Positions 1 through 64,000 of a DNA stretch of 64,000 nucleotides are shown here, one piece after another. The position numbers and the translations under genes were made by a program. Origin of the DNA: Candidatus Shapirobacteria bacterium (GTDB lineage: Bacteria; Patescibacteriota; Microgenomatia; UBA12405); assembly GCA_028704635.1 (NCBI GenBank), contig JAQWFB010000002.1:128693-192692 (forward strand), written 5' to 3'. The notes beneath the pieces are model-generated. The model did no database searches. It was not told the origin of the DNA and worked only from the letters and a program-made list of their open reading frames with translations. Positions within the stretch are counted from its first letter, which is position 1. Every line of letters begins with the position of its first letter.

Positions 1-1094
1 TACCTCAACACACTCAATGGATCCAAATTCCCATTTGGACCTTTAATTTCAAAATGCAAATGAGTTCCAGTTGAACGACCAGTATTTCCCATTGTTCCAA
101 TTTTTTGTCCTTGTCTCACCACTTGTCCTGGTTGTACCACAATTGATCCAGTCACCATATGAGCATACAAAGTTGAATAACCATTACCATGATTAATCAC
201 CACATAATTACCATAACCACCACCATTCCATCCAGCACTCGTCACAGTTCCACCTTGTGCTGCCACGATTGGCGGATTACTATGATTAGCAATATCCACA
301 GCTCGATGATACCAATAATATTTTTGACTAATTGTTCCCGAAGTTGGCCACATAAAGTTACCCTCTCCTTTCACCCCTGCCACCGGTGCCACTGTTCTAG
401 CCGCATATCTAGTTGTATCCAAAACAGTTTCTTTAGGTTTAATTCCATCTGGAATAATCAATTCTTGTCCAGCACTCAACGCAAAAGTTTCATCATTACT
501 AAAAGTATTAAAAGGATAATCAATAATGTTTTGAGCATCGACTTGATAGGCCTTGGCAATACTATAAATAGTTTCTCCTCTTTTTACTTTATATCGAACT
601 CCAGTCACCGGTAAAATTTTTAAAATCTGTCCCACTTTAATCGAATCGACCGTTTTCAAACTGTTTTCCCACATAATTGTATCAATCGTCACTCCAAATT
701 TTAGAGCGATTGACGACACCGTATCTCCATTAGCCACCCGATATTCTGTTGTTTCTCCTTTTGGTAATTCTGAGACCAAAGTATCCGCTCCACTATTATC
801 CGCGGCCATAATTAAATAAGTACTTCCCTCTCCATTATTACTACTATTAATCAAGTTTTCCAATTGACTCGAAAAAACTATTGTTAAAAAAGATAAAATT
901 GCCATACTGGCTCCAATAAAAGTCTGAGAAAATCTACCCCTTTGTCTATACATTGTCTTAGAAGTTATGATTTTCAAAAACCCAGCCCAACCCAAAAAAG
1001 TTTTCCCAAATCCATTCAAAAATCTCCCCTGTGCTTTTAGGAATTCACTCCACAATTTAATTTCACTATTAATATTTTCTTTTAAGTCCGACAT
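1..1094 (-). CDS. LysM-domain M23 family peptidoglycan peptidase. The C-terminal end runs off the window; the ATG is at 1094..1092.
   Basis: The minus-strand translation gives MSDLKENINSEIKLW... and contains LysM-like segments (YKVKRGETIYSIAKAY) plus the M23 catalytic motifs HRAVDI and GNTGRSTGTHLHFEI. No stop was seen in this frame by manual translation, so the ORF continues past position 1. Confidence 0.75.
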   Translation of the reverse strand, partial: MSDLKENINSEIKLWSEFLKAQGRFLNGFGKTFLGWAGFLKIITSKTMYRQRGRFSQTFIGASMAILSFLTIVFSSQLENLINSSNNGEGSTYLIMAADNSGADTLVSELPKGETTEYRVANGDTVSSIALKFGVTIDTIMWENSLKTVDSIKVGQILKILPVTGVRYKVKRGETIYSIAKAYQVDAQNIIDYPFNTFSNDETFALSAGQELIIPDGIKPKETVLDTTRYAARTVAPVAGVKGEGNFMWPTSGTISQKYYWYHRAVDIANHSNPPIVAAQGGTVTSAGWNGGGYGNYVVINHGNGYSTLYAHMVTGSIVVQPGQVVRQGQKIGTMGNTGRSTGTHLHFEIKGPNGNLDPLSVLR

Positions 1095-1143
1095 GACTTT
1101 TATATTATATCAATTAAATTAAAATCCCTCTCGGCTTCGCCGC

Positions 1144-1167
1144 TTCTCCCTTTGACTAAAGGGAGAC
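1144..1167. repeat. Palindromic element (short form) TCTCCCTTTGACTAAAGGGAGACT
   Basis: The TTGAC/GTCAA-centred inverted repeat shared by the element family. Confidence 0.6.
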
Positions 1168-1183
1168 TCTTTTATTTTATTTA

Positions 1184-1236
1184 GGCCCCCTTTTGTCAAA
1201 GGGGGCAAACGAACGAAGTGAGTTGGGGGATTTTTA
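1184..1236. repeat. Palindromic element GGCCCCCTTTTGTCAAAGGGGGC + AAACGAACGAAGTGAG + TTGGGGGATTTTTAC
   Basis: Has the same tripartite structure and CGAAC.AAGTGAG middle as the copy at 35482-35530. Confidence 0.75.
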
Positions 1237-2583
1237 CTTTTTTCCTATCTTATCCAAAAATTCCTGATTATTTTTAGTTTTAGCCATCTGGCCCAAAATC
1301 ATTTCCGTCGTTTCTTCGCTCTTACCTAAAGCATCAAACATTCTTCTAATTGAAATAATTTTAGCCATCACTGTTGGTTCTAAGAGTAGATTTTCCATTC
1401 TAGTTCCTGATCTCAAAATATCGAAAGCTGGGAAAATTCTTCTCTCAGCCAAATTTCTTTCCAATCTTAATTCCATATTGCCAGTTCCTTTAAATTCTTC
1501 AAAAATCAAATCATCCATTTTTGAACCAGTATCCACTAATGCTGTTCCAATAATAGTCAACGAACCACCATTTTCAATTTTTCTAGCCGCCCCAAAAAAT
1601 CTTTTTGAGGGGTATAAAGCTGCTGGGTCAAAACCACCCGACAATGTTCTACCTGAAGTTGGAATTGCTAAATTATAAGCTCGAGCCAATCTTGTAATTG
1701 AGTCAAACACAATTACCACATCTTTACCCATTTCCACTAATCTTTTAGCTCTTTCCATGGCAATTTCAGCCGATCTGGTTTGATCTTCTGGTTTTTGATC
1801 AAAAGAAGACGCCACCACTTCACCTTTAATAAATCTTTGCATATCAGTTACTTCTTCTGGTCTTTCACCTACCAACACTGCCATCAAATGAGCTTCTGGA
1901 TAATTAATTGCCACTCCAGCCGCAATTTCTTTTAATAAAGTTGTTTTACCAGCTTTTGGTGGTGACACCACCATTCCTCTTTGACCAAATCCAATTGGTG
2001 AAAATAAATCAATTATTCTCGTCGAATAAATATCTGAATTTGTTTCCAATTTAATCTGTTTTTGAGGATAAATTGGCACTAAATCTTTAAAGTCCGGTCG
2101 GTTTTGCACTTGAGCTAAATCTAAGCCATTAACTTTATCAATTCGAGTCATTGCCCAATATTTTTCATTTTCTTTTGGTGCTTTGGCCTGACCTAAAATC
2201 ATATCCCCTGCTCGAAGTCCATATCGTCGAATTTGCATTGATCCAATAAAAGCATCTCTAATAGTTGGAATAAATTTAGGTCTCACAAATCCCTGTCCGT
2301 CCTGCATTATTTCCAATGCCCCCACAATTGTCTCTGTTTGAACTGGAGCCGGTGGATTATAACGAGGTATTTGTTGTTGTGGTGATCTTGATATTTGAGT
2401 TTGTGGTTGTTGAACCGGTGGTTTAACAAAACTTACAACATTATTATCTTTTTTAATTTCTTCAGCTTTCACTTCTTCTTTTACCTCAACAATATTCTGT
2501 TTTACAGAATTAGCTTTAATTTCTGAAACCTCAGCTTTAACAAGTTCAGAAACAACAACATCGTCGGTTTTTTTCTTTATCAT
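1234..2583 (-). CDS. rho: Transcription termination factor Rho
   Basis: The 449-aa protein has P-loop SPPKAGKTTLL, the LVGERPEEVTDM motif, RLARAYN and a C-terminal RNA-binding region. The low-complexity N-terminal insertion is typical of divergent Rho proteins. Confidence 0.95.
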   Translation of the reverse strand: MIKKKTDDVVVSELVKAEVSEIKANSVKQNIVEVKEEVKAEEIKKDNNVVSFVKPPVQQPQTQISRSPQQQIPRYNPPAPVQTETIVGALEIMQDGQGFVRPKFIPTIRDAFIGSMQIRRYGLRAGDMILGQAKAPKENEKYWAMTRIDKVNGLDLAQVQNRPDFKDLVPIYPQKQIKLETNSDIYSTRIIDLFSPIGFGQRGMVVSPPKAGKTTLLKEIAAGVAINYPEAHLMAVLVGERPEEVTDMQRFIKGEVVASSFDQKPEDQTRSAEIAMERAKRLVEMGKDVVIVFDSITRLARAYNLAIPTSGRTLSGGFDPAALYPSKRFFGAARKIENGGSLTIIGTALVDTGSKMDDLIFEEFKGTGNMELRLERNLAERRIFPAFDILRSGTRMENLLLEPTVMAKIISIRRMFDALGKSEETTEMILGQMAKTKNNQEFLDKIGKK

Positions 2584-2717
2584 TTTTTTTGGAAATTTAT
2601 AATCAATTAAATAAATTACTTCTGTAAAGGCGTGACTCGCCTAAAAACAAACAGTAAAACGGGAAATCTTCTTAATTCAAACCAATTTTAATAGTTTTTT
2701 TCCATTAAGTCAACAAT

Positions 2718-3983
2718 TTGTTATCATCATTTATGAACGAGCCTTTTATTCCTATTCAATCTCCTAAGTTACCAATACCAATTTGCGCACCAATTTCAAA
2801 AAAATCCCCCTTTAATCAAACAGTCATAATTACTATTGTTGTCGGATTTGAACTGTTTCTCTATGGCTTACTAACTCAAATCACTGAATCACTCAAATTA
2901 TCCGTATACACTGCAGTAGGAATACTACTCATTATTACTAGCTTGGTTCTAGTCAAAAATCAAAAATATGGAAAAATACTATTTTCCATTATTACTTGGA
3001 CAATTACCCTATCTATTTTAATCCTCACCCTTTTAATTATAATCAATCCATTCGGTATATTATTTCTTATTGCACTTACGGCAAATTTTTCAACTGAAAC
3101 TATAGCTCAAATAGGATTCATAATTGGTCTAAATATTTATATGCATTCAGCCAACAAAACACTGTCTGATTACATAAAACACAACACAGTCCAAACATTA
3201 AATATAACAAGTAAATTACTATATTTTGGTCTATTTATAATTTGTTTATCAATGGCTACTTTTTTGTATCCCTTAATATATCCATCGCAAGGAAAAGCCA
3301 AGGAATTTAAGTCATATCTCGAGAATAAATATCACGAAAAATTTGAGTTGTCTAATTTTAAAACCACCAGCAAATATGAAAACTCCTTTGTTTCTTGTGA
3401 TGAGTTAATTGCCACCGCTCATCCAAAAAATAACCACGAAATAACTTTTGAAGTTAGTAGTTTTATTAGAAATTGTAAAGGCTACGATAAATACTACGAC
3501 GACTATATTGATAAATCTTTAAAATACAAAATAAGTAAAAAAATAAAAGAAGTTTTTGGTGTAACACCTAAATACGACATAGACTTATCATTCGATTCAA
3601 GAGGACAGACTAGTAATAAAAATATTCAACCAATTTTAACTCTCAGCATATTTATAGAATCTTCATTAACAAAAGATAACGTCAACCTATCAGAAGAACA
3701 AATTCGTGAAATGTCCAACTATATTGTCAACGAACTTGGATTAACAGAATTCTATTTCTACTACATAATAAAAAGCCAACTTTCTGCCGACGAATTCCAA
3801 AGGTTGCAAATAGAACCAGGTATTAAAGTAAATTGCCAAGAAAAATTTTCCATTGATTACAACAATTACCAGCAAATAAATACCGATGTTAATCTAAAAA
3901 AATATTATTCACCAAAAGAGTGTATTTATAACCTAGGAAAATCTCAAACCAGTATCAACTATGTTGATACTTACCCTAATTAA
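2718..3983 (+). CDS. Hypothetical membrane protein with several N-terminal TM helices and a soluble C-terminal part
   Basis: Long 421-aa ORF with a hydrophobic N-terminus. No motif I recognise. Confidence 0.5.
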   Translation: MLSSFMNEPFIPIQSPKLPIPICAPISKKSPFNQTVIITIVVGFELFLYGLLTQITESLKLSVYTAVGILLIITSLVLVKNQKYGKILFSIITWTITLSILILTLLIIINPFGILFLIALTANFSTETIAQIGFIIGLNIYMHSANKTLSDYIKHNTVQTLNITSKLLYFGLFIICLSMATFLYPLIYPSQGKAKEFKSYLENKYHEKFELSNFKTTSKYENSFVSCDELIATAHPKNNHEITFEVSSFIRNCKGYDKYYDDYIDKSLKYKISKKIKEVFGVTPKYDIDLSFDSRGQTSNKNIQPILTLSIFIESSLTKDNVNLSEEQIREMSNYIVNELGLTEFYFYYIIKSQLSADEFQRLQIEPGIKVNCQEKFSIDYNNYQQINTDVNLKKYYSPKECIYNLGKSQTSINYVDTYPN

Positions 3984-4583
3984 CCAAAAATAGAGTTGAA
4001 AGTAGAAGACCTGCCCCCTCTTCTACTCTCAACTCTATTCTCAAAGCTAAATTAATTTAATTTAACCCACAGATCGGTTAATCTTAATTTGACTTTTAGA
4101 CCAAATTTACCTATCTTAGATGTTGAAGAAACAATGTTATTCGTGTTCCACCTGCTTTGAGAACATCGGTAGCCTTGTTTCTTTTTCGTTTCTTTAGCTA
4201 AAAATTCAAGTCGTAGATGATGAATTTTTGTCTAAAGACACGATACCGGCAAAGCCGGTATATAGCCGATTTATCGGAGTATCTTACATCAAAATCAACT
4301 TTCCTCTAAGCTTTCCCATCTCTTTAAACTGTTTTTCCGCCCAAGCATCTTTTTTCTTGCCGGACTTTTTTGCGCTTTTAGAAGAAAACATTTTTTTAAT
4401 TAGTTGAAGCATTGATTTAGTATAACGTGGTTTTTACAGTTGTCTATATCCTATATTAATTTGCCTCCCTAAAACTCACCATCCTATATTTTTTTATTTA
4501 TAAAAATTAGGTTTATTTTCACCACTTTTAAACCATTTTCAGTCATTGTGGAAAACTCAAGGATAACTTTAGTTATCCGCAGC

Positions 4584-4610
4584 CCCGCCACTGCGGGGTC
4601 GTTTTTCCTT
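4584..4610 (+). terminator. Intrinsic-terminator-like hairpin CCCCGCCACTGCGGGG followed by TCGTTTTT
   Basis: A GC stem with a 4-nt loop and a T-run. It is flanked by two further perfect palindromes (4561-4578 and 4618-4645). Confidence 0.45.
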
Positions 4611-4617
4611 CTTTTTG

Positions 4618-4645
4618 TAGGGTACAGGCATGCCTGTACCCTACC
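4618..4645. repeat. 28-bp perfect palindrome GTAGGGTACAGGCATGCCTGTACCCTAC (family copy 1)
   Basis: Exact inverted repeat. Related copies lie at 6923-6950 and 18571-18598. Confidence 0.85.
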
Positions 4646-4753
4646 GAAACCAGACCATGAAAAAAGGCCCCGATTGAAAATTAAAAATAAATAACGCGTG
4701 TGCGTCACCAATTTTTAATCCCCTTTCAGAGCCCATCAAACCAAAGGACAAAT

Positions 4754-5179
4754 CTACTTATTTGAGCAAGGAATAATATCAGATTTATACTCGGAAGCAA
4801 TTGTGTTCCATTTAATATTGAAACCATTTCCAAAAAATGATTTTTTGATTCTGATTTCAACAAATTCCGAAAAGTAAATTGGAAATGAAATATCTCCATC
4901 AATTTCCATCGGTTTTACAAAAACCAATGATGCAATTCCTTTTCCAAAACACTTATACAAACCTTCAATGTCAGAAAAAATATCCACATGGTTAAACCTG
5001 TCATCGACAACAATTGCCAAGACATCACCCTTTTTTATAGTTCTCCTAACAAAACCTGAGATTCCAGCCATACAAACCAAAACCTCAACTCCGGGATAAG
5101 TTTTTTTAATAGATTCTTCCAATAACGGATATTTGTCCAAAACATTTTGTAAAACTACAACCGTACCAATTTTTTTCAT
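4754..5179 (-). CDS. Hypothetical protein
   Basis: 141-aa ORF with coding-like composition. No recognised motif. Confidence 0.45.
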   Translation of the reverse strand: MKKIGTVVVLQNVLDKYPLLEESIKKTYPGVEVLVCMAGISGFVRRTIKKGDVLAIVVDDRFNHVDIFSDIEGLYKCFGKGIASLVFVKPMEIDGDISFPIYFSEFVEIRIKKSFFGNGFNIKWNTIASEYKSDIIPCSNK

Positions 5180-5370
5180 TCACTATCACCCTTTTTTTTT
5201 ATTCTGCCTAGGCAGTAATCTGGACGCTCCTCCGTCCACAGTACCGCCTACGAGAATATTTCGATTTATCTTTTAATTTTAAAAGTACTTAAACAACCCC
5301 ACTTTTTACGCTTTATATAAATAGTGTAATTATTTAATTCTCGACATTATATATTATAAGACGCAAAAAG

Positions 5371-6714
5371 TCAAGTTTTCAACTCAGACACATTCCTAAT
5401 TTCCACCAATTTCCTTCCTAAACTCTCCGCTTCCTTTTTCCTTTTTTCCAAATTCCTCACTTTTCTCACTTCCCCCAACAAACTCACCTCCCCCACCCAA
5501 ACCGGCAAAGTTTTTCTCCCCTCCTTGTCAAAGGAGGGGGTGGGGGTGGATTTATACGAACTCCATATTGCTACCAACACCGCCAAATCTGCTGCCGTCT
5601 CCTCAATTTTCACTCCACCCGTCACCGACAAAAACACATCATACTTATATAAAGGTACCCCTAAACTTTTTTGAGCAATCGCTATCATCAACTGTCCCCG
5701 ATTATAATCAATCCCCGAAAAAATCCTTTTTGGCATCGGTGCAAAACTTTCCACCACCAAAGCCTGAATTTCCAATATCATTGGTCGAGTCCCCTCCATC
5801 ACCACCGTCACTGCACTCCCAATTTTATTTTCACCATTTTCAATTAAATTAATTTCTTCCGATTTAATTTCTCGAAGTCCTTTTTCTTCCATTTTAAAAA
5901 CTCCCACCTCATCTGTCGGACCAAACCGATTTTTACTAGTTCGAAGAATTCTCAAATCGCCATTTTTTTCTCCCTCAAAATACAACACCGTGTCCACCAT
6001 GTGTTCCAACAATTTTGGTCCAGCAATATCCCCGTCTTTCGTCACGTGTCCCACAATAAAAATTGCCATCCCTTTTTTCTTTGCCATTTGTATTAATCGA
6101 AAAGTCGATTCTTTAATTTGACTCACCGACCCTATTACTCCCGTCGCATTTTCACAATTCATGACCTGAATCGAGTCCACCACTGCTATTTTGTATAACT
6201 TTTGTGTTCGATCCAAAAACTCCTCTAATTCATCAATCGAATTTGTGCCTAAAACATCGAAGTTATTAGCATTTAAACCTAACCTTTTTACTCTTAACCC
6301 AATTTGCTCTGCCGATTCCTCCCCAGCCACATACAATCCCCCTATCTTTCCAATTAATTGTGTTAATAAAGTGCTCTTTCCAATCCCTGGTTCACCCGCA
6401 AACAGTACCGCCGACCCCTGAACAATTCCTTTACCCAAAACTCTATCAAATTCCCCTATAGTAGTTGAAAACACACTGTTATTATTTACTGGTTTTAACA
6501 AATTTTCATTATCCATTTTCCCTAAATTTCTCACTTCCAATTTCTCTCCCAATACTCTTTTTCTTTTACTTGATAAACTTGACGAACTTGAAAAACTTTT
6601 AACTTCTTTAAGTGAATTCCACTCTCCACAACCACTACACTGCCCCGCCCATTTTCCAAATTCATTTCCACAATTACTACACACAAAAACAGTCTCTTTA
6701 TTTTTCATTACCAA
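5371..6714 (-). CDS. radA: DNA repair protein RadA/Sms
   Basis: Shows an N-terminal C4 zinc ribbon (CSNCGNEFGKWAGQCSGCGEW), Walker A GEPGIGKSTLL, the RadA-specific KNRFG motif and a Lon-like C-terminal domain. It also contains in-frame repeat insertions (5516-5555 and 6568-6608). Confidence 0.9.
   Translation of the reverse strand: MVMKNKETVFVCSNCGNEFGKWAGQCSGCGEWNSLKEVKSFSSSSSLSSKRKRVLGEKLEVRNLGKMDNENLLKPVNNNSVFSTTIGEFDRVLGKGIVQGSAVLFAGEPGIGKSTLLTQLIGKIGGLYVAGEESAEQIGLRVKRLGLNANNFDVLGTNSIDELEEFLDRTQKLYKIAVVDSIQVMNCENATGVIGSVSQIKESTFRLIQMAKKKGMAIFIVGHVTKDGDIAGPKLLEHMVDTVLYFEGEKNGDLRILRTSKNRFGPTDEVGVFKMEEKGLREIKSEEINLIENGENKIGSAVTVVMEGTRPMILEIQALVVESFAPMPKRIFSGIDYNRGQLMIAIAQKSLGVPLYKYDVFLSVTGGVKIEETAADLAVLVAIWSSYKSTPTPSFDKEGRKTLPVWVGEVSLLGEVRKVRNLEKRKKEAESLGRKLVEIRNVSELKT
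5516..5555. repeat. Palindromic element inside radA, in frame (encodes TPTPSFDKEGRK)
   Basis: CTCCCCTCCTTGTCAAAGGAGGGGGTGGGGGTGGATTTAT. Confidence 0.75.
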
Positions 6715-6922
6715 TTATACTAGATAAATAAAATTTAAATTCGCAGTTGCAATTTTTTATGGCCTTGAACGTGGGCGACCACATTCACCAGACATAAAAA
6801 ATTCTGTAACTAGAATTTCAATTTAAAAGATAAATTAATCAGAAAAATTTAAAAAAACATTTCTAGGGCCTCTCACGAAGTCACCACCAAAAATCCCCCT
6901 ATTACAGGGGGATTTTTATACT

Positions 6923-6950
6923 GTAGGGGACAGGCATGCCTGTACCCTAA
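6923..6950. repeat. Palindrome GTAGGGGACAGGCATGCCTGTACCCTAA (family copy 2, one arm mismatch), 16 bp downstream of the rpsA stop
   Basis: Shares the CAGGCATGCCTG core. It is preceded by the AAAATCCCCCT...AGGGGGATTTT hairpin (6888-6917). Confidence 0.8.
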
Positions 6951-6965
6951 CAAAAAACACACAAA

Positions 6966-8081
6966 TTATTTATAAATCACATTCTTCTTACTTGTCTCTA
7001 CAATTCCCAAAGAGATCTTTCTCTTTTGGACATCAATGCTTTCAATGTAGACTTGGACTTTTTCACCTTCTTTCACCGACACTCCACCAGTCAATTTAGA
7101 AATATGAATTAATCCTTCAACACCAGTTTCCAATTTAACCAAAGCTCCAAAGTTGGCAATTCGAACTACTTCACCCTCAACTTCTTTATCTTTTGGATAT
7201 TTTTCTTCAATTACTGACCATGGATCATCAGATAATCTTTTGATTGAAAATTGCAATCTGCTATCATCTTTATTAATCAATTTAATTTTAATTTTATCTT
7301 TAGCTCTATACATTTGCGATAAGTCATTCACTTTTTCCCAAGAAATTTCTGAGATATGAACCAATCCTTCCAAATTCAAAGGAGCTCCTTTGTTATCAGT
7401 GTTAACTCTCACAAAGATGCCAAATGGTTCCACTCTAACGATATCAGCATCAAATACATCCCCAACTGCTAAATTTTCAATTGCTCCAACTTCCTCACCC
7501 ACTTTTTCCGGTTCAGACACTAATCTTTCAGAGAAAACCAATCTATTTTTAGCTTGATCAACTTCCAAAACTTTAGTTTTAATTTTTTTACCCATCATCT
7601 TATCTGGGTCACCATCATATTTACCTCCAATTTGAGAACCTGGAATAAATCCAAAAAAGCCAAAAGGTGCCACAACCACTGCTCCGCCTCGATTTAATTC
7701 CTTAGCAAAAACAGTCACTTCGCCACCTGATTTTTCTTTTTCTTTAAAATAATTCCAACCATAACCACTAGCTGCTCCACGAATGGAAGCTAAAATTTGA
7801 CCTTTATCATTTTCTGGACTTTTAATTTGAACTTCAATTTCATCGTTGAGTTTCAAATCCGCTACATAGTCTTTCACAAATTCAAATTCTTTACCAGCAA
7901 CTACTGCATCAGTTTTACCACCAACATCAATATAAATTGCTTTATTTTTAATTGCTGTAATTCTTCCTTTAACGTCTTGTCCTTTTTTAAGTCCAGTCAA
8001 TTGGATTCCTTCCATTTTCAAAAGATCCGCCATTGTTAAAGCAGCATCACTCTTTTTTACTTTTTTTTCTTTTTTAGCCAT
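6966..8081 (-). CDS. rpsA: Ribosomal protein S1-like protein with four S1 RNA-binding domains (short form)
   Basis: Repeated S1-domain signatures (GKVTAIKNKAIYIDVGG, FGIFVRV, GEVVRIANFGALVKL, GLIHISKL) in a 371-aa protein. Confidence 0.75.
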   Translation of the reverse strand: MAKKEKKVKKSDAALTMADLLKMEGIQLTGLKKGQDVKGRITAIKNKAIYIDVGGKTDAVVAGKEFEFVKDYVADLKLNDEIEVQIKSPENDKGQILASIRGAASGYGWNYFKEKEKSGGEVTVFAKELNRGGAVVVAPFGFFGFIPGSQIGGKYDGDPDKMMGKKIKTKVLEVDQAKNRLVFSERLVSEPEKVGEEVGAIENLAVGDVFDADIVRVEPFGIFVRVNTDNKGAPLNLEGLVHISEISWEKVNDLSQMYRAKDKIKIKLINKDDSRLQFSIKRLSDDPWSVIEEKYPKDKEVEGEVVRIANFGALVKLETGVEGLIHISKLTGGVSVKEGEKVQVYIESIDVQKRKISLGIVETSKKNVIYK

Positions 8082-8225
8082 AATTTTACACTCCCGCTAC
8101 TGCGGGATTAAAAAAAATCTCCCAATTACTTGGGAGCTTTCGCGGGATTGGTTACCCCAAATAAATTATTAAAATATATTTTGAATTTATTGAACCGAAA
8201 TTAGTTAATTCGACGAGATGATATT

Positions 8226-8300
8226 TTTTCGCGCGCAACATCCGAGGTGCAATGCCGAAGGGCGTGAGCACGACAAAAATGTTATCGAGTCGAAAAATAA
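8226..8300. repeat. Conserved GC-rich element (core CGCGCGCAACATCCGAGGTGCAATGCCGAAGGGCGTGAGCACG, 8230-8272), copy A, just 3' of the 5S rRNA
   Basis: The 43-nt core is identical to 29930-29972, and the flanks are also similar (ATCGAGTC[G/A]AAAAAT). Confidence 0.85.
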
Positions 8301-8314
8301 TTTAGTTTCTGAAT

Positions 8315-8431
8315 TCTGGCCACGACCTATCTTCAGGATCCCTTGCGGGAAGACTATTGTCAGCGCTAAAGCGTTTCACTTCTCTGTTCGAAATGGGAAG
8401 AGGTGGGTCCACCTCGCTCCAATGACCAGAG
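8315..8431 (-). rRNA. rrf: 5S ribosomal RNA
   Basis: The reverse complement reads CUCUGGUCAUUGGAGCGAGGUGGACCCACCUCUUCCCAUUUCGAACAGAGAAGUGAAACGC...GUCGUGGCCAGA. This matches the 5S consensus (helix I pairing UCUGGUCA with GGCCAGA; the CCGAAC-like loop C region). The ends are approximate to within about 3 nt. Confidence 0.8.
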
Positions 8432-8539
8432 TTCAAAAACTAAACTTGTATCGAATTGTAATTATATTTCTAATTTCTTGTTTTAATTTGCTAAATTATT
8501 AAAATTTTTACTTGAAAAACTTTATAAACTTGACAAACT

Positions 8540-11590
<3,051 letters not shown>

Positions 11591-11764
11591 TCAATATTTG
11601 GCAACTCAATTTAGTTGCCAAGAATAAACGAAATTGAAATTAAATTACTTCGATTCAATAAATTGTTAATGTACAAATACTTAGTTTAAGGGAACAAATT
11701 TCTTTCTTCCCTTAGTTCTAACTACTTTATAACTTGATAAACTTTATAACTTTTTACTCAAGTG

Positions 11765-11838
11765 TGGACCTGGGGAGAGTCGAACTCCCGACCTCCTCAT
11801 TGCAAATGAGGCGCTATAACCAACTAAGCCACAGGCCC
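11765..11838 (-). tRNA. tRNA-Ala (anticodon UGC)
   Basis: The reverse complement GGGCCUGUGGCUUAGUUGGUUAUAGCGCCUCAUUUGCAAUGAGGAGGUCGGGAGUUCGACUCUCCCCAGGUCCA folds as a cloverleaf. The G3:U70 identity pair is present, the anticodon loop is UUUGCAA, and CCA is not encoded. Confidence 0.9.
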
Positions 11839-12092
11839 AAGTGCCCACTTCTTTAAAGTACTGCTTCGGGTTTATCCTGCCGTAGCCTTGGCGAAGGCGG
11901 ACATAAAAAAACCGAAAGCTCAATGCCTTCGGCCATTCCTTCATTATTCAACTTACTTTTTAAGCGGGCAATCCCCCTTTAATAAAGTTTTTATTGTTTT
12001 TTAGGTTGGTTTTCAGCATCTCGATAAGTGGAAGTATTCTACCTAATTTAGATATCTCCGTCAACACGCAAATTTGATTACAAACGAATCAC

Positions 12093-12734
12093 TTATTTCT
12101 TCATTTTTGCTTTCATTATTTCCACTCCAATCGGCACCACCGACACCCCAATTATCATCAACACCACATATTCAAAATTTTCTTTCATCACTGGAATATT
12201 CCCCAAGAAAAATCCTCCAAAAATAAACAAAGTATTCCACAATAAAGATCCGATCACACTAAAAGTTAAAAATTTCAAATAAGGCATCTTCCCGATTCCC
12301 GCCACAAATGGAGCGAATGTTCTCACTATCGGCACAAACCTCGCTAAAATCACCGCCTTTGTCCCATATTTAGCGTAAAAATCCTGCGTCTTTTCTAAAT
12401 GTTTTCTTTTAAATAATTTATTATTTGATTCAAACAGTTTTTGGCCAACCAATCTTCCCACCCAATAATTAACATTATCTCCTAAAAAAACTGCCGTTAT
12501 CAGTAAAAAATAAAGTCCTACTACATTAAACATTCCTTTAGCCGCCAAAGCTCCAGCCGCAAATAAAAGCGAATCACCCGGTAAAAACGGGGTAAACACC
12601 AATCCTGTCTCCATAAAAAGTATTCCTGCCAAAATTCCGTAACTTAAAGTACCGTATGTTTGGGTAATAATTAAAAGATGTTCATCAATATGTAAAACAA
12701 AATCAATTATGTTCATTAAAAATTCCATGTCCAA
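12093..12734 (-). CDS. DedA/SNARE-associated family membrane protein
   Basis: 213-aa polytopic protein with the DedA-type signature FTPFLPGDSLLFAAG and several TM helices. Confidence 0.75.
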   Translation of the reverse strand: MDMEFLMNIIDFVLHIDEHLLIITQTYGTLSYGILAGILFMETGLVFTPFLPGDSLLFAAGALAAKGMFNVVGLYFLLITAVFLGDNVNYWVGRLVGQKLFESNNKLFKRKHLEKTQDFYAKYGTKAVILARFVPIVRTFAPFVAGIGKMPYLKFLTFSVIGSLLWNTLFIFGGFFLGNIPVMKENFEYVVLMIIGVSVVPIGVEIMKAKMKK

Positions 12735-12751
12735 ATTATACAGTAATTAAA

Positions 12752-12803
12752 GCCTCCTTTTTCAAGGGAGGTGCCCCGCCAGCTGGCGGGGCGGAGGGTT
12801 TTT
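12752..12803. repeat. Palindromic element, intergenic (between DedA and GH18)
   Basis: GCCTCCTTTTTCAAGGGAGGTG + CCCCGCCAGCTGGCGGGG + CGGAGGGTTTTTAT. Confidence 0.8.
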
Positions 12804-12804
12804 A

Positions 12805-13950
12805 TCAAAATGATTTCATTATTTCCCATACTCTCTTGTCCTCCCCTTCGTATCCCAATGCCCAAAATCCTACTCCTCCCAACTGATTTTGTTTCACCAA
12901 ATCCAATTTTGCTTTCAAACTTCTCTCATTTTCAAAATATATTTGGTGTATTTCTCCACCTTCTTCAAACACCACCCACGGCGTCATCGATAATTCATCC
13001 CAATTAACCATCAAATTACTTGATGAACCTGATAAACTTTCTGACTTGATTAACTCATTTACTCTATTCCAACTAGCCATTTGATACCAACCTCTAATCA
13101 CTGGAGCTTCAAAATCTTTTGTATAAGTTTTCCATTCATATCCATAAAGCGGATAAACCATCACTATTTTTTCTTTATCAAAATTTAGACTTAAAATTTT
13201 TTCTACCACTTCCATTATATTTCTGTCTCCAACCTCTGATTGCATCGGTGCCACTGCTCCAGCATAATCCACCCCTGGTCGATGAAAATCATAAGCCATG
13301 ATAATTAAATTATCAACTGAATTAATTAGACTATTAATTTGCTCCGCCGATCCCTTATTAATAGTATTTACAAAAACATCTAAACTAATTTCTCCCAAAC
13401 CACTTTCTTTTAATTTAGCCATAAAACCAATCATTTTTTCCGATAAAACTGCCGTTGGATTTCCCTGATATTCAAAATCCACATTAATCCCATCAAACTT
13501 TTCCGTTTGCCGAAGAGTTTTTAATTGATTAATCAAATTATTTTGGGCTTCAATCGAAGCCATTAAACTATCAATTTTTTCATCAGTAAATAATTTAATT
13601 CCCAAAATATTTTTCCCGCCATTTTTCCAAATCAAATCTTTTTGCTTTAAATAAGTTTCATTATTTATTTTTTTCGATTGACCATCCCAAATCAAATTTC
13701 CTTTTTCATCCACTTCCACTCCCAAAAAAATCAGATAATCAACTTCATTAGTATATTCAATTGTTTTCCCAATCATCCAAGTTGGCAAAAAACCAAATAC
13801 TTTAATAGAAGCTCCCCTGTCAAGGGGAGATGCCCACAGGGCAGAGGGGTTTGTTCCTTTTGGATTTAAAATTTCTATATTTCCATTCCAATAAAAATAT
13901 CCCGCTAATATTATCAAAAATAATCCCAAACCCAAAAAAACCTTTTTCAT
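12805..13950 (-). CDS. Secreted glycoside hydrolase family 18 (chitinase-like) protein
   Basis: Has a signal peptide and the GH18 catalytic motif DGINVDFEY (DxxDxDxE), plus MAYDFH and LGGVGFWALG. It carries an in-frame palindromic-element insertion near the N-terminus (13812-13853). Confidence 0.7.
   Translation of the reverse strand: MKKVFLGLGLFLIILAGYFYWNGNIEILNPKGTNPSALWASPLDRGASIKVFGFLPTWMIGKTIEYTNEVDYLIFLGVEVDEKGNLIWDGQSKKINNETYLKQKDLIWKNGGKNILGIKLFTDEKIDSLMASIEAQNNLINQLKTLRQTEKFDGINVDFEYQGNPTAVLSEKMIGFMAKLKESGLGEISLDVFVNTINKGSAEQINSLINSVDNLIIMAYDFHRPGVDYAGAVAPMQSEVGDRNIMEVVEKILSLNFDKEKIVMVYPLYGYEWKTYTKDFEAPVIRGWYQMASWNRVNELIKSESLSGSSSNLMVNWDELSMTPWVVFEEGGEIHQIYFENERSLKAKLDLVKQNQLGGVGFWALGYEGEDKRVWEIMKSF
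13812..13853. repeat. Palindromic element inside the GH18 gene, in frame (encodes NPSALWASPLDRGAS)
   Basis: CTCCCCTGTCAAGGGGAGATG + CCCACAGGG + CAGAGGGGTTTG. Confidence 0.8.
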
Positions 13951-13981
13951 GCCCCTTATTCTACCAAAACCAAAAAATCTT

Positions 13982-14024
13982 TATAAAGTGCCCTGTCAAG
14001 GGAAAGGTGGTACGAAGTACCAAA
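13982..14024. repeat. Palindromic element, intergenic (between GH18 and tRNA-Ile)
   Basis: GCCCTGTCAAGGGAAAGGTG + GTACGAAGTAC + CAAAGGGTTTA. Confidence 0.7.
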
Positions 14025-14046
14025 GGGTTTAAACTTAACATTCAAG

Positions 14047-14120
14047 TGGGTGATGGAGGACTCGAACCTCCGACCCCCGTCTTATCAGGACGGTGCTCTA
14101 ACCAACTGAGCTAATCACCC
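14047..14120 (-). tRNA. tRNA-Ile (anticodon GAU)
   Basis: The reverse complement GGGUGAUUAGCUCAGUUGGUUAGAGCACCGUCCUGAUAAGACGGGGGUCGGAGGUUCGAGUCCUCCAUCACCCA has a perfect 7-bp acceptor stem. The anticodon loop is CUGAUAA and the T-loop is GGUUCGAGUCC. Confidence 0.9.
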
Positions 14121-14169
14121 GTAAAAGTAAACCTATTGTAGCAATAAGTTTACTAAATTTAAATAGTCT

Positions 14170-15075
14170 TTATTGTCTTTTCAAAAACATCTCCACTACT
14201 GATTTTGCTACATTAATTCCAGTTGATTTTTCAAATCCTTGAAATTGACATTGTCGATTCACTTCCAAAACATAAGCATTCCCTTCACCATCTTTTATAA
14301 TATCTACTCCACAATAATCCAATCCACAAACTTTGGCCACTTTTTCTGCAATTTCTCTTTCTTTATCCGACAAATCCCAAGACTCCACATTTCCCCCTAA
14401 GCTAAAATTACTTCTAAATTCATCTCCTACTGCTGATCTTTTCATTGCTCCAATTGCCTTTCCATCTAAAACAATAATTCTCAAATCCCATCTAGTTGGT
14501 AAACATTTTTGCCATAAAAACATTCCCACATTTTTTTCATTAATTCTTCTCACAAATCTTCTTAATTCTTTAAAGTTTTCAAATTTTCTTACCGATTTAC
14601 CTTGAAACCCTCTTTCATGTTTGGCAATTATCGGCCATTCAAATTCTCTCCAAAACTTACTCTCTAGCACTTGTTCTTTAGTATAAAAAATTCTAGTTGG
14701 AATCACTGGCACCTCATTTTCTAAAAACACTCCATGTTGAGCAATTTTTCCCATTCTTGTCCAGTTCAAATATCCCTTTTTATTAGCACAAAATATTTCA
14801 CCACCTAAAATTCTCAAAGCTAAATTCCTCGCTTCAGTATATTTTCCCGTTCTCGTCCCAGCCACTCTAAACCACATTCCTAAAGTATTTTCCCCATTAA
14901 TTTCTTCTCCTTTAATAAAAACTTTCGCTTTTCCATTTTCCACATTAAAAGTTAAATCTTTGTAAAGAGATCTATTAACTTCTATCCCTAATTTCTTGGC
15001 TTCCGTTTCTAATCTATCAACTTCAAATTGGCTTTGTCTTAAAGACATTGTAAATGTGACTATTTTTTTATTCAT
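14170..15075 (-). CDS. RimK-type ATP-grasp ligase (alpha-L-glutamate-ligase-like)
   Basis: 301-aa protein with the ATP-grasp fold and signatures WPIIAKHERGFQGKSV, DLRIIVLDGKAIGAMKR and YVLEVN. Confidence 0.7.
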   Translation of the reverse strand: MNKKIVTFTMSLRQSQFEVDRLETEAKKLGIEVNRSLYKDLTFNVENGKAKVFIKGEEINGENTLGMWFRVAGTRTGKYTEARNLALRILGGEIFCANKKGYLNWTRMGKIAQHGVFLENEVPVIPTRIFYTKEQVLESKFWREFEWPIIAKHERGFQGKSVRKFENFKELRRFVRRINEKNVGMFLWQKCLPTRWDLRIIVLDGKAIGAMKRSAVGDEFRSNFSLGGNVESWDLSDKEREIAEKVAKVCGLDYCGVDIIKDGEGNAYVLEVNRQCQFQGFEKSTGINVAKSVVEMFLKRQ

Positions 15076-15096
15076 AATTATTTATTAATTTATAAG

Positions 15097-15135
15097 TCCC
15101 TCTTGTCAAAGAGGGATTTAGGGAGATTGAGCAAG
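15097..15135. repeat. Palindromic element (short form) that forms the C-terminal codons and stop of the RimK-like gene (15118)
   Basis: TCCCTCTTGTCAAAGAGGGA + TTTAGGGAGATTGAGC. Confidence 0.7.
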
Positions 15136-16095
15136 TGATACTAAAAATTTAACCATTTCCGCTGGCACATCAATCCCAGTTGCCTGCATAAATCCTTTAA
15201 ATTGCGGTCCTTTGTTCACTTCCCAAATCACCGGTGCCTTTAAATCATTATCCCTAAATGCCACATCCACCCCCGCCACCGCCAATCCACAAACCTTAGC
15301 CGCTTTGACTGCCAATTGTTTAATTTCTTCAGGTAATTCAGCCAACTCAACCTTTCCTCCGGCTGAATAATTATTTTTAAATTCATCTTTATTTTGACTA
15401 CTTCTTTTCATCACCCCCAACACTTTCTCCCCCAACACCAACACTCGATAATCCCCATCATTAGGAATAAACTCTTGCAACATATATCTTCTTCCTTCAT
15501 CAGTTTCACTTTTTCTCAAATCTCTTACCAATTTTTCCATTTGTTCTAAATTATCTGCCTTGTAAACTCTAGTTCCTCTATCCCCACCACTACCTTTAAT
15601 AATTACAGGCCAATCGTAAGGGCGGACCGATGTGTCCGCCTTCATTTGCTCATATAAATACCACAAACTTCCGTAAACTGTTTTTGGTACTTCTATTCCT
15701 GCCTTTTCCAAAGCCAACATTTGCCAAGCCTTACAAGCCATACTTGGTTTTCCATTTTCTACCAACGGATCAACGATGTACGGGCGACTCTTGTGGTCGC
15801 CCTTATTTATCTGATTAATAATCAAATCAACTTCTTCCCAATGTTTACCAGTGGTTCTAAAAAACAACACATCATAATCATCAATCTTTTTGTAATTATC
15901 AAATTGTTGAATTTTATTTTCTCCACTCAAATTTGGTCTAATTAAAATTTCTCTTTTTTCAGTATTAAAACAAACCCGATTATAAGACACCAAATCCAAA
16001 CTAACCCCCAATTTCCTAGCCGCCTTTTTAACCAACACTAAATGTTGGCTTATCTTTCCTCCAAAAAACACTGCTATTTTAGTTTGTTTATTCAT
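15118..16095 (-). CDS. RimK-type ATP-grasp ligase (second paralog)
   Basis: 325 aa, with ATP-grasp signatures WPVIIKGSGGDRGTRV, YRVLVLGEKVLGVMKR and VIWEVN. The C-terminal codons and the stop lie inside a palindromic element. Two GC-rich hairpins are embedded in frame. Confidence 0.7.
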   Translation of the reverse strand: MNKQTKIAVFFGGKISQHLVLVKKAARKLGVSLDLVSYNRVCFNTEKREILIRPNLSGENKIQQFDNYKKIDDYDVLFFRTTGKHWEEVDLIINQINKGDHKSRPYIVDPLVENGKPSMACKAWQMLALEKAGIEVPKTVYGSLWYLYEQMKADTSVRPYDWPVIIKGSGGDRGTRVYKADNLEQMEKLVRDLRKSETDEGRRYMLQEFIPNDGDYRVLVLGEKVLGVMKRSSQNKDEFKNNYSAGGKVELAELPEEIKQLAVKAAKVCGLAVAGVDVAFRDNDLKAPVIWEVNKGPQFKGFMQATGIDVPAEMVKFLVSLAQSP

Positions 16096-16126
16096 TTTTT
16101 AATTTTAATAATTAATTTTTAAGACT

Positions 16127-16184
16127 TCTCCCTTTGTTAAGGGGAGATGTCTCTCGCTACGCGAGAGACAGAGAGGTTTTTTAT
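16127..16184. repeat. Palindromic element, intergenic
   Basis: TCTCCCTTTGTTAAGGGGAGATG + TCTCTCGCTACGCGAGAGA + CAGAGAGGTTTTTTA. Confidence 0.8.
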
Positions 16185-17545
16185 TTCTTAGCACTAACTA
16201 AAAAATTACCTAAATCTTTTCTTCCTAATAAAAACTTTGTTCTTAATTTGCCTCTATCTGCCACATTCACTGCCGTTATTACTTTCTTCCCATTCAACCA
16301 AAAAGTAATTCCAATTACTGGTCGATCCACATGTTTTCCTAAACTTGATCGATAATTTCGATAATATAAAATTCTTTCTTTAGCTAATAACCCCAACCTT
16401 TGGGCCAAATCTCTATCTATCGAACTCCTAAACGCCCCAGTATCCACCTTAGCTCTCACATTTACCACCCGATGTTTTCCTTGTTTAACAATTGGACTTT
16501 TTTGTAAAACTGGTTTAAATCCTTTTGGAATTTTAACCTTAATTATTTCAATCGGCTCCACCATTTGTCTCTTTTCTTTTTCCTCTACCTTTTCAAAAAA
16601 ACTTTCTCCAAATAAATATTTAGCCAAAGTAATTGCATGATCCACACTTCTTACTGTAATTTCATCCACTTTCTCCATTCTTAATTTCAAGCCTGCCTTA
16701 TTACAAATCTGAATCGATAATCCCGGTCGAGCATTCACTTCCAACACCATCGGTCCTTTCTCTTTATCTAAAACCACATCCACCCCCATAAATCCTAAAG
16801 ACGGAATTGCTTTTTGACAATTAATTGCTGTCTCTAACACTTCTTTCCAAAATGGAATTTTAATTCCATTTACTTTTCTATTTTTCTTTTTTCCATAATC
16901 ATAAATTCGATAAATTGGTTCTCCTTTTCCTTCGACTCCAAAAGTAGTAATTCCTGTCGCCAAATCTACCCCTAAACCTATTGCTCCTTGCTGTAAATTT
17001 GCCTTACCTCCAGACTTTTCTGTTGGAATTCTAAACATCGCCATCACTGGTACATTATTATAAACAATCACTCTAATATCTGGTGTTCCCGCCTTAGTTA
17101 AAGACAAAAACAAGGGATGAATTTTAATTCTCTCTTCCACTATCACCTTATCTGGCATCGCATGTAAACTATATTTCCCTGCCACAATTTCTTGACAGTG
17201 TAAGTTTAAATCATTACTACTAATAATTTCTCCATTCATTTTTTGCCATTCACCTGCCCATTTCCCTCTTTTTCGAATAATCAAAATTCCTTCTCCGCCA
17301 TATCCCGATTCCGGCTTAATCACAAAATTTCCCTCCAAATCCTCCCATCTAAATTTTGCCAAATCCTGTTCATTTTTAAATCTAGCAATCAATTTTGGCA
17401 CCGACACTCCAGCCTTAGAAATTATTTTTTTAGTCTTAAATTTACTATCAGCAATTGCTCTTCCGCTAGCACTATTTTTCCTCAAATAAATTTTATTCCT
17501 CTCATTTTTAGTCAAAAATTGTCGATATTTTCTTAAATTAAACAT
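16181..17545 (-). CDS. ATP-grasp ligase fused to a C-terminal retropepsin-like domain (Pfam Zn_protease/DUF785-like)
   Basis: The N-terminal 300 aa form an ATP-grasp domain (FVIKPESGYGGEGILII, MVLEVNARPG). The C-terminal 120 aa carry the aspartyl-protease-like motif VDTGAFRSSI, typical of the RimK-associated protein family. Confidence 0.65.
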   Translation of the reverse strand: MFNLRKYRQFLTKNERNKIYLRKNSASGRAIADSKFKTKKIISKAGVSVPKLIARFKNEQDLAKFRWEDLEGNFVIKPESGYGGEGILIIRKRGKWAGEWQKMNGEIISSNDLNLHCQEIVAGKYSLHAMPDKVIVEERIKIHPLFLSLTKAGTPDIRVIVYNNVPVMAMFRIPTEKSGGKANLQQGAIGLGVDLATGITTFGVEGKGEPIYRIYDYGKKKNRKVNGIKIPFWKEVLETAINCQKAIPSLGFMGVDVVLDKEKGPMVLEVNARPGLSIQICNKAGLKLRMEKVDEITVRSVDHAITLAKYLFGESFFEKVEEKEKRQMVEPIEIIKVKIPKGFKPVLQKSPIVKQGKHRVVNVRAKVDTGAFRSSIDRDLAQRLGLLAKERILYYRNYRSSLGKHVDRPVIGITFWLNGKKVITAVNVADRGKLRTKFLLGRKDLGNFLVSAKK

Positions 17546-17566
17546 ATTAGTTTTACATTAATTAAG

Positions 17567-17616
17567 GCCTCCCTTCTTCAAGGGAGGCTCCCGGATTTAT
17601 CGGGTGGTGGGTTTAG
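17567..17616. repeat. Palindromic element, intergenic
   Basis: GCCTCCCTTCTTCAAGGGAGGCT + CCCGGATTTATCGGGTG + GTGGGTTTAG. Confidence 0.8.
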
Positions 17617-18469
17617 AACGTATCGCCCCTTTAAATCTCGTAATTTCCGTCAATCTAATTCCTGAATAATTACCAATCATCAAATTTGACACCAATACTA
17701 CTAGTATTATCATTTCTGGATATCTCAAAACCAAATTTTGAATTGAACCAAGACTCATAACCATCGCCCCCGCCAAAGCCAAAACTATGGTTCCCGCCAT
17801 TAATTTTTTGGCTTCTTTTTTACTTTTAACCAATTGCGTTCTTACAAATTCCTCTGCCAAAAGTATCATAAATAAAATTGGAAAAATTGAAATCTCGCTA
17901 ATATCAATTATATTTACAAAACTGGTCAATAACATCAATGCAAATACAGCCACAGAAATAAACATTAAATTAATTGCCCTCGCTGGCCAAAAATGAATCT
18001 TAAATTTTTTCAAAATCATATTACCTAAAAGAGAAATTGCCAAAATCAAAGCAAATAACAACAGTCCTCCAAAAAATCCTGTTGATAAAAAAGCCACTGC
18101 AATCATCGTTGGCATAAAAATGCCATAACCTGACAAACCTACCACATAATGTAAAAATGATACTAAAGTTGCTATCAATGGTAATAATAACAACAAAACT
18201 ATTGTGTTGGTTGATACACCTCTATCAATTGCTGTCTTTATCATCCATCTAAAACTATTAAACCCATTCCACTTACCCACTTCATAACTAATTTTATTAC
18301 TTTTTGCTTCAGTGATATTAATCGTCGGCACTGCCGTCGGTATTAACGTTGCTGTTGGAGTTGCTGTTGTCGTCGGGGTAATTATTGTTGTCTTTGCCAA
18401 AATTGGCTCAACATTTAAAAGAAAACTAAAACCAAAAACTATAAATAGTAGGGCAGCTATTTTTTTCAT
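17597..18469 (-). CDS. Seven-TM membrane protein, resembling the 7TM module linked to ATP-grasp peptide-ligase systems
   Basis: Has a signal peptide and a Thr/Pro-rich linker (TPTTTATPTATLIPTAVPT), followed by about seven hydrophobic helices. It is the first gene of the minus-strand ATP-grasp operon. Confidence 0.5.
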   Translation of the reverse strand: MKKIAALLFIVFGFSFLLNVEPILAKTTIITPTTTATPTATLIPTAVPTINITEAKSNKISYEVGKWNGFNSFRWMIKTAIDRGVSTNTIVLLLLLPLIATLVSFLHYVVGLSGYGIFMPTMIAVAFLSTGFFGGLLLFALILAISLLGNMILKKFKIHFWPARAINLMFISVAVFALMLLTSFVNIIDISEISIFPILFMILLAEEFVRTQLVKSKKEAKKLMAGTIVLALAGAMVMSLGSIQNLVLRYPEMIILVVLVSNLMIGNYSGIRLTEITRFKGAIRSKPTTR

Positions 18470-18570
18470 TAATTAATTTTACTTTATAATTTAATAAACT
18501 TTTTAACTTGATGATCTAATTTGTGGCGTATTATAACACCCTTTTTTCAAAAAAAACCATTAGTTTTATT

Positions 18571-18598
18571 GTAGGGTCCAGGCATGCCTGGACCCTAA
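18571..18598. repeat. Perfect palindrome GTAGGGTCCAGGCATGCCTGGACCCTAA (family copy 3), in the divergent region between the ATP-grasp operon and the pilin array
   Basis: Exact 26-bp inverted repeat with the same core. Confidence 0.85.
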
Positions 18599-18634
18599 TT
18601 ATTTAAAATATATTTTTCCCACAAAAATAATCAT

Positions 18635-18651
18635 TTTTATAGTATAATTCA
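18635..18651 (+). promoter_or_regulatory. Extended -10 promoter TTTTATAGTATAATT (TATAAT at 18644-18649), giving a near-leaderless transcript for pilin gene 1
   Basis: The identical 15-mer recurs at 20533-20547, upstream of pilin gene 6. Only 5-9 nt separate the -10 element from each ATG. Confidence 0.55.
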
Positions 18652-18658
18652 AACAAAT

Positions 18659-18991
18659 ATGAACTCCGTTTTAGCTTTTAATCTCAAAGATATCCAACTC
18701 GGACAAAACTCTAGTACCCTTGGTGGCAGTTATGCCACCACCAGTTCTCTTATTTCCATCATTCTCAAAACTTCTATTACTGTCGCCAGTATTATTTTTC
18801 TTGGTCTTTTGATTTTTGGTGGTATTACCTTTATAATGAACGCAGGTAGTGGTGATCCTAAAAAAGCTGGCCAAGGCCAAGCCGCCATCACCAATGCTTT
18901 AATTGGATTTGCTATTGTGCTTTTAGCCTATACCATCATCCAAATTATTGAAGTTATTACTGGATTAAACATTTTAAATCCAAATTTATAA
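18659..18991 (+). CDS. Small two-TM pilin-like protein (VirB2/TrbC-like topology), paralog 1 of 6
   Basis: 110 aa with TM1, then NAGSGDPKKAGQGQAAITNALIGFAIV, then TM2, and a conserved C-terminal tail ...GLNILNPNL. Confidence 0.6.
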   Translation: MNSVLAFNLKDIQLGQNSSTLGGSYATTSSLISIILKTSITVASIIFLGLLIFGGITFIMNAGSGDPKKAGQGQAAITNALIGFAIVLLAYTIIQIIEVITGLNILNPNL

Positions 18992-18997
18992 TTAATT

Positions 18998-19300
18998 ATG
19001 GCAACCTTTGGAAACATTTCCAACCCCACTTCTTTTGTTAGTGGCCCTCAAGGCTTCTTCGATTTTTTAAGCGCCATTTTTAAAGTTGCTGGCACCGTCG
19101 CTGGTATTTTTTTCATCGTCAAAATTATTCTCGCTGGATTCAAATATCTCAATGCTGGTGGTGACGAAAAGAAAACTGCCCAAGCTTGGGCCACTATCTG
19201 GCAAAGTATGATCGGTTTTGCCATCGTCGCTTCCGCTTTCGTCCTTGCTGGTGTTATTGGTAATTTATTTGGCATTAATATTCTCAATCCCACTCTATGA
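18998..19300 (+). CDS. Two-TM pilin-like protein, paralog 2
   Basis: 100 aa. Has TM1, the loop LNAGGDEKKTAQAW, TM2 and the tail FGINILNPTL. Confidence 0.6.
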   Translation: MATFGNISNPTSFVSGPQGFFDFLSAIFKVAGTVAGIFFIVKIILAGFKYLNAGGDEKKTAQAWATIWQSMIGFAIVASAFVLAGVIGNLFGINILNPTL

Positions 19301-19647
19301 ACCATCTAACTAATCAATTATTAGCGTATACTCTCACCGGTCCTGGAATTGCTGTTACTTCCGGTGCCGATTCCATTTCTACTCTCGAAAAAATTATTAG
19401 TTCTATTATTGGTATCTTAACCATAGTTGGCGTCATCTATTTCACCATCCAAATAATTTTAGCCGGTTTTTCCTTAATCGCTTCCCAGGGTGATCCAAAA
19501 GAATTTCAATCTAGTAAAAAAAGATTAACCACTAATGTTATTGGATTAGTCATTATTATCATTGCCTACGGGCTTGGTGCCCTAATTGCCAGCTTGCTTG
19601 GCATGAATAGTATTTTCGATTTATCAACCGTTTTTCAACCAATATAA
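19297..19647 (+). CDS. Two-TM pilin-like protein, paralog 3
   Basis: 116 aa with TM1, ASQGDPKEFQSSKKRLTTNVIGLVIII and TM2. Overlaps the previous gene by 4 nt. Confidence 0.6.
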   Translation: MNHLTNQLLAYTLTGPGIAVTSGADSISTLEKIISSIIGILTIVGVIYFTIQIILAGFSLIASQGDPKEFQSSKKRLTTNVIGLVIIIIAYGLGALIASLLGMNSIFDLSTVFQPI

Positions 19648-19648
19648 T

Positions 19649-19975
19649 ATGGCTATCACCAATCCTGTCTTAAAAAATAGTTCTAATATCAGCAGTAACC
19701 CCATTGCTTACACTAATAGTGTCATTCAAACCATTATTTCCATCTTTTTTATTTTTGGTCTTATTTATTTCATTTACCACATCGTCCTTTCTGGTTACAA
19801 AATGATTTCTTCCCAAGGAGATCCAAAAAAATACGAAGAAGCTCAACACAGTCTTACTTATGCCGTCATTGGTATCGCTATTGTCTTTTCCATTTTTGCC
19901 TTACTTAAAGTTATTGGTAGTATTTTTGGCATCATCGGCCTAGAAACTTTAACCATTAGTTGGCCATCCCTTTAA
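19649..19975 (+). CDS. Two-TM pilin-like protein, paralog 4
   Basis: 108 aa with TM1, SSQGDPKKYEEAQHSLTYAVIGIAIV and TM2. Confidence 0.6.
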   Translation: MAITNPVLKNSSNISSNPIAYTNSVIQTIISIFFIFGLIYFIYHIVLSGYKMISSQGDPKKYEEAQHSLTYAVIGIAIVFSIFALLKVIGSIFGIIGLETLTISWPSL

Positions 19976-20025
19976 TATTTCAAATTTACTGGTAAAATTA
20001 ATTAATAGTTATTAAATCAAAAAAA

Positions 20026-20406
20026 ATGATCAAAGAAATCAAAAACAAAATTCAATTTGCCGCCATTGCTGCTCCAGTCTACGCTGCTCAAAGTTTAGAA
20101 CTTACTGGTAAAAGTGATAGTTTCACCAATCTCGAAAATTTAACTGTTAATGGTATGGTTTCTGGTGCTATTAGTTTGGTTTTAATTGTGGTTTCATTAG
20201 TTTTCTTCTTTATTCTTGTCATTGGTGGTCTTAAATGGATCACTTCTGGTGGCGACGAAAAGAAAGTTGCTGCCGCTCGTGCTCAAATCACCAATGCCTT
20301 AATTGGCTTAGTTATCGTTTTCGCTGCTTGGGCCATTATGAAACTAATTGGTTCACTCTTCGGTATTGATATTCTTGGAACTTTAACTTTTCCTACTTTC
20401 CAATAA
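20026..20406 (+). CDS. Two-TM pilin-like protein, paralog 5
   Basis: 126 aa with TM1, TSGGDEKKVAAARAQITNALIGLVIVF and TM2. Confidence 0.6.
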   Translation: MIKEIKNKIQFAAIAAPVYAAQSLELTGKSDSFTNLENLTVNGMVSGAISLVLIVVSLVFFFILVIGGLKWITSGGDEKKVAAARAQITNALIGLVIVFAAWAIMKLIGSLFGIDILGTLTFPTFQ

Positions 20407-20425
20407 AATCAAATTAATTTTTGTT

Positions 20426-20457
20426 GTAGGGGCAGACCATTGTGTCTGCCCCTTTTC
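20426..20457 (+). terminator. Intrinsic terminator after pilin gene 5
   Basis: The sequence GTAGGGGCAGACCATTGTGTCTGCCCC forms a GC-rich stem and is followed by TTTT. Confidence 0.6.
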
Positions 20458-20532
20458 GTTTAAATAGGTCTAAATTTGAACCTTAAGGCCAAATTTTGCC
20501 TATTTACACGACCCCGATTTATCGGGGTATAT

Positions 20533-20547
20533 TTTATAGTATAATTA
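20533..20547 (+). promoter_or_regulatory. Second copy of the TTTTATAGTATAATT promoter, upstream of pilin gene 6
   Basis: Identical 15-mer, 5 nt upstream of the ATG at 20552. It is preceded by a CGACCCCGATTTATCGGGGTA hairpin. Confidence 0.55.
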
Positions 20548-20551
20548 ACCT

Positions 20552-20902
20552 ATGAATTTAATCTCAAAAATATTTTCTCCCACCCCTATCTGCGCTGCTG
20601 ATTGGAGTAGTACTTGTGTTAAAGATACTGATGTTGCCACCATTCAAGGTTTCAATTGTCTTTTTGCCAATATTGCCCAAGTTATCATCTATTTTGCTGG
20701 TATTGTCTTTTTTATTATGTTTATTCGTGGCGGCTTCAGTTATTTAACTTCTGGTGGTGACCCAAAAAAAACTGCTAAAGCCAATTCCACTCTTACTCTG
20801 GCTGTTATTGGTTTAGTCGGAGTCATTATTTCCTTTTTAATCATCACCTTCATCGGCGACTTTACCGGTGTCAATGTTACTGAATTCAATATCCCTAATT
20901 AA
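20552..20902 (+). CDS. Two-TM pilin-like protein, paralog 6
   Basis: 116 aa with TM1, LTSGGDPKKTAKANSTLTLAVIGLVGV and TM2. Confidence 0.6.
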   Translation: MNLISKIFSPTPICAADWSSTCVKDTDVATIQGFNCLFANIAQVIIYFAGIVFFIMFIRGGFSYLTSGGDPKKTAKANSTLTLAVIGLVGVIISFLIITFIGDFTGVNVTEFNIPN

Positions 20903-22383
20903 TGAAACGACTTTTAATCGTTTTATTATTTTTCTTATTTTTATTCCCCTCCTTGTCAAGGGAGGGGTCAGGGGTGGGTTTTGTTTATGCCCAATCAACT
21001 ACTATCACTGAAAATCAAACTACTACAACCACTACCCCTCCAGAAGAAAGTTTATTGACTAAATTTTGGAGTTGGATTTCCAAAGTTTTTATTAAAACTG
21101 ATTACACCATCGCCCAACGACCATCCGATGAAATTAATTCTGACATGACCGACTATGATACTGCATCCGACAACCGTAAACACTCTTCCTCTGGTACTCG
21201 TCTTACTGACTCTTCCAGTCAAACTTGTTACAAAGGCAATGTTATCAAAAAAGTTATTTTAGGTGAATACCAAGATTCCGACATTTCTCACATTTGTCCC
21301 GATCCATCAGACTCAAACAAATGTATTGTTTCGTCCGATTCAACTTGTAAACTAATAAAAATTAGTGATCTCGCTCATTATTTTGTTCAAACTCAAAAAC
21401 AATTTTATTGCGCAGGAAATAAATTAACTAATACTGAAAGTAATGTTATCGATAAAGTTAATGAAAAATATTCCAATTCCATTTCCTCTAATGACTTAGA
21501 TTGCTACCAAACTATTTACAACGATTTTTATTTAGTTCCCAAAGAAAGTGTTGAAAATGAAGAAAATTCCAAAAACATAGTTCAAACTCCTATTTCTGCC
21601 GGTGATCAAAAATCAGGTTCCATTAGTGATACTAAAGATCAGCTTAATAAAAATTTTGTTCCCGCTAATCAAAGCTGGGATGGTTTAAGTAGTCTTCGTC
21701 CCCAAAGTTGGGGTAAAGGTTCATCGGGAATTAGTTGGGGTACTAGTGGTGAATTTAACGGTGGTGGTACCAGTTCTGGTACCTGTAATGCCATTGATAG
21801 CCACTGTCGAGGCATGAGCCTTTACGGTGCTCTCGGTCTTTCTCAATCAGGTAAAAATTACGAAGAAATTCTTAATTTTTTTTATGGCAGTATCTCTCTA
21901 AAAACTATTAATACTTCCAATACTAATATTTCTGTTAAAACCGACAGTAACGACGATTGCTCTAGTTATCAACCATTAAATCTTGAAACTTACCTTAGTG
22001 GTCTTGGAGAAATGTCTGATTATTGGGGTGATCCTAGCACCAACGGCTATGAGAGCATGAAAGCTTTAGTAGTTGCTGCCCGTACCTATGCTTATGTTGC
22101 CACCCAAAATTTCACCCAACCAATCTGTAGTAATTCCAATTGTCAAAATTTTCATTGCAGTGTTATCAAAACTAAACCTAATTTAGATCGAGCCATCAAA
22201 GAAACTCAAGGTCAAATTATTGTCGATAGCACTAATCAAACCCCATTTTTAACCGAATACGCTCGTTCATTTTGTGGTCCATCTAAAACTGTTGTTTTTT
22301 CCAACCACACCAATACTTCAGTCAATGGTTATGAATATGAACTCAAAGCTCTCAGCGGCGACTCCCCATTCTGCCTCAATTAA
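20902..22383 (+). CDS. Secreted Cys-rich protein with a C-terminal SpoIID/LytB-like domain (putative cell-wall lytic factor)
   Basis: Has a signal peptide and a Thr-rich linker (TTTITENQTTTTTTPPEE). Near the C-terminus the motifs ESMKALVVAARTYAYVATQN and CQNF match the SpoIID signature. The signal-peptide region contains an in-frame palindromic element (20945-20985). Confidence 0.5.
   Translation: MKRLLIVLLFFLFLFPSLSREGSGVGFVYAQSTTITENQTTTTTTPPEESLLTKFWSWISKVFIKTDYTIAQRPSDEINSDMTDYDTASDNRKHSSSGTRLTDSSSQTCYKGNVIKKVILGEYQDSDISHICPDPSDSNKCIVSSDSTCKLIKISDLAHYFVQTQKQFYCAGNKLTNTESNVIDKVNEKYSNSISSNDLDCYQTIYNDFYLVPKESVENEENSKNIVQTPISAGDQKSGSISDTKDQLNKNFVPANQSWDGLSSLRPQSWGKGSSGISWGTSGEFNGGGTSSGTCNAIDSHCRGMSLYGALGLSQSGKNYEEILNFFYGSISLKTINTSNTNISVKTDSNDDCSSYQPLNLETYLSGLGEMSDYWGDPSTNGYESMKALVVAARTYAYVATQNFTQPICSNSNCQNFHCSVIKTKPNLDRAIKETQGQIIVDSTNQTPFLTEYARSFCGPSKTVVFSNHTNTSVNGYEYELKALSGDSPFCLN
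20945..20985. repeat. Palindromic element inside the SpoIID-like gene (encodes PSLSREGSGVGFV in the signal-peptide region)
   Basis: CCCCTCCTTGTCAAGGGAGGGG + TCAGGGG + TGGGTTTTGTTT. Confidence 0.75.
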
Positions 22384-22428
22384 ACAAATTTCAACAATCT
22401 CTACCCTGCTAGTTGGTAAATATTTTTT

Positions 22429-23997
22429 ATGCTAAAATTATCCATAATGTCCATCTCAAATATCTTACAGAAACTCAACTCCCGCGACACTCGATTAATT
22501 CCCCAACTTCCCAAATTAAATAAAAAAATTAAATTTGCCTCAATTTTAATTGCCTTTGTTTTTTTAGGTTTTCTTAGCCATCAAATATTAGCTGTCACCA
22601 ATATTAATATCAATAATTCTTCAGCCATTGAAAAATTCAAAAATAAGCAAACTGCCATTGATAAAGGAAACAATCAAGAATCTTGGATGAACGAATCTAT
22701 AATGAGTAACGCTATGTCTCTTAATCAAGCCATTGCTGGCACTATTCCTGATAGTGTTCTCAACAGTACCACCACTTCTTGGGTTCCCGGTGGCATGATT
22801 GGTGTTGCCAACCAATCAATTGCTTATCTCTATAATCCCCCCGCTTCTGGAGTTCAATATATTGCTCAATCAGTCGATAATTTTCTCGGCAAACCAGCCT
22901 ATGCTGCTACCGGTTATGAAGGTTTAAAAGGTATCCAAAATATTTGGAAATCATTTAGAAATGCAGTTTATGTTCTCTTTTCAATAATTTTCATTGGCAT
23001 TGGTATTGCCATCATGCTTCGTGTCAAAATCAGTCAACAAGCCGTTATTTCCATTCAATCCGCCATTCCCTCATTAATCACCAGTCTTATTTTAGTTACC
23101 TTCTCCTACGCCATTGCCGGTCTTTTGATTGATTTAAGCTATGTTTTTCAAGGCTTAGTTTTAGCTATACTTTTTAATTCAAAAGGTGGTCTCAGTTCAA
23201 CTCTTTTTTCTGGTGGCTTAGTTAACCCATCTTTTTCTACCCTAATGAATACCGGCTTCTGGGAATTTTTCTTTTTGTCTACAAAAGCAGTTCCTGTAAC
23301 AGCCATAACCTTACTAGCTGGTATCCCTAGTGGAATAATTACCGGTCTTATTGCTGGTTTTAGTTTTGGATTAGCCACACCTATTGCTGTTGCTGTAGGA
23401 GCAGGTACTTTTATTCTCATATTTTTAATGATTATCATAATGATTTTGATTTATGTTATAAAATTTTTCTTCGGTATGATCAAATGTTTTATTAGTCTAA
23501 TTCTTAAAATAATTCTCGCTCCAATCGAAATCGGTATGGGTGCTGTCCCTAATAGTAAAATGAACTTTTCCAGTTGGATTTGGCAAATCATTGCCAATTT
23601 AGCTGTTTTTCCAATTTCTCTTATTTTTTTGGTTTTAGTCAATATGATTATCGATAGTGTTAATACTAATAATCTTTGGGCTCCACCAATGCTTGGTGGT
23701 AGTTGGTTATTATGTCCCGCAATTGGTATCGGCGCTTTAATGATGCTTTCCAAACTCCCATCCATGATCCCTGAATTTATTTTCCAAATCAAACCATCTC
23801 CATTTGGTAAAGCTATTGGCGAAGGCTTTAAGCCTTATAGTTCTGCTACTAAATTCGGCGGCCGTATGGCCGCTGAAGCCGGCGCTGGTCAAATCAGAGA
23901 ATATGAAAAAAATGCCCCTGATAAGGGATGGGTCAAAGCTGGTGGTTACTTAACTAGGGCCGCAGAAATGACAGGTATAATTAAAGAAAGAAAATAA
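22429..23997 (+). CDS. Polytopic membrane protein (VirB6/TrbL-like topology, putative)
   Basis: 522 aa. An N-terminal signal anchor and a roughly 150-aa extracytoplasmic segment are followed by at least six hydrophobic helices. It lies in the pilin/T4SS-like cluster. Confidence 0.4.
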   Translation: MLKLSIMSISNILQKLNSRDTRLIPQLPKLNKKIKFASILIAFVFLGFLSHQILAVTNININNSSAIEKFKNKQTAIDKGNNQESWMNESIMSNAMSLNQAIAGTIPDSVLNSTTTSWVPGGMIGVANQSIAYLYNPPASGVQYIAQSVDNFLGKPAYAATGYEGLKGIQNIWKSFRNAVYVLFSIIFIGIGIAIMLRVKISQQAVISIQSAIPSLITSLILVTFSYAIAGLLIDLSYVFQGLVLAILFNSKGGLSSTLFSGGLVNPSFSTLMNTGFWEFFFLSTKAVPVTAITLLAGIPSGIITGLIAGFSFGLATPIAVAVGAGTFILIFLMIIIMILIYVIKFFFGMIKCFISLILKIILAPIEIGMGAVPNSKMNFSSWIWQIIANLAVFPISLIFLVLVNMIIDSVNTNNLWAPPMLGGSWLLCPAIGIGALMMLSKLPSMIPEFIFQIKPSPFGKAIGEGFKPYSSATKFGGRMAAEAGAGQIREYEKNAPDKGWVKAGGYLTRAAEMTGIIKERK

Positions 23998-24062
23998 TAA
24001 TTAATCCCTTGTTTTTAATATATCAATATTCTGCTTCAGTTTAATTAATTCGGATCTGTAAA

Positions 24063-26321
24063 TTAATTAAAGGCTCTTTTGTTCAATTGTCTATACAACT
24101 TCTCTGTTTTTCTTATATCTCTTTCCCTTTGAGCATCATTTACTATTGTTAATCTAAAACCTCTTGGATCTTCATTTCCTTTAACATTAACACCCATATA
24201 ACGCATTACACTATTTATATCCACATCTGCATTACTTATATTTAAGTCTTGCACTAACAATTTGTATAAAAATAAATTATAACCACTTTTTGATACCTCT
24301 TTTGGTGTTTTTACATAAATATAATCCGAGGACAAACGTGTTGTATCCGCTCCAAATGAGCCTAGTATCATATTTGCCCAATAATCTGGACTAGTTGTAT
24401 ATTTATAAGTGGGTTTCCCATTTATTCTTATCCCTCTCACCATACCAACCTTATCTTTAATATCGTGGACCCAACCTTCCACACTTTTAACCTCCTTCTT
24501 TCCCATCATACAATTGTATGACAAAGCTGCTGTCTCTATTTGATCCCTAAATAAATTCAAAAAATCAACTTGGTTTGTTCCAAAACTAAAATCACCATTT
24601 TCATTCCTATTAATTAATTTTCCTTCATCATCAAACCTTGCATAATTCATCAATAAAGTTGATACTGTTACATCTTCTTCTTTGGTAAACTTTTCACCAT
24701 TTGGTTTACACAAATCTCTTGTTCCATAAGTAAAATCAAAAAATCCATAGCACATTTTATTATCAAAAATTTTCATTTCCCCATCTGTAATCTTTTCTCT
24801 CAATGTCTTTTTTCCATCAATTGGCTTTCCCAATTCTTTTTCCACCCTCATCACTGTTAATGCATAATCCGCCAACGATCCACCAAAATATTCCGCTTCA
24901 AAAATATCCTTTTCTTCTTTAAAAACCTTCCATTTGCTTTTGGCTTTATATTCTGGGTTTAAAGTCCTCATTCCATCATTAATAATCCCTCCATATGTTG
25001 GCATCACTCTCGTTCTATCAGCTAAACTCGAATCACCAAACATATAAAACAAATTCCACGCCGTATATGCATTCATTTTATCCATATAATTAGCCTCTTT
25101 TCTTCCATTTTGTTTTGCCAAAAAATCAGCCATTTCCTCTTTATAATCTCTTATTCCTTCTAATTTATTTTCCACACTTGCCTTGATTCCTTGATGTCCC
25201 TTTTTATTTATCCCCTCCTTATATCTCAAACTCATTCTCCCATTTTTATCCTCATAAAGTTCACATAAATCATTCAACATTTTACTCGATACCAATTTAA
25301 AATCTTCATTAAATAATTTCGTGAATTTTTCGTTATCAAATGCAAACCACATCCTATTACCCTGAATTTTATCCAAATCTTTACCCGCATAACTCATACT
25401 AGCCGCCCCATCGTTAACCATCACCATATATTCAATCCTAGATTGTATTTCTTCAGTAGATTCTTTAACGCTCCCATCCTTGTTTAATATTGGTTTTATC
25501 TTTTTAAACCACTCCGGAGGCGTATATGATTGCCATCTCATACTAGAATCCATAAATTTCATCGCCATTGCCGCATTTTCTGGAGATATTTCCCATCTCG
25601 CCCCACCTCTAGTTTCCTGCGTTTCTGGATCGATAACTATTGGTTCATAATCTACTTCATCGTCTATATCTACCTTTCTTCTTACACTTGGATCCACCTC
25701 TCTTACTAATCCACTATCTAAACATCCCACCACTGCTCCTATTTTTAATCCGTCTTTCGAATCTGGATCAATTTCATCAAATTTATCACATAAAATTTCA
25801 ATTACTCTTTTAGTTTCTATTCCTCGTTTTTCAGCAAAAGCTTTTGGTGCTAAAATTGCCCTTCTGTTAATTTTTTCTAAATCAATTAAATTGGCTACAA
25901 TCTCTTTTCCCACTTTATCACCATCTCCTGATACCAATAAATTTTCCGCCACATACTTCTCTATTCCTACCAAATTAGATGGTAAGTTTTCGCCCAATTT
26001 ACCTTGTAATAATAAATCATTTGCCTTTCCATTTTCTGTTAAACACATTGCTGAACCTAAAAGATTCAAAGCCTCTTCTGCATTTTTTCTTTGGATGTCA
26101 GTTTTACCTGTTAAATCTTTAGTAGTATTTATCATTTCCTCTACACTTTGGTAATTAGCAGCAAAACTTCCCCCTAAAATTTCTCTTGCTTTTTCAGCAG
26201 ACTCTTGAGAAGAATCACCTAAAACCTTATTTCTCTCAATTGTTCTCGACAAATTCACCGCCTTCAACACTTTTTCTGTAGATATATTTATTTCTGGTCC
26301 TCTTTCACTCATATGCCCCAA
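24063..26321 (-). CDS. Large hypothetical soluble protein (752 aa)
   Basis: Long, clean ORF with coding-like composition. It has no TM helices or signal peptide, and no motif I recognise. Confidence 0.55.
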   Translation of the reverse strand: MGHMSERGPEINISTEKVLKAVNLSRTIERNKVLGDSSQESAEKAREILGGSFAANYQSVEEMINTTKDLTGKTDIQRKNAEEALNLLGSAMCLTENGKANDLLLQGKLGENLPSNLVGIEKYVAENLLVSGDGDKVGKEIVANLIDLEKINRRAILAPKAFAEKRGIETKRVIEILCDKFDEIDPDSKDGLKIGAVVGCLDSGLVREVDPSVRRKVDIDDEVDYEPIVIDPETQETRGGARWEISPENAAMAMKFMDSSMRWQSYTPPEWFKKIKPILNKDGSVKESTEEIQSRIEYMVMVNDGAASMSYAGKDLDKIQGNRMWFAFDNEKFTKLFNEDFKLVSSKMLNDLCELYEDKNGRMSLRYKEGINKKGHQGIKASVENKLEGIRDYKEEMADFLAKQNGRKEANYMDKMNAYTAWNLFYMFGDSSLADRTRVMPTYGGIINDGMRTLNPEYKAKSKWKVFKEEKDIFEAEYFGGSLADYALTVMRVEKELGKPIDGKKTLREKITDGEMKIFDNKMCYGFFDFTYGTRDLCKPNGEKFTKEEDVTVSTLLMNYARFDDEGKLINRNENGDFSFGTNQVDFLNLFRDQIETAALSYNCMMGKKEVKSVEGWVHDIKDKVGMVRGIRINGKPTYKYTTSPDYWANMILGSFGADTTRLSSDYIYVKTPKEVSKSGYNLFLYKLLVQDLNISNADVDINSVMRYMGVNVKGNEDPRGFRLTIVNDAQRERDIRKTEKLYRQLNKRAFN

Positions 26322-26336
26322 TTATACCAAATCCGA

Positions 26337-26406
26337 TCCCTCTTTGACTATCACTCCCTTTTCAAGGGAGGGAAATCCCGCATCTGCGGGATGGGTGGGT
26401 TTTATA
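26337..26406. repeat. Palindromic element(s) in the 5' region of the 26344 ORF (encode PFSREGNPASAGWVGF)
   Basis: CCCTCTTTGACTATCACTCCCTTTTCAAGGGAGGGA + AATCCCGCATCTGCGGGAT + GGGTGGGTTTTATAG. Confidence 0.8.
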
Positions 26407-26418
26407 GTACAATTATTT

Positions 26419-28110
26419 ATGCCTTCGCTTCTACCCTCTTCCAATATTTCTTCCATCGAAAATCACGTTCGTTCCTATCGTTCGGCGCTTCAATCCAATC
26501 TCGAAATCACCATCAATTCTCTTTCGAATTCTCACCTTAAAATGCATTCTCTTCTCCACCCCCTCGGTCACACCAAAGAAGTCGATTTTTCCGCACTCAC
26601 TTATTCACTTGACCGTCTCCCTCGAATCAGTCACGAAGTCGAAAAAATTATCATCGGTCAAAGTCCCGAGGTTTTTGAAGAATCAGGTTACAAAAATATC
26701 ACCAAATGGAAAGAGGTTAAATCTAAAAATCGTCGCCGAATTGCCTATCTTAATTCTCAAAAAAAAACATTAGCTTTTTTTATTGCTTCCGTCTCTGATA
26801 TTGATGACCTTGTTAATATTCTTATTACCCTTCAAATCGAATGGAATAAATTAAATCAACTTCTTCGCAAAAATTATTCACTTTTCTCCCTTCTTCAAAA
26901 AGATCTTGAATCTCAAGAATTTTTCCAAAAATTAAAAGTTGACCCCAAAAAATGGCAACTATTCACTTCCTCTCTTGGCTCGAATTGGCGTTCTAAAATT
27001 AAAAAAATCTATAAATCTCCTATCAATCTTAGAGTTCAACTTCTTGCCGCCTCTTGGCTCAACTACACTAAATCAACTCAAAAGTGGTGGCGAAATATCT
27101 CCACCAACGTTTCTCCTGTTTTTCACCACATGTCTCATCAAGAGATTTATTTTGTTTCCAGTAATACTCACAGTTTAATGAATATTTTTACTGGTTTTCC
27201 TTTAGCTCACCAGTTTGAAATTATTTCTGACCTAAAAGCTAATCACCCTTCCCTTTATCAAATTTGGGAACAAATCAAATCCAAAAATTCACTTCTATCC
27301 CCCACCGATTTTATTTATTTTACTTCTAAACATTTCCTCTCCCGCCCAGAAGTCAAGAAAGATTATCAAGCCTTTCAAAAAAAACTCGGTATTTTTAACA
27401 TTCCCAACCCTAATTATCTCGACATCACTTCCCAAATTTTTCCCATAAAAAACTTAATTAAATCAAAATATCTCGACCCACGAATCAAAATCAAAAAACC
27501 TCTCTCTCTCGAAAAATCAAACGCTCTAATTATAAATATTGATTATCCTCTTGGTTTTGCCGCTTATCATATCCTCAGTGAAATCATGGAAAATGTTAAA
27601 AATATCAAAGGAGTTTATATTCTCGGTAAAGCCGCCGCCCTCAATAGTGAAGTCGGCGATCTCATCACCCCTCGTTTAGTTTTTGACGAACACACCCAAA
27701 ATTCCTACCTCTTCAAAAATTGTTTTAATAATTTTTTTCCTTTTGTTAATAATCAAGGTTCAATTTTAACCAATCAAAAGGCTGTTTCTGTTTTTGGCAC
27801 CTTTCTTGAAAATAAAGCTCTCTTAAATTTTTATTTCAAAAATAACATCACTATTATTGAAATGGAATCTGGTCCTTATTTAAGTGCTGTCACTGAGAGT
27901 TGTTATGACCAACAAGCCCCAAAAAAATCTATTGTCGATCTTAACAACTGTCCTTTCGATCTCGGTATCATCAATTATGCCTCTGACACCCCTTATTCCA
28001 GTCTTCAAAATCTCGGCGACAGTCAATTAGGCATCACTGGTATCGAACCAGTCACTTTAGGTAGCTTAGCCATCTTACAACGAATAATAAATCTTGAAGA
28101 AGAAAAGTGA
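26419..28110 (+). CDS. Hypothetical protein with a possible C-terminal nucleoside-phosphorylase-like (PNP/UDP) domain. The ORF opens at 26344, inside a palindromic element, and the likely true start is M at 26419.
   Basis: The C-terminal region GFAAYHILSEIMENVKNIKGVYILGKAAALNSEVGDLITP...IIEMESGPY resembles PNP_UDP_1 motifs. The first 25 codons of the long ORF are element-encoded (PFSREGNPASAGWVGF). Confidence 0.4.
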   Translation: MPSLLPSSNISSIENHVRSYRSALQSNLEITINSLSNSHLKMHSLLHPLGHTKEVDFSALTYSLDRLPRISHEVEKIIIGQSPEVFEESGYKNITKWKEVKSKNRRRIAYLNSQKKTLAFFIASVSDIDDLVNILITLQIEWNKLNQLLRKNYSLFSLLQKDLESQEFFQKLKVDPKKWQLFTSSLGSNWRSKIKKIYKSPINLRVQLLAASWLNYTKSTQKWWRNISTNVSPVFHHMSHQEIYFVSSNTHSLMNIFTGFPLAHQFEIISDLKANHPSLYQIWEQIKSKNSLLSPTDFIYFTSKHFLSRPEVKKDYQAFQKKLGIFNIPNPNYLDITSQIFPIKNLIKSKYLDPRIKIKKPLSLEKSNALIINIDYPLGFAAYHILSEIMENVKNIKGVYILGKAAALNSEVGDLITPRLVFDEHTQNSYLFKNCFNNFFPFVNNQGSILTNQKAVSVFGTFLENKALLNFYFKNNITIIEMESGPYLSAVTESCYDQQAPKKSIVDLNNCPFDLGIINYASDTPYSSLQNLGDSQLGITGIEPVTLGSLAILQRIINLEEEK

Positions 28111-28121
28111 TATTCTAAAAT

Positions 28122-28682
28122 ATGTCTAGTTTTATTATTGGCTTAATATTGATAATTTTTCTTTTAATAATTAAAAAATCTCAAGAACGTAATCGAACCA
28201 CCCCTGATGGTGCTCCTTGGGTCCCTCTGGAACCATTTGTTATTCAAAACATTATGGACATGTCCAAGATTAAAAAGGGAGATATCTTTTATGATTTAGG
28301 TTCAGGTGATGGTCGAGTTGTCATTGCTGCTACTCTTCGTGGCGCCAAAGCTTATGGAGTCGAAATAGACCCTTTTCGTGTTTTATACTCACGAATATGT
28401 ATCTTTTTATTTGGTTTGACTGGTAGAGCTAAAATAATTCAAGGAGATATCTTTAAAATCGATCTTTCAAACGCCGATGTTGTTACCACTTATCTTTTAC
28501 AAGAAACTAATGATAAATTGTTTCCCAAACTAGATAAAGAATTAAAAGAAGGGACTCGAATCGTCAGTTCCGCTTTCAATTATCCCAAATTAAAACCAAT
28601 CACTATCAATCCTAATGGCCCAATTTACGGGCCTCTATATCTATACCACTATTCTAAAACCAAAAACCGAACTAAATTTTAA
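28122..28682 (+). CDS. Small class I SAM-dependent methyltransferase with an N-terminal TM helix
   Basis: Shows methyltransferase motif I (IFYDLGSGDGRVVIAA), followed by a motif II/III-like pattern. Confidence 0.65.
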   Translation: MSSFIIGLILIIFLLIIKKSQERNRTTPDGAPWVPLEPFVIQNIMDMSKIKKGDIFYDLGSGDGRVVIAATLRGAKAYGVEIDPFRVLYSRICIFLFGLTGRAKIIQGDIFKIDLSNADVVTTYLLQETNDKLFPKLDKELKEGTRIVSSAFNYPKLKPITINPNGPIYGPLYLYHYSKTKNRTKF

Positions 28683-28703
28683 AATATTCAAAAAAAAGGG
28701 TAT

Positions 28704-29096
28704 GTGATAAATTCCAAATGTTATAATCGTTCCATGAACCAAAAAATTTTATCCCTTTCTCTCATTCTTTTTTCTACTATTTTATTAACCGGTTGTTCTG
28801 TTAAAAACTCATCTGTCACTTCAACTTCTCCCACTCCTACCACCATTTCTCAATCAACTAATAAAATTGGTTACCCCTGTCTTAAAGGTGAAACTGCTTT
28901 TAGCTCCCTTACTGTCAGTGGCAATAAGATGGAATTTCAGCAAAGTTCTCTCGGTAAAATTATCACTTCTATTAACGGTATTCCTCAAGGTGAGGGTAAA
29001 TATTGGCAATATTCCATCGATGATAAATATGCCGAAGTTGGCGCCGATGCTTATCAATGCCAAGGTGGTGAAATTATTACTTGGGAGTTAAAATAA
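28704..29096 (+). CDS. Lipoprotein (DUF4430-like)
   Basis: Has a lipobox (LLTGCSV) and a C-terminal motif GKYWQYSIDDKYAEVGADAYQCQGGEIITWE. Confidence 0.45.
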   Translation: MINSKCYNRSMNQKILSLSLILFSTILLTGCSVKNSSVTSTSPTPTTISQSTNKIGYPCLKGETAFSSLTVSGNKMEFQQSSLGKIITSINGIPQGEGKYWQYSIDDKYAEVGADAYQCQGGEIITWELK

Positions 29097-29099
29097 GCT

Positions 29100-29630
29100 A
29101 TGAAAAATCTAAAACTAATTCCCTTATTCTTTTTAATTTTTGGCATCATGGCTCGGTTTTTACCTCATCCAGCCAATTTTGCCCCCATCACTGCCATCGC
29201 TCTTTTTGGCGCCAGATATTTACCCAAAAAATTTGCTTTTATCTTACCTATCAGTATTCTCTTAATCAGTGATTTATTTTTAGGTTTCTACGGCCCTGAA
29301 ATGTTCTTTGTCTACGGTAGTTTTATTTTGGCTGGTTTTATTGGCCTAGTCTCTCGTAATAAAAAATCATTATCTTTTATTCCTTTTACTAGTATTTCTT
29401 CCTCGATAATCTTCTTTTTAATTTCTAATTTTGGCGTCTGGCTAACTACTACTATGTATGCCAAAAATATTATCGGTCTAGAATCCTGTTTTATTGCTGC
29501 CATTCCTTTTTTCCGCAGCACTCTTTTAAGCGATCTTTTATACACCACTCTTTTTATTAGTGGTTACGAACTTTCCCTTATTTTAGGTAAAAAATTACTA
29601 TCTCGTCAACAATTTGCCTTGGCTTTTTAA
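29100..29630 (+). CDS. Small polytopic membrane protein (possibly an ECF-transporter S-component-like protein)
   Basis: 176 aa with five or six TM helices. Function inferred only from topology and its position next to the DUF4430-like lipoprotein. Confidence 0.35.
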   Translation: MKNLKLIPLFFLIFGIMARFLPHPANFAPITAIALFGARYLPKKFAFILPISILLISDLFLGFYGPEMFFVYGSFILAGFIGLVSRNKKSLSFIPFTSISSSIIFFLISNFGVWLTTTMYAKNIIGLESCFIAAIPFFRSTLLSDLLYTTLFISGYELSLILGKKLLSRQQFALAF

Positions 29631-29633
29631 ACC

Positions 29634-29912
29634 ATGCCTCAAAGTGACCGACAAATTTTATTAACCAAACTTGAACAAGCCAAAACCCAAATTGAGATTG
29701 GCACCAAATATCGACACACTAAAACCGGTAGCCAATATCTTGTTTTAAATTTAGTTATCCAAGAAGACACCGAAGAAATCCGAGTTATCTATCAAGAACT
29801 CAATCATCAACCTGCCATCATCTGGAGTCGATCATTCGACGGCCCAGACGGCTGGATCATCCCCACCGAAATCAATAGAGAAATGGTTCCCAGATTCACT
29901 AAAATAATTTAA
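29634..29912 (+). CDS. DUF1653-like small protein
   Basis: The YRHTKTGSQYLVLNLVIQEDTEEIRVIYQEL...IWSRSFDG pattern. Confidence 0.45.
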   Translation: MPQSDRQILLTKLEQAKTQIEIGTKYRHTKTGSQYLVLNLVIQEDTEEIRVIYQELNHQPAIIWSRSFDGPDGWIIPTEINREMVPRFTKII

Positions 29913-29925
29913 AAGACGAGATTGT

Positions 29926-30000
29926 AATTTTCCGCGCGCAACATCCGAGGTGCAATGCCGAAGGGCGTGAGCACGGCAAAATTATAATCGAGTCAAAAAA
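29926..30000. repeat. Copy B of the conserved GC-rich element, abutting the ftsH stop codon in a convergent intergenic region
   Basis: Core identical to copy A. Confidence 0.85.
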
Positions 30001-31935
30001 TTATTTCATCAACTCTTCAAACTCTTTCTGATCCAAACTTTCCTTTTCTGCTAAAACCTTAGCCAATTTATCTAATTTTTCTTTATTTTTTATTAATACC
30101 TTTTTAGCTTCAGTATAGGCTTCATCAATGAATTTTTTAATTTCCTCATCAATTTTACCTTGCATTTTATCCGAAAGCTTGGATGTCTCCATATAAGATT
30201 TACCAAAATCATTCACATCAATCTGTGACCCTAAATTAATTGGTCCAATATCACTCATTCCCCATTCAATCACCATATCTCTCGCAATATTGGTTGCATG
30301 TGAAATATCTGAGGAAGCTCCAGTTGTAATATCTTTAAAAATTATTTCTTCCGCCGCTCTTCCACCCATTGCCATCGCCATTTTTTTAATCAATTTACTT
30401 TTAGTATGATGAATAATATCTTTTTGTGGTGGCACTAAAGTGAATCCCAATGCCATCCCTCGAGAAATTATGGAAATTTTTGACACTGGATCTAAATCTT
30501 CCACATAATTCACAATCGCATGACCTGCCTCATGATAAGCCGTCATTAATTTATCTTCATCACTTTGACTTCGTCTTTTTTCTGCTCCCAATTTCACTTT
30601 TAAACTCGCCTCATCAATATCCTTCATTCCAATTTTAGTTTTGTCTAATCTCGCCGCTCCAATTGCCGCCTCATTTAACATATTTTCCAACTCTGCTCCT
30701 GAAAAACCCACCGTTGATTTAGCCACTGTTTCCCAATTAACCTCTTCTTCAAACGGTTTACCTTTAGCATGTATTTTTAAAATTTCTTGTCTTGCTTCCA
30801 AATCTGGTAATTCTAATACCACCCTTCGGTCAAATCGACCTGGTCTTAATAATGCTGGATCTAATAAATCTCCTCGATTAGTTGCCGCCAACACCACCAC
30901 TGCCGAATTTGGTTCAAATCCATCCATTTCCACTAAAATCTGATTTAAAGTCTGCTCCCTTTCACTGTTTCCTCCTTCCATTCCTCCTCTCACTCTACCA
31001 ATCGCATCAATTTCATCAATAAAAATAATTGCCTTTCCTGCTTTTTTAGCTGTTCCAAATAAATCACGAACCCGAGAAGCTCCTACCCCTACCAACATTT
31101 CCATGAATTCAGACCCCGCCATACTATAAAATGGCACTCCAGCCTCTCCAGCCACCGCTTTTGCCAATAAAGTTTTACCAACTCCGCTTGGTCCAACTAA
31201 AAGCACTCCTTTAGGCGCTCTCGCCCCCATTTTTTGATATTTTTCTGGGTGTTTCAAAAAATCAACTATTTCCACTAAATCATTTTTAGCTTCTTCCACT
31301 CCTGCCACATCTTTAAAAGTTAAACTCTGTTTTCCTTTTATAAATAATTTTGCCGTCGATTTTCCAAAACCAAACACTCCACCACCAGCTCCACCACTCT
31401 GCTTTTTAAATAACCATAAAATAAACATTATTGGTAATCCCACTGATAAAACCAAAGTCAATATTTCTCCCAACATTTTCCATCCTTGTCTATTTTCTAT
31501 TTGTAAATTTACCGTTGATAAATTTACTCCTTCTTTCTGTAATATTTCCGTCATCGAAATATCCACCTCTTTTGAAGCTACTAAAATTTTCTTCTCATTC
31601 TTTAATGTTGCCACTATTTGACTATCAGCCACCACTATTTTTTCCACTTCATTATTTTTAGTTTTTTGAATCACTTCCGAAATCGGCACCTGAGAAACCG
31701 TCTCTGGCACTAAAAATTGCATCAATACCGACAAAATCCAATAACCCAAAATCAAATAAATTAAAAATTTCACTATCTGTTTTGGTCCAATTTCAATTCT
31801 CTTAATCTTTACCCCCGGTGGTAATTTATCTAAAAGTTCCTTAGGTATTTGATTTTTATTGTTCTGTTTTGGAGAATTTTTCTTTTCCAGCTTTGGTTTT
31901 TTTATTTTTTTCTTTAAATCTTCAAAAAATTTCAT
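30001..31935 (-). CDS. ftsH: ATP-dependent zinc metalloprotease FtsH
   Basis: Has N-terminal TM helices, an AAA domain (GPSGVGKTLLAKAVAGEAG, the SRH region) and the HEAGHA zinc-binding motif. Confidence 0.95.
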   Translation of the reverse strand: MKFFEDLKKKIKKPKLEKKNSPKQNNKNQIPKELLDKLPPGVKIKRIEIGPKQIVKFLIYLILGYWILSVLMQFLVPETVSQVPISEVIQKTKNNEVEKIVVADSQIVATLKNEKKILVASKEVDISMTEILQKEGVNLSTVNLQIENRQGWKMLGEILTLVLSVGLPIMFILWLFKKQSGGAGGGVFGFGKSTAKLFIKGKQSLTFKDVAGVEEAKNDLVEIVDFLKHPEKYQKMGARAPKGVLLVGPSGVGKTLLAKAVAGEAGVPFYSMAGSEFMEMLVGVGASRVRDLFGTAKKAGKAIIFIDEIDAIGRVRGGMEGGNSEREQTLNQILVEMDGFEPNSAVVVLAATNRGDLLDPALLRPGRFDRRVVLELPDLEARQEILKIHAKGKPFEEEVNWETVAKSTVGFSGAELENMLNEAAIGAARLDKTKIGMKDIDEASLKVKLGAEKRRSQSDEDKLMTAYHEAGHAIVNYVEDLDPVSKISIISRGMALGFTLVPPQKDIIHHTKSKLIKKMAMAMGGRAAEEIIFKDITTGASSDISHATNIARDMVIEWGMSDIGPINLGSQIDVNDFGKSYMETSKLSDKMQGKIDEEIKKFIDEAYTEAKKVLIKNKEKLDKLAKVLAEKESLDQKEFEELMK

Positions 31936-31987
31936 CCCATGATTATACCATCAAATTTGGTTCAAAAAATTAAAAAATAAAGACTTC

Positions 31988-32030
31988 CGCCCTTTTTAAG
32001 GGAGGATGTCCGCAGGACAGGAGGGTTTTA
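31988..32030. repeat. Palindromic element, intergenic (between ftsH and the RNHCP gene)
   Basis: CGCCCTTTTTAAGGGAGGATG + TCCGCAGGACA + GGAGGGTTTTAT. Confidence 0.75.
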
Positions 32031-32354
32031 TCTTCCAATATTATTCACTAACTCCAACAATAATTCCCTATTATCCCTTTTACCTCGATTATCTTCGGCT
32101 GCCTTCACCCAAAATTCATGATTACATTTTTCACATTTATAAAAAATTCTAAAACTATCATTTCGATATTCCGCTGCTTCTGGTCTCATCAACCCTCCAC
32201 ATTGACTTGCCCTATCTCCTGGAATTATTTCATCAACATGTTTTCCCCATAAACAATTTGGACAATGGTCTGTTGTTCCATTTCCAATTACCTTTTCCCC
32301 ACATACTTCACAAACAAAATCCTCCACCACTTTTTTCATAACCCAAATTAACAA
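32028..32354 (-). CDS. RNHCP-domain zinc-ribbon protein
   Basis: The motif GTTDHCPNCLWGKHVD matches the RNHCP motif. Additional CxxC pairs are present. Confidence 0.45.
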   Translation of the reverse strand: MLIWVMKKVVEDFVCEVCGEKVIGNGTTDHCPNCLWGKHVDEIIPGDRASQCGGLMRPEAAEYRNDSFRIFYKCEKCNHEFWVKAAEDNRGKRDNRELLLELVNNIGR

Positions 32355-32360
32355 TTTAAG

Positions 32361-32400
32361 TCTCCCTTGTCAAAGGGAGATTTAGAGGGATTGGTTTTTA
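32361..32400. repeat. Palindromic element (short form), intergenic
   Basis: TCTCCCTTGTCAAAGGGAGA + TTTAGAGGGATTGGTTTTTA. Confidence 0.7.
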
Positions 32401-35400
32401 TTTTCCCAACTCCACTCCCATCCTAATATCCTTATTCAATTTCTGATTAAACAATAATTTTCCCCCCACCATACTCGCCTGTGGTTCTACTTGTAATGGT
32501 TGCCAATCTCTTGGAAAAGATACCAACGTCACTAATCCAGTATCTCCAAATCCAGATTGTTTCTGGACATAGCTTATATAAGAAAATTTATCTTTACCTG
32601 TCAAATTATTTGCACTAGAATATTTTATTTCCACTGTTTCTTTACTCAAAATTGGTACTGCCACCAAAAACCCCACTTCTTTTTTTCCATTAATTTCCTT
32701 GATTCTAATTTCATCAGCTGTATAAATTTTTCTTGAATTAGTCTTATCATCAATCACACTAATTTGCGATAAATTAACATCAATTGGTAAATAAATTCTT
32801 AAATAATTTTTATATTCGCCACCCGGAAAATCATTACTTTTAGCCATATTTTCATAATTAACCTTCAATGTCCTCTCCACTAAACTTTCATTAATATCTA
32901 CTACCTGTTCCATACTTCTAGATAAAAAATAATTTGTTTTATTCACCCCAAAATTAGAATCCACTACAAATAAATAATCTGAAAAACAATTCTCTTTTGT
33001 ACATTTTCCTTGATACATTGTTCCATCCCATCCTAAATCAGCCGCCAATTTAGCTATTTTACCATTATTAAAAGCCAATTGGATTTCATTTTTTTCCAAT
33101 AAATCCACTAAAGAAGAAACTAATTCTAATTGTTGTTTTGCTTTTAATCCCTTTATTTCTTCAAACATCTGACTTCCTAAAGTTCCTAAAAAACTCGCCT
33201 TCTGGGTCGATCCCGGAAAAAATTTACTTTCCGAATAATATTCCGCTTGTTCATATAAATTATCCTTAGTAATTTTTTCTTTAAAATCGGTCACATTAAT
33301 TTCTCCAATCACCCCTACAATTGCTTTCGCCACTGCCAAATTAATTCCAATCACCCCATCTACTTTTTTATTAATTTCTTGACTCAAAAACCATTGAATA
33401 TCTGCTGAAGCCTTTACAAAATCCGGATTCCAATTAGCATCTCTCATAAACCAGTTTGCTTCTCCCAAATAATTTTTTATTTCTATTGGCGGTTCCACAT
33501 GTCCTTTTAACTGACCATCAGCTTCATAAACATCTTTCACTTCAAAATTCAAAAGTTTTCCATTTTGAAAACTCAAAATTGCATAACTTCCAATAAATCC
33601 TCCTGTTGCTCGCAATTCCGCTTCATTTTGAAGTAACACTAAATATTCCCTCTTTCTTCCATCTAAACCCAACATTTCTGGCAAAATTTTCATTCCTTTC
33701 GACACTAAATTCAATTTTTCTTTTATTTCCTTTAAACCTTGGGCTTCTTTTTGCAAAGATATTCTCCATTTTGCCGGCATCCAGCTATAATCACCATTCA
33801 GTCTTGCTAAAACCAAACCCAACTCATTATCAAAATTAATTAAATATTCCTCTTCTTTACTTAACTCGTCAGAAAAATTTATTTCTCTTTCTTTAAAAAT
33901 TGCCTGGCTTATTAAATCCGCACTTTGACTAATTACAATCGCATCTTTTTCTAAATTTAAAACATCTTCCCCTATTTTAAGTAACGTTTGATAATTTCTA
34001 ACTATTTTAAATTTATTCAACCCCCAATCATCAATTTGCTGATCAATATCTTTGATCCTAATTAAATTTTTATCCGCCAAAATTTCTACCTGCTTATATT
34101 TTTTCGCTTCAATTAAAGTTACATTTTCTTTAATATTATTACAAGCCAAAACTGTTAATATCGTCCATTTTACAGGCAATATTAATAACAAAACTACTAA
34201 AAATAAAACCCACCACTTCAATTTGGCCGAAATTTTCAAAACTGGCATTTTTCTTTTCGGTTTTACTTCCACTTCTTTTTTAATCCCTCCATTTTCAAGG
34301 GAGGGAAATTCCGCTACAGCGGAATGGGTGGGTTTTATTATTTCATCTTCAAAACTATCGTCAAATTCCTCAATAATTTTTTTTGAATTCTCCCTTTCTT
34401 TAAGGGGAGATGTCTCCGCAATAGCGGAGACAGAGGGGTTTTGAATTGACTTTACTTTCTCAACCTCCAACCCCATCTTTTTTTGCTTATAAAAACTTTC
34501 TATCTCTTCCATCGGCTCCTCGTTCTTAATCTTAACTTCTTCTTGTTCATCTTCCACTACCACTTCCATCTTTCTTTTATTAACTTCCTTTTTAATCGGT
34601 TCCGACTCTTTTTTTATAGCCTCCCCTGTTTCAGCCAAAGGCTGATCGGCCTCTGGTCGAAAGGGAGGTTTGGAGGGTTTTTTAGGTTTTCTACTTTCTT
34701 CATCAGCCCTCGAAAAAAAATATTGCAAAGTTTCTGTTATTCCACCTTTAAAATCACTTTTTGGCTCCCATCGTAATTTTCTTACTGACTCCCTTAGTCT
34801 TTCCTCATCGATTTTTTCAATTTCAATCTCCTTTTGCATCACTTTATACCTTGTCATTTTTGCCTCATCTATCAACACTTTTGCCACTTCCTCACTATTT
34901 GTTTCCTCCCCTAAAATCAAAAATTTCTCCTTCTCTGTTCCCGATAAAAAACTCGCTCTTAAAATTGCTTCAACCAAATCTTCGATTGCTAAAATTCTAA
35001 ATTTACTTTTTAAACTTGGTAACACCAAATTTTTATTAACTACCGCCAATTTTATTGCCTCTGCTAAAAAATTATTTTCATCCATTCCTGGACCATAAAC
35101 TCCCTCTGCCTCCACCATTCTCCAATTTAAATTTAAATCATCTAAATCATCTTTTAAAAATTCCGCTCTCTCTCTATCGTTCACACAAACTAAAGTAATT
35201 TTTTCCCCTTTAAACTGATCTGTTTTCCACAGGTTTTTATCTCCCAAAAAATCAAAAACATAATTAAATTTACCACTAACTTCCGACAAATCCATCAATA
35301 ATTCAAAATTCTTTATATCACTTAATCCTGCCACATATTCCCCTACCCCGACCACATTTATATCTTTATTTGATAATTCTTCCGCCAACTTTTTAGCCGC

Positions 35401-35448
35401 AAATTGATCTATCCCAATAATTAAAGCGTAAGGCAATGCCGGATTCAT
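32398..35448 (-). CDS. Large membrane-anchored DUF4012-domain protein (cell-envelope associated). It has an N-terminal Rossmann-like domain and a long low-complexity linker.
   Basis: The C-terminal domain carries the DUF4012 signature LLQNEAELRATGGFIGSYA. There is a single TM helix around aa 410. The linker region contains four in-frame palindromic elements (34284-34684). Confidence 0.6.
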   Translation of the reverse strand: MNPALPYALIIGIDQFAAKKLAEELSNKDINVVGVGEYVAGLSDIKNFELLMDLSEVSGKFNYVFDFLGDKNLWKTDQFKGEKITLVCVNDRERAEFLKDDLDDLNLNWRMVEAEGVYGPGMDENNFLAEAIKLAVVNKNLVLPSLKSKFRILAIEDLVEAILRASFLSGTEKEKFLILGEETNSEEVAKVLIDEAKMTRYKVMQKEIEIEKIDEERLRESVRKLRWEPKSDFKGGITETLQYFFSRADEESRKPKKPSKPPFRPEADQPLAETGEAIKKESEPIKKEVNKRKMEVVVEDEQEEVKIKNEEPMEEIESFYKQKKMGLEVEKVKSIQNPSVSAIAETSPLKERENSKKIIEEFDDSFEDEIIKPTHSAVAEFPSLENGGIKKEVEVKPKRKMPVLKISAKLKWWVLFLVVLLLILPVKWTILTVLACNNIKENVTLIEAKKYKQVEILADKNLIRIKDIDQQIDDWGLNKFKIVRNYQTLLKIGEDVLNLEKDAIVISQSADLISQAIFKEREINFSDELSKEEEYLINFDNELGLVLARLNGDYSWMPAKWRISLQKEAQGLKEIKEKLNLVSKGMKILPEMLGLDGRKREYLVLLQNEAELRATGGFIGSYAILSFQNGKLLNFEVKDVYEADGQLKGHVEPPIEIKNYLGEANWFMRDANWNPDFVKASADIQWFLSQEINKKVDGVIGINLAVAKAIVGVIGEINVTDFKEKITKDNLYEQAEYYSESKFFPGSTQKASFLGTLGSQMFEEIKGLKAKQQLELVSSLVDLLEKNEIQLAFNNGKIAKLAADLGWDGTMYQGKCTKENCFSDYLFVVDSNFGVNKTNYFLSRSMEQVVDINESLVERTLKVNYENMAKSNDFPGGEYKNYLRIYLPIDVNLSQISVIDDKTNSRKIYTADEIRIKEINGKKEVGFLVAVPILSKETVEIKYSSANNLTGKDKFSYISYVQKQSGFGDTGLVTLVSFPRDWQPLQVEPQASMVGGKLLFNQKLNKDIRMGVELGK
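34284..34338. repeat. Palindromic element inside the DUF4012 gene (encodes KPTHSAVAEFPSLENGG)
   Basis: TCCCTCCATTTTCAAGGGAGGGA + AATTCCGCTACAGCGGAAT + GGGTGGGTTTTAT. Confidence 0.8.
34389..34444. repeat. Palindromic element inside the DUF4012 gene (encodes QNPSVSAIAETSPLKE)
   Basis: TCTCCCTTTCTTTAAGGGGAGATG + TCTCCGCAATAGCGGAGA + CAGAGGGGTTTTG. Confidence 0.8.
34618..34684. repeat. Palindromic element, long variant, inside the DUF4012 gene (encodes KPSKPPFRPEADQPLAETGEA)
   Basis: CCTCCCCTGTTTCAGCCAAAGGCTGATCGGCCTCTGGTCGAAAGGGAGG + TTTGGAGGGTTTTTT. Related copy at 55144-55208. Confidence 0.8.
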
Positions 35449-35481
35449 ACCCTTATTTTAAACTAAATCCATTCAAAAAAA

Positions 35482-35530
35482 GCCTCCCTGTCAAGGGAGG
35501 TGTCGAACAAAGTGAGACGGAGGGTTTAAA
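35482..35530. repeat. Palindromic element, intergenic
   Basis: GCCTCCCTGTCAAGGGAGGTG + TCGAACAAAGTGAGA + CGGAGGGTTTAAAT. Confidence 0.8.
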
Positions 35531-35652
35531 TTTCAAAATTCCTTGCGGTTATATTTCGGCAATTATGCGGTTATTACCTTTAAAATATGTTCTGATTTTT
35601 ATTATTTATACCTCTGAAACGTGAAAAAACGTCATAACCCAATTAAAAACAA

Positions 35653-35700
35653 TCACCCTGTTAAGGGAGATGTCTCGTAGCTGCGGGACAGAGGGTTTGA
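35653..35700. repeat. Palindromic element, intergenic
   Basis: TCACCCTGTTAAGGGAGATG + TCTCGTAGCTGCGGGA + CAGAGGGTTTGAAC. Confidence 0.8.
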
Positions 35701-35925
35701 ACCTTAAAAAGAAAAACTAACCAAGATGGGTGAAGTTAAAAACGTCCGAACCAGTTCCAAATGGCTAAAATTAAAATTCAAAATCTGTACTGATTTTAAG
35801 TAGGGGAATATATCAAAAATTATTATTTTTATAATAAAATTTTGAAGTTGCTATTTTTTCGTGCTTTGAACACGCCAGTATTCACGCAAAGAAAAAATAC
35901 GTAACGAAAAATTTAAAATAAAAAA

Positions 35926-37143
35926 TTAAAGAGACCTTCTTTTCAACGCTAAAATCGTCAACACACACGCCACCGCTTCTGATAAACCCGTCACCCAAGC
36001 CGCTCCTACAATTCCGAATCTCGGAATCACTAATAAATTACCAGTAAAATTGACTACTAAAGTTATCAACCCTAAAATCAGAATTTGTTTTTGTCCACCT
36101 TTAGCAATCAAAGTAAAACCAAATAGGTGATTAATATAAGAGAAAAAGAGGGGAATTAAAAGAATTCTTAAAACTACTACTGATGATTCATAACCATTTC
36201 CCGCTAATATTTTAATCATTAATGGCGCCAACCAATAAGCGAGGGGAATTATTACCACCAATGATCCTAATACAATCCAAGTTGACCATTTAAATAAACT
36301 TCTTTTATTCTCTGATTTACCCGAAAAAACTGGAAAAATACTATTCACAAAATAATAAGCCGGTTGCACCATATTAGAATAAATTTTATAAGCCAATCCA
36401 TAGAAAGCTACTTCTTTAACTCCAATAAATTTATCAATCATTAATGAATCAATTGCTCTGTCATATCCAGTAAATATCAACATATAAACACCCATTGGCC
36501 ATGATTCTTTCAAAAAATTTAAAACAAATTTTTTATTTAAAATTTCTAATTTAAACCCACTCAAAACTTTTTTGAGCAATTTCCAACCAATACTTAAACT
36601 TAAAATCCTAGCTATTAAATAAACCCCAAACACCCACATTAAACTAATTGAATCGTGCCAAACCAATAAAACTATTAAAAATAGTAATGGGAAAATAATA
36701 TCAATCAATACTTTTAAATCCATTCTCAATTCTGTCTGAAAAATTATTTCCAAACTTCCAGCCACCGATGTAAACCAAATCATCATTAAAGCCACTAAAA
36801 CTTCACCTTTAATTGATACAAAACCACCCCAACTAAAAATTAAAATTATTCCCAAAATAAAAGCTACTAATGTCGTCAATAATCTTGCCCAAGTTACCTG
36901 CATAAATAATTGATTCCTTTCCTTACTATCCTTTCCCGAAGCTTCTTTTACTCCTATCACTTTTGTTCCAAAATCCGATATTGAATCCAACAGTAATAGC
37001 ACTGATGTTACCAAAATATAACTACCATAAACATCAGCTCCCAATTTCCTCGTCAATAAACCAGTCGTCACTAAACTAATTAAAACCGTAATTCCTTTAG
37101 CCACAATCTGCACCCAGGTATTTAACAGCGACTTTTTCAACAT
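35926..37143 (-). CDS. Polysaccharide biosynthesis protein / Wzx-like flippase (multi-TM)
   Basis: 405-aa polytopic protein with a PST-family-like N-terminus LLTRKLGADVYGSY and about 12 TM helices. Confidence 0.65.
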   Translation of the reverse strand: MLKKSLLNTWVQIVAKGITVLISLVTTGLLTRKLGADVYGSYILVTSVLLLLDSISDFGTKVIGVKEASGKDSKERNQLFMQVTWARLLTTLVAFILGIILIFSWGGFVSIKGEVLVALMMIWFTSVAGSLEIIFQTELRMDLKVLIDIIFPLLFLIVLLVWHDSISLMWVFGVYLIARILSLSIGWKLLKKVLSGFKLEILNKKFVLNFLKESWPMGVYMLIFTGYDRAIDSLMIDKFIGVKEVAFYGLAYKIYSNMVQPAYYFVNSIFPVFSGKSENKRSLFKWSTWIVLGSLVVIIPLAYWLAPLMIKILAGNGYESSVVVLRILLIPLFFSYINHLFGFTLIAKGGQKQILILGLITLVVNFTGNLLVIPRFGIVGAAWVTGLSEAVACVLTILALKRRSL

Positions 37144-37176
37144 TACCTATTTTATCTTAAAAAACAAAAGAAAAAG

Positions 37177-37223
37177 CCGCCCTGTCAAGGGAGGTGCCCC
37201 ACAAAGCGGGGCGGAGGGTTTAA
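37177..37223. repeat. Palindromic element, intergenic (between the flippase and the ligase-like gene)
   Basis: CGCCCTGTCAAGGGAGGTG + CCCCACAAAGCGGGG + CGGAGGGTTTAAAC. Confidence 0.8.
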
Positions 37224-38458
37224 ACCAACCCCAATACTAATACTAACAACCAAACGTTTTGTGGTAAGGTCAACCAATAATGATCAACCATTCCACTTAT
37301 AATCACTATTCCTAAAATTATTTTAAAAATCCAATTTATTTTTTTTCTAGAAAAATTTTCACTAAAAAACAAAAACATTAAAGATAACCCCAATATTCCA
37401 ATCTCACTCCAAGCCAATATTAAAACATTATGAACCGGTTGTAACCAAAAAATTCCATTATTTTTCTGAAACTCGGGTAATCTCACTAAAAAATTACCCA
37501 AACCTACTCCAAATAAAGATGATTCTTTTATCATTTTTAATCCAGCTACATTTAATTGAATTCTTTTTCCAATTCCATCAGAATCCCATCCGCCTAAAAA
37601 ATCAGACACTTGATATTCCATATTTACCAATCTCAATCCAAAAATTATCACTCCCAAAACCAATAATATTAAACCCACAATATTAACCTTATTTTTTATA
37701 TTTTTTAATAAAAACCAAAAAATTAAACCCAAAGTCAAAATCCAAATTGTTCTACTCCCCGAAACCATTATTCCCAAAAATCCAAACCAAAAAACCATCC
37801 ACCACCAAGTCTTATTTATTTTCTCTCTTAACCACCACCATAATAATAAACTCACTAATAAAAATCCTGCCAAACTATTTGGGTGAGAAAAAGTTCCATA
37901 AGCTCTAATTAAACCTTTTCCAAAAACTGACATTTGGGCAATTCCAATTGTATTAAAACTAAAACTTCTTTCCCCTAACCAATAAAAAATTCCATTTAAA
38001 CTTCCACTTTTAGCCATTTGGGCCATCGCCAATAAACTCTCTAAAATGATCCAACAGGGGATAATTTTTATCAAATTTTCCTTAACTAATATTTTATTTT
38101 TTCTAAAATAAAAAAACGTTATCAATAATTGAACCACCCTTAACCATTTATAAACAGCCACCCACGGATTCACCGCCATCAAAATATTTATCCCCACAAA
38201 CACCGCTATTAAAAAATATTTAAATTTAAAAATTTTAGAAAGTCGCCCTGTCAAGGGAGATGTCCGCAGGACAGAGGGTTTAATCCAATTAAAAATCAAA
38301 ACTACCCAAACCAAATCTAATAAATACAAAGTAGGGGATAAATAATCAATTCTAATTCCCATTAAATAACTCCACTCTGGCCAAAAATGTTTACCTAATT
38401 GGGTCGGAATTAAAAGCAAAAATAAAAATAACCACACAACCCAATATAACACAATCAA
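37220..38458 (-). CDS. O-antigen ligase-like (Wzy_C) membrane protein
   Basis: Polytopic protein with a Wzy_C-like loop motif GTFSHPNSLAGFLLVS. Contains an in-frame palindromic element (38243-38283). Confidence 0.5.
   Translation of the reverse strand: MIVLYWVVWLFLFLLLIPTQLGKHFWPEWSYLMGIRIDYLSPTLYLLDLVWVVLIFNWIKPSVLRTSPLTGRLSKIFKFKYFLIAVFVGINILMAVNPWVAVYKWLRVVQLLITFFYFRKNKILVKENLIKIIPCWIILESLLAMAQMAKSGSLNGIFYWLGERSFSFNTIGIAQMSVFGKGLIRAYGTFSHPNSLAGFLLVSLLLWWWLREKINKTWWWMVFWFGFLGIMVSGSRTIWILTLGLIFWFLLKNIKNKVNIVGLILLVLGVIIFGLRLVNMEYQVSDFLGGWDSDGIGKRIQLNVAGLKMIKESSLFGVGLGNFLVRLPEFQKNNGIFWLQPVHNVLILAWSEIGILGLSLMFLFFSENFSRKKINWIFKIILGIVIISGMVDHYWLTLPQNVWLLVLVLGLV
38243..38283. repeat. Palindromic element inside the O-antigen-ligase-like gene (encodes KPSVLRTSPLTGRLS)
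   Basis: CGCCCTGTCAAGGGAGATG + TCCGCAGGAC + AGAGGGTTTAATC. Confidence 0.8.
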
Positions 38459-38463
38459 GACTT

Positions 38464-38511
38464 CGCCCCTGTTAAGGGGAGATGTCCCGCAAACGGGACA
38501 GAGGGGTTTAA
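38464..38511. repeat. Palindromic element at or just upstream of the start of the ligase-like gene
   Basis: CGCCCCTGTTAAGGGGAGATG + TCCCGCAAACGGGA + CAGAGGGGTTTAATTC. Confidence 0.8.
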
Positions 38512-38516
38512 TTCCT

Positions 38517-38984
38517 TTAGGCCTTCTTTATTACGATGTGTCTCTCTTCACCTTCACCCTCAGATTCACTCTCTATTCCTTCAATTTCTGCTAATACCAT
38601 ATGGCAAATTCTCCTTTCATAAGAGCTCATACTTGCCATTGCCATTGGATTACCAGTTTCTAATACTTTTTCTGCTAAAGACTTAACCATATTCTCTAAT
38701 CTTACTTTTTGTTCTCCTCGATAATTATTTACATCCAAAAGCACTCTAATTCCTTCACTAATTTGAGATCTAATAATCAAAGATAAAACAAATTGAATTG
38801 AAGCTAAATTTCGACCTCTAAAACCAATTAATCCCGCTGGATTTTTAACCGTTATTCCCACTAACACTTGATTTTCTTCTCCATCCATATCTTCCACAAA
38901 GGCTTTTTCCACCTCAAAATTCATTTTTTCTAAAAGTTCACAAGTGAATTTTAATATTTCTTCGTTTCTTTTTTTATTATCCAT
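38517..38984 (-). CDS. jag: Jag/KhpB-like KH + R3H RNA-binding protein
   Basis: 155 aa with KH-like and R3H-like segments. It sits in the conserved position downstream of yidC. Confidence 0.7.
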   Translation of the reverse strand: MDNKKRNEEILKFTCELLEKMNFEVEKAFVEDMDGEENQVLVGITVKNPAGLIGFRGRNLASIQFVLSLIIRSQISEGIRVLLDVNNYRGEQKVRLENMVKSLAEKVLETGNPMAMASMSSYERRICHMVLAEIEGIESESEGEGEERHIVIKKA

Positions 38985-39019
38985 AGTCGCTATTTTAACA
39001 CGAAAATTTTAAAAAAATT

Positions 39020-39071
39020 GCTCCCTTGTCAAGGGGAGCTGTCCCGATTTATCGGGACTGAGGGGTTTTAT
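39020..39071. repeat. Palindromic element covering the last codons and stop of yidC
   Basis: GCTCCCTTGTCAAGGGGAGCTG + TCCCGATTTATCGGGA + CTGAGGGGTTTTATTT. Confidence 0.8.
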
Positions 39072-39846
39072 TTATTTTATCAACCACTAATTGTTGAACT
39101 ACCATAAAACCTGAGGTTATAAACCAATACAATAATAATCCCAATGAAAAACTCCAACCAATAAAAATTGTCATCAATGGCATAAAGTAAGTTGATTGAG
39201 TCCTCATCATCGCCATCATATCATCCTCTTTATCTTTAGTTGCATCAGCAATCGATTCGCTTACTTTTGGTGCCGGCATCATCAATTTAGCACTTAAATA
39301 TTGTAAAAACCCTGAACCAATCAAAAGTATTAATGGTAATATTAAACCCGAATCCATTCCTTGAGAAAATATCTTTGCTGGAGTCTGTACTAAATCAGAA
39401 CCAAAAAAACTCATATCAAATTTAAAATTTTGATCAATTCTAAAAGACTGAATTAAATTACTATTAATCTTTTCTAAAGGAACTTTCCCTTCAGAAAAAA
39501 GGCTCACCATATTAAAAGCATAGAAAAATAAAAGTAGCACCGCTATTTGAATAATCTGAGGCAAACAACCAGACATCGGGTTAACTCCTTCTTGTTTGTA
39601 AAGATCCATTTGGGCTTTAGCTAAAGCTTGTTTATCTTTTCCAAATTTCTCTTTTAGTTTATTTAGTTTTGGCTGTAACTCTCTTATTTTTTGGGCCGAT
39701 TTCAAACTTGGCATTACCAGTGGTAATAAAACTAATCTAATTATCACTGTCACTATAATTATGGCCAATCCAAAATTACCAATCATATAATAAACAGCAA
39801 ACAAGGCATTTACAAACGGGGCTAGAAATAAATTCATATCGTTCAT
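39049..39846 (-). CDS. yidC: Membrane protein insertase YidC/Oxa1 (short form)
   Basis: 265-aa polytopic protein following yidD. The last six codons and the stop lie inside a palindromic element. Confidence 0.85.
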   Translation of the reverse strand: MNDMNLFLAPFVNALFAVYYMIGNFGLAIIIVTVIIRLVLLPLVMPSLKSAQKIRELQPKLNKLKEKFGKDKQALAKAQMDLYKQEGVNPMSGCLPQIIQIAVLLLFFYAFNMVSLFSEGKVPLEKINSNLIQSFRIDQNFKFDMSFFGSDLVQTPAKIFSQGMDSGLILPLILLIGSGFLQYLSAKLMMPAPKVSESIADATKDKEDDMMAMMRTQSTYFMPLMTIFIGWSFSLGLLLYWFITSGFMVVQQLVVDKINKTPQSR

Positions 39847-40055
39847 TCTACCAAATCGACTCCACCTTTTGATAGGGGGTTACATTTTAAAATCCTTTTA
39901 AAACCTAAAACTAAACCCTTCATTACCCCATATTTTTTCACGGCCAAATAAGTATATTCCGAACAAGTCGGAGTAAACCGACAATGATTCCCAATTCCCA
40001 TTCCAGAAATATATTTCCTGTAAAACACCAGCATCTTTAAAACAATTTTTTTCAT
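39843..40055 (-). CDS. yidD: Membrane protein insertion efficiency factor YidD
   Basis: 70 aa with GNHCRFTPTCSEY, the YidD signature. Confidence 0.85.
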   Translation of the reverse strand: MKKIVLKMLVFYRKYISGMGIGNHCRFTPTCSEYTYLAVKKYGVMKGLVLGFKRILKCNPLSKGGVDLVE

Positions 40056-40381
40056 TTTATGAATTTTTCCACTTCCTTTTCAACTTCATCATACTTTTTA
40101 CCTAAAATTTCTTTCTTCATCAAAAAAATTATTCTAGTCCCATTTTCAAATCTTTCTAAATTTTCTCGCACCACTTCCGATAGAATTCTTCTAATTTTAT
40201 TTCTGTCCACCGCCCTTTTGGAAATTTTTTTTGATACTATAAACCCAAATTTTTTCTGGTCATCATTTTCTTTACAAGTCAAAAAACCAAAAAGAGGGGA
40301 GTATAAAATTCTCCCTTTATTTTTAATTTCTGTAAATTCTTTTTTTAACCTAATTCTATTTTCTCTTTTCAACACCACCAA
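40052..40381 (-). CDS. rnpA: RNase P protein component
   Basis: 109-aa basic protein with the KKISKRAVDRNKIRR motif, located between rpmH and yidD. Confidence 0.8.
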   Translation of the reverse strand: MVVLKRENRIRLKKEFTEIKNKGRILYSPLFGFLTCKENDDQKKFGFIVSKKISKRAVDRNKIRRILSEVVRENLERFENGTRIIFLMKKEILGKKYDEVEKEVEKFIK

Positions 40382-40392
40382 TTATACTAAAA

Positions 40393-40530
40393 TTAGCCAG
40401 TTATTTTCTTTCTACCCTTAGCTCTTCTTCTTTTAAGCACATTTCTACCATCATGATCCATCATTCTTTTTAAAAATCCATGAACTCGGGCATGTTTTTT
40501 TGCTTTTCGTTGTAAAGTCATTTTTGTCAT
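40393..40530 (-). CDS. rpmH: 50S ribosomal protein L34. It is 45 aa and is not in the ORF track because it falls below the size cut-off.
   Basis: Minus-strand translation gives MTKMTLQRKAKKHARVHGFLKRMMDHDGRNVLKRRRAKGRKKITG, which matches the L34 consensus (...RRRAKGRKRL). Confidence 0.85.
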   Translation of the reverse strand: MTKMTLQRKAKKHARVHGFLKRMMDHDGRNVLKRRRAKGRKKITG

Positions 40531-40565
40531 AGCTGCTATTTTAACATAAAATAATCACCAAAACA

Positions 40566-40607
40566 GCCTCCCTGTTAAGGGAGGTGCCCGCAGGGCGAAG
40601 GGTTTAA
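40566..40607. repeat. Palindromic element, intergenic (between rpmH and dnaA)
   Basis: CCTCCCTGTTAAGGGAGGTG + CCCGCAGGG + CGAAGGGTTTAATTT. Confidence 0.8.
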
Positions 40608-40619
40608 TTTGATATCTTT

Positions 40620-40680
40620 TCTTTTGTGGAAAACTCATCTAATATAAACATTACCCCAATCGATTTTTCCACAATTTCGA
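40620..40680 (+). promoter_or_regulatory. DnaA-box-like sites (TTTTCCACA, present twice) in the dnaA upstream region
   Basis: TGTGGAAAA at 40625-40633 (reverse orientation) and TTTTCCACA at 40665-40673. Each has one mismatch to TTATCCACA. Confidence 0.4.
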
Positions 40681-40738
40681 TTTTAAATTCCTGCCTATTT
40701 AACCGTTATTTTTTATGTTGTAAATTTTACAATCCATT

Positions 40739-42082
40739 ATGGATAATATTGAAAGAATTTGGAAAAATACTCAAGAAGAGTTAAAAATAACTCTTGCTCC
40801 AGCTATCTTTCAAACCTTTGTTCTAAAAACCCAATTAATTAGTCTCGAAAACAATCTTGCCATTATCGGTTGCCCTAATACCTACTCTGTTGATTTTAAT
40901 AAAAAACGCCACTACGACATCATTAAAAACGCCCTCGATAATCAAACTAAAAACGACAACACTCTTAATTTTATTGTCCAAGAAAATTTAAAAACTGATT
41001 TTGACACCACCAACAATACTCCACTTTTTTCCTATTCTCCCAACAGAGCTAATAATTCTTTTCTTCACCCCAAATACACTTTTGAAAACCTAATTGTCGG
41101 CAATAGTAATAACTTTGCCTTCGCTGCTGCTCAAGGTATTATTAAAAACCCCGGTCTTTCTTACAATCCTTTCTTTATTTGGGGTGGAGTAGGGGTTGGA
41201 AAAACTCACCTTATGCAAGCTATCGGCCATGAACTTCTTAAAAATAATCCTGATTTAAAAATAAAATATTTCTCCGCCGAAAATTTTGGCAATGAGTTGG
41301 TCAGTGCCCTTAAAACAAAAACCATGAATCAATTTAAAGAAAAATACCGTAATTTAGACTGTATTCTTGTTGACGATATTCAATTTATTGCCGGTAAAGA
41401 ATATACCCAACAAGAATTTTTTCACACTTTTAATGCTCTCCATATGAACGGTAAACAGGTCATTTTAACCTCCGACCGTAAACCTAGCGAGATTGACCAT
41501 CTTGAAGATCGTCTTGTCTCTCGTTTTATGGGTGGATTAACTGTCGACATCCAGCTTCCCGACTATGAAATGCGTATTGCTATTATCAGCCAAAAAATCG
41601 AAGAAAAGGGGATTAATATTACCCCCGAAGCTGTTGAATTTTTAGCCAACAATATTGAATCAAACATTCGTGAAATTGAAGGTAAGCTTCAACAAATTTC
41701 CGTTCAATCTCTTTCTCAACAAACAGAGGAAATTGATCTTTCTTTTGTTCAAAACTTTTTTAATCCAAACCTACGAACCAACACCTACGAACCAACCCCT
41801 AAATTAAACCCTCGTCATATTATCTCTGTCTGCGCTAAACATTTTAATATTAAAACCAGTGACCTTTGTGGAAAAAGTCGCAAGAAAGAATTAGTCACCG
41901 CTCGTCATATTACCGCCTACTTACTTCTAACCCAAATAAACCTACCTTTAGAAGAAGTTGGCCATCTCCTTGGTGGTCGTGACCACACCAGTATTATGCA
42001 CGCTCGAGACAAAATTCAAAGTGACTTTTCCACTAATCCACAAACCCGACAACTTATCAACCAAATTAAAAACACTTTTTAA
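40739..42082 (+). CDS. dnaA: Chromosomal replication initiator DnaA
   Basis: Walker A (GGVGVGKTHLMQAIG), the sensor motifs and a C-terminal DNA-binding domain (HTSIMHARDKI). Confidence 0.95.
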   Translation: MDNIERIWKNTQEELKITLAPAIFQTFVLKTQLISLENNLAIIGCPNTYSVDFNKKRHYDIIKNALDNQTKNDNTLNFIVQENLKTDFDTTNNTPLFSYSPNRANNSFLHPKYTFENLIVGNSNNFAFAAAQGIIKNPGLSYNPFFIWGGVGVGKTHLMQAIGHELLKNNPDLKIKYFSAENFGNELVSALKTKTMNQFKEKYRNLDCILVDDIQFIAGKEYTQQEFFHTFNALHMNGKQVILTSDRKPSEIDHLEDRLVSRFMGGLTVDIQLPDYEMRIAIISQKIEEKGINITPEAVEFLANNIESNIREIEGKLQQISVQSLSQQTEEIDLSFVQNFFNPNLRTNTYEPTPKLNPRHIISVCAKHFNIKTSDLCGKSRKKELVTARHITAYLLLTQINLPLEEVGHLLGGRDHTSIMHARDKIQSDFSTNPQTRQLINQIKNTF

Positions 42083-42393
42083 TCCCAAAAAAGTTTTCCA
42101 CTTTCTACCACCACTTATCCACATTTTTATCCACAATCACTATTATCTTTTTCCCCCGAAGTTTACCCAAACTCAAAATCAAATTATAAGCTACAACTAC
42201 TCTTTTTTACCCAACATTCAATCATTTTTTATTTTCTAACACTCTAACTAATTCAATTAGAACACAACTTTCCATTATTTTTAAAACTACCCCACTTATC
42301 AACACTCTCTACTAATCATTACTACTATTTTTGATATTAAATATCTTTATTAACAACCTTTAAACCCAAATCATTTTTTGATAATATAAGTCA
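42083..42393 (+). promoter_or_regulatory. Putative oriC: AT-rich dnaA-dnaN spacer with two perfect DnaA boxes
   Basis: TTATCCACA occurs at 42115-42123 and at 42127-42135. The region is about 80% AT and contains further near-boxes (TTATCAACA at about 42293). Confidence 0.65.
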
Positions 42394-43512
42394 ATGAAAC
42401 TTTCCCTTTTACAAGAAAATTTAAACACAGCCCTAACCAATGTTTCTCGATTTGTCTCTTCTAAAAATCAACTACCTATATTAAATAATATTTTATTATC
42501 AACCGATAATGGTCGACTTAAACTTTCAGCTACCAACTTAGAATTAAGTATTAATTATTGGATCGGAGCCAAGATCGAAGAAGAGGGGACAATTACTATT
42601 CCTTCAAAAGAAATCACCGAGTTTGTTTCATATTTAACTCCCGGAAAAATCGATCTATCTCTAAAAGGAAACAATCTTTTAAATTTATCTTCATCAAAAA
42701 CCGAGTCAACTTTCACTACTAATCCTTCTACTGATTACCCTGATTTTCCCACTCTCAATCCAGACACCTGTTTTGAACTAGACTTAAATGTTTTAACCCA
42801 AGCCGTTTCCCAAATCGCTTTTTCTGCCGCCACCGACGATACCCGTCCAGTTTTAACTGCCATTCTTTGCCAGTTTACTTCTGATAGTTTAAATTTAGTT
42901 GCCACCGACGGTTTTCGTTTATCTTTTAAAAATATTAAATTAATTAACCCTATTGATTTAAAAACCGACCAAATCACTTTTTTAATTCCTGCCAAAAGCC
43001 TTTTAGAGGTCACTAAACTCGCTAAAACCAACACTAAAATTAAAATAGGCTTAACATCTGATGAACATCAAGTAGTCTTCGTTCTAGACGATGTAGAGTT
43101 GGTCTCTCGACTTATTGAAGGGGAGTATCCCGCCTACCAAAGAATTGTTCCAGAATCTTTTTCCACCAAAGTCTTTCTAAATAAAGACGAATTAACTCAA
43201 GCTGTTAAAATCGCCTCTGTTTTTGCCAAAGAATCAGCCAATATTGTTCGTTTTAATATTAAAACTAATTCTATTGAACTTACTGCTAATGCTCCTCAAA
43301 TTGGCCAAAATAAGGCCACCATTGATGCTAAAATCGAAGGCGAAACCCTGGAAATTGCCTTTAATTATAAATTCTTAATGGATTTTCTCAGTGTTTGCAA
43401 AAGCCAAGAAATTATTATTGAATTAAACGAATCCTTAACCCCAGCCTTTTTTCATGACCAATCAGATAAAGATTTTTCTCACATCATCATGCCTGTCCGT
43501 CTCCAAGACTAA
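42394..43512 (+). CDS. dnaN: DNA polymerase III beta sliding clamp
   Basis: 372 aa with a three-domain beta-clamp architecture, immediately after dnaA. Confidence 0.9.
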   Translation: MKLSLLQENLNTALTNVSRFVSSKNQLPILNNILLSTDNGRLKLSATNLELSINYWIGAKIEEEGTITIPSKEITEFVSYLTPGKIDLSLKGNNLLNLSSSKTESTFTTNPSTDYPDFPTLNPDTCFELDLNVLTQAVSQIAFSAATDDTRPVLTAILCQFTSDSLNLVATDGFRLSFKNIKLINPIDLKTDQITFLIPAKSLLEVTKLAKTNTKIKIGLTSDEHQVVFVLDDVELVSRLIEGEYPAYQRIVPESFSTKVFLNKDELTQAVKIASVFAKESANIVRFNIKTNSIELTANAPQIGQNKATIDAKIEGETLEIAFNYKFLMDFLSVCKSQEIIIELNESLTPAFFHDQSDKDFSHIIMPVRLQD

Positions 43513-43603
43513 TTTATTGCCCGTAAATAATTTTAACAATCAACATTATTACCACCATCAGACCTAAAAAAAATAATATTTGATATTTTTTAATTAAATT
43601 CAT

Positions 43604-44035
43604 TTAGTCTTTAACTCTAAATTCAATTTCATGGTTAGGTGGATTTATATCTTTACTTATTATCCATTTATTAATCAATTCTTTTATTTCTTCCTGATTT
43701 TCACTTTTTGAAACATAAACCACCAAAGTCATATTTTTAATATAATGACTAATTTTAAATCGATCAGTTTCGTAAGGTAGGCTCTCCCATAATGGGTGAG
43801 TTGTTAAATAATCATCAGATTCCTTTTTATTCTGTTTCACTTCTTCTTCATTTGGATTAATTAACTCTTCTCCCAGCTCTGAAGCAGTTTTGGTCGGAAT
43901 CGGAGATATTGTAATTTGATTGATTGTTTCATTTATCTTATTATTCTTATTTTGTTCCCAAAACAATAACCAAAAGATTAAAACTAATAAAACAACACCA
44001 ATTATTATCAATATTATTTTTTTTAAATTTGACAT
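43604..44035 (-). CDS. Small signal-anchored hypothetical protein
   Basis: 143 aa with an N-terminal TM helix. It is the last gene of the minus-strand T4SS-like operon. Confidence 0.45.
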   Translation of the reverse strand: MSNLKKIILIIIGVVLLVLIFWLLFWEQNKNNKINETINQITISPIPTKTASELGEELINPNEEEVKQNKKESDDYLTTHPLWESLPYETDRFKISHYIKNMTLVVYVSKSENQEEIKELINKWIISKDINPPNHEIEFRVKD

Positions 44036-45969
44036 TAGTTACAATTCCATACTATCGCATTTTTTCCTCTAATATAATCATCAATATTATCTCCAGCCAT
44101 ATTTCTAATTCCTCCTCTACCATCCCAATTAGCTTCAGATAATACAAAACTTCTATCTGTCCTTAATACCGACAACACTTGTATATGGTGATAACTTGTT
44201 GGGAAATGAATAAAATCACCGGCACCAGCTTGGGTTGAACTAACTTCAGCACATACATTGTTTCCATACCACCAATATGATCTTCCTATTGTTCCTTGAC
44301 GTAATTTTTGATTAGTCGCTTGAGCAAAAATAATACATTGAAGATTGCCAGAACTAGAGGTTCCGTTGATTCCAATAGAACTGTCTATTGTTTGAATAAA
44401 AAAATTTTTATTAAAACCAGATATTGGTGTCCAATTATTAATACTGTTTTTAACAAACCCCCAATTTCCAGAATTAACATTTTTTACTCCCAAATTATTC
44501 AAATAAAAAACCAAATTACAGGCATTACTTTGATTACAATCCTCAATAAATTGCGGGCTGGATATGTTTGAAGTTAAACTTGAATCATCATAAACACTTT
44601 TGGGTGGCACTAAACTTGAAACCGAATTTCCCAACAACATCTGGTATCCAAATAACCCCCCAAAAACCAAAAGTAATATTGGCCCCACTGCCGCCGCCGA
44701 TATCGCTCCAATTAAAAGAAACGGCAAACCCACCACAAACATCCCACCACCAATAATTGCTCCACCTACTTTTCCAAAATTTTCTTCTAAACCTTTTTTA
44801 ATTCCTATTCCCAGTTTTTCCGCTATTTTACTAACTGCATTTTTTAACATTTTAGCCGCCGCCGCCACCGCTACCACAATCGCCCCTATTCCAGTTGCCG
44901 AAACTGCTGCTGCCCCAGCTGCGGTTACTGCTCCTGCCGCCGCCGCAGTACCAGTCGTTGCTGCTGCTTTAACTCCACCACCTAAAATTCCACTTAAAAC
45001 TGTGGAAATTCCTTTTTGAAATCCTTGTTCCGCTATTACCCCTAAAGAATTTTTTGCAAACTCACCCACTGCCTGATTTCCAATTTTAGTTACCAATTTT
45101 TGACCAGCCCCAGACATTGTCTTGTTTAGCCATCCTCCCGTCAATTTATCCACTCTTCCATACCAACCTAAATAACCTTGAGTTTTAGAAAATAAATTAC
45201 TCACACCTTGATCATTAAAACCAGAAATTACATTCTCAAATGACCGTGTCTCTTTTATATTTCCTGGCAAATTAACGTTTTTTAAAATACCCTTAATTGA
45301 TTCATGTTTATTTTTAATCCCTTTTACTTCTTCCGGCTTTTTAGTTAAAAAATTAGTCACTCCTCTTAAATCAGTCCAAGCATTTTCCAGCTTACCTGGA
45401 CTATATGTTTGGTTATTGGCTTGTAGTGCCTCGTCTTTATGCTCATCAATTATACTTTCACTGAAATATATTTCCGAAACTAATTTACCATATGCCCTCA
45501 CATTATTCGATTCTTCTGCCTTCAAATCGGGATTCAATTTTTTAGTTTCTTCTAATAGTTTTTTTTCAAAAACTTCCTTTTTAAATTCATTTACTTCACC
45601 TATGTTTTCTTCTTTCCACCTATCAATTTCAATTTTTATTTTTTTTACCTCAATTTCCGTTCCTTGCTTGTCTTCCACTATTAAATTTTTAGAAATCACT
45701 TCTATTAGATCTTTTATTTCTTCTCCACTGGTTTTTACTTCTTCTTCTCCAATAATAGATTTAATTTTAGATTCAAGTTCATTTTTTAAATTATCATCTC
45801 CATTCAAATTTTTCGTTATTTTTTCACTTACTTCTACTACTTTCTGTTCAACCGGATTTTTATTTTTTCTGTAATCATCTATATTAAAAACTTTTACACC
45901 ACCAGAAAAATTATCTTGATCAATATCTTGTAAAGCTGAACTTCCGTCCGTTCTATTTGCCATTACCAA
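44035..45969 (-). CDS. Membrane-anchored protein with a C-terminal CHAP-like amidase/peptidase domain (T4SS-associated cell-wall hydrolase, putative)
   Basis: An N-terminal coiled-coil region is followed by a Gly/Ala-rich TM region. The C-terminal 170 aa carry CHAP-like motifs: Cys (NACNLVFYL...SGNW), His (GDFIHF) and SEANWDG. Confidence 0.5.
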   Translation of the reverse strand: MVMANRTDGSSALQDIDQDNFSGGVKVFNIDDYRKNKNPVEQKVVEVSEKITKNLNGDDNLKNELESKIKSIIGEEEVKTSGEEIKDLIEVISKNLIVEDKQGTEIEVKKIKIEIDRWKEENIGEVNEFKKEVFEKKLLEETKKLNPDLKAEESNNVRAYGKLVSEIYFSESIIDEHKDEALQANNQTYSPGKLENAWTDLRGVTNFLTKKPEEVKGIKNKHESIKGILKNVNLPGNIKETRSFENVISGFNDQGVSNLFSKTQGYLGWYGRVDKLTGGWLNKTMSGAGQKLVTKIGNQAVGEFAKNSLGVIAEQGFQKGISTVLSGILGGGVKAAATTGTAAAAGAVTAAGAAAVSATGIGAIVVAVAAAAKMLKNAVSKIAEKLGIGIKKGLEENFGKVGGAIIGGGMFVVGLPFLLIGAISAAAVGPILLLVFGGLFGYQMLLGNSVSSLVPPKSVYDDSSLTSNISSPQFIEDCNQSNACNLVFYLNNLGVKNVNSGNWGFVKNSINNWTPISGFNKNFFIQTIDSSIGINGTSSSGNLQCIIFAQATNQKLRQGTIGRSYWWYGNNVCAEVSSTQAGAGDFIHFPTSYHHIQVLSVLRTDRSFVLSEANWDGRGGIRNMAGDNIDDYIRGKNAIVWNCN

Positions 45970-45981
45970 ATTATATCAACC

Positions 45982-48570
45982 TTAAACAATCCCGTCTCCA
46001 AATAATTTATCATAATCCATTTTATTGTCTTCTTTTTTAATTTCTCCCATATTTTTTTGCCCTCCATTTTCAAGGGAGGGTGACCCCGCAGCTGCGGGGG
46101 CGGGTGGGTTTATTTCAAACACCGGCTGCGGTTTTCTCGCTAATTGAGGTGGCTGAGGTATTCGCTGTTCCTCAGTTTTAATAAAAATTGGTTTTTTTAT
46201 CTCATTTTGGTCAACCGCTACTTCTGGTCTTTTAAATAATACTGATTCAGTTTTCATTTCCGGTTTCACTTCCATCATTTCAATTTTCCTGTCAATAGAA
46301 TTATTTTGTGGCAACACTACTGGAGGTTTTTCATTAACTTCCACTGTTTTTAAATCCAAGACATCAACTTTAGGGGTAAAATTAACAGTTTTAATTTCTG
46401 TAGTTTTTAAAGGTTCCTCTTTATCAAATGGAACTAGTCCTACAGCTGTCGAGACAGAGGGGTTCTGAACTGGTTTTACTTCAATCGGCTTAATTTGAGG
46501 CTCCACTACCGGTTTAACTTGAACCGGAATTTTGTTTTCAATCTCTACCGTTTTTATTTCTGGAATATTAATTTTTGGTGCTACTTCAACTTTTTGCGGT
46601 TCAACAGGTTTATTTATTGGAGGTAATGTCGATGGAAATGTTTTGAAATCTTCCTTGTCTCGGACATAATCCGATCCGCCTGTGGCGGAAAAAGGAGATT
46701 TAGAGGGATTTTGAAATGGTTTCGTTTCTATTGGCTTAATTGGTGGCTTCATTCCATTATTTGGCTTTTGATCACTCAAAAAACTTTGCTTTTTTAAGAT
46801 ATCTTCCGGATTTGAAGTAATCAAATTATGTTCATCCACCGAAGCAATTATTTGAATTGCCACATGATTTTGACCAGCAAAAAAGATTCCTTCACCTTTA
46901 CTTGCTGATAATAATAATTGCTTTTCTCCATCACTCAAATAAAATACCTCACCAATTTGATCAATCGCCGCACTATGCTGTTTTAATAAAATTTGAATTG
47001 AGCTATTAGTCACTATTTCTTTACCATAAGCAGTCCTTAAAAAGTCATCCACGTCCTGAGTTATTGTTGTTACTCCCAAATAATATTTTCTTCCTCTTTT
47101 AACAATTCCTCTCAAAAATTCCGCCGAATCATCATGTTGCATTAAATACCAGGCTTCATCCACCACTAATATTCTTTTTTTCAATGTTTTTTTAACCATT
47201 GTCCAGATATAATCCAAAATAATTTGCATTGCCACTGGTCTTAATGCGTCCTCTAAGTTTCTAATTCCAAAAACCACAAATTTATTCGTTAAATTAACTG
47301 TTGTTTTTTGATTAAAAATCCCCGAAAACGACCCTTTAATATATTTTTCCAGTCTGGCTGCCAACCCTTTGGCCTTTTCATCCTCCATCCCAATCAAAGA
47401 TTTGTATAAATCTTCAATTAATGGTGGTTCTTTGTCTTGAGTTGCTGGATCAGGAGTAATCCCTTTCATTTTATAAGCATCCATCATTGCTCGATCCATA
47501 ATCGATTCTTCAATTGGATCCATCTCACCCAACATCACTTTTAATAATTTATGTAAAGATAAAATTTTAGTATTTAAACCATTTTCACCTTGTTCTTCAG
47601 CTAAAGTTAAATCAAACGGATTAATTTTAGAACCTTCACCATAACCGAAGGCAATATATTGACCGCCAGAATTATCACACAATTCCTTATATTCATTTTC
47701 TGGGTCAATTACAATAATATCTGTCCCCATCATTAATGATCGAAGAACTTCCAATTTAATCAAATAAGACTTACCAGCCCCAGCCATAGCAAAAACCACT
47801 GAGTTATAATTTGGCATTGAAAATCTATCAAAAATTACCAACGATCCATTATGCATATTAATTCCATACATTATTCCCTGATCATCCGATAAATCTGATG
47901 ACACAAAAGGGAAAGTAGTTGCCAAAGAAGTCGTATCCATATTTCGACTAATTGCCAATCTGTCTTGGCAAATCGGCAAAGTTGACACAAACCCATCTTC
48001 CATTTGCAACGTTGCCTTTTTACTTATAATCAACAATGCCCCCAAGGCTGCTTCTAAATTTTTATTCACTCTATCCAATTCCACCACTGAATCCGCTGTT
48101 ATTGTCACATAAAGTCCAAATTGAAAAAATCTTTCTTCACCTTTAACCAAATTAGCTTGTAAATTTAACGCATCCTCTAATTTTGCCTGTGTTGCCGGAT
48201 TAATCAATCGACCCCTTTGAATATCAGTGCTCAGCTCGGCTTCCATTTCTGTAATTTTTCGTCGAAGATCATCTAAAACTTCCTTTCCATCGGTTGGATA
48301 AATAAACATTGAAATATTTAAAGAAGAATCAAAATTAATCAACGATGATAGCCAATTAATTCCTACAAATCTTGGATATGCCGCCACAAATAAAGTTCGA
48401 TAATATTTATTATCAATTCTAATATGATTAAAATCCACTTCTAGAGCCGATGGGGCAATTATATCCTTAGTTGTTACCAACCCTTGAGTAAATTCTCTTT
48501 TATTAGGATCCACTATCGGTGTTGGTTCTGAATTATTTGCTGTTGTATTTTTTTTATTAAAAAATTTCAT
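45982..48570 (-). CDS. VirB4/TrbE-family type IV secretion ATPase with a roughly 260-aa proline-rich C-terminal extension
   Basis: Walker A (VVFAMAGAGKSYLIK), Walker B (RILVVDEAWYLMQ) and overall VirB4 architecture. The tail contains three in-frame palindromic elements. Confidence 0.8.
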   Translation of the reverse strand: MKFFNKKNTTANNSEPTPIVDPNKREFTQGLVTTKDIIAPSALEVDFNHIRIDNKYYRTLFVAAYPRFVGINWLSSLINFDSSLNISMFIYPTDGKEVLDDLRRKITEMEAELSTDIQRGRLINPATQAKLEDALNLQANLVKGEERFFQFGLYVTITADSVVELDRVNKNLEAALGALLIISKKATLQMEDGFVSTLPICQDRLAISRNMDTTSLATTFPFVSSDLSDDQGIMYGINMHNGSLVIFDRFSMPNYNSVVFAMAGAGKSYLIKLEVLRSLMMGTDIIVIDPENEYKELCDNSGGQYIAFGYGEGSKINPFDLTLAEEQGENGLNTKILSLHKLLKVMLGEMDPIEESIMDRAMMDAYKMKGITPDPATQDKEPPLIEDLYKSLIGMEDEKAKGLAARLEKYIKGSFSGIFNQKTTVNLTNKFVVFGIRNLEDALRPVAMQIILDYIWTMVKKTLKKRILVVDEAWYLMQHDDSAEFLRGIVKRGRKYYLGVTTITQDVDDFLRTAYGKEIVTNSSIQILLKQHSAAIDQIGEVFYLSDGEKQLLLSASKGEGIFFAGQNHVAIQIIASVDEHNLITSNPEDILKKQSFLSDQKPNNGMKPPIKPIETKPFQNPSKSPFSATGGSDYVRDKEDFKTFPSTLPPINKPVEPQKVEVAPKINIPEIKTVEIENKIPVQVKPVVEPQIKPIEVKPVQNPSVSTAVGLVPFDKEEPLKTTEIKTVNFTPKVDVLDLKTVEVNEKPPVVLPQNNSIDRKIEMMEVKPEMKTESVLFKRPEVAVDQNEIKKPIFIKTEEQRIPQPPQLARKPQPVFEINPPAPAAAGSPSLENGGQKNMGEIKKEDNKMDYDKLFGDGIV
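46059..46111. repeat. Palindromic element inside the virB4 tail (encodes PAPAAAGSPSLENGG)
   Basis: CCCTCCATTTTCAAGGGAGGGTG + ACCCCGCAGCTGCGGGGG + CGGGTGGGTTTATTTC. Confidence 0.8.
46438..46468. repeat. Partial palindromic element inside the virB4 tail (encodes VQNPSVSTAVGLV)
   Basis: TCCTACAGCTGTCGAGA + CAGAGGGGTTCTGAAC. Confidence 0.65.
46674..46722. repeat. Partial palindromic element inside the virB4 tail (encodes FQNPSKSPFSATGGSD)
   Basis: TCCGCCTGTGGCGGA + AAAAGGAGATTTAGAGGGATTTTGAAATGG. Confidence 0.65.
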
Positions 48571-49274
48571 TACAATTGTCCTCCTGTAACCACCGGTGCT
48601 TGATAATTTACATTCTGAACCTTTTGATTAATGGCCGTTTCTTCATTGTAAGTTCGATAAAAAAGATCAATTATTTCCTTATTACTCAAAGGTTTTATCT
48701 CTAATCCTAATCTTGAAAAAAGCCTTAATAAATGATCTCTTTTTGGCTCCAAATTAGCCTTGGCCTTTTCTAAAATATATTCCTTAGTAAAGGGTAATTC
48801 TTGACTCTTCCCTTGTGATAAAAACATTTTTACTCCTTTAACTCCACCAGTTTTAATTCCCAATTCTAAAGATGAAAAAGTAATAGCAATATAAAATGAT
48901 TTTGATAAAATATCACTTTTTTTAACTGTTTCTTCAATAAATTTTCTGTATTGACTAATTCTCTCTTTAAGACGCGGATTTAATTGTTTTTCTTCCATGT
49001 TCTGTAAATTTTTTAAATAAGAACTTACATCTTTAGCATGTGATTGAATAATAATTTGTATTGGAAAATTTAAAGAATTTATAATTCCTCCATATGCAAA
49101 GACTAATGCCGACTGTTCTGGTTCTGATAATAAATCGAAATTAACCGATGATACGCTTAAAACCGTCGAACAAGACCCATCCTTCATAATCACAATCCCA
49201 TCAATTACATCTTCTATTGGTAAATGTTCCTGGGTACTTCCTTTAATGGCAATTTTTAATGGATCTGTTGACAT
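48570..49274 (-). CDS. Hypothetical soluble protein, T4SS-associated by position
   Basis: 234-aa ORF whose stop/start overlaps virB4. Confidence 0.45.
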   Translation of the reverse strand: MSTDPLKIAIKGSTQEHLPIEDVIDGIVIMKDGSCSTVLSVSSVNFDLLSEPEQSALVFAYGGIINSLNFPIQIIIQSHAKDVSSYLKNLQNMEEKQLNPRLKERISQYRKFIEETVKKSDILSKSFYIAITFSSLELGIKTGGVKGVKMFLSQGKSQELPFTKEYILEKAKANLEPKRDHLLRLFSRLGLEIKPLSNKEIIDLFYRTYNEETAINQKVQNVNYQAPVVTGGQL

Positions 49275-49277
49275 ATT

Positions 49278-50189
49278 TTAATTATTAGAAATAATCCTAA
49301 TTGGTTGAACTATTTGATTTTTTAAATCTATATTAACTCTATCAAAATTATAACCATCTTTCTCTGCAATTATTAGATATCTACCATTTGCTAAAGGTGT
49401 CGTTGTTTTAAACTGACCTAAAGAATTTGTTTTCAACACTCTCGAAGGATTTCCATTTTCATCTTGGACCTCAATAATTACCCCGTCAATTATTTTCCCT
49501 TCGATATTTGTTGCCATACCTACCACCACATTAGGTATTTCCGGAATATCTGGCATTGGAATAGAACCGAAAACCGCCTTTCCTGTTGCTCCTAGCTTTT
49601 CTGTTTTAAGATTCAAATTTGCCTTAGTATCTCTCCAATCTTCCATTTTTATTTCACTTTTTTCATCTGGTTTTTCATCTATTACCGGTTTCTGTTCTAC
49701 GATTACCTTCTTAACCTCAGACTTACTCTCAAGTTCTATATTAATTTTCTTCTTAATTTCTTTCTCTTTTGCTCCAATTACACTTATTTCATCTTTTATT
49801 TTATTTCCCAAAAGATTAGATTTAACCCTATTAACCATCACCATATCCTCTTCATTTTGTTTTATGTTTTTGGTTAAATCTAAATCAAGCCAATTTTTAT
49901 CAGCTTTTCTTCGGTAAATATAAATTGTTGGTGAATAAATTGCTTTCAAAAAAGAAAGAACCCATACCTCTAATGGTCTATCCTCAAAAGGTACAAAAGC
50001 CAAAGCTAATCCACCTCCAGCTAAAAACAACATTAATGGCCATTTAACTAAAATTATTAACTTAGTTGAATTAACCATTATTGCCAAAATTATTCCTACA
50101 GCCGCCTTTAAAAATTGTTTTAATGTCATGTCTCCCACGAGTTTAAATTCATAGGATGTTATTTGTTGTGGAATCGGGTGTTGTTCCAT
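49278..50189 (-). CDS. Membrane protein (two N-terminal TM helices, VirB3/PrgI-like position) with a C-terminal beta-sandwich (carboxypeptidase-regulatory-like) domain
   Basis: 303 aa. The N-terminus is hydrophobic and the C-terminus has GKIIDGVIIEVQDENGNP...GRYLIIAEKDGY. It lies immediately upstream of virB4. Confidence 0.45.
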   Translation of the reverse strand: MEQHPIPQQITSYEFKLVGDMTLKQFLKAAVGIILAIMVNSTKLIILVKWPLMLFLAGGGLALAFVPFEDRPLEVWVLSFLKAIYSPTIYIYRRKADKNWLDLDLTKNIKQNEEDMVMVNRVKSNLLGNKIKDEISVIGAKEKEIKKKINIELESKSEVKKVIVEQKPVIDEKPDEKSEIKMEDWRDTKANLNLKTEKLGATGKAVFGSIPMPDIPEIPNVVVGMATNIEGKIIDGVIIEVQDENGNPSRVLKTNSLGQFKTTTPLANGRYLIIAEKDGYNFDRVNIDLKNQIVQPIRIISNN

Positions 50190-50242
50190 TTCTTAATTCT
50201 ACCAACAAATTTCAACTTGATAAACCTGATGAACTTTAAAAC

Positions 50243-51202
50243 TTGATAAACTACCTTATGTCCAAATTAGTCATCGTCGACGGTCATGCCATTATTCATC
50301 GCGCCTATCATTCAATTCCACCTTTAACTTCCAACGGTCAACCTGTCAACGGTCTCTATGGTTTTTATTCCATGCTCCTTACCGCCATTAATAATCTTAA
50401 CCCTAAATATTTAGTTGTTTGTCTTGACTCGCCTGGTCCCAATTTTCGCAACCATGAATTTTTAGGTTATCGAGCTAAACGCAAACCCGCCGATTCTGAT
50501 TTAATTTCTCAATTACCTCTTTTAAAATCAACCCTAGAACAGGCCAATATTGCCACTTTTTCTATGGGCGGTTTTGAGGCCGATGATTTAATTGCTGCCA
50601 TTACCGCCAAAGCTCTTAAAAAAATAAATAAAAATAAAAAGAAGTTGGTTAATGAGGTTGTTATTATCACTGGTGATAAAGACTTAATGCAATTGGTTGA
50701 TAAAAAAGTTTCTCTTTTTGTCCCTATTCGCGGCCTTTCTGAAACTAAGATTTTTAAACCAGAAGATGTTCAAGAAAAACTCGGTGTTTTACCCACCCAA
50801 GTTGTTGATCTTAAAGCTTTAATGGGGGATATGTCTGACAATTACCCTGGTGTGGCTGGTATTGGCCCCAAAGTGGCCACCGATCTTCTTTCTGAATATC
50901 AAAACTTAAATAACATTTATCAAAATCTCGACCAAATTAAACCTTCTATTCGAGAAAAATTAGAAAAAGATAAAGACAACGCCTATCTTTCACAAAAATT
51001 AGCCACCTTAGTTAGCAACATTCCTCTCGATTTTAAACTCTCTTCTGCTAAATTAACCTCATCTTCTTTCCAAAAATTAATTTCCCTTTTTAAAATTTAT
51101 AATTTTAAATCTCTTATTCAACGAGTCGAAAAACAAAACCCAACTAGTATTAAAATTAATCATAAAAATGAAATCCAAACATACCAAACCTCATTATTCT
51201 AA
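50243..51202 (+). CDS. Standalone 5'-3' exonuclease (PolA N-terminal-domain / FEN-like)
   Basis: VIVDGHAIIHRAYHS, GFEADDLIAAI and a helix-hairpin-helix region. There is no polymerase domain. Confidence 0.85.
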   Translation: MINYLMSKLVIVDGHAIIHRAYHSIPPLTSNGQPVNGLYGFYSMLLTAINNLNPKYLVVCLDSPGPNFRNHEFLGYRAKRKPADSDLISQLPLLKSTLEQANIATFSMGGFEADDLIAAITAKALKKINKNKKKLVNEVVIITGDKDLMQLVDKKVSLFVPIRGLSETKIFKPEDVQEKLGVLPTQVVDLKALMGDMSDNYPGVAGIGPKVATDLLSEYQNLNNIYQNLDQIKPSIREKLEKDKDNAYLSQKLATLVSNIPLDFKLSSAKLTSSSFQKLISLFKIYNFKSLIQRVEKQNPTSIKINHKNEIQTYQTSLF

Positions 51203-52325
51203 AGAAAAAACTCCTAAAATCGCCATTATTCAAGATTACATCAAAGAATTCGGTGGGGCAGAGTCAGTCTTAGAAACCTTATCCGAAATTTTCCCCAACG
51301 CTCCTATTTACACCACGCTCTATAAACCAGAATTTCTTGGTCCTCATCAATTTCGTCTTCAAAAAAAATGGGACAATCGAGTTCATCAAAGCTTTTTTCA
51401 ATACATTCCTTTTGCCCACAAAATCATCAGTCCTCTTCGTCTTTTATCTCCACTTGCTTTTAAATCTTTCGATTTTTCTCAATTCGACATCATCATTACT
51501 TCCGCCACTGGTGCCTATTTTCCTAATTTAATTAACAAAAAAAATGCCAAATTAATTTCTTATTGCCACACTCCACCACGCTATCTTTATGGTCTTCCCA
51601 CTGCCCGTAATTTTACTAAAAATAAATTCATTTATGCTTTAATTCAGATCTTAAATCACTTTTTAAGAATCACTGATTTTAAATCTGCCCAAAATGTTGA
51701 TCAGTTTATCGCCAATTCCCAAACCACCGCCGACCGCATCAAAAAATTCTACCGCCGGGATTCCATTATCATTAATCCTCCAATTGAAATAAATCAAAAT
51801 AATCTACGATCTAACATCGACGATCGACAAAACTATTTTCTTGCTGGTGGCCGACTTGCCCGAGCCAAACGCTACGATATCGCCATTAAAGCTTGTAACC
51901 AATTAAATTTAAAATTAAAAATTTTCGGCCGTGATTTTGCCGGCTTTTCCGATGAATTAAAAGCTATGGCTAGTTCCAGTATCGAATTTTTAGGTGAAGT
52001 TACTCAAGATCAAAAAGACCAACTTTATTCTCAAGCCAAAGCTTTTATTTTCTGTTCCGACAACGAAGATTTTGGTATGGTTCCAGTTGAATCAATGGCT
52101 CATGGTTGCCCGGTTATTGCTTATAAAAGTGGTGGAACCACTGAGACTGTTATTGATGGTAAAACCGGCGTCTTTTTTGATGAATTAACATCCAAGTCTT
52201 GTGTTGCTGCCATTCAAAAATTTCAAAAATTAAAAATCAATCCTCAGGATTGTATCTCCCGTGCTTCCGATTTCTCCACCGAAAAATTCATTTCCAAAAT
52301 CAAAAAATTAGTTTTAAAAGACTAA
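51168..52325 (+). CDS. Family GT4 glycosyltransferase
   Basis: The C-terminal half has the GT1/GT4 signature EDFGMVPVESMAHGCPVIAYKSGGTTETV. The true start may be downstream of 51168, which overlaps the previous gene by 35 nt. Confidence 0.75.
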   Translation: MKSKHTKPHYSKEKTPKIAIIQDYIKEFGGAESVLETLSEIFPNAPIYTTLYKPEFLGPHQFRLQKKWDNRVHQSFFQYIPFAHKIISPLRLLSPLAFKSFDFSQFDIIITSATGAYFPNLINKKNAKLISYCHTPPRYLYGLPTARNFTKNKFIYALIQILNHFLRITDFKSAQNVDQFIANSQTTADRIKKFYRRDSIIINPPIEINQNNLRSNIDDRQNYFLAGGRLARAKRYDIAIKACNQLNLKLKIFGRDFAGFSDELKAMASSSIEFLGEVTQDQKDQLYSQAKAFIFCSDNEDFGMVPVESMAHGCPVIAYKSGGTTETVIDGKTGVFFDELTSKSCVAAIQKFQKLKINPQDCISRASDFSTEKFISKIKKLVLKD

Positions 52326-53278
52326 CGTTCTTTAAGCCATTTCTGTGTTTCTAAAGCCGCTCGACAGCCTTCACCAGCCGCAAGAATTGCTTGTCGGTGA
52401 TTTTCATTCACACAATCTCCAGCCGCAAAAATTCCTTCCACACTAGCCATAGTTACCAATTTTTCATTTTTACCTACCACTATTTGCCCCATCTCCTTTA
52501 ATTTCACCAATCCTTCTAAAAATTTTGTCGCTGGACTATAACCAACCGCCACAAACATCCCATCTAATGGCAATATTGTTTCTTTCTCAGTTTTATTGTT
52601 TAAAATCTTTACTGATTCTAATTTTTCTTCTCCATTTAATTCTTTCACTTCTGAACTCCACCAAATCTCTATTTTTTCATTATCCAATACCTTTTTCTGT
52701 TCCGCCGCACTAGCCCTAAATTCTTCTCTTCTAACAATCATAAAAACTTTTTTAGTAAATTTTGCCAAAAATACTGCATCTTCACATGCCGTATCTCCAC
52801 CACCCACCACTGCCACCGTCTTATCCCTAAAAAACATTCCATCACAAGTCGCGCAACTGCTTATTCCATGCCCAATTAATTCCTGTTCTTTTGGTAAACC
52901 CAACCATTTTACCCCTGCTCCAGTCGCCACAATCACAGTCTTGCTTTGCAAAACCTCTCCACTTTCCAATTCCACTTCAAAACTTGATGAACTTTCAACT
53001 TGATGAACTTGATGAACTAACCCTCCCTTTATCTCTACTCCCAATTTTTTTACTTGAGTTTGGGTATCCATCATCAACTTAAACCCACCAACTCCGTCTG
53101 GAAACCCTGGATAATTTTCTACCATTGGCGTAATTGTCAATTGACCTCCAGGTTGATTTCCCGCAATCACAATTGTCTTAATATCCGCTCGAGCCTGATA
53201 AATTGCTGCTGTTAAACCAGCCGGGCCTGAACCGATAATCACACAATCATATTTAATATTTTCATTCATACCCATCAT
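52322..53278 (-). CDS. trxB: Thioredoxin reductase
   Basis: FAD-binding site (DCVIIGSGPAGLTAAIY), the redox-active site (CATCDG) and an NADPH-binding site (VAVVGGGDTACEDA). Contains an in-frame tandem repeat encoding VHQVHQVESSS (52979-53020). Confidence 0.9.
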   Translation of the reverse strand: MMGMNENIKYDCVIIGSGPAGLTAAIYQARADIKTIVIAGNQPGGQLTITPMVENYPGFPDGVGGFKLMMDTQTQVKKLGVEIKGGLVHQVHQVESSSSFEVELESGEVLQSKTVIVATGAGVKWLGLPKEQELIGHGISSCATCDGMFFRDKTVAVVGGGDTACEDAVFLAKFTKKVFMIVRREEFRASAAEQKKVLDNEKIEIWWSSEVKELNGEEKLESVKILNNKTEKETILPLDGMFVAVGYSPATKFLEGLVKLKEMGQIVVGKNEKLVTMASVEGIFAAGDCVNENHRQAILAAGEGCRAALETQKWLKER

Positions 53279-53327
53279 TCTATCAAAACAACTTTACTTT
53301 TTTTGTTTTTTAATTAATACTTAAATA

Positions 53328-54248
53328 ATGTCCAAGAAAACTCGTCAAGTTATAAAATTAATTTTTGATCTCATCCAAAATAAACAGAGATTTTTTCTTT
53401 GGACTGGTATTCGTTTTATTTCCAGTTTTATACCCTTAATTACTATTTATCTTTTTTCAAAAACGATTAATTTGGTTGAAGTTAAATCAGATTTTTCTGC
53501 CATCTTTTTTTTAATACTTATTGTTTTTACTATTAGGATTATAGACAATTTCACTCGTATTAAATCTGTCGCTAAATTAGATGAATGTATTAGTGATATT
53601 AGCTTTGATATTCATAATCATTTTATCAACGACATTAAAACTGAAACCAAACTCGAACGTCATCAAAGTATTCAAATTATTCGTAATTTTACCGATGCTA
53701 CCACTTGGACTTTAAAACTTTTGCGTCAGCCGGGGATTGATAGCATTGTTTCTTTAATTGCCATTCCTGTTATTCTTCTCTTTGTTGATTTTCGAATTTT
53801 TATTTTAGAAATTGTTTTTATTACTATTTACTTTTTTATTGATCGCTACACCACTCAACATTACATTGCTTTTAAAGATCTTCAAGACACTAAAACTGAA
53901 AGTTATTACGCCAAACTTCATGAAACTAATGATGTTGATCTTGAACAAAAAACCTTCAGTCGTCATTTTTCTCGACTTTGCAATTGGTTTTTTACTGAAT
54001 GGTTTACCCTCCAAAACACGGCCGTTTTCTTTTACACTCTAATTTTTGCTTATTTAATAATGTCTGTTTCCAATGGTACTAAATTAATATCCGAATTAGT
54101 TTTAATTATGACTTATATCACTTCTACCCAAACTTATTTAAATTCTTTTTCTGAAATTAAAGATAGTCTAGCCGACATGTCCGTTTCAGTTGATCATTTG
54201 GCTAAAAACAAATCCATCACCGCCATCGATTTTGAAGATTTAGTATAA
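53328..54248 (+). CDS. Membrane protein resembling an ABC-exporter transmembrane domain with no ATPase domain (possible gene fragment)
   Basis: 306 aa with about six TM helices. It ends in ...ITAIDFEDLV, where an ABC nucleotide-binding domain would normally begin. mutM starts 8 nt later. Confidence 0.35.
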   Translation: MSKKTRQVIKLIFDLIQNKQRFFLWTGIRFISSFIPLITIYLFSKTINLVEVKSDFSAIFFLILIVFTIRIIDNFTRIKSVAKLDECISDISFDIHNHFINDIKTETKLERHQSIQIIRNFTDATTWTLKLLRQPGIDSIVSLIAIPVILLFVDFRIFILEIVFITIYFFIDRYTTQHYIAFKDLQDTKTESYYAKLHETNDVDLEQKTFSRHFSRLCNWFFTEWFTLQNTAVFFYTLIFAYLIMSVSNGTKLISELVLIMTYITSTQTYLNSFSEIKDSLADMSVSVDHLAKNKSITAIDFEDLV

Positions 54249-54255
54249 TGGCAAC

Positions 54256-55134
54256 ATGCCAGAACTTCCCGAAGTTGAGGTCGTCCGACTTTTTTTAGAC
54301 AACCATTTAATTGGTAAAACTATTTCTAATTTAGAGATTTTAAATAAAAAATCCTTCACTGGCGATCCAAAAAAAATAATTAATCAAAAAATCACCAAAA
54401 CTTCTCGTATTGGCAAACAGCTCTCAATTCATTTGAAAAATAATTTAATTCTTCTTTTTCATCTCAAAATGACCGGCCAAATTATATACAGTCCCCTTTT
54501 TTCAAGGGGGATGCCCGCAGGGCAGGGGGTTTCAACATTTGGTCATCCCACTCCCAAAGAAGATAAATCAACTTTACCCAATAAATCCACTCGTCTCGTT
54601 TTTACTTTTTCCAATGGTTCTAAATTATTTTTTAACGATCAACGCAAATTTGGCTGGGTTAAACTTTTTACCTCTAACGAACTCGATGACTCTCAAAAAA
54701 ATCTTGGTCTTGATATTTTAAGTTCCAAATTTACCTCTAAATATTTTTATCAGCAAATTCAGAATACTACTCGTCCTATTAAAGTAGTTTTACTCGATCA
54801 ATCTAAATTTGCCGGCATTGGCAATATTTATGCCAACGATGCCCTCTTTTTATCCAAAATTAATCCACAAACACCTTCAAATAAAATTAGTTTTAAAAAA
54901 GCTTTGCTTCTACACCATTTTTTAATCCAAATTATGACCGAGTCTATTAAAGCCGGTGGTTCCACTGCCAAAGATAATAAATATATTCACCCCGATGGTT
55001 CCAGTGGTCAACATCAATTTAATTTTCAAGTTTACCAACGAGCTGGCGAACCTTGTTTAGTTTGTCAAACTCCAATTAAACGAATCACTCTCGCCGGCCG
55101 CGGCACCTTCTATTGCCCCAAATGTCAAAAATAA
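54256..55134 (+). CDS. mutM: Formamidopyrimidine-DNA glycosylase (Fpg/MutM)
   Basis: Starts MPELPEVE with the catalytic Pro2. Shows the H2TH region and a C-terminal zinc finger (CLVCQTPIKRITLAGRGTFYCPKCQ). An in-frame palindromic element lies at 54491-54534. Confidence 0.9.
   Translation: MPELPEVEVVRLFLDNHLIGKTISNLEILNKKSFTGDPKKIINQKITKTSRIGKQLSIHLKNNLILLFHLKMTGQIIYSPLFSRGMPAGQGVSTFGHPTPKEDKSTLPNKSTRLVFTFSNGSKLFFNDQRKFGWVKLFTSNELDDSQKNLGLDILSSKFTSKYFYQQIQNTTRPIKVVLLDQSKFAGIGNIYANDALFLSKINPQTPSNKISFKKALLLHHFLIQIMTESIKAGGSTAKDNKYIHPDGSSGQHQFNFQVYQRAGEPCLVCQTPIKRITLAGRGTFYCPKCQK
54491..54534. repeat. Palindromic element inside mutM, in frame (encodes SPLFSRGMPAGQGVSTF)
   Basis: GTCCCCTTTTTTCAAGGGGGATG + CCCGCAGGG + CAGGGGGTTTCAAC. 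Confidence 0.85.
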
Positions 55135-55143
55135 AAAGACTAC

Positions 55144-55208
55144 CTGTCTCAGCCAAAGGCTGATTGGCCTCTGGCCAAAAAGGAGGGGTTAGGGGTGGAT
55201 TGGTTTTT
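55144..55208. repeat. Palindromic element, long variant, intergenic (between mutM and iscS)
   Basis: CCTGTCTCAGCCAAAGGCTGATTGGCCTCTGGCCAAAAAGGAGG + GGTTAGGGGTGGATTGGTTTTTT. Confidence 0.8.
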
Positions 55209-55251
55209 TAATTCTTGACAACCTTTCTATATCGGACTAAAATAGTCCAGT

Positions 55252-56781
55252 ATGAATTTATCAACCAAATCTCGTTATGGACTTCGTGCTCTGACCAATC
55301 TTCTTGATCAAGACTGTTGTTGTTCTGTCAAACAGATTTCTAAAAAAGAACATATTTCTTCCGATTATTTAGAAAAAATTTTTGCCAAATTAAAAAAAGC
55401 CGGTCTTTTAAAAGTTGAAAGGGGAGCTTGCGGTGGCTATTCTCTCAGCCGCGACCCTAAAAAAATTACTTTAGGTGAAGTCATTAATGCTCTTGAAAAA
55501 CCAGAATTTATTTGTCCTGATTTTTGTGATTGTCAAAGCAAATCAGTTTGGCAAAAAATTCAATCCGGCTTTAGTCATGTTTTAAATTCTATTACCCTTG
55601 ATCAATTAAAAACTTCTAATAATAAATCAGTTTATCTCGACTATGCTGCTTCCACTCCTGTCGACCCCGAAGTTTTAAACGCCATGCTTCCTTGTTTTGA
55701 TTTTTCTTTTTGTGGCAACACCATGTCGCTACATCAAATGGGCAGTGCCGCTTCCCAAGTTGTTGAATCGTGTCGTGTATCCTTTGCCGATATTTTAAAA
55801 GTTCAACCCCAAGAAATTATTTTTACTGGCTCAGCCACCGAAAGTAACAATACTGTTTTAAAAGGCATTGCTTTTGCTAATAAATCAAAAGGTAAACATA
55901 TTATCATTTCTTCAGTTGAACACGACTGTGTTTTAAACAGTGCCAAATGGTTAGAAACTCAAGGTTTTGAAATCAGTCAAATTTCTGTCGATAAATTTGG
56001 TCTCTTAAATTTAGACGAATTTAAAAAAACCATTCGCCCCGACACTATTTTGGTGTCCATTATTCATGGCAATAACGAAATTGGCACCATTCAAGATCTC
56101 CAAAGCATCGGCCAAATTTGTCACGATCGCGGAGTTTATTTTCACACCGATGCCTCTCAAAGTTTTACTAAAACCCCCATCGATTTATCTAAGTTAAACA
56201 TCGATCTCTTAACCGCTTCCTCTCATAAAATTTATGGTCCTAAAGGTGCTGCTCTTCTCTACATCAAAACCGGCACTAAAATTACCCCACTTCTTCATGG
56301 TGGCGGTCATGAATTTGGTTTTCGTTCTTCCACGGTTAATTTACCCGCCATCGTTGGTTTTACTAAAGCCGCCGAAATTTCTGTCAAAAATTTTGATCAA
56401 GAAAATAAAAAATTATCTGAACTTCGAGATTATTTAATCAAAAATATTTTAAAAACTATTCCCGAATCTCATCTTAATGGTCACCCTCAAAAACGTCTTT
56501 ACAATAATATTAATATTTCTTTTGCTCGAGTCGAAGGTGAATCCCTTCTTTTGGAATTAGATTTTTATGGCATCGCCGTTTCTACTGGTTCAGCCTGTTC
56601 TTCATCTTCCCTTGAGCCCAGTCATGTTCTTTTAGCCACCGGCCTTCGTCCTGAGCAAGCCCATGGCTCGCTTCGTTTTAGTCTTGGTCGTTTTACCACC
56701 AAATCAGAAGTCGATTATCTGTTAAAAGTTTTACCTCAAGTTATTAATAAATTTAGGCAAATTTCGCCATTTAAATCATAA
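55252..56781 (+). CDS. iscS: Fusion protein: N-terminal Rrf2/IscR-like regulator domain and C-terminal cysteine desulfurase (IscS/NifS)
   Basis: Residues 1-130 (MNLSTKSRYGLRALTNLL...ISSDYLEKIFAKLKKAGLLKVERGACGGYSLS...CPDFCDC) form an Rrf2 wHTH domain with a Cys cluster. From about residue 140 the desulfurase begins: VYLDYAASTPVDPEV, PLP-Lys SSHKIYGPKG and active-site STGSACSS. The ORF is continuous. Confidence 0.8.
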   Translation: MNLSTKSRYGLRALTNLLDQDCCCSVKQISKKEHISSDYLEKIFAKLKKAGLLKVERGACGGYSLSRDPKKITLGEVINALEKPEFICPDFCDCQSKSVWQKIQSGFSHVLNSITLDQLKTSNNKSVYLDYAASTPVDPEVLNAMLPCFDFSFCGNTMSLHQMGSAASQVVESCRVSFADILKVQPQEIIFTGSATESNNTVLKGIAFANKSKGKHIIISSVEHDCVLNSAKWLETQGFEISQISVDKFGLLNLDEFKKTIRPDTILVSIIHGNNEIGTIQDLQSIGQICHDRGVYFHTDASQSFTKTPIDLSKLNIDLLTASSHKIYGPKGAALLYIKTGTKITPLLHGGGHEFGFRSSTVNLPAIVGFTKAAEISVKNFDQENKKLSELRDYLIKNILKTIPESHLNGHPQKRLYNNINISFARVEGESLLLELDFYGIAVSTGSACSSSSLEPSHVLLATGLRPEQAHGSLRFSLGRFTTKSEVDYLLKVLPQVINKFRQISPFKS

Positions 56782-56783
56782 TT

Positions 56784-57236
56784 ATGTACACACAAAAAGT
56801 TCTCGAACATTTTAGAACTCCTCACAATTTTGGTTCCATGGACAATCCTACCGCTGTCGGTCAAGTCGGCAATCTTGCTTGTGGCGATGTCATGAAACTT
56901 TATTTAAAAATCGCTAAAAATAAAAAAGGCGAGGATTATATCCAAGACATTAAATTCGAGACCCTTGGTTGTGCTGCTGCTATTGCCACCAGTAGTGTCG
57001 TCACCGATTTAGCTAAAAACAAAACCTTAATCGAAGCTCTTAAAATTAAAAATGAAGATATTATTAAAGCCCTCGACGATTTGCCCGCCGTCAAAATTCA
57101 TTGTTCTTTATTAGCTGCCGACGCTCTAGCCGAAGCCATTTATGAGTTTTATCAAAAAAATCACCAACCTATTTCTCCTGAATTAGAAAAACTTCATCAA
57201 CGCATCACTGTCTGTCAAACTCGTTTAAACCATTAA
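56784..57236 (+). CDS. iscU: Fe-S cluster scaffold protein IscU/NifU-like
   Basis: Conserved Cys ligands are present (GNLACGDVMKLY, ETLGCAAAIATS, HCSLLAADAL). Confidence 0.85.
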   Translation: MYTQKVLEHFRTPHNFGSMDNPTAVGQVGNLACGDVMKLYLKIAKNKKGEDYIQDIKFETLGCAAAIATSSVVTDLAKNKTLIEALKIKNEDIIKALDDLPAVKIHCSLLAADALAEAIYEFYQKNHQPISPELEKLHQRITVCQTRLNH

Positions 57237-57254
57237 ATATTGATAAAATAAATT

Positions 57255-57713
57255 ATGTTTTTAGTTAAAGCGGCTTATGCTCAATGTCCAGTTTGTATTG
57301 TCACTGTTGGTGGGGGAATGTTTTTAGCACAAAAACTAGGTGTCGATGATTTTTTAGTTTCTCTTTGGATTTCTGGACTCAACACCGCCATTTCTTTTTG
57401 GTTAGCCCCTAAAATCAAAAATCGAATTTTAGGCAGTCCCATTATTTTCTCTCTTTTAATGTTTGGATTAACTCTCTTTTATTTTATTTCTACTGACCAA
57501 ACTGGCTCTCCTACTAATCAAATTTTTGGTTTAGATAAAATTATTTTTGGCCAAATTTTAGGTTTATTCATTATGTTTTTGGGTATTTTTATTGATCGTC
57601 ATTCTCGTAAACTAAATGGTGATAAAATTCTTTTTCCTTACCAAAAAGTTGTTTTTCCAGTTGGTACTTTAATTATTTTTACCTTATTATTCAAGTTAAT
57701 TTTTAAACTCTAA
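57255..57713 (+). CDS. Small hypothetical membrane protein
   Basis: 152 aa with four hydrophobic helices. Confidence 0.4.
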   Translation: MFLVKAAYAQCPVCIVTVGGGMFLAQKLGVDDFLVSLWISGLNTAISFWLAPKIKNRILGSPIIFSLLMFGLTLFYFISTDQTGSPTNQIFGLDKIIFGQILGLFIMFLGIFIDRHSRKLNGDKILFPYQKVVFPVGTLIIFTLLFKLIFKL

Positions 57714-58262
57714 ATGACCACTCCAAAAGAAATTGAAAAATTTATTAATAAAACTAAAGAACTCGAAAAAGGCCATCAACTCGATCTTTCTTCTGGAGAA
57801 GATTTATCCATCGCTATCATGAATCTTATCGGTATTGAAGAACATATGTTTTTCACTTCCCAAAAATTAGGCGATACTAAATATCTCGACGTTTTAAACA
57901 CTGCTCGGGAAATGAGAAAAGAATTAATGAAAAAAATCGTCAAGGAAGGGCAGGGAGAAGTTTGGTGTACCAGCAAACATCTTTTATCTGCTTCCATGCG
58001 CCTTATGGAAGTTGGCACCAAAAGCTTAACTAAAGGCGATCAAAAAGAAGCCAATGATTACTTTAAAAAATCTTTTGATTTATATAATCTTTTTTGGGGT
58101 TTAAATTTGGGTTTAATTGACTCCTCTGTAGAGACGTTGCGCGCAACGTCTCTACTTTCTAATAAAAATCTACCCCTCAAAGAAAAACCTATTCCCGAAA
58201 AAAGTCTAATGGGTACCATCAGCCAAACTATCGGTAAAATTCTCGACTGTTGTCGTGAATAA
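57714..58262 (+). CDS. Hypothetical soluble protein
   Basis: 182-aa ORF, start-stop adjacent to the previous gene. Confidence 0.4.
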   Translation: MTTPKEIEKFINKTKELEKGHQLDLSSGEDLSIAIMNLIGIEEHMFFTSQKLGDTKYLDVLNTAREMRKELMKKIVKEGQGEVWCTSKHLLSASMRLMEVGTKSLTKGDQKEANDYFKKSFDLYNLFWGLNLGLIDSSVETLRATSLLSNKNLPLKEKPIPEKSLMGTISQTIGKILDCCRE

Positions 58263-58715
58263 TTAATCCCTAAAAATTAACAGCATTCCCACTAGAATCA
58301 AAATAATTGGCCAAAACATATCCCAATCAATCATTTTTGGAAATATTTGATTCCAAATAGCGGTCAGTCCTATTAAAATTAATACCACTCCTAAAATATT
58401 AATTCTTTTTGTTCTTTTTATTTTAGTTTCAAGTTTAATTTCTTTAGCCATTGATTTTGTTTTATCTTTAACTTCATCAGCAAACTCCTTAATTTTCTCC
58501 TCTTTATTTTGTTTTCCAGAACTATTCTGATTTACAGAAGGCACCACTAACCATAAAATTAAATAGATTAATACTCCACTTCCGCCACCAATTGCCAATA
58601 AAATAAAAATAATTCTAACTAATGAGCCGTCAATTTGAAAATATTCAGCCAATCCACCACAAACACCCGCAACTATATTATCGTCAACTGATCTAAATAA
58701 TTTTTTTGTTTCCAT
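58263..58715 (-). CDS. PspC-domain membrane protein
   Basis: Shows the PspC signature LFRSVDDNIVAGVCGGLAEYFQIDGSLVRIIF, followed by TM helices. Confidence 0.65.
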   Translation of the reverse strand: METKKLFRSVDDNIVAGVCGGLAEYFQIDGSLVRIIFILLAIGGGSGVLIYLILWLVVPSVNQNSSGKQNKEEKIKEFADEVKDKTKSMAKEIKLETKIKRTKRINILGVVLILIGLTAIWNQIFPKMIDWDMFWPIILILVGMLLIFRD

Positions 58716-58717
58716 TA

Positions 58718-59362
58718 TTAAATTCTAGCAATTTCTTTTATCTTTTCAATATTTTTAATTACCATCGTTCTTTTTTTATTATAAAGATATCCTTGCTTTT
58801 GAAATTTCAAAATTTGCAAAGTTACCGTTTCTCGGGTTAATCCGGCCATACTCGCCAATACTCGGTGTGGAGTGTTGAATTTAATTAAAATTTCATTGCC
58901 CTTTTTCTCGCCCACATCCTTTGCGATCAAGCAAATTAAACCTGCCACTTTACCCTCTGCGTCTGCTGCTACAATTTGTCGCCAAGTTATAGATAAATCA
59001 CTTAATTCATCTATTAGTTTCTTATTAACCTCATTTAATATGTTTTCATCTTTTTCAATAAATTTTACAAACTCATTCATCGGTACTGCCCAAAGCTCTA
59101 CTGCCGTTATTGCTTCAACAAAATATCTATTTGGTTTTTTATGAAGACCATTCATTCCTGCACAAAAAAACAATGGTTTTAAGTTTGGTAAACTTGTTTC
59201 CTTTTCACCATTAATTACATAAGCTCTTAAAAACCCACTCTTTTCTATGTAAGCCGTATTCAAATCCTCTCCTGATCTAAACAAAACCTGCCCCTTTTTA
59301 TATTTAATTACCTCAAATTGGCTAAAAAATGACTCTAACTGTTTCTTAATTTTATCGTTCAT
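58718..59362 (-). CDS. Crp/Fnr-family transcriptional regulator
   Basis: Has a cNMP-binding-like beta-roll and a C-terminal HTH (HRVLASMAGLTRETVTLQILKFQKQGYL). Confidence 0.65.
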   Translation of the reverse strand: MNDKIKKQLESFFSQFEVIKYKKGQVLFRSGEDLNTAYIEKSGFLRAYVINGEKETSLPNLKPLFFCAGMNGLHKKPNRYFVEAITAVELWAVPMNEFVKFIEKDENILNEVNKKLIDELSDLSITWRQIVAADAEGKVAGLICLIAKDVGEKKGNEILIKFNTPHRVLASMAGLTRETVTLQILKFQKQGYLYNKKRTMVIKNIEKIKEIARI

Positions 59363-59499
59363 AAAATAAAAACTATTAATTATTAAAAAATTATTAAAAA
59401 TTTATTAAAAGATAACAAAATTCATTATATCACTAAGTTTTACTAATATTTATTACTAATTTTAATAATTTTTTAATAATTAAATAATAATATGGATTT

Positions 59500-60094
59500 A
59501 TGACCAAAGGTATGGAGTTTATTAATCCAAATCTAAATTTAGATCTACCACCAAAACCAGATATTTTTATCCCAATTTTAAAAGCCGCCGATAAATTAAA
59601 AGAAAGAATAGATAAAGCCGAGCAAGAAAGTGTGGTTGATTCTTTAACCGGTTGTTACAATCGTAACTTTTTTGAAAAATTCAAACAAGAACATTTTGAT
59701 CCTAATCGCGACAACAATAGAATCGGCTTAGTCTTTGTTGATGTCAATAATTTAAAAATCATTAATGACACTCAAGGCCACGAAGCAGGTGACACTTTAA
59801 TTAAAAATACGGCTAATTTTTTGAAATCAAATTTTAGAAAAGAAGATCTAATTATTCGTCTTGGCGGTGATGAATTTATAGTTATTTGTCGCAATTATGA
59901 CAATAGTTCTAATTTTGAAGAAAAACTTCTTTACAAAATAACAGAAAAACTAGCCGTTAATCCAAATAAAAAACCTTGCTTTTGGAGTTGCTGTTTACGA
60001 TAGAAATCAAGATTTTTCTAATTTAGATAAAACTAAAGATCGTGCCGACACCCAAATGTATCAAAATAAAAGAGAGATGAAAGCTGGAAAATAA
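59500..60094 (+). pseudogene. GGDEF-domain diguanylate cyclase interrupted by a +1 frameshift in an A6 run (59968-59973)
   Basis: Frame 1 encodes DSLTGCYNRNFF...RLGGDEFIVIC and then stops at 60001. The next frame continues ...LAFGVAVYDRNQDFSNLDKTKDRADTQMYQNKREMKAGK*, which is the typical GGDEF C-terminus. Confidence 0.6.
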
Positions 60095-60120
60095 TTTTTT
60101 GTAAGTATAATAAAGTATAA

Positions 60121-61869
60121 ATGAGAAAAATTATTAAATTTTGGTTGATTTTAATAAATGTTTTAATTCTAATTACCGCTAATAGTATTGGGAATAAAGT
60201 TCAAGCCAATGAAAAATATGTCACCATCGTCAATCCAATCAGAAGTAGGGAGTTATGGGTCAATAAAACTCTTAAACCAATAGATGATCAATATCAAATA
60301 ATAAATAATCTAAAACTAAAAGCCACTTGGTTAATTCAAGATGATGTCGTTAATGATCAAGATCTTATCAAAGAAATTAAAGAGTTTAATCAAGACCAAG
60401 AATTAGGCTTATTTTTAGAAGTTAGTCCAGGTTTAACTAAAAAAGCTCGAGTTTATTATCCCACCCAAACAGTCTGGTACAGCCCCAAAGCTATTTTTTT
60501 ATCAGCCTACACTCTCAATGATCGAAAAAAAATAATTGATCAAATGGTTACTGATTTTAAAAACACCTTTGGATTTCTACCTAAATCAGCTGGATCTTGG
60601 TGGATCGACAGTTGGTCTCAGCAATATTTAGAAAAAAAATATCACATCACCACCGTTATGATTTGTGCTGACCAAAAAACCACCGACCAATACGGCATTT
60701 GGGGGCAGTGGTGGGGTTATCCCTATCATCCATCGCCAAATAATATTTTAGTACCAGGCAACTCAAAAACAGTAGTTATTCAATGGGCCCAAAGAGACTT
60801 AGAAAAAGCCTATCATGGCAGTGGTCCTTTGGTTTCTAATTATTCACTTCAAGCCAATGATTATACCAGCCAAGGATTAGACTTTAATTATTTTGCCAAT
60901 TTAGCCAACCAATATTTATCAGTTGAAAAATTAGGTCAAATTACGGTCGGTTTAGAAACAGGTATGGAAAGTATTGGCCATGAACAAGAATATGAAAAAC
61001 AGTTAACCTGGATTGCCAATAATCAGATTATTAGTCTAAAAATGAGTGATTTTGGTGATAAATATCGAGAGTTGTATGAAAATAAAAACCCAGAAAAAAT
61101 AATTCTAAGTAGTTGGACATTAACGCCGGAATATCGGGAAAATCAAAATCTAGGTGAAAAAACAATTTATAATTCCAATCTAAGTTTTAGCGATAAATTT
61201 ATGGCCGATAAATCTGATTTTTTAAATCGAGTTTTATCAAATTTAGACAATCGACCAAAAATTAATTATTGGCCGTTCTTTTTATTATTAATTCCAATTT
61301 TGTGGTGGTGGAGTAAAAGTTTGACTCCAATATTATGGATTATTATTCTTTATTTACCTGTTTTTAGGTCATATTATGGATCAGGTTGGAAAATATTTTT
61401 TGGCCCCACTTTCGATAATTTAATTTTAGTACAGTTATCAATATTACTTGTTGGTGGATTTTTAATCACCAAAATTAATCAAAAACTAAAAATTAATTGG
61501 AGTGCTTGGTGGTCGGTTTGGGTTCTAAATTTATTAATTTTTACTGCCAGATATTCAGTTATTAATGGTCAACGTCATCTTGGTTGGCTAGTCGATAATT
61601 TTAGATTTATTGGTATCACTTTTGGTCAGGGTATTAAATTTTTAAATCAAGATTTACCTGGTTATATCGCCGCCACCATGTTGAAGTTTGATCCAGGTTG
61701 GATTTGGAATAATTGGTGGGTTTGGATAATTATTTATCCTATCATCGAAATTGGATTAGTCTTTTTAATTAGCAAACTAATTCCTAAAAAACTTAGATAT
61801 TTTCTGGCTATATTATCAATCTTTTTTATAATTTATATGTTTGGATTAGATCCAATAATAATAAAATGA
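60121..61869 (+). CDS. Hypothetical protein: secreted N-terminal domain plus C-terminal multi-TM domain
   Basis: 582-aa ORF with a signal peptide. The C-terminal 200 aa are Trp-rich and hydrophobic. Confidence 0.5.
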   Translation: MRKIIKFWLILINVLILITANSIGNKVQANEKYVTIVNPIRSRELWVNKTLKPIDDQYQIINNLKLKATWLIQDDVVNDQDLIKEIKEFNQDQELGLFLEVSPGLTKKARVYYPTQTVWYSPKAIFLSAYTLNDRKKIIDQMVTDFKNTFGFLPKSAGSWWIDSWSQQYLEKKYHITTVMICADQKTTDQYGIWGQWWGYPYHPSPNNILVPGNSKTVVIQWAQRDLEKAYHGSGPLVSNYSLQANDYTSQGLDFNYFANLANQYLSVEKLGQITVGLETGMESIGHEQEYEKQLTWIANNQIISLKMSDFGDKYRELYENKNPEKIILSSWTLTPEYRENQNLGEKTIYNSNLSFSDKFMADKSDFLNRVLSNLDNRPKINYWPFFLLLIPILWWWSKSLTPILWIIILYLPVFRSYYGSGWKIFFGPTFDNLILVQLSILLVGGFLITKINQKLKINWSAWWSVWVLNLLIFTARYSVINGQRHLGWLVDNFRFIGITFGQGIKFLNQDLPGYIAATMLKFDPGWIWNNWWVWIIIYPIIEIGLVFLISKLIPKKLRYFLAILSIFFIIYMFGLDPIIIK

Positions 61870-63347
61870 TAAAAAAATATAATTGGTGGAAAATTATTAT
61901 TTTATTTTTTTGTTTTTTTACTATATTTTTAGTTCAGCGACAAAATTTACTAAAACCAATTTTTGTTGATGAACAAGACAATTTTGTTGTTGCTAAAAAT
62001 TTAATTAATGGTAATAAAATTTATACCAATATTTTTTCACACCACCAACCAGGGACCTATATCTTAAGTGGAATAATTCAAAAAATTACCAACCCGAACA
62101 CAATAGAAATGCTTATTCAATATCATCGACAGTTTATTATATTATGGTCAATTTTATGGATTGTTTTTATTCTTTGCCGCTTTGGTTTTCAGATGTTAGG
62201 GCCGATGATAGCTATAGAATTAGTTAAAAATATATATTTAGGTAGTCTATTTTTGGCTGAATCATTAGTATTTGCTCCAATGATTTATTTAGTTTTAAGT
62301 TTTTTAGAAAATAAATTTTCTAAAAAAGAAGCTTTTTTCTGGGGGTTAATTGCTAGTATTGTTGGAATAACCTTAGCACCAATGTGGCCAGTATTAGCCT
62401 TAATGATTTTAACCTTTTGTTGGAGATATCGAAAAAAAACAAAAAATATTGAATTAATGATTGGAGGAGGAGTTTTGATTTTAATAATAACTTTTTGCTT
62501 CATTAACATTAAAGGTTATTTTGAAAATGCTATATTAATCAATCAAAAATACTACATTCCATTTGCCGGTGGAGATAATTTAATAAGATCAATTATTAAA
62601 TCAATTACCACTCCATTCTTATATTTAAAAGACGGCTTGAATTCACCAGAGTCATTATTAATCAAATTTTTTATTTTAATATTTTTTATTTTAATATTTT
62701 TTTTATTTAAAGAAAAAAAATGGCAAAAAATATTTTGGATTTTACTGTTATTAAGTTTAACCAACTTAAGAAATTTTGAACTTCAAAAAATTTATTACGA
62801 CGGATTTCATATTTTAATTTGGGTAGGGTTGGTTATGACAACTCCATTTTATTGGTTGAAAAAGAAATGGTGGATATTAGGTCTTTTGCCAGTTATTTTT
62901 ATGATTTCTCTCAATAGAGAAACAATATTAAATAAATCTAACACTAGGCAAGATTTTGAGATTTATTATTCAAGGATATTTAATATGAGTGAGGCTATTA
63001 GAACCACTAAAAATAATAACGACAGACTATTAACAATACCAGGAGAGGTTTTAGGATATTGGCAGGCAGAAATCAAACCAGCTGGTAGGTTTATCTTCTT
63101 TTACAAATGGATGGCCGGAGTAGAACAATTAAAGAATGAGGAATTAGAAACTTTTCAAACAAAACCAGAATATTTAATATTTGGAGGTGATGAAGGACTA
63201 AGCTTAACTGAAATATTAAAAAATTATAAAAATTTCAGTTACAGAGGAAGTGAAAGTAGCGAATTTTTTATCAGAAATGATATTTATAAAAACTTTTCCA
63301 AGGAAAAGATTGATAAATTAAAATACTACGGGCTAGAAGTAATATAA
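61866..63347 (+). CDS. Polytopic membrane protein (GT-C-like glycosyltransferase topology, putative)
   Basis: 493 aa with many TM helices in the first 350 aa. It overlaps the previous gene by 4 nt. Confidence 0.45.
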   Translation: MIKKYNWWKIIILFFCFFTIFLVQRQNLLKPIFVDEQDNFVVAKNLINGNKIYTNIFSHHQPGTYILSGIIQKITNPNTIEMLIQYHRQFIILWSILWIVFILCRFGFQMLGPMIAIELVKNIYLGSLFLAESLVFAPMIYLVLSFLENKFSKKEAFFWGLIASIVGITLAPMWPVLALMILTFCWRYRKKTKNIELMIGGGVLILIITFCFINIKGYFENAILINQKYYIPFAGGDNLIRSIIKSITTPFLYLKDGLNSPESLLIKFFILIFFILIFFLFKEKKWQKIFWILLLLSLTNLRNFELQKIYYDGFHILIWVGLVMTTPFYWLKKKWWILGLLPVIFMISLNRETILNKSNTRQDFEIYYSRIFNMSEAIRTTKNNNDRLLTIPGEVLGYWQAEIKPAGRFIFFYKWMAGVEQLKNEELETFQTKPEYLIFGGDEGLSLTEILKNYKNFSYRGSESSEFFIRNDIYKNFSKEKIDKLKYYGLEVI

Positions 63348-63362
63348 ATATTTTTATTTTTT

Positions 63363-63944
63363 TTAAAAAAATATTAATATCATTGGCGCTATTGTAAGTA
63401 AATAAACCCAAAATAATGGACTTAAAAAAGGTTCTTTTATTTTAGATAAAAACCACCAACCCAACTTTTCTGGATTTTTTAGCAAGTCAGTTTTGTTTAA
63501 AAAATAAACTGAAATAAATTGATTTTCTTTTTGGCTTATCACCACTTCGTCCAGAGAATTTTCCGGCTCTATTTTATATTCAATATAATATTTTTTATCT
63601 TTAGAATCAGACTGAACGGGAAATCCAAATGGATAAAAGTTATTTTCCACCATCGTATTAGTATCGAACCTACTTTCAGAAATTATCTTTCCATTAGAAT
63701 CAAATATTTTAATTAATAAAATCGAATTTTCCCTATCCTCATTTTTTATACTCTTAATATTCGTACTAATCATTCCTAAATTATTTTCTTTTGCCACCAA
63801 GTCTCTCATTAAATTATTTTTACTAGTCACCATTATTTCGTTTTTATTTTTTATTAAAGACAAAGGAGTTTTTGTTTGATGAGGATAAGTATAAGTTAAT
63901 AAAGAAAATGGTGTTTTAAAAGCCAAAATTAATATTAATAACAT
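63363..63944 (-). CDS. Hypothetical signal-anchored protein
   Basis: 193-aa ORF with a hydrophobic N-terminus. Confidence 0.4.
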   Translation of the reverse strand: MLLILILAFKTPFSLLTYTYPHQTKTPLSLIKNKNEIMVTSKNNLMRDLVAKENNLGMISTNIKSIKNEDRENSILLIKIFDSNGKIISESRFDTNTMVENNFYPFGFPVQSDSKDKKYYIEYKIEPENSLDEVVISQKENQFISVYFLNKTDLLKNPEKLGWWFLSKIKEPFLSPLFWVYLLTIAPMILIFF

Positions 63945-64000
63945 TGCTAAACTAAAACCAAAAAATGTCCATTTAAACTTATTTTTAATAATTTTTACAC

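What the first reader, a model, noticed from the sequence alone, without database searches (positions are those of the whole stretch)
14170..18469. Operon of three ATP-grasp (RimK-type) ligases, one fused to a retropepsin-like domain, plus a 7TM membrane protein: a peptide-ligase/modification system of unknown target
Four co-directional minus-strand genes are tightly spaced: a 7TM protein with a Thr/Pro-rich extracellular linker, an ATP-grasp fused to a DTGA-type retropepsin-like C-terminal domain, and two RimK-like ATP-grasps. RimK-type enzymes add poly-alpha-glutamate or other amino-acid tails to proteins or make small peptides. Neighbourhoods combining RimK-like ligases, the RimK-associated protease-like domain and 7TM modules have been predicted on computational grounds to make or modify peptides at the membrane, but they have essentially not been characterised experimentally. 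This copy sits directly opposite the pilin array, with a shared divergent promoter region containing a perfect palindrome. One speculative reading is that the target is a secreted or pilus protein.
Basis: partly seen in the sequence, partly recalled or inferred. Interest (0 to 1): 0.75.

Follow-up and report, generated by a model that had tools for sequence, protein, structure and literature searches.

The report
Rlo-like membrane-coupled peptide ligase–protease operon
This is a real, strongly conserved four-gene operon in an ultrasmall (Candidatus Shapirobacteria) bacterium: a seven-helix membrane protein, a peptide-bond-forming enzyme fused to a small protease that probably cuts glutamate chains, and two further ligases. 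It is a compact, previously undescribed variant of the recently characterised Rlo/Rim systems of Pseudomonas, and its target is still unknown.

Summary
Four co-directional minus-strand genes (14170-18469) encode:
- a signal peptide, Thr/Pro linker and 7TM protein (PF14402, the RloB membrane half);
- a 454-aa fusion of an ATPgrasp_ST/RloC-type ligase to a RimB/RloA-type retropepsin domain (KVDTGA intact);
- two distinct RimK-family ligases.

The organism is a Candidatus Shapirobacteria (Patescibacteria) MAG.

In 143 related loci, the 7TM gene sits directly upstream of the fusion gene in 115 of 116 informative cases, and neighbouring genes often overlap by 4 nt. RimK genes downstream vary from 0 to 3. 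In other lineages they are replaced by a MATCAP carboxypeptidase, either free-standing or fused.

The divergent "pilin array" is a VirB2-like type IV secretion (T4SS) pilin array. It is linked to the operon only in the Shapirobacteria clade (43/44 loci, against 7/42 in a diverse set). The perfect palindrome is a dispersed, non-conserved repeat.

The system is no longer uncharacterised. rloABC (2025) and RimK/RimB/RimBK are close experimental relatives.

Best reading: a cytoplasmic, membrane-docked ligase/endopeptidase complex that makes and trims acidic (probably α-glutamyl) peptide chains. The 7TM partner would act as platform or conduit. The target is unknown.

Verdict: new variant of a known kind, moderate interest.

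The parts
17597..18469 (-). RloB-like 7TM membrane protein without the transglutaminase domain. It has a signal-like helix (aa 4-24), a Thr/Pro-rich linker (aa 26-55), a short conserved ectodomain segment, seven TM segments (aa 89-271) and a basic cytoplasmic tail carrying the conserved G-x-Y-x-G-x-R-x-x-E-x-x-R-F motif.
   Evidence: ORF. PF14402 6.7e-27 and NF052267 RloB 2e-17 (7TM half only). Hydropathy. Conservation across 109 homologues. The top 120 database homologues are all PF14402-only, 285-300 aa.
16181..17545 (-). Fusion protein (454 aa): an N-terminal RloC/ATPgrasp_ST-type ligase and a C-terminal RimB/RloA-type retropepsin domain. It has no signal peptide or hydrophobic segment, so it is cytoplasmic.
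   Evidence: Continuous ORF of the same architecture in 62 genome loci and 80 metagenome loci. 37 close homologues align at 75-91% identity.
16664..17500 (-). ATP-grasp ligase domain of the fusion (aa 16-294). The DIRVIV, ANLQQGA, GVDVV and LEVNARPG motifs are present.
   Evidence: PF14397 215.5 bits (cut-off 31.4), residues 16-294. TIGR02291 269.1 bits (cut-off 314.2), residues 9-295. Invariant residues.
16184..16564 (-). Retropepsin-like domain of the fusion (aa about 328-454), with one catalytic Asp per chain. It therefore needs to homodimerise to be active.
   Evidence: PF05618 26.7 bits. NCBIfam RloA2, RimB and RloA3 weak hits. Profile A2 against PDB: 9g59 (RloA2) 1.4e-9, 9g58 (RloA) 3.5e-9, 2pma (DUF785) 1.3e-5. 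Foldseek hits are all retropepsin folds.
16433..16450 (-). Active-site motif K366-V-D368-T-G-A371. Together with R408 (RPV) and R431 (DR), it matches RloA residues K46, D48, R114 and R137, which coordinate poly-glutamate.
   Evidence: Translation. Invariant. Alignment to the RloA structures. Residue roles from PMC12239564. The R-to-R spacing of 23 is identical.
15118..16095 (-). RimK-family ATP-grasp ligase 'RimK_a' (325 aa). It has its own conserved N-terminal domain. The catalytic K, QE, DxR, NNYSxGG, GVD and EVN motifs are intact.
   Evidence: PF08443 8.6e-28. TIGR00768 135.6 bits (cut-off 143.4). Aligns to E. coli RimK 5zct at 2.9e-16. Clade conservation.
14170..15075 (-). RimK-family ATP-grasp ligase 'RimK_b' (301 aa), 31% identical to RimK_a, with a different conserved N-terminal domain. 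It carries a clade-wide Q-K in place of the hinge Q-E.
   Evidence: PF08443 2.9e-29. TIGR00768 129.8 bits (cut-off 143.4). Pairwise comparison. Conservation.
17567..17588 (-). GC-rich hairpin in the 7TM-to-fusion spacer (-19.1 kcal/mol for the 51-nt spacer).
16127..16170 (-). Two adjacent GC-rich hairpins in the fusion-to-RimK_a spacer (-25 kcal/mol for the 85-nt spacer).
15097..15116 (-). GC-rich hairpin in the RimK_a-to-RimK_b spacer.
18470..18658 (.). Divergent intergenic region between the operon and the T4SS pilin array. It must hold both promoters, but no conserved operator was found.
18572..18597 (.). Perfect 26-nt palindrome TAGGGTCCAGGCATGCCTGGACCCTA. It is a member of a dispersed repeat and is not conserved in orthologous spacers.
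18659..20902 (+). Neighbour, not shown to be part of the system: an array of six VirB2-like T4SS pilin genes.
   Evidence: PF18895. Synteny. Literature PMC12102498.

Best explanation
**What it is.** A Patescibacterial version of the Rlo/Rim peptide-ligase plus retropepsin systems, in a streamlined and rearranged form.

**Shown by the sequence**
- One operon encodes a 7TM membrane protein homologous to the membrane half of RloB.
- It encodes a soluble fusion of an RloC-type ATP-grasp ligase with a RimB/RloA-type retropepsin domain.
- It encodes two non-redundant RimK-family ligases.
- All three ligases keep the ATP-grasp catalytic motifs.
- The protease domain keeps the catalytic Asp and the Lys/Arg/Arg residues that bind poly-glutamate in RloA.

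**Inferred mechanism**
1. On the cytoplasmic face of the membrane, the fusion's ligase domain uses ATP to add amino acids to a carboxylate acceptor or to a growing free chain. The amino acid is most likely L-glutamate in α-linkage, as for RimK.
2. The fusion dimerises through its retropepsin domains. This both completes the protease active site and places it next to the ligase.
3. As RimB does for RimK, the protease cuts chains beyond about 5-8 residues and stimulates turnover. The complex therefore limits tail length or releases short acidic oligopeptides.
4. RimK_a and RimK_b have different, highly conserved N-terminal domains. They add further residues (priming, extension or capping). They are accessory, because other lineages have 0-3 of them or a MATCAP carboxypeptidase instead.
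5. The 7TM protein is the obligatory partner. It docks the complex, plausibly through its conserved basic C-terminal tail. It either conducts the product to the cell surface or presents or senses something outside through its lineage-variable ectodomain.

The acceptor or target is not identified.
For: - **Domain assignments:**
- **Catalytic and poly-Glu-binding residues:** K366, D368, R408 and R431 are invariant. They align with RloA K46, D48, R114 and R137, whose mutation abolishes polyE cleavage (PMC12239564).
- **ATP-grasp motifs kept in both RimK paralogues:**
- **Cytoplasmic location of all three ligases, and N-out/C-in 7TM topology:**
- **Operon:** spacers of 42-85 nt here. Median spacers are 0.5-5 nt with 4-nt overlaps in diverse relatives.
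- **Obligatory 7TM-fusion pairing:** 115/116 loci.
- **Modular third component:** 0-3 RimK genes, free MATCAP in 13 loci, and fused MATCAP in many roughly 790-aa representatives.
- **Purifying selection:** the fusion is the best-conserved protein of the region. In L025, for example, identities are fusion 71%, RimK 67-70%, 7TM 61%, pilins 46-61% and neighbours 44-52%.
- **Experimental precedents:** RimB stimulates RimK poly-α-L-Glu synthesis and trims Glu tails. An active RimB-RimK hybrid exists (PMC11957791). Deleting rloB or rloC suppresses loss of the RloA proteases, which places 7TM, ligase and protease in one pathway (PMC12239564).
Against: - No substrate or product is identified, and amino-acid specificity of ATP-grasp ligases cannot be read from sequence.
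- The curated NCBIfam cut-offs are missed: TIGR02291 269 against 314, TIGR00768 130 and 136 against 143, RloB 63 against 900.
- The transglutaminase domain that defines RloB is absent.
- RloA is secreted whereas the protease here is cytoplasmic, so the Pseudomonas topology cannot simply be transferred.
- The D. psychrophila RimBK hybrid showed protease activity but no RpsF glutamylation (PMC11957791).
- RimK_b carries a clade-wide Q-K change at the nucleotide-binding hinge.
- The AlphaFold model of the fusion is poor (pLDDT 54).
- The 7TM model (pLDDT 67) has no convincing solved structural relative. Its role as conduit, anchor or sensor is undecided.
Confidence: 0.55

Rival explanations
1. 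Envelope building. The ligases add amino acids to a cell-wall or surface-polymer precursor, such as a peptidoglycan stem-peptide branch or a surface glycopolymer. The 7TM protein flips or exports the decorated precursor, and the retropepsin domain edits it.
For: - Pfam names PF14397 'sugar-transfer associated'.
- Pseudomonas rlo mutants have cell-shape, beta-lactam and hypo-osmotic phenotypes that point to the wall (PMC12239564).
- Neighbours in this clade include GH18 and SpoIID-domain wall enzymes.
- The ectodomain of the 7TM partner varies between lineages: transglutaminase, PKD or a Thr/Pro linker. Nine loci encode a separate secreted transglutaminase-core protein nearby.
- From my own knowledge, ATP-grasp enzymes do build peptidoglycan branches (D-aspartate ligase of Enterococcus).
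Against: - GH18 and SpoIID are part of clade-wide synteny and are absent from the diverse loci.
- No glycosyltransferase or Mur-type gene is consistently linked.
- The conserved Lys/Arg/Arg pocket of the protease points to poly-anionic peptide substrates.
- The 7TM model resembles no known flippase.
Confidence: 0.15
2. The two RimK paralogues are ordinary soluble glutamyl ligases for a cytoplasmic target such as ribosomal protein S6 or a cofactor. They travel with the 7TM-fusion pair only by operon history.
For: - Their best characterised relatives are RimK, LysX, MptN and CofF.
- RimK genes are dispensable for the core: 15 of 52 diverse loci have none.
- RimK-RimB pairs act on S6 (PMC11957791).
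Against: - Scores against the S6-ligase equivalog are 63-69 bits, against a cut-off of 331.
- When present they are immediately downstream, often overlapping the fusion gene by 4 nt.
- RimK_a homologues are confined to this lineage: 487 hits, and the top 120 are all from this clade.
- Patescibacteria lack the F420, methanopterin and LysW pathways (own knowledge).
- No S6 gene lies in the window, so its C-terminus could not be checked.
Confidence: 0.12
3. Pilin or T4SS modification. The ligases modify the VirB2-like pilins encoded divergently, or another T4SS part, for example at the conserved cytoplasmic G-G-D-P/E-K-K loop.
For: - The divergent arrangement with the six-gene pilin array is kept in 43/44 Shapirobacteria-type genome loci, even though pilin identity falls to 40-60%.
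- 192 of 324 pilins carry an acidic residue in the loop motif.
- From the literature, an ATP-grasp enzyme (CfmP) is needed for a fimbrial modification in Klebsiella (PMC13419641).
Against: - The linkage vanishes outside the clade. 35 of 42 diverse loci with at least 3 kb upstream have no pilin gene, and L056 and L062 have ParA, RuvC or glycogen-synthase neighbours instead.
- The whole region, including tRNA-Ile, GH18 and DedA, is syntenic in the clade, so adjacency may be inherited rather than functional.
- No shared conserved operator was found.
- Pilin C-termini are not acidic: 4 of 324.
- CfmP belongs to a different ATP-grasp family (TupA-like).
Confidence: 0.07
4. Signal transduction. The 7TM protein is a receptor whose variable ectodomain senses an external cue. 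It switches the cytoplasmic ligase/protease between making and destroying a poly-anionic peptide that stays inside the cell, as an osmolyte, amino-acid store or regulator.
For: - A conserved 7TM core carries a lineage-variable ectodomain.
- Ligase and protease are both cytoplasmic here.
- Free poly-α-Glu is made by RimK plus RimB in vivo. Glutamate is an osmolyte, and the rlo phenotypes are osmotic (PMC11957791 and PMC12239564).
Against: - In Pseudomonas the proteases act outside the cytoplasm, which implies that the product crosses the membrane.
- No known signalling domain is present.
- There is no structural similarity to known 7TM receptors.
Confidence: 0.1

Closest known systems
rloABC operon of Pseudomonas aeruginosa (RloA retropepsin, RloB inactive-transglutaminase-7TM protein, RloC ATP-grasp); PMC12239564
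   Same: - The same three protein families sit in one operon: PF14402 7TM, PF14397/TIGR02291 ATP-grasp and PF05618 retropepsin.
- The catalytic DTGA motif and the Lys/Arg/Arg poly-Glu pocket are conserved.
- The ligase is cytoplasmic.
- The substrate is unknown in both.
   Different: - The protease is fused to the C-terminus of the ligase and has no signal peptide, so it is cytoplasmic. RloA is a free, secreted enzyme.
- The 7TM protein lacks the transglutaminase domain. It has a 64-aa ectodomain with a Thr/Pro linker.
- Two extra RimK-family ligases are present.
- The host is a Patescibacterium, whereas RloB was reported as 96% proteobacterial.
- NCBIfam cut-offs are not reached.
RimK/RimB (RimABK) ribosomal S6 poly-glutamylation module and the RimBK hybrid of Desulfotalea psychrophila; PMC11957791, PMC7343187, PMC10092738
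   Same: - A cytoplasmic ATP-grasp ligase is paired, or here fused, with a cytoplasmic retropepsin of the same family.
- Two genuine RimK-family ligases are in the operon.
- There is experimental precedent that such a protease both trims Glu chains and stimulates the ligase.
   Different: - In RimBK the protease is N-terminal and the ligase is RimK itself. Here the order is reversed and the fused ligase is of the RloC family (no significant similarity to RimK_a; best BLASTP segment 33% over 43 aa, E = 0.025).
- There is no RimA/EAL partner.
- A 7TM partner is obligatory.
- The RimK paralogues score far below the S6-ligase equivalog.
7TM_transglut / ATPgrasp_ST / DUF785 / DUF1704 neighbourhoods predicted computationally by Iyer, Abhiman, Burroughs and Aravind 2009 (Mol Biosyst 5:1636). 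Cited from memory and from reference lists; the paper itself could not be opened.
   Same: The same domain families and the same general prediction: peptide synthesis or modification at the membrane.
   Different: As far as I could check, the Patescibacterial ligase-retropepsin fusion, the transglutaminase-less 7TM partner and the RimK-or-MATCAP alternation are not described. No held paper combines RimK with Patescibacteria, or MATCAP with bacterial ATP-grasp enzymes.
Eukaryotic tubulin-tail code enzymes (TTL/TTLL ATP-grasp ligases, MATCAP and CCP peptidases); own knowledge
   Same: - It shares the logic of reversible, ATP-grasp-driven addition of Glu or Tyr to an acidic tail, opposed by dedicated peptidases.
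- Sister loci and fusions carry a MATCAP-family domain.
- The fusion gives a weak PF03133 TTL hit (5.7e-4).
   Different: - There is no tubulin-like target.
- This window has no MATCAP gene.
- The similarity to TTL is below threshold.

Membership tests
Rlo system (rloABC) | RloC-type ATP-grasp ligase (PF14397 / TIGR02291) | tested here: met
   PF14397 scores 215.5 bits against a cut-off of 31.4 over the full profile. TIGR02291 gives 4e-80, but 269.1 bits is below its equivalog cut-off of 314.2. This is family-level membership, not an equivalog.
Rlo system (rloABC) | RloB: 7TM domain of the PF14402 family | tested here: met
   PF14402 scores 95 bits against a cut-off of 25. The RloB model matches only positions 312-506 of 508. 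Seven hydrophobic segments.
Rlo system (rloABC) | RloB: periplasmic inactive transglutaminase domain fused to the 7TM | tested here: not met
   No transglutaminase hit. Only about 64 residues lie between the signal peptide and TM1. RloB model 63 bits against a cut-off of 900. All top 120 homologues are PF14402-only.
Rlo system (rloABC) | RloA: retropepsin fold with DTG and a basic poly-Glu pocket | tested here: met
   KVDTGA. Profile against 9g59 and 9g58 at 1.4e-9 and 3.5e-9. Foldseek retropepsin hits. K366, R408 and R431 invariant.
Rlo system (rloABC) | RloA: free-standing, secreted (signal peptide) | tested here: not met
   The domain is the C-terminus of a 454-aa protein with no hydrophobic segment.
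Rlo system (rloABC) | The three functions encoded in one operon | tested here: met
   Adjacent and co-directional, with 7TM next to the fusion in 115/116 loci.
Rlo system (rloABC) | Protease cleaves poly-glutamate of at least 8 residues; role in osmotic and envelope stress | not testable with these tools
   Needs enzyme assays and genetics. Only conservation of the binding residues could be checked.
RimK family alpha-L-glutamate ligases (TIGR00768) | RimK-type ATP-grasp domain with catalytic motifs | tested here: met
   PF08443 scores 102.4 and 97.7 bits against a cut-off of 21. The K, DxR, (S/N)NxSxGG, GVD and EVN motifs align with E. coli RimK. RimK_b has Q-K in place of the hinge Q-E.
RimK family alpha-L-glutamate ligases (TIGR00768) | Score above the curated subfamily cut-off | tested here: not met
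   129.8 and 135.6 bits against a cut-off of 143.4, so narrowly below. NCBI annotates the orthologues as hypothetical proteins.
Ribosomal protein S6--L-glutamate ligase RimK (NF007764 equivalog) | Equivalog-level similarity; S6 with a C-terminal Glu-Glu acceptor | tested here: not met
   63.2 and 68.8 bits against a cut-off of 331. S6 itself is not in the window, so its C-terminus could not be examined.
RimBK hybrid (PMC11957791) | RimB domain N-terminal to a RimK ligase in one polypeptide | tested here: not met
   Here the ligase is N-terminal, the protease is C-terminal, and the ligase belongs to PF14397 rather than RimK.
   GshB 16-63 bits against cut-offs of 272-299. Cyanophycin synthetase 26-37 bits against 850.
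Graspetide / RiPP ATP-grasp maturases | Maturase-type ATP-grasp plus an adjacent precursor peptide gene | tested here: not met
   TIGR04187, TIGR04185 and TIGR04184 score 21-29 bits against cut-offs of 350-475. Spacers of 42-85 nt leave no room for a precursor ORF.
Anti-phage defence systems (PADLOC) | Match to any defence-system protein model | tested here: not met
   No hit for any of the four proteins at E<=0.01.
VirB2-like T4SS pilins (neighbouring array) | PF18895 / PF04956 match, about 100-126 aa, two hydrophobic helices | tested here: met
   PF18895 scores 28.8 bits against a cut-off of 26.6 for the first gene. Precomputed PF18895 and PF04956 hits on five array genes.

The most novel reading that the evidence does not exclude
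In Shapirobacteria the module is functionally wired to the divergently encoded VirB2-like pilin array and T4SS-like machine near the replication origin. A reversible, ATP-grasp-driven poly-amino-acid modification, opposed by the in-cis retropepsin (a bacterial 'tail code'), would act on a pilin cytoplasmic loop or another T4SS part. It would control assembly of the apparatus these episymbionts are thought to use on their hosts. More broadly, the sister systems combining a TTL-like ligase, a retropepsin and a MATCAP domain in Patescibacteria would be prokaryotic counterparts of the eukaryotic tubulin tyrosination/glutamylation cycle.
Probability: 0.07. Interest if true: 0.85.

Novelty: new variant of a known kind. 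Interest (0 to 1): 0.45.

Why it matters
**Bearing on the open Rlo question.** The Rlo system was named only in 2025. It matters for envelope integrity, antibiotic tolerance and biofilms in Pseudomonas, yet nobody knows what RloC makes, what RloB does or what RloA cuts.

**What this locus adds**
- The same three functions are widespread and under strong purifying selection in Patescibacteria, far outside the Proteobacteria where RloB was thought to be confined.
- Here the system is reduced to two obligatory proteins: a 7TM protein and a ligase-protease fusion.
- The fusion places ligase and protease on the same (cytoplasmic) side. That constrains models of the pathway.
- It offers a minimal pair for biochemical reconstitution and structure determination.
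- The alternation between extra RimK ligases and a MATCAP carboxypeptidase at the third position suggests the product is a peptide chain whose C-terminal end is extended or trimmed.

**For Patescibacteria.** In organisms with very small genomes, a four-gene ATP-consuming module that is better conserved than its neighbours is likely to be physiologically important.

Tried and rejected
- **Palindrome as a shared operator: rejected.** CAGGCATGCCTG is absent from every orthologous divergent spacer that could be read (49 of the 50 listed; L002's is N-masked), including the 94%-identical relative L003. Near-copies lie at 4620 and 6926.
- **Pilin linkage as a general feature: rejected.** Only 7 of 42 diverse loci have it.
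- **Glutathione synthetase, cyanophycin synthetase, graspetide or defence-system readings: rejected** on model scores.
- **Search for an encoded acceptor with an acidic C-terminus** among all neighbourhood families: none found.
- **Search for other universally linked genes:** none beyond 7TM, fusion, RimK and MATCAP. The L7/L12-L10-L1-L11-NusG, MnmA and UvrA neighbours look like lineage synteny.
- **AlphaFold2 of the whole fusion** with a shallow alignment (75-91% identical sequences): poor, mean pLDDT 54. Only the retropepsin part was usable.
- **Iyer et al. 2009** could not be opened.
- **No S6 gene in the window**, so the S6 C-terminus was not examined.
- **Pfam's RimK N-terminal domain model** gave no hit at E<=0.01 for either RimK paralogue.

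Full report
**1. What is in the sequence**

They are separated by 51, 85 and 42 nt.

Pfam and NCBIfam scans assign them as follows:
- The first protein matches PF14402, '7TM helices usually fused to an inactive transglutaminase' (6.7e-27). It also matches the C-terminal half of the NCBIfam model for RloB (2e-17, profile positions 312-506 of 508).
- The second matches PF14397 ATPgrasp_ST (1.1e-63) and TIGR02291 'alpha-L-glutamate ligase-like protein' (4e-80). It also has a C-terminal PF05618 (Zn_protease, now called RimB-like) match just under threshold.
- The last two match PF08443 RimK (about 1e-28 each).

A hydropathy scan finds a signal-like helix and seven hydrophobic segments in the 290-aa protein, and none in the three ligases. 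Residues 26-55 are 53% Thr+Pro. The C-terminal tail has six basic residues and one acidic residue, which fits an N-out/C-in topology. The retropepsin signature K-V-D-T-G-A is encoded at 16433-16450.

One refinement: only two of the ligases are RimK-type. The fused one shows no significant similarity to RimK_a (best BLASTP segment 33% over 43 aa, E = 0.025).

**2. Organism and context**

Identical proteins lie on Candidatus Shapirobacteria MAG contigs, and close homologues carry Shapirobacteria or Woesebacteria names.

The window also holds:
- 23S and 5S rRNA, tRNA-Ala and tRNA-Ile;
- dnaA, dnaN, yidC and jag;
- a VirB4/TraG-like ATPase and a PrgI/VirB3-like protein.

The operon therefore lies about 20 kb from the replication-origin region, which also carries a T4SS-like gene set. 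This matches what has been described for Patescibacteria (PMC12102498).

The six small genes facing the operon (18659-20902) are VirB2-like T4SS pilins (PF18895 and PF04956), not type IV pili. Such arrays are already known to be abundant in Microgenomatia.

**3. The protease domain**

The isolated C-terminal 127 residues give weak hits to the NCBIfam models RloA2, RimB and RloA3, and to PDB 9g59.

A profile built from 16 diverse fused homologues (A2) hits:
- 9g59 (P. aeruginosa RloA2) at 1.4e-9;
- 9g58 (P. fluorescens RloA) at 3.5e-9;
- 2pma (Legionella DUF785) at 1.3e-5;
- retroviral, Ddi1 and ApRick proteases at about 5e-3.

The full-length AlphaFold model is poor (pLDDT 54, though about 70-85 in this domain). 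Even so, Foldseek returns only retropepsin folds, including the two RloA structures.

Four residues are invariant: K366, D368, R408 and R431. They align with RloA K46, D48, R114 and R137, and the Arg-Arg spacing of 23 is the same. In RloA these residues line the poly-glutamate channel, and R114A and R137A abolish cleavage and complementation (PMC12239564).

One Asp per chain means the domain must dimerise to be active. Some distant clades of the family have lost DTG. This clade has not.

**4. The ligases**

All three keep the ATP-grasp Mg- and ATP-binding motifs. RimK_a and RimK_b were aligned directly with E. coli RimK; for the fusion the motifs were read from its sequence and are invariant among 37 close homologues.

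RimK_a and RimK_b are 31% identical. Each has its own strongly conserved N-terminal domain, so they are not redundant. RimK_b carries a clade-wide Q-K in place of the hinge Q-E.

On the curated models:
- They score just below the RimK subfamily cut-off (130 and 136 against 143).
- They score far below the equivalogs for S6 ligase, LysX, MptN, CofF, glutathione synthetase and cyanophycin synthetase.
- RiPP maturase models and defence-system models are also negative.

**5. Conservation and modularity**

The fusion has 6859 relatives with E<=1e-5; the best 120 are 75-97% identical and of the same length. In a library clustered at 50% identity, 372 representatives score at or below 1e-30.

I scanned one genome per species and obtained 62 loci. 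A metagenome scan seeded with distant homologues gave 80 more. A synteny script gave these results:

| Feature | Species-genome set | Diverse metagenome set |
|---|---|---|
| 7TM gene immediately upstream of the fusion | 57/57 | 58/59 |
| Downstream RimK-type genes | two in 27, one in 9, three in 1, none in 1 | one in 19, two in 16, none in 15, three in 2 |
| Divergent pilin array | 43/44 | 7/42 (all Shapirobacteria-type) |

Gene spacers in the diverse set have medians of 0.5-5 nt and include many 4-nt overlaps. That is strong evidence for an operon.

Loci without RimK mostly carry a free-standing MATCAP (PF08014) carboxypeptidase gene at the same position (13 loci). Many representatives of about 790 aa are ligase-retropepsin-MATCAP triple fusions.

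The ectodomain of the 7TM partner varies:
- a Thr/Pro linker here;
- a PKD domain in L062;
- a separately encoded secreted transglutaminase-core protein nearby in nine loci.

The core is therefore the 7TM protein plus the ligase-protease fusion. The third component is an exchangeable peptide-end-modifying enzyme.

Within the Shapirobacteria clade, the fusion is the best-conserved protein of the region. In L025, for example, identities are: fusion 71%, RimK 67-70%, 7TM 61%, pilins 46-61%, and other neighbours 44-52%.

**6. The pilin link and the palindrome**

The divergent pilin array is specific to the clade (table above). L056 and L062 have ParA, RuvC or glycogen-synthase neighbours instead. 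In the clade the whole region is syntenic, including tRNA-Ile, GH18, DedA and tRNA-Ala downstream. Adjacency may therefore be inherited rather than functional.

The 26-nt perfect palindrome is real. However, it is missing from every orthologous spacer that could be read (L002's is N-masked), and it has near-copies at 4620 and 6926. It is a dispersed repeat.

No pilin or other neighbourhood protein has a conserved acidic C-terminus.

**7. Comparison with what is known**

The closest system is rloABC of P. aeruginosa (PMC12239564). RloA retropepsins cleave poly-Glu of at least 8 residues. RloB is an inactive-transglutaminase-7TM protein and RloC is a cytoplasmic ATP-grasp enzyme. Deleting rloB or rloC suppresses the hypo-osmotic lethality of the triple protease mutant. 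The substrate is unknown, and RloB was reported as 96% proteobacterial.

The second relative is RimK/RimB (PMC11957791). RimB trims Glu tails from S6 and stimulates RimK to make free poly-α-L-glutamate. A natural RimB-RimK hybrid from Desulfotalea is an active protease.

The present locus differs in these ways:
- It combines an RloB-type membrane partner without the transglutaminase domain with an RloC-type ligase.
- The retropepsin is fused behind the ligase and is cytoplasmic, like RimB and unlike RloA.
- It has two additional RimK-family ligases.

I found no paper describing this arrangement or any RimK-type system in Patescibacteria. The general domain neighbourhood was predicted by Iyer et al. 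2009. I cite that from memory and from reference lists, because the paper could not be opened.

**8. Mechanism**

*Shown:* the domain composition, the conserved catalytic and substrate-pocket residues, the cytoplasmic location of the ligases and protease, the operon structure, and the obligatory 7TM-fusion pairing.

*Inferred by homology:*
- ATP-dependent α-linked addition of an amino acid, most likely L-Glu;
- dimerisation of the fusion through the retropepsin domains;
- endoproteolytic length control and stimulation of the ligase;
- accessory extension or capping by RimK_a and RimK_b.

*Inferred from linkage and Pseudomonas genetics:* the 7TM protein docks the complex and passes the product outward, or senses through its ectodomain.

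The 7TM fold gave no clue.

I put 0.55 on this general reading. The rivals, and the refuting results for each, are listed separately: envelope-precursor decoration (0.15), independent soluble RimK targets such as S6 (0.12), a receptor-controlled intracellular polymer (0.10), and pilin/T4SS modification (0.07).

**9. Verdict**

It is not uncharacterised territory any more, though, and the pilus link and the palindrome do not hold up as evidence.

It is a new variant of a known kind. Interest is moderate at 0.45. It extends a newly named, medically relevant but mechanistically unsolved system to Patescibacteria, in a minimal and rearranged form. That form constrains the topology of the pathway and is well suited to reconstitution.

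Noticed in passing
window 8314-14120 (tRNA-Ile 14046-14120, GH18 12805-13950, DedA/VTT 12093-12734, tRNA-Ala 11764-11838, 23S 8626-11590, 5S 8314-8430; all minus strand): The rRNA operon is split. tRNA-Ile(GAT) follows the ATP-grasp operon by 49 nt. Two protein genes sit between tRNA-Ile and tRNA-Ala, and no 16S gene is in the window, so the ligase operon occupies the place where 16S would normally be. tRNA-Ile lies downstream of the module in 14 of 14 Shapirobacteria loci checked, followed by tRNA-Ala in the 12 whose flank extends far enough. Read-through from the operon into tRNA-Ile was not tested.
   Followed up: partly
window 4619-4642, 6925-6948, 18572-18597: A dispersed GC-rich palindrome, TAGGG-T/G-n-CAGGCATGCCTG-n-ACCCTA, occurs three times in 64 kb (0 expected by chance). 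All copies are intergenic. It is absent from orthologous spacers of relatives. It could be a small mobile hairpin repeat or a genome-specific protein-binding site.
   Followed up: partly
window 17567-17588, 16127-16170, 15097-16116 region spacers; also 1185-1206, 5518-5539, 12773-12792: Short GC-rich stem-loops of the type CCCTC-TTGNCAA-GAGGG sit in many intergenic spacers of this AT-rich genome, including all three spacers inside the operon. They have no clear U-tail. Spacers in Shapirobacteria relatives are also strongly structured (median about -20 to -25 kcal/mol), whereas other lineages simply overlap the genes. Possible roles are attenuators, processing sites or mRNA-stability elements.
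   Followed up: partly
window 38517-50189: This is the replication-origin neighbourhood: jag 38517-38984, yidC 39049-39846, dnaA 40739-42082 and dnaN 42394-43512. Next to it is a T4SS-like set, with a VirB4/TraG-like ATPase at 45982-48570 and a PrgI/VirB3-like protein at 49278-50189. This matches the origin-proximal T4SS described for Patescibacteria (PMC12102498). GC skew stays strongly negative across dnaA and only turns at about 60 kb.
   Followed up: no
L142 4875-5999; L065 3346-5379; L062 8517-9986; L138 10193-11161; proteins P0128, P0138, P0149, P0153, P0143, P0129: Sister architectures occur in other Patescibacterial lineages:
- 7TM-fusion-MATCAP operons;
- ligase-retropepsin-MATCAP triple fusions of about 790 aa;
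- one fusion with a YdjC domain;
- a PKD-domain 7TM partner;
- a separately encoded secreted transglutaminase-core protein;
- an extra divergent ATP-grasp gene.

Some of these clades have lost the DTG motif. I found no paper describing a bacterial ligase/MATCAP pairing in the held library.
   Followed up: partly
window 14170-15075 and orthologues: The RimK_b clade has a conserved Q-K (LWQKxLP) where RimK, RimK_a and most ATP-grasp enzymes have Q-E at the nucleotide-binding hinge. This may mean altered nucleotide use or a regulatory rather than catalytic subunit.
   Followed up: no
L064-L143 (e.g. L095 8702-9217, L103 12016-12612, L112 9113-9595, L113 14228-14857): In 17-20 of the 80 diverse metagenome loci, the ribosomal L7/L12-L10 genes lie a few kb downstream on the opposite strand. 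L1, L11 and NusG are sometimes there too (families named from their sequences, not profile-tested). This is probably lineage synteny, but it is noted because RimK enzymes modify a ribosomal protein.
   Followed up: no
L002, L008-L012, L014, L015 and others; L030: Many species-representative MAG records that carry this typical Patescibacterial locus are titled 'uncultured Gammaproteobacteria bacterium', and one is titled 'Candidatus Methanoperedens sp.'. These look like mislabelled records or mis-binned contigs.
   Followed up: no
window 20902-23997 and 24063-26321: Downstream of the pilin array are three proteins:
- a 493-aa secreted protein with a C-terminal SpoIID domain;
- a 522-aa polytopic membrane protein with no Pfam match, a possible VirB6 analogue, conserved with the array in 39 loci;
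- a 752-aa protein with no Pfam match on the opposite strand.
   Followed up: no
window 59500-60003 and 58263-58715: A small GGDEF-domain protein and a PspC-domain membrane protein are encoded about 40 kb from the operon. c-di-GMP regulates RimK in Pseudomonas (PMC7343187), but no link is shown here.
   Followed up: no

Follow-up and report, generated by a model that had tools for sequence, protein, structure and literature searches.

Six tandem genes for small membrane proteins in the chromosome of a Candidatus Shapirobacteria bacterium raise the question of whether their products are pilins of a type IV secretion system (T4SS) and, if so, whether they are interchangeable variants of one subunit or distinct parts of one machine. 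Pilin arrays in Patescibacteria have already been published (Wang 2023; Quinonero-Coronel 2025), with 441 arrays of 2-11 genes that are abundant in Microgenomatia (Quinonero-Coronel 2025; PMC12102498). In Ca. Southlakia epibionticum, a species with six divergent VirB2-like pilins, the series is essential (PMC10633639, PMC12857230), and no filament of such pilins has been seen in any Patescibacterium (PMC12857230). The diversity of the arrays has been raised as variation, by analogy with the VirB2 arrays of Bartonella and Anaplasma (PMC12102498). The question matters because the sole genetically tractable Patescibacterium cannot live as an epibiont without its T4SS and pilin series, and yet no pilus has been seen. 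As such arrays were published in 2023-2025, an earlier note that read this locus as a pilin array made a correct call, not a discovery, and the window (the whole stretch of 64,000 nucleotides that we analyzed) adds no new kind of system; what the comparative results do is narrow the hypotheses on pilin function.

Results

Six divergent paralogs with a shared membrane hairpin

All six consecutive open reading frames of 100-126 aa described in the earlier note were located, in tandem on the + strand:

18659..18991, + strand: pilin paralog p1, 110 aa, no signal-peptide-like N-terminus, C-terminus GLNILNPNL, PF18895 28.8 bits
18998..19300, + strand: pilin paralog p2, 100 aa, C-terminus GINILNPTL, PF18895 36.9 bits
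19297..19647, + strand: pilin paralog p3, 116 aa, PF18895 25.2 bits, PF04956 (TrbC) 26.2 bits
19649..19975, + strand: pilin paralog p4, 108 aa, starting 1 nt past the p3 stop, PF18895 34.2 bits
20026..20406, + strand: pilin paralog p5, 126 aa, PF18895 38.1 bits
20552..20902, + strand: pilin paralog p6, 116 aa, heading operon 2, PF18895 27.5 bits

The gaps between p1 and p4 are 6, -4 and 1 nt, with the p3 start overlapping the p2 stop (ATGA), and the p4-p5 spacer of 39-92 nt is conserved across related loci. A pairwise matrix, proposed in the earlier note, gave 26-38% identity among the six, a low within-array identity like that reported for array members in Patescibacteria (mean 25%, maximum 54%; PMC12102498). 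The family HMM matched these six ORFs only within the 64-kb window.

Each protein has two hydrophobic segments (Kyte-Doolittle), and the AlphaFold2 (AF2) model of p5 is a helical hairpin (helices 41-73 and 78-112; pLDDT 82-94 over residues 51-110), in agreement with the two-hydrophobic-helix architecture that had been claimed for all six. The invariant columns are F60, G68, G76, D77, K79, I93, G94, I108 and G113 (p5 numbering), so that the loop motif is really [GQ]-G-D-[PE]-K-[KE]: the conserved turn stands, and the exact forms first given for it, GG(D/S)PKK and GGDEKK, do not. The NILNP(N/T)L-like tail, likewise noted as common to the array, is found in p1 and p2 only, the tails of the other four being different. 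Leader-like N-termini are present in p5 (..VYA-AQ) and p6 (..ICA-AD) and in none of p1-p4; that of p5 is signal-peptide-like (MIKEIKNK...AAPVYA-AQ), and p6 carries two conserved cysteines (C21, C35) in its N-terminal outer segment. Foldseek of the p5 model against the PDB gave no match at E<0.001; a helical hairpin is not discriminated by fold searches. We also observed A7-A8 runs within the KK codons of the array genes.

The proteins belong to a curated T4SS pilin family

Five of the six paralogs reached the gathering score of PF18895 (T4SS_pilin; 26.6 bits), p3 falling just under it (25.2 bits). At E<0.001 the same model matched 145 of 146 orthologous and paralogous panel proteins, a one-family match far beyond chance, and the two-helix membrane hairpin of this family is present in the hydropathy of all six and in the AF2 model of p5. 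The genome also holds what PMC12102498 defines as an array, at least two tandem pilin genes and a VirB4 in a Patescibacteria genome.

The relation to TrbC/VirB2 in the strict sense is different. For PF04956, p3 was the sole match in the window (26.2 bits, E 9.4e-6, below the gathering score of 27.9 bits), with an alignment spanning nearly the whole model, and just 4 of the 146 panel proteins matched at E<0.001. With hhalign, A4 or A2 against an alignment of 32 database VirB2 proteins gave a probability of 0.3%; this alignment is narrow (Rhizobiales, Agrobacterium-type), so a broader TrbC profile could still connect. The database entry P0241 is 99% identical to the VirB2 bait, which served for retrieval only. 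In HMM searches, neither the six-paralog profile nor the 146-sequence profile retrieved a pilin from the PDB sequences, and there is no detectable homology to the structurally solved VirB2/TraA/TrwL pilins. A tblastn search of p3 against 72,556 plasmids (E<=10) found no match. The earlier assignment to a VirB2/TrbC-like pilin family is thus upheld for the curated T4SS pilin family, but not for TrbC/VirB2 proper.

The six paralogs scored 25-35 bits with NF045849 (Mbov_0395 family pilin-like conjugal transfer protein), under its equivalog cutoff of 40 bits. Matches are nearly full-length in all six (about positions 5-78 of 80), and 142 of the 146 panel proteins matched at E<0.001, all sub-threshold, with a best E of 1.8e-9. 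As all scores lie under 40 bits, the proteins are relatives and not members of this family; outside Pfam, this Mycoplasma ICE pilin-like family is their closest curated relative. Holin and phage families, a match to which would have spoken against pilins, gave zero matches in PHROGs and a best Pfam holin E of 0.39.

Two operons with generic leaderless promoters

The following elements surround the genes:

18572..18597, + strand: GC-rich hairpin upstream of the array, 11-bp stem with 7 GC pairs, terminator-like
18635..18649, + strand: operon 1 promoter-like box TTTTATAGTATAATT, TATAAT at 18643-18648, 10 nt before the p1 ATG
19986..19998, + strand: putative p5 internal promoter TTACTGGTAAAAT, extended -10-like, 27 nt before the p5 ATG
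20428..20463, + strand: intrinsic-terminator-like hairpin and T-run after p5, end of operon 1
20511..20528, + strand: second small GC hairpin (hairpin search), directly ahead of the p6 promoter
20532..20546, + strand: operon 2 promoter-like box TTTTATAGTATAATT, TATAAT ending 6 nt before the p6 ATG

We found exactly two copies of the 15-mer TTTTATAGTATAATT, at positions 18635 and 20532. With TATAAT 10 nt (p1) and 6 nt (p6) from the ATG, the mRNAs would be near-leaderless or leaderless, and identical promoter sequences with near-leaderless starts at genes 1 and 6 were correctly recognized in the earlier note. Its further claim that the promoter was duplicated does not survive comparison: T[AG]GTATAAT followed by an ATG 5-10 nt on stands ahead of at least 10 unrelated genes of the window, among them dnaA, ftsH and a DUF6909 gene. 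About 30 other species have the same box before p1 and p6, where the sequence around it differs. The 15-mer is a generic leaderless promoter of this genome, with no duplication. Both 15-mers are followed by a matching stretch (16/17 nt; p about 2e-4); we did not take it as evidence for a duplication of promoter plus 5' end, as it lies in different reading frames and is absent in the closest relatives.

The two-operon layout is conserved. A -10 box lies 5-10 nt ahead of the p1 ATG in 29 of 30 related loci and 5-7 nt ahead of the p6 ATG in 27 of 30 as called, an ATG being found 7 nt past the p6 -10 box in the remaining three, and p5 and p6 are separated by a GC hairpin and T-run in most related loci. 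A TGnTA[AC]AAT-like motif stands 24-43 nt ahead of the p5 ATG in about 18 of the 30. The ACCCCGAT..ATCGGGGT element of the second hairpin occurs also in L010, L013 and L030. Upstream, the terminator-like hairpin may insulate the array from the divergent 7TM_transglut gene.

Positional orthology and purifying selection

The comparison among related genomes that the earlier note had suggested showed p1-p6 in identical order in 30 other species-level genomes. The best cross-genome match was at the same array position in 186 of 186 cases, with identity of 50-66% within an orthogroup vs about 33% between paralogs. The dN/dS of the pilins is 0.03-0.11, as low as that of housekeeping neighbors, with 0.21-0.27 for the adjacent SpoIID-domain protein; the pilins evolve more slowly than both the SpoIID-like and the VirB6-like protein next to them. 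In 18300-24100 we found neither long DNA repeats, direct or inverted, nor cassettes or invertible segments, and an invertible or cassette mechanism was rejected. The array is real, old and strongly conserved. Its paralogs, fixed in set and order and subject to purifying selection, have the appearance of non-redundant parts and not of a variation device.

The orthogroups are not equally conserved. p3 is the most divergent of the six and p5 the best conserved, which is partly an ascertainment effect, as loci were recruited with p5 peptides, and the dN of p5 is not the lowest against the two nearest relatives. The p5 type alone is amplified (2-5 copies) in other lineages. Group-HMM classification of one-to-one orthology with Saccharibacteria arrays gave margins too small to separate the groups.

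A probable T4SS split over two loci

Candidate T4SS genes lie downstream of the array and in a second locus of the window:

20902..22383, + strand: SpoIID-domain protein, 493 aa, N-terminal signal/TM, PF08486 36.3 bits (cutoff 23)
22429..23997, + strand: polytopic membrane protein, 522 aa, weakly VirB6/TrwI-like by Foldseek, directly downstream of the array
43604..45969, - strand: two membrane-anchored proteins, 644 and 143 aa, co-oriented with VirB4, beside dnaN/dnaA
45982..48570, - strand: VirB4-type T4SS ATPase, PF19044 107 bits, PF12846, NF045971 382 bits (cutoff 325)
48570..49274, - strand: TrsD-like protein, NF041427 (TrsD) E 2.7e-8, far below cutoff
49278..50189, - strand: PrgI/VirB3-like protein of the second T4SS locus, PF12666 (PrgI) 26.0 bits vs a cutoff of 27, borderline

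The SpoIID-domain gene start overlaps the p6 stop (TAATG), a -1 overlap kept in at least 15 related loci, and its product is a candidate cell-wall-remodeling partner, analogous to VirB1. The gene for the 522-aa protein is kept in 25 of 30 related loci. Searches of Pfam, NCBIfam and PDB sequences found nothing for this protein; with its AF2 model (pLDDT 71.7), the top six Foldseek matches in the PDB were TrwI/VirB6 of the R388 T4SS (E 0.03-0.4; probability 0.85-0.98 for five of the six; TM 0.30-0.40 relative to target), which makes it weakly VirB6-like on the predicted structure.

A distance of 25 kb separates the pilin locus from VirB4. The secretion ATPase, whose absence from the genome was to have counted against pilins, is encoded at 45982-48570 and passes NF045971 as a VirB4 of the CD1110/TrsE type (MPF-FATA), so that this objection does not apply. 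It has a long low-complexity C-terminal extension and scored 267 bits with the ICE ATPase model NF045975 (Mbov_0397 family). The TrsD-like protein corresponds to the N-terminal part of VirB4, matching the N-terminal parts of two VirB4 models, and the order PrgI-TrsD-VirB4 is that expected for an MPF-FATA-type (monoderm) T4SS. The 644- and 143-aa proteins had no family matches and are, by position only, possible further T4SS parts. A scan of the ORFs of 100 aa or more in the 64-kb window found neither a relaxase nor a type IV coupling protein.

Discussion

We propose that the array probably encodes six distinct, non-interchangeable Patescibacteria T4SS pilins (PF18895), VirB2-like in topology, which the secretion system builds into one heteromeric filament or conduit. 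Each pilin would sit in the membrane as a helical hairpin whose two ends point out of the cell and whose G-D-[PE]-K-K turn lies in the cytoplasm, the turn facing the lumen once assembled. A monoderm-type (MPF-FATA-like) T4SS would pull the subunits from the membrane and polymerize them into one heteromeric filament or wall-spanning conduit. The machine appears split in the window, with the pilins, the SpoIID-like hydrolase and a VirB6-like protein as platform in one locus (18.6-24 kb), and VirB4 with the TrsD-like and VirB3-like proteins in another, next to dnaA (43.6-50.2 kb). By analogy with Saccharibacteria, what passes through the structure may be something needed for epibiotic life on a host cell.

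The conserved two-operon layout marks out p5 and p6. For the main building block p5 is the strongest candidate, given its top conservation, its standing as the sole amplified type, its signal-peptide-like N-terminus and its possible own promoter. p6, owing to its separate transcription and its translational coupling to the hydrolase and VirB6-like protein, is the strongest candidate for a subunit that starts assembly or forms the base or tip, and p1-p4 would be minor subunits. Such a set resembles, as a functional analogy, the type II secretion pseudopilins and the minor pilins of type IV pili, in which a fixed major subunit and several minor ones have conserved order, cross-species orthology and non-interchangeable members. 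There is no sequence or fold relation to these proteins, which have a single N-terminal helix with a prepilin-peptidase site that is absent from the array proteins.

That the paralogs are instead alternative, equivalent major pilins, serving antigenic or phase variation or adaptation to different host strains, was the earlier note's suggestion and could draw on the low within-array identity, close to the reported 25% mean of Patescibacteria arrays, on the two separate promoters, the A7-A8 runs and the differing copy number of the p5 type between lineages. We regard it as improbable, and for this lineage as largely refuted: positional orthologs are one-to-one in 30 species, dN/dS gives no sign of diversifying selection in proteins that evolve more slowly than their SpoIID-like and VirB6-like neighbors, the locus has no long repeats, cassettes or invertible segments, and translational coupling of p1-p4 makes their alternative expression impossible. 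The Bartonella and Anaplasma arrays also have T4SS pilin genes multiplied in tandem, but are thought to vary for immune evasion, whereas the paralogs here are old, positionally fixed and under purifying selection. Still less credible, to the point of being very improbable, is that the six have no relation to pilins and were annotated as such through their hydrophobic composition, being in truth small membrane proteins of another kind (holins, bacteriocin-immunity or generic two-TM proteins). Pfam scores of 25-38 bits are modest, hydrophobic hairpins draw spurious matches, and the array is not beside VirB4; yet no holin or phage family was found, nearly the whole panel matched both PF18895 and the ICE pilin-like model, the conserved G-D-x-K columns are non-hydrophobic, synteny with the VirB6-like protein is conserved, and the same family lies inside the Saccharibacteria T4SS cluster, where it is essential.

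A more serious competitor, which we still consider unlikely, is that the proteins are T4SS components without being pilus subunits, the hairpins forming a static ring or short channel through the membrane and thin wall with no filament. Gram-positive-type T4SSs are generally without a pilus (PMC10633639), none has been observed in Patescibacteria (PMC12857230), other small hairpin proteins form membrane rings, and the set of six looks fixed and stoichiometric. Chains of 2-15 pilin modules within the family would also suit fixed lateral assembly better than one-by-one extraction, although such fusions could be cleaved. In solved conjugative pili (VirB2/TraA) both pilin ends are on the outer surface, so linked modules could still enter a helical tube. 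Against a ring, the components that power pilus growth in diderm systems (R388) have counterparts here in the VirB6-like neighbor and the VirB4 ATPase, and no ring-forming family was matched.

Among known systems, the nearest to this one are the VirB2-like pilin arrays of other Patescibacteria T4SSs (surveyed in PMC12102498). As in Ca. Southlakia epibionticum ML1 (SEML1_0006-0019) and Nanosynbacter lyticus TM7x, divergent tandem paralogs belong to PF18895, with six pilin genes in Southlakia as here, and the T4SS is chromosomal, near dnaA, with an MPF-FATA-type VirB4, TrsD-like and PrgI/VirB3-like partners and no relaxase or coupling protein nearby. The window differs in its split, with the pilins and the VirB6-like and SpoIID-like genes 25 kb from VirB4, and in lineage, being not Saccharibacteria but Microgenomatia (Shapirobacteria), where VirB6 has been reported as scarce. 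Directly downstream of the array lie two candidates for absent parts, one for the VirB6 'missing' in Microgenomatia and one, of SpoIID type, for the missing VirB1.

The proteins are like TrbC/VirB2 (PF04956; T-pilin, RP4 TrbC) in being small, with two hydrophobic helices and a short polar or basic loop, in the N-terminal leader (here p5 and p6) and in the association with VirB4 and VirB6-like genes. T-pilin and RP4 TrbC undergo signal-peptide removal, C-terminal trimming and head-to-tail cyclization. In contrast to that family, the proteins here score below its gathering threshold and match no solved pilin sequence, and they come from a monoderm, which lacks an outer-membrane core complex. The Mollicutes ICE pilin-like protein (NF045849; Mbov_0395 / MMCAP2_0565) is close in its nearly full-length profile matches and in a partner VirB4 that matches NF045975 of the same ICE family, but the ICE is mobile and conjugative with one pilin-like gene, as far as the model name shows, whereas six fixed chromosomal copies without a relaxase are found here. 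These relatives bear on whether the pilins came with the monoderm T4SS.

A bolder form of the proposal, which we offer tentatively and as the less likely case, is that the set is obligately hetero-oligomeric, with one p5-type major and five specialized subunits, and was inherited with the monoderm MPF-FATA machinery, not borrowed from diderms. If so, the Mollicutes ICE link would mean that Gram-positive-type T4SSs ancestrally had a VirB2-like subunit, and the 2-15-module 'polypilins' would point to lateral assembly into a covalently linkable tube or ring and not to classical free monomers. Fused polypeptides of this kind are hard to square with simple monomer extraction; examples are P0361 and P0363 with 6 modules each and P0369 with 11, and P0361 is a continuous ORF within a pilin array (L062:1777-3435).

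Composition and family of the array

Six pilin paralogs (p1 to p6, numbered 5′ to 3′) lie in tandem on the + strand, exactly as an earlier note on the sequence had placed them. The array, its hairpins and the two genes that follow are:

18572-18597, terminator-like hairpin before p1
18659-18991, +, p1
18998-19300, +, p2
19297-19647, +, p3
19649-19975, +, p4
20026-20406, +, p5
20428-20453, terminator-like hairpin with T-run, after p5
20511-20528, terminator-like hairpin between p5 and p6
20552-20902, +, p6
20902-22383, +, SpoIID-domain protein, its ATG overlapping the p6 stop (TAATG)
22429-23997, +, 522-aa polytopic membrane protein (VirB6-like)

The six proteins measure 100-126 aa, and no other pilin ORF was found in the 64-kb window with a family HMM. 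Pairwise identity is 26-38% in a MAFFT alignment, and two strong hydrophobic segments are present in each, in line with the shared architecture proposed at first reading. Two details of that proposal needed correction: the invariant columns (F60, G68, G76, D77, K79, I93, G94, I108, and G113 in p5 numbering) define the loop motif as [GQ]-G-D-[PE]-K-[KE], and the "NILNP(N/T)L" tail is limited to p1 and p2. A protein identical to p5 is encoded on contig JAQVCE010000010 of GCA_028689945.1.

Five of the six paralogs score above the gathering score of Pfam PF18895 (T4SS_pilin), with p3 just below it (25.2; gathering score 26.6); p3 is also sub-threshold for PF04956 (TrbC/VirB2; 26.2; gathering score 27.9). 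All six gave sub-threshold matches (25-35 bits; cutoff 40), spanning almost the entire model, to NCBIfam NF045849, the "Mbov_0395 family pilin-like conjugal transfer protein" of Mycoplasma ICEs. Among 146 orthologous and paralogous pilins from related arrays, 145 matched PF18895 and 142 matched NF045849, whereas only 4 matched PF04956 (E < 0.001 throughout, the NF045849 matches all being sub-threshold). Together with the T4SS genes in the window, these results support the reading as a T4SS pilin family, and no holin or phage family matched p1-p6. The family is very large, as a six-paralog profile matched 62,523 representative clusters among 1.84 billion at E ≤ 0.001.

Membership in TrbC/VirB2 itself did not hold up. 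Besides the 4/146 matches, hhalign returned a probability of 0.3% against 32 aligned bona fide VirB2 proteins, which were gathered from the database with a bait sequence (P0241 is the database Agrobacterium VirB2). The AlphaFold2 model of p5, built from 42 aligned sequences, is a confident hairpin with helices at 41-73 and 78-112 (pLDDT 82-94 over residues 51-110) and a low-confidence N-terminal helix at 3-19. Fold searches with this hairpin were non-discriminating, and family profiles found no solved pilin among PDB sequences. Topology, context, and curated annotation justify the label "VirB2-like"; homology to classical VirB2 at the sequence level is not demonstrable. The nearest curated relatives of p1-p6 are proteins of a monoderm (MPF-FATA) conjugation system, which agrees with the published VirB4 phylogeny and qualifies an earlier claim that such proteins are missing from MPF-FATA systems (PMC12102498).

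Positional orthology and selection

The earlier note took six divergent copies to suggest subunit variation or phase or antigenic diversity, a model that is contradicted for this lineage by comparison with its relatives. One p5 scan of species-representative genomes gave 59 loci, of which 30, source contigs aside, carry exactly p1-p6 in unchanged order. These loci are flanked upstream by an ATP-grasp gene and a 7TM_transglut gene, and downstream by the hydrolase, VirB6-like, 752-aa, and DUF6909 genes. For all 186 of 186 pilins, the best cross-genome match occupied the corresponding position in its array, with 50-66% identity within orthogroups against ~33% between paralogs. Against the two closest relatives, dN/dS was 0.03-0.11 for all six pilins, like that of housekeeping neighbors (0.04-0.10), and higher for the SpoIID-like (0.21-0.27) and VirB6-like (0.20-0.24, fast-evolving) proteins, values that are approximate because dS was 0.2-1.3. 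No long direct or inverted repeats were found in 18300-24100. Positional orthology, low dN/dS, and the lack of repeats therefore indicate that the array is an old, fixed set under purifying selection.

Homopolymer A7-A8 runs occur at 20774-20781 (p6), 19825-19831 (p4), and 20019-20025 (before the p5 ATG), owing to the conserved loop Lys-Lys codons and the p5 leader. These are potential slippage sites, though they more probably reflect how an AT-rich genome uses AAA codons.

Promoters and transcription units

The 15-mer TTTTATAGTATAATT, a promoter-like box with TATAAT, occurs exactly twice in the window, at 18635 and 20532, and its TATAAT ends 10 nt ahead of the p1 start codon and 6 nt ahead of that of p6. 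Among 30 related species, 29 have a -10 box 5-10 nt ahead of the p1 ATG, and 27 as called have one 5-7 nt ahead of the p6 ATG, while the remaining three p6 loci have an ATG 7 nt past the box. The predicted near-leaderless promoters of p1 and p6 are thus real and conserved. Their identity had been attributed to duplication of a promoter. Searching the window for TA[TC]AAT with the start codon of a long ORF 3-13 nt further on gave 21 sites, several with a T[AG]G extension, including sites before dnaA, ftsH, DUF6909, the 752-aa gene, a VTT gene, and others; the DUF6909 promoter is identical to the 15-mer at 14/15 positions. As the box is generic in the window and is kept in ~30 species while the sequence flanking it at p1 and p6 differs throughout, the identity reflects a genome consensus promoter, not duplication.

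A 16/17-nt match, TTTAATCTCAAA[G/A]ATAT, lies just 3′ of both 15-mers (18677-18693 and 20557-20573) with a chance of ~2e-4 against random segment pairs. Its copies are in differing reading frames in p1 and p6 and are absent in the nearest relatives, and we left it aside as a curiosity.

The conserved signals define two predicted transcription units. Unit 1, p1-p5, begins at a leaderless promoter, has tightly packed, coupled p1-p4 (gaps of 6, -4, and 1 nt), and ends with the hairpin and T-run after p5. Spacers of 50 and 145 nt precede p5 and p6; the p4-p5 spacer is conserved at 39-92 nt, with an extended -10-like TTACTGnTAAAAT 24-43 nt before p5 in ~18/30 species. Unit 2, also with a leaderless promoter, comprises p6, the SpoIID-like gene, and the VirB6-like gene, and the overlap of the p6 stop with the next start is kept in at least 15 related species.

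More widely, T[AG]GTATAAT followed 5-10 nt on by a start codon precedes at least 12 genes, including dnaA, ftsH, DUF6909, and the 752-aa gene, and the pilin genes show no evident Shine-Dalgarno sequence ahead of their starts; this genome seems to rely on leaderless transcription as a rule. Examples of the box are:

6713-6727, −
26400-26414, +
31941-31949, −
40725-40733, +

T4SS genes in the window

T4SS elements lie 25 kb from the array beside dnaN/dnaA and comprise a PrgI/VirB3-like protein, a TrsD-like protein, VirB4, and two uncharacterized membrane proteins. The VirB4 ATPase passes NF045971 (382 bits against 325), so the lack of a secretion ATPase, raised earlier as a possible objection to the pilin reading, does not apply. 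Among the scanned ORFs of at least 100 aa in the window, there was neither a relaxase nor a coupling protein.

The 522-aa protein matched no sequence family. The top six PDB matches of its AlphaFold2 model (pLDDT 71.7) were only TrwI/VirB6 chains of the R388 T4SS, with probabilities of 0.85-0.98 in five of the six and E-values of only 0.03-0.4, a weak but specific indication of VirB6. It probably represents the VirB6 that has been described as "scarce" in Microgenomatia. The SpoIID-domain protein, whose position is held by a 700-1000 aa protein in other species, is a candidate to take over the function of the missing wall hydrolase VirB1.

VirB4 (45982-48570, −) carries a ~280-residue C-terminal extension (residues ~585-862), low in complexity and rich in Pro, Lys, Glu, and Val, outside the region matched by all VirB4 models. 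Two membrane-anchored proteins without family matches are co-oriented with it (44035-45969, −; 43604-44035, −). In the 644-aa protein by VirB4, an acidic N-terminal part is followed by a membrane region rich in Gly and Ala and by a C-terminal domain with Cys and His, possibly a peptidoglycan amidase.

Discussion

This kind of locus has been published before, by Wang et al. for Southlakia epibionticum, for which a 2025 FEMS review describes six sequence-divergent, essential VirB2-like pilins and no pilus observed so far (PMC12857230). Quinonero-Coronel et al. (2025) applied PF18895 and PF04956 to 3,035 Patescibacteria genomes, reporting a mean within-array identity of 25% and remarking on location near dnaA (PMC12102498). 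The p1-p6 array is therefore a correct rediscovery. Its family, context, orthology, selection, and signals are established here; the observation of the earlier note is confirmed and its T4SS pilin reading supported, and promoter duplication, antigenic or phase variation, and TrbC-type membership are not. What the locus adds is comparative: fixed positional orthology and operon architecture, proteins that may fill the VirB6 and VirB1 roles in Microgenomatia, a connection with the pilin-like proteins of Mollicutes ICEs, and polypilin fusions.

The best explanation is that p1-p6 are non-redundant subunits of one T4SS-associated polymer, although we infer the polymerization itself, as we do the subunit roles and any substrate. 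Their assembly would fall to the VirB4 machine. As the main subunit we propose p5: no other pilin is as well conserved, with the caveat that the loci were recruited with p5 peptides, no other type reaches 2-5 copies in other lineages, and its N-terminus is leader-like, with a K-rich start, a short hydrophobic stretch, and AAPVYA|AQ. Two conserved cysteines lie in the outer N-terminal segment of p6, and the leader of its orthologues ends in PVYA|Q; p6 may act as initiator or adaptor, being produced along with the wall hydrolase and the VirB6-like platform. p1-p4 are without leader.

We keep alive the alternative that these pilins form a membrane- or wall-embedded ring or channel instead of a classical pilus, a rival reading sustained by fused chains of 2-15 modules. 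Many strong matches to the family profile, including P0378, are single polypeptides with tandem T4SS_pilin hairpins: six modules in P0361 and P0363, eleven in P0369, and fifteen matched stretches in P0375. P0361 (552 aa) is a continuous 1,659-nt ORF within a pilin array on another Patescibacteria contig (L062:1777-3435). Such chains must be either cleaved or laterally assembled as linked hairpins, and bear on whether "pilins" leave the membrane as monomers; fused pilins go unmentioned in the 2025 survey (PMC12102498).

Other features of the locus

The window is ordinary chromosome, with 23S and 5S rRNA, tRNAs, rho, ftsH, yidC, dnaA, and dnaN. Divergently upstream of the array (14170-18469, −) lie two RimK-like ATP-grasp genes, an ATPgrasp_ST protein whose C-terminal region is aspartyl/zinc-protease-like, and a 7TM_transglut membrane protein; the latter two genes are syntenic with the array in ~30 species, although any functional tie to the pilins, such as peptide ligation or modification, would be hypothetical. 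A soluble 750-aa protein without family matches (24063-26321, −) and a DUF6909 protein (26344-28110, +) have divergent, leaderless promoters and adjoin the VirB6-like gene in many related loci. No 16S gene adjoins the 23S and 5S genes (8314-11590, −), upstream of which are a tRNA and protein-coding genes, so the rRNA genes appear unlinked. The array genome and its close relatives are named Candidatus Shapirobacteria (Patescibacteria, class Microgenomatia). Many array-bearing species-representative records (L003, L005-L008, L010, L011, and others) carry the title "uncultured Gammaproteobacteria bacterium", and one reads "Nevskiaceae"; on loci of the Shapirobacteria type, these titles look like taxonomic mislabels.

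Follow-up and report, generated by a model that had tools for sequence, protein, structure and literature searches.

Three segments of the linker in a DUF4012 protein of a Candidatus Shapirobacteria bacterium are most probably (we would put it at about 0.7) copies of a dispersed non-coding hairpin repeat, a selfish element similar to REP sequences and to the palindromic elements of Rickettsia (RPEs), which landed in or was copied into this disordered part of the gene. All three are translated through in frame. The central claim of the first-pass annotation, namely that a tolerant linker, flanked by a Rossmann-like N-terminal domain and a transmembrane (TM) helix, contains in-frame copies of a genome-wide palindromic element, was upheld by all the tests run. 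As to the mode of spread, a single strand defined by its hairpins could be copied at the replication fork, in the manner of HUH/Y1 enzymes acting on IS200/IS605 and REP; short-patch conversion between copies would be an alternative route. The peptides encoded by the element would themselves have no required function. Positions refer to the window, i.e. the whole 64,000-nt stretch of DNA analysed.

The host gene (32398..35448, minus strand) is an ORF of 1016 aa with a product 100% identical to the 'DUF4012 domain-containing protein' of Candidatus Shapirobacteria at NCBI, and the ORF and the Pfam DUF4012 match (aa 599-734) agree with its initial description as a 1016-aa DUF4012 cell-envelope protein. 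Its N-terminal domain (34690..35433, minus strand; aa 6-253) was modelled by AlphaFold2 with a pLDDT of 70-90 as an alternation of beta and alpha elements, and the fold resembles extended-SDR sugar-nucleotide epimerases and dehydratases (Foldseek E=1.5e-9, TM-score 0.66 on the target), the top matches being UDP-xylose synthase and UDP-glucose 4-epimerase. The linker, which holds all three copies (34231..34689, minus strand; aa 254-406), is predicted to be disordered, with pLDDT below 50 throughout (23-32) and no secondary structure, and it differs in both sequence and length among orthologues. It had been described as acidic and of low complexity; acidic alone is not correct, as with 36 acidic and 34 basic among 171 residues the segment is K/E-rich and of mixed charge. 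A hydrophobic helix in the model marks the TM segment (34108..34227, minus strand; aa 408-447). One could suspect that an error of assembly or frame joined two neighbouring genes across a repeat-filled intergenic region, or that the likeness of the segments to the repeat is a chance effect of low complexity, and a Met that the closest orthologues share ahead of the TM helix might be taken in this sense. However, over 100 homologues from independent assemblies, the most distant ones 37-44% identical, have the same SDR-like/linker/TM/DUF4012 architecture of about 1000 aa, and linker copies are recovered by a profile built without them at E-values of 1e-5 to 1e-6, so that we regard such an artefact as practically negligible. 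An internal start splitting the gene in two was rejected, the Met before the TM helix not being conserved in more distant orthologues.

Read on the gene strand, the repeat unit consists of a 5' C tract, AAACCC(T/A)C(C), further referred to as C1, a variable perfect hairpin (A) and a second hairpin (B) of the form CCTCCC-TTGACA-GGGAGG at the 3' end; it measures ~46-47 nt between sharp boundaries, and ~70 nt in the long variant. Copies were found by nhmmer and an explicit hairpin parser, while a covariance model from a MAFFT alignment (A1) was dropped because the loops differ in length, which puts the 5' arm of hairpin B out of register, and RNAalifold paired tracts that do not belong together. 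Of 68 copies, 45 have a perfect hairpin A of at least 5 bp, and 41 distinct arm sequences occur among 56. Since stop codons are absent from two of the three frames of the gene strand and, as a rule, from every frame of the opposite one, a copy situated in a permissive segment and in a tolerated frame is read as 14-23 extra residues, yielding peptides of the types KPSV..SPLDRE and KPTHSAxAE.PSLENGG. C1 could also form Watson-Crick pairs with the G arm and so act as a switch, but this works for the CCTCC core and fails in the CCCCTC/CTCCCC subfamily, and thus is not general. The TTGACA loop coincides with the -35 consensus, and a promoter reading was discarded as well: a sigma-70 scan of 26-41 kb gave 62 sites vs 54.9±8.1 in shuffled sequence, and no -10 partner was present at 16-18 nt. 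A search against Rfam returned no match at the gathering threshold in the window and only one chance snoRNA match at E<=1 in 34000-41000. The window also contains another family of palindromes, headed by GTAG and distinct from this one (4616, 6922, 18570).

The linker copy nearest to the N-terminal domain (34613..34691, minus strand; aa 255-277, PKKPSKPPFRPEADQPLAETGEA) is, as the first-pass annotation had it, a long variant, recognized by its matches to 55142-55198 (E=7e-8), to 46646-46714 (E=4e-4) and to a copy in locus L059. It has only AAA between C1 and the 5' arm, and in the predicted fold the loop of its hairpin B holds extra hairpins. It has an orthologous copy in L001, while the same site is occupied by standard variants in L003 and L005 and by none in L002 and L006. 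The second copy (34389..34444, minus strand; aa 335-354, IQNPSVSAIAETSPLKEREN) is of the standard form, with a hairpin A of 9 bp (shuffle p<0.002), and represents a net insertion of 51 nt (17 codons) relative to L001, L002 and L006. The third, a standard copy of the CCCACCC subfamily (34282..34338, minus strand; aa 371-389, IKPTHSAVAEFPSLENGGI), is 83% identical to 26341-26405 and 69% identical to 46049-46113; in its orthologue in L003 and L007 the hairpin is kept by a compensatory change (TTCCGC/GCGGAA to TTCTGC/GCAGAA). An nhmmer profile of the window copies, from which two within the host gene had been left out, recovered in the 64-kb window both the second (34391-34441, E=1.7e-6) and the third copy (34283-34338, E=1e-5). 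Of the four in-frame copies originally proposed three thus stand; no further match appeared in 33800-35480 even at E<10, and the interval given for the fourth, 34052-34444, is that of an antisense ORF crossing two of the three. Nor do the copies occur in both orientations, as had been thought, since the three linker copies and all 17 matches in the window at E<1e-3 share a single one.

These 17 copies become ~25 when weaker and variant ones are included; about half lie between genes, and ~45% within them. At least 11 copies are in frame in seven window genes (DUF4012 and VirB4-like with three each, Wzy, GH18, RadA, Fpg and SpoIID-like); orthologues without the insert exist, and other genomes contain in-frame copies in LigA and in another VirB4-like protein. 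The C-terminal tail of the VirB4/TraG-like ATPase (Pfam TraG P-loop/AAA_10) accommodates three related copies identified by profile and peptides (46040..46716, minus strand): 46060-46113, a partial one at ~46447-46481 and the long-type 46646-46714. The statement that the linker peptides QNPSVSAIAE and EFPSLENGG reappear there is right as to kinship and wrong as to identity, the tail peptides being QNPSVSTAVG, GSPSLENGG and FQNPSKSPFSATGG. In the Wzy_C (O-antigen-ligase-like) membrane protein, profile and peptide place a copy in a loop (38242..38283, minus strand; IKPSVLRTSPLTGRL) that is present in some orthologues and absent from others, and a second loop site is occupied in five orthologues by differing variants. 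A short-form copy in RadA (5517..5539, minus strand; PSFDKEGR) is an 8-residue insertion relative to the solved RadA 5lkm. Fpg/MutM is encoded on the plus strand, and its copy (54491..54535; SPLFSRGMPAGQGVS; HMM E=7e-9), keeping the chromosomal orientation, is hence read on the other strand, adding ~20 residues relative to MutM 1l1t. Copies pile up where extra peptide is tolerated: in linkers, tails, loops and the region right after signal peptides. The recurrence of the peptides in envelope- or secretion-related proteins (DUF4012, VirB4-like, Wzy, GH18, SpoIID-like) might suggest that PSLDRE, PSLENGG and KPSV.. are themselves selected, for example as recognition or processing sites, with the DNA similarity being secondary. 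This explanation is effectively refuted: about half of the copies lie outside genes, the same DNA yields unrelated peptides in different frames and on both strands (SPLDRE, SPLTGRL, SPLFSRGMPAGQGVS), compensatory changes preserve the DNA hairpins, and the segments are absent from close orthologues.

The condition that would have refuted the first-pass annotation, protein-level conservation of the linker in genomes free of the element, did not materialize: in alignments of the orthologues the element-coded segments are not conserved. P0003 and P0007, 82-85% identical to the host protein, lack them, others hold different variants at the same sites, and in ~70 more distant orthologues the linker is ~140 aa long and devoid of element peptides. 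When 35 metagenomic orthologues were searched at the DNA level, all 12 matches to the element within these genes lay in the fifth that encodes the linker; at the protein level, 19 of the 36 orthologues at >=53% identity show its peptide motifs in the linker, and such motifs are almost never seen outside that segment. Sister lineages possess two 96-98% identical copies each: in L003 the two linker copies are identical at 44 of 46 nt, and in L007 they differ at one position, in both cases with unrelated flanks, while the two host genes are merely 85% identical to each other. Copy density varies more than 10-fold, ~13 vs ~1 per syntenic 20 kb, among relatives 82-87% identical; it is high in the window genome, L003 and L128 and close to zero in L004, L006 and the lineages with a GC content of at least 40%. 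Copies turn over fast: new ones are acquired, and existing ones are exchanged for different variants or worn down by internal deletion. In the window no pair exceeds ~87% identity, so nothing points to very recent activity in this genome.

The way in which new copies arise may be approached from their junctions. Several 'empty' alleles retain the termini of the element (AAACC..GGAGGCTTT), and filled alleles often replace sequence rather than add to it, with microhomology at the junctions; both observations are as compatible with conversion or template switching as with transposition. The 5' flanks are (A/T)T-rich (ATT, GTT, TTC, AGC) and contain no fixed word. Target duplications were found neither around the near-identical copies of L003 and L007 nor in comparisons of filled and empty alleles, terminal inverted repeats are lacking (the ends AAACC and GGGAG are not mutually inverted), and no transposase or RAYT-type gene was detected among the 28 window proteins scanned. 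The search pattern AAACCCN{8,38}CCCTTGACAGGG, applied to a larger collection, gave many chance matches in high-GC genomes and was used after an HMM and a GC filter. It is conceivable, though rather unlikely, that the repeats spread and become homogenized with no dedicated transposase, through short-patch gene conversion or microhomology-primed template switching while hairpin-prone DNA is replicated, in which case their fixed orientation would stem from asymmetric replication. Besides the missing duplications and inverted repeats, this would account for junctions sharing AAA.. and ..GGAG with K/E-coding targets, for filled alleles replacing a similar length, and for the finding that one site differs in its variant between sister lineages, whereas a single variant can occupy two sites of one genome; moreover, the related genome Ch65 was reported to lack mobile-element genes (PMC7143001). 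Nevertheless, sharp unit boundaries (AAACC...GGGAG) amid unrelated flanks are what one expects of a defined mobile unit, and conversion alone makes no copies at new sites such as those in RadA, Fpg and LigA.

The intergenic copies raise the question of a service to the host. Two of them lie just upstream of the host gene (35480-35531 and 35651-35701, together 35480..35701, minus strand; found by profile), where occupancy varies among orthologues between conserved non-coding blocks, and the stretch 35483-35500 scores as terminator-like. A short-form copy (32361..32400, minus strand; E=0.046) adjoins the stop codon of the same gene, and the intergenic paralogue of the long variant is located at 55142..55198 (minus strand; 77% over 66 nt; E=7e-8). 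Altogether, 10 of the ~14 intergenic window copies adjoin or overlap the stop codon of an upstream co-oriented gene, their 3' flanks are T-rich (~5.3 T per 10 nt vs 2.6 for in-gene copies, by hand count), three copies (35483, 39021, 40567) pass a terminator scan of 26-41 kb, hairpins are kept though the sequence changes, and a Rho gene is present. With so many copies at stop codons and some of them terminator-like, a host function deserves to be weighed: the repeats could be structural signals selected by the host, such as transcription terminators (intrinsic or aided by a factor), stabilizers of mRNA 3' ends or processing sites, with a recognizing factor that constrains their sequence, and coding copies as a collateral effect. 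We consider this unlikely. The terminator scan yielded no more sites than shuffled sequences (6 vs 8.3 expected), and the three qualifying copies are out of ~12 in the scanned region; the Wzy and flippase genes are 8-9 nt apart in L004-L007, which have no copy there, as against ~76 nt in the window, where the element lies between them; copies are also found between divergent genes (26350, 40563); and neither the variation in copy number among close relatives nor an orientation that tracks the chromosome strand even in and near opposite-strand genes, where no sense-strand terminator role is possible, is what host signals would produce. As for the copies within genes, their 3' flanks are A-rich; they appear to lack the downstream T-run of many intergenic ones and so would not be expected to terminate transcription.

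The orientation of the copies is locked to the G/C strand asymmetry of the chromosome, not to the genes. It follows the sign of the G/C skew in 100 of 102 matches, and in 78 of 87 among the matches listed, the loci being partly syntenic and the matches therefore not all independent events; it does not depend on the strand of the neighbouring gene and holds in opposite-strand genes. The GC skew of the plus strand is -0.25 to -0.45 across 60 kb. An origin at dnaA/dnaN (40.7-43.5 kb) was considered as the pivot of orientation and rejected, as the skew keeps its sign there and reaches zero only at ~60-64 kb. A genome-wide G/C disparity has been published for related Microgenomates (PMC7143001).

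Among the known systems, the RPEs (Ogata et al., 2000, Science 290:347; Ogata et al., 2002, Genome Res 12:808), as far as they are summarized in PMC10969869, are similar in being palindromic repeats dispersed over a reduced genome, in falling into several subfamilies, and in having a large fraction of copies in frame in unrelated genes, including those of housekeeping enzymes, where they are translated at structurally permissive positions. According to that summary RPE-1 to RPE-10 measure ~100-150 bp, whereas the present unit has 46-70 nt, the two being compared by description. Its host belongs to another phylum (Patescibacteria/CPR), the unit is modular, combining a conserved hairpin with a freely varying perfect one, and its orientation is almost absolutely strand-locked. 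To our knowledge, a strand lock of this kind has not been described for RPEs. The uptake sequences (USS/DUS) of Pasteurellaceae and Neisseriaceae have cores of 9-12 nt with no obligatory hairpin, occur in both orientations about equally and are often paired as terminators. They share with the element the character of short over-represented motifs that also occur within genes, where they favour certain reading frames and protein segments under weak constraint, but the element is structured and strand-locked, and we know of no evidence for uptake specificity in CPR.

REP/BIME/REPIN sequences, associated with RAYT (TnpA-REP) Y1 enzymes, are likewise short GC-rich hairpin repeats of high copy number, located mostly between genes, with structure conserved above sequence and neither terminal inverted repeats (TIRs) nor target-site duplications (TSDs), and they are thought to be mobilized as single-stranded hairpins (PMC3116915, PMC3333891, PMC8266576). 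However, REPs are extragenic by definition and begin with GTAG or CGTC (PMC3733652), while the window element is ~45% intragenic and begins with AAACCC(T/A)C, and no RAYT is encoded among the 28 window proteins scanned. IS200/IS605 elements and their miniature derivatives also have hairpin-defined ends and no TIRs or TSDs; as far as PMC5027513 and PMC6006769 describe them, they transpose as a single strand ('peel and paste') at the replication fork, and show a replication-related bias in orientation because the lagging-strand template is the target and substrate of transposition. In contrast to them, the element has two hairpins that form no matched left-end/right-end pair, and TnpA was absent from the window proteins scanned; its 5' flank appears T-rich, where IS200/IS605 elements have a fixed tetra- or pentanucleotide as target next to the left end. 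The SPRITE of pneumococcus, the Correia element of Neisseria and ERIC are small dispersed repeats that look like rho-independent terminators or function as such, lie at gene ends and are in part intragenic (PMC10969869), but they reach at least 100-150 bp and possess TIRs and usually TSDs, neither of which the element has.

Taken jointly, these traits could point to a new class, a strand-locked mini-element of Patescibacteria, although we propose it very tentatively and think it improbable as a whole. Replication, strongly asymmetric and possibly unidirectional in these genomes, would be the stage at which the 46-nt unit is copied in the form of a folded single strand. The succession of a C tract, a variable hairpin, a mirror-image C tract, a loop and a G tract would correspond in topology to an intramolecular pyrimidine-purine-pyrimidine triple helix, and recognition could depend on this feature. 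As a side effect, the proteins of such a minimal genome, RadA, Fpg and LigA among them, might continually acquire new disordered segments.

Mobile DNA is described as nearly absent from the streamlined genomes of CPR/Patescibacteria. With ~0.4 copies per kb, extrapolation would give a lineage hundreds of copies of a tiny structured repeat, by which the spacers between genes are rewritten and both envelope proteins and conserved enzymes receive extra peptide. The element represents a second, independent case of the 'protein-coding palindrome' phenomenon known from Rickettsia, which likewise is host-dependent and has a reduced genome. Its strand lock, linking a repeat family to the unexplained G/C disparity of Microgenomates, gives a concrete handle on their mode of replication. 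In practice, copies inflate the variability of linkers, create spurious antisense ORFs and can mislead the calling of orthology, domain boundaries and gene starts in CPR MAGs.

The three antisense ORFs listed mechanically over this region (34052..34444, 34483..34776 and 34670..35098, plus strand) are not genes, their translations being F/L/S-rich and of low complexity. They had been explained as by-products of the repeats, which holds in part: the end of ORF 34052..34444 corresponds to the second and third copies read antisense, and its peptides are also present in the N-terminal extension of the ORF starting at 26344. To judge from the sequence, the purine-rich K/E coding of the linker, because of which the opposite strand has few stop codons, probably contributes to these ORFs as much as the repeats do.

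The host gene (ORF 32398..35448, minus strand) encodes a 1016-aa protein that in database comparison is a 100% match of the NCBI entry 'DUF4012 domain-containing protein [Candidatus Shapirobacteria bacterium]'. It aligns over its full length with over 100 homologues (approximately 950-1050 aa) at identities down to 44%, and its long fused architecture is therefore genuine. The AlphaFold model (input alignment A2, 55 homologues) is confident for an N-terminal alpha/beta domain (aa 6-253) and for the C-terminal body that follows a long transmembrane helix (aa 408-447); Pfam places the DUF4012 domain at aa 599-734. By Foldseek, the N-terminal domain is related to extended-SDR sugar-nucleotide enzymes, e.g. 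UDP-xylose synthase and GalE (E=1.5e-9, target TM 0.66). The linker between this domain and the helix (aa 254-406) is predicted to be unstructured (pLDDT 23-32). Described in the first-pass annotation as acidic and of low complexity, it is K/E-rich, but of mixed charge (36 acidic and 34 basic among 171 residues) and not simply acidic. Upstream of the gene, two non-coding blocks (~35535-35650 and 35705-35800, minus strand), one of them containing a direct repeat TAACCGCA..TAACCGCA, are kept in 7 of 7 syntenic loci, with the elements around them variably present or absent. These blocks have no match in Rfam and could represent an operator, a leader or a small RNA.

The window, with a GC content of 34%, holds a family of GC-rich two-hairpin elements. 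In the minus-strand reading, the unit consists of the C1 tract 5'-AAACCC(T/A)C(C), hairpin A with a usually perfect stem of variable sequence, hairpin B (CCTCCC-TTGACA-GGGAGG, with the subfamilies CTCCCC/GGGGAG, TCTCCC-CTTAAAAAA-GGGAGA and CCCTCC-CTTGAAAAT-GGAGGG) and a variable 3' flank; no Rfam family matches it. An nhmmer profile built from 17 window copies (alignment A1) gave 17 matches in the window at E<1e-3 and 23 plus-strand matches at E<10. The profile rebuilt without the two standard host-gene copies recovered both of them, at 34283-34338 (E=1e-5) and 34391-34441 (E=1.7e-6); these were its sole matches in 33800-35480. The remaining linker copy (34613-34691) is a long variant with only AAA between C1 and the 5' arm and with extra hairpins within loop B; it matches 55142-55198 (E=7e-8), 46646-46714 in the tail of a VirB4-like gene (E=4e-4) and a copy from another Shapirobacteria genome. 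All three copies are translated in frame (aa 255-277, 335-354 and 371-389), inside the disordered stretch. The first-pass annotation had counted four copies in both orientations, of which three hold up at the coordinates given; the fourth, at 34052-34444, is merely an antisense ORF overlapping two of these, and the orientation is the same throughout. The observation is thus confirmed in part, as three copies in one orientation, and its interpretation is supported.

Alignment of 46 orthologous proteins revealed that the linker anchors EVVVEE, IESFYKQKK and EEFDD are conserved, and that element-coded peptides, such as KPSVPINRDTSLDRE, KPFPNPSLDRAGHE, NPSPPKAESPLDEGE, KPTHSAIAELPSLENGG and PSFAPAELQNGG, come and go between them. 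Of 36 orthologues with at least 53% identity, 19 have element peptide motifs in the linker, essentially none of these motifs lies outside it, and approximately 70 more distant orthologues retain a linker of ~140 aa that has none of these motifs. Among 35 full-length metagenome orthologues, all 12 in-gene HMM matches fall in the linker fifth of the gene (by chance, ~0.21^12), in lineages down to only 41-44% identity. The DNA-level comparison with seven syntenic loci (L001-L007) is of the same kind. The copy at 34389-34444 is inserted, with a net gain of 51 nt over L001, L002 and L006, at a site that other variants occupy in L003 and L007. The one at 34282-34338 is common to the window, L003 and L007, replaced by a variant lacking hairpin A in L001, and missing from L002 and L004-L006. 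The long variant is shared with L001; L003 and L005 carry standard variants instead, L004 a remnant, and L002 and L006 nothing. The linker is an older, variable spacer to which the element segments were added in individual lineages, so that the refuting observation named in the first-pass annotation, a linker conserved in element-free genomes, was not made.

The boundaries of the element are best seen in two pairs of linker copies, in L003 (10775-10820 and 10994-11039, 44 of 46 nt identical) and in L007 (4537-4583 and 4702-4748, one position different). Both pairs are similar from AAACC to GGGAG(G/A), beyond which the flanks are unrelated and show no target duplication. The two host genes are only 85% identical at the nucleotide level and the variant is a different one in each lineage; therefore, the duplications or homogenisations are younger than the L003-L007 split. 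Within the window, no pair of copies exceeds ~87% identity. The same syntenic 20 kb harbors ~13 copies in the window, 8 in L003 and L128, and 1 in L004 and L006. In some 'empty' alleles the termini are still present (AAACC|GGAGGCTTT, translated as KPEAF), and all that remains in L004 is C1-loop-G arm, which indicates erosion through internal deletion. Junctions frequently have AAA.. and ..GGAG microhomology with a K/E-coding target, and filled alleles substitute for sequence of similar length.

As to the structure, hairpin A has a perfect stem of at least 5 bp in 45 of 68 parsed copies and is better than shuffles (p<=0.05) in 41 of the 68, while its arms comprise 41 different sequences among 56. 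A compensatory pair occurs in the orthologous copy at 34282-34338, TTCCGC/GCGGAA in the window vs TTCTGC/GCAGAA in L003 and L007. The C1 tract is neither a direct repeat nor the complement of the hairpin B 5' arm but its mirror image (CCCTCC..CCTCCC, CCCCTC..CTCCCC); of 55 informative copies, 24 have the exact mirror upstream and 2 the direct repeat. C1 thereby runs parallel to the G arm, as it would in an intramolecular pyrimidine-purine-pyrimidine triplex; this likeness is purely geometric. The CCCACCC subfamily violates the T·A-T rule, however, and the mirror could stem from shared subfamily ancestry instead.

In-frame copies are not restricted to the host gene. The tail of a VirB4/TraG-like ATPase has three, with peptides (QNPSVS.., ..PSLENGG) that are related to those of the linker, not identical as had been proposed. 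One copy lies in a loop of a Wzy_C membrane protein (IKPSVLRTSPLTGRL), one behind the N-terminal helix of a GH18 protein and one directly after the signal peptide of a SpoIID-like protein; the copy in RadA is an 8-residue insert vs the solved structure 5lkm, and that in Fpg amounts to ~20 additional residues vs MutM 1l1t. In other genomes, LigA and a second VirB4-like protein also contain copies. Wzy orthologues have two loop sites: five carry an element at W1 and two do not; the window and L006 have none at W2, where the other five carry four different variants. Some elements (39016-39071, 17568-17617, 15098-15135) contain the stop codon of a gene, in one example as the TAA of the hairpin-A ATAAAT loop, and the final residues of such proteins are therefore element-encoded. 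The ATPase gene (45982-48570) belongs to a T4SS-like cluster (43604-50189) that also encodes a PrgI-family protein (49278-50189) as well as large membrane or secreted proteins lacking annotation; the syntenic L005 has a T4SS_pilin gene. The GH18 gene is one of two protein ORFs (12093-13950) that, between tRNA-Ile (14046-14120) and tRNA-Ala (11764-11838), interrupt the rRNA region (8314-14120), in which 23S (8626-11590) and 5S (8314-8430) follow; the window contains no 16S.

Ten of ~14 intergenic window copies adjoin or overlap the stop codon of an upstream co-oriented gene, several constitute the entire spacer, and their 3' flanks are T-rich (by hand count, a mean of ~5.3 T per 10 nt vs 2.6 for in-gene copies). 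A terminator role is nevertheless opposed by a scan passed by three copies only and not enriched over shuffles, by orthologous operons that manage without copies, and by the location of some copies between divergent genes. It is possible that intergenic copies have terminator-like activity as an exaptation, which would not be the reason for the existence of the family. The TTGACA loop was rejected as a promoter part by a promoter scan. The motif TGTTAAAATAGCnnCTATG (38982-39000 and 40528-40546, minus-strand reading) resembles an extended -10 box and is followed by an ATG after 7 nt, a hint that the transcripts of rpmH and another gene are leaderless or nearly so.

The unexpected property of the element is its near-absolute lock to genome strand asymmetry. 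In all window copies the G-rich tail is on the plus strand, independent of gene strand. Plus-strand GC skew is -0.25 to -0.45 over 1-60 kb, including plus-strand genes and dnaA/dnaN, and vanishes only in the AT-rich stretch at 60-64 kb. That region (~60000-64000, 28% GC) has AT-rich direct and inverted repeats (59362-59491, 62654-62717), and dnaA/dnaN (40739-43512) lie away from the skew switch. In low-GC loci from a genome-wide pattern scan, with skew of both signs, the G-tail strand is the locally C-rich strand in 78 of 87 matches listed, and agreement with the gene strand is only 60 of 87. One orientation is common to 100 of 102 element matches from 80 metagenome loci (1.06 Mb in all, with a skew between +0.27 and +0.63), in which 26% of the coding sequence is on the opposite strand. 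Opposite-strand genes (Fpg, SpoIID-like, two LigA, VirB4-like) carry copies in the chromosomal orientation, with L096 as the single exception. The extreme skew of the window matches the strand disparity of related Microgenomates, whose genome-wide G/C disparity and monotonic cumulative skew were read as possibly unidirectional replication (PMC7143001). The lock may be due to HUH/Y1-type single-strand transposition, the hallmark of which is orientation coupled to replication (PMC5027513, PMC6006769); no HUH/Y1-type enzyme was detected among the 28 window proteins scanned.

Taken together, the element is most likely a selfish hairpin repeat, RPE/REP-like in kind, which the disordered linker tolerates. 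Rickettsia palindromic elements (RPE) are selfish palindromes lying in frame within many unrelated genes (PMC10969869), and our element resembles them in this behaviour; being about one third of their size, modular, strand-locked and from a different phylum, it is not classed with them. Like IS200/IS605-type elements, it has neither TIR nor TSD and is oriented in line with replication, although a full likeness would also require a cognate enzyme and a target word that is fixed; it does not fit the definition of MITEs (TIR, TSD). The literature searched has no description of such elements in Patescibacteria, an absence of evidence within that library only. The element also occurs in a MAG labelled 'uncultured Rhizobium sp.' (L016, L023, L039, L086; 38-40% GC), as a CCCCCC/GGGGGG variant often in convergent pairs ~20 nt apart, and in loci labelled 'Gammaproteobacteria' (L040, L085, L113; 34-36% GC), with up to 7 copies per 7.9 kb in L085; given the CPR-like GC content and skew of these MAGs, the taxonomic labels look wrong. 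Nor does the element conform to the definition of REPs (extragenic, GTAG/CGTC head). A second, unrelated palindromic family of the window, TGTAGGGTACAGGCATGCCTGTACCCTAC, has a GTAG head like classical REPs, its three copies (4616-4649, 6922-6955 and 18570-18603) being 79-100% identical.
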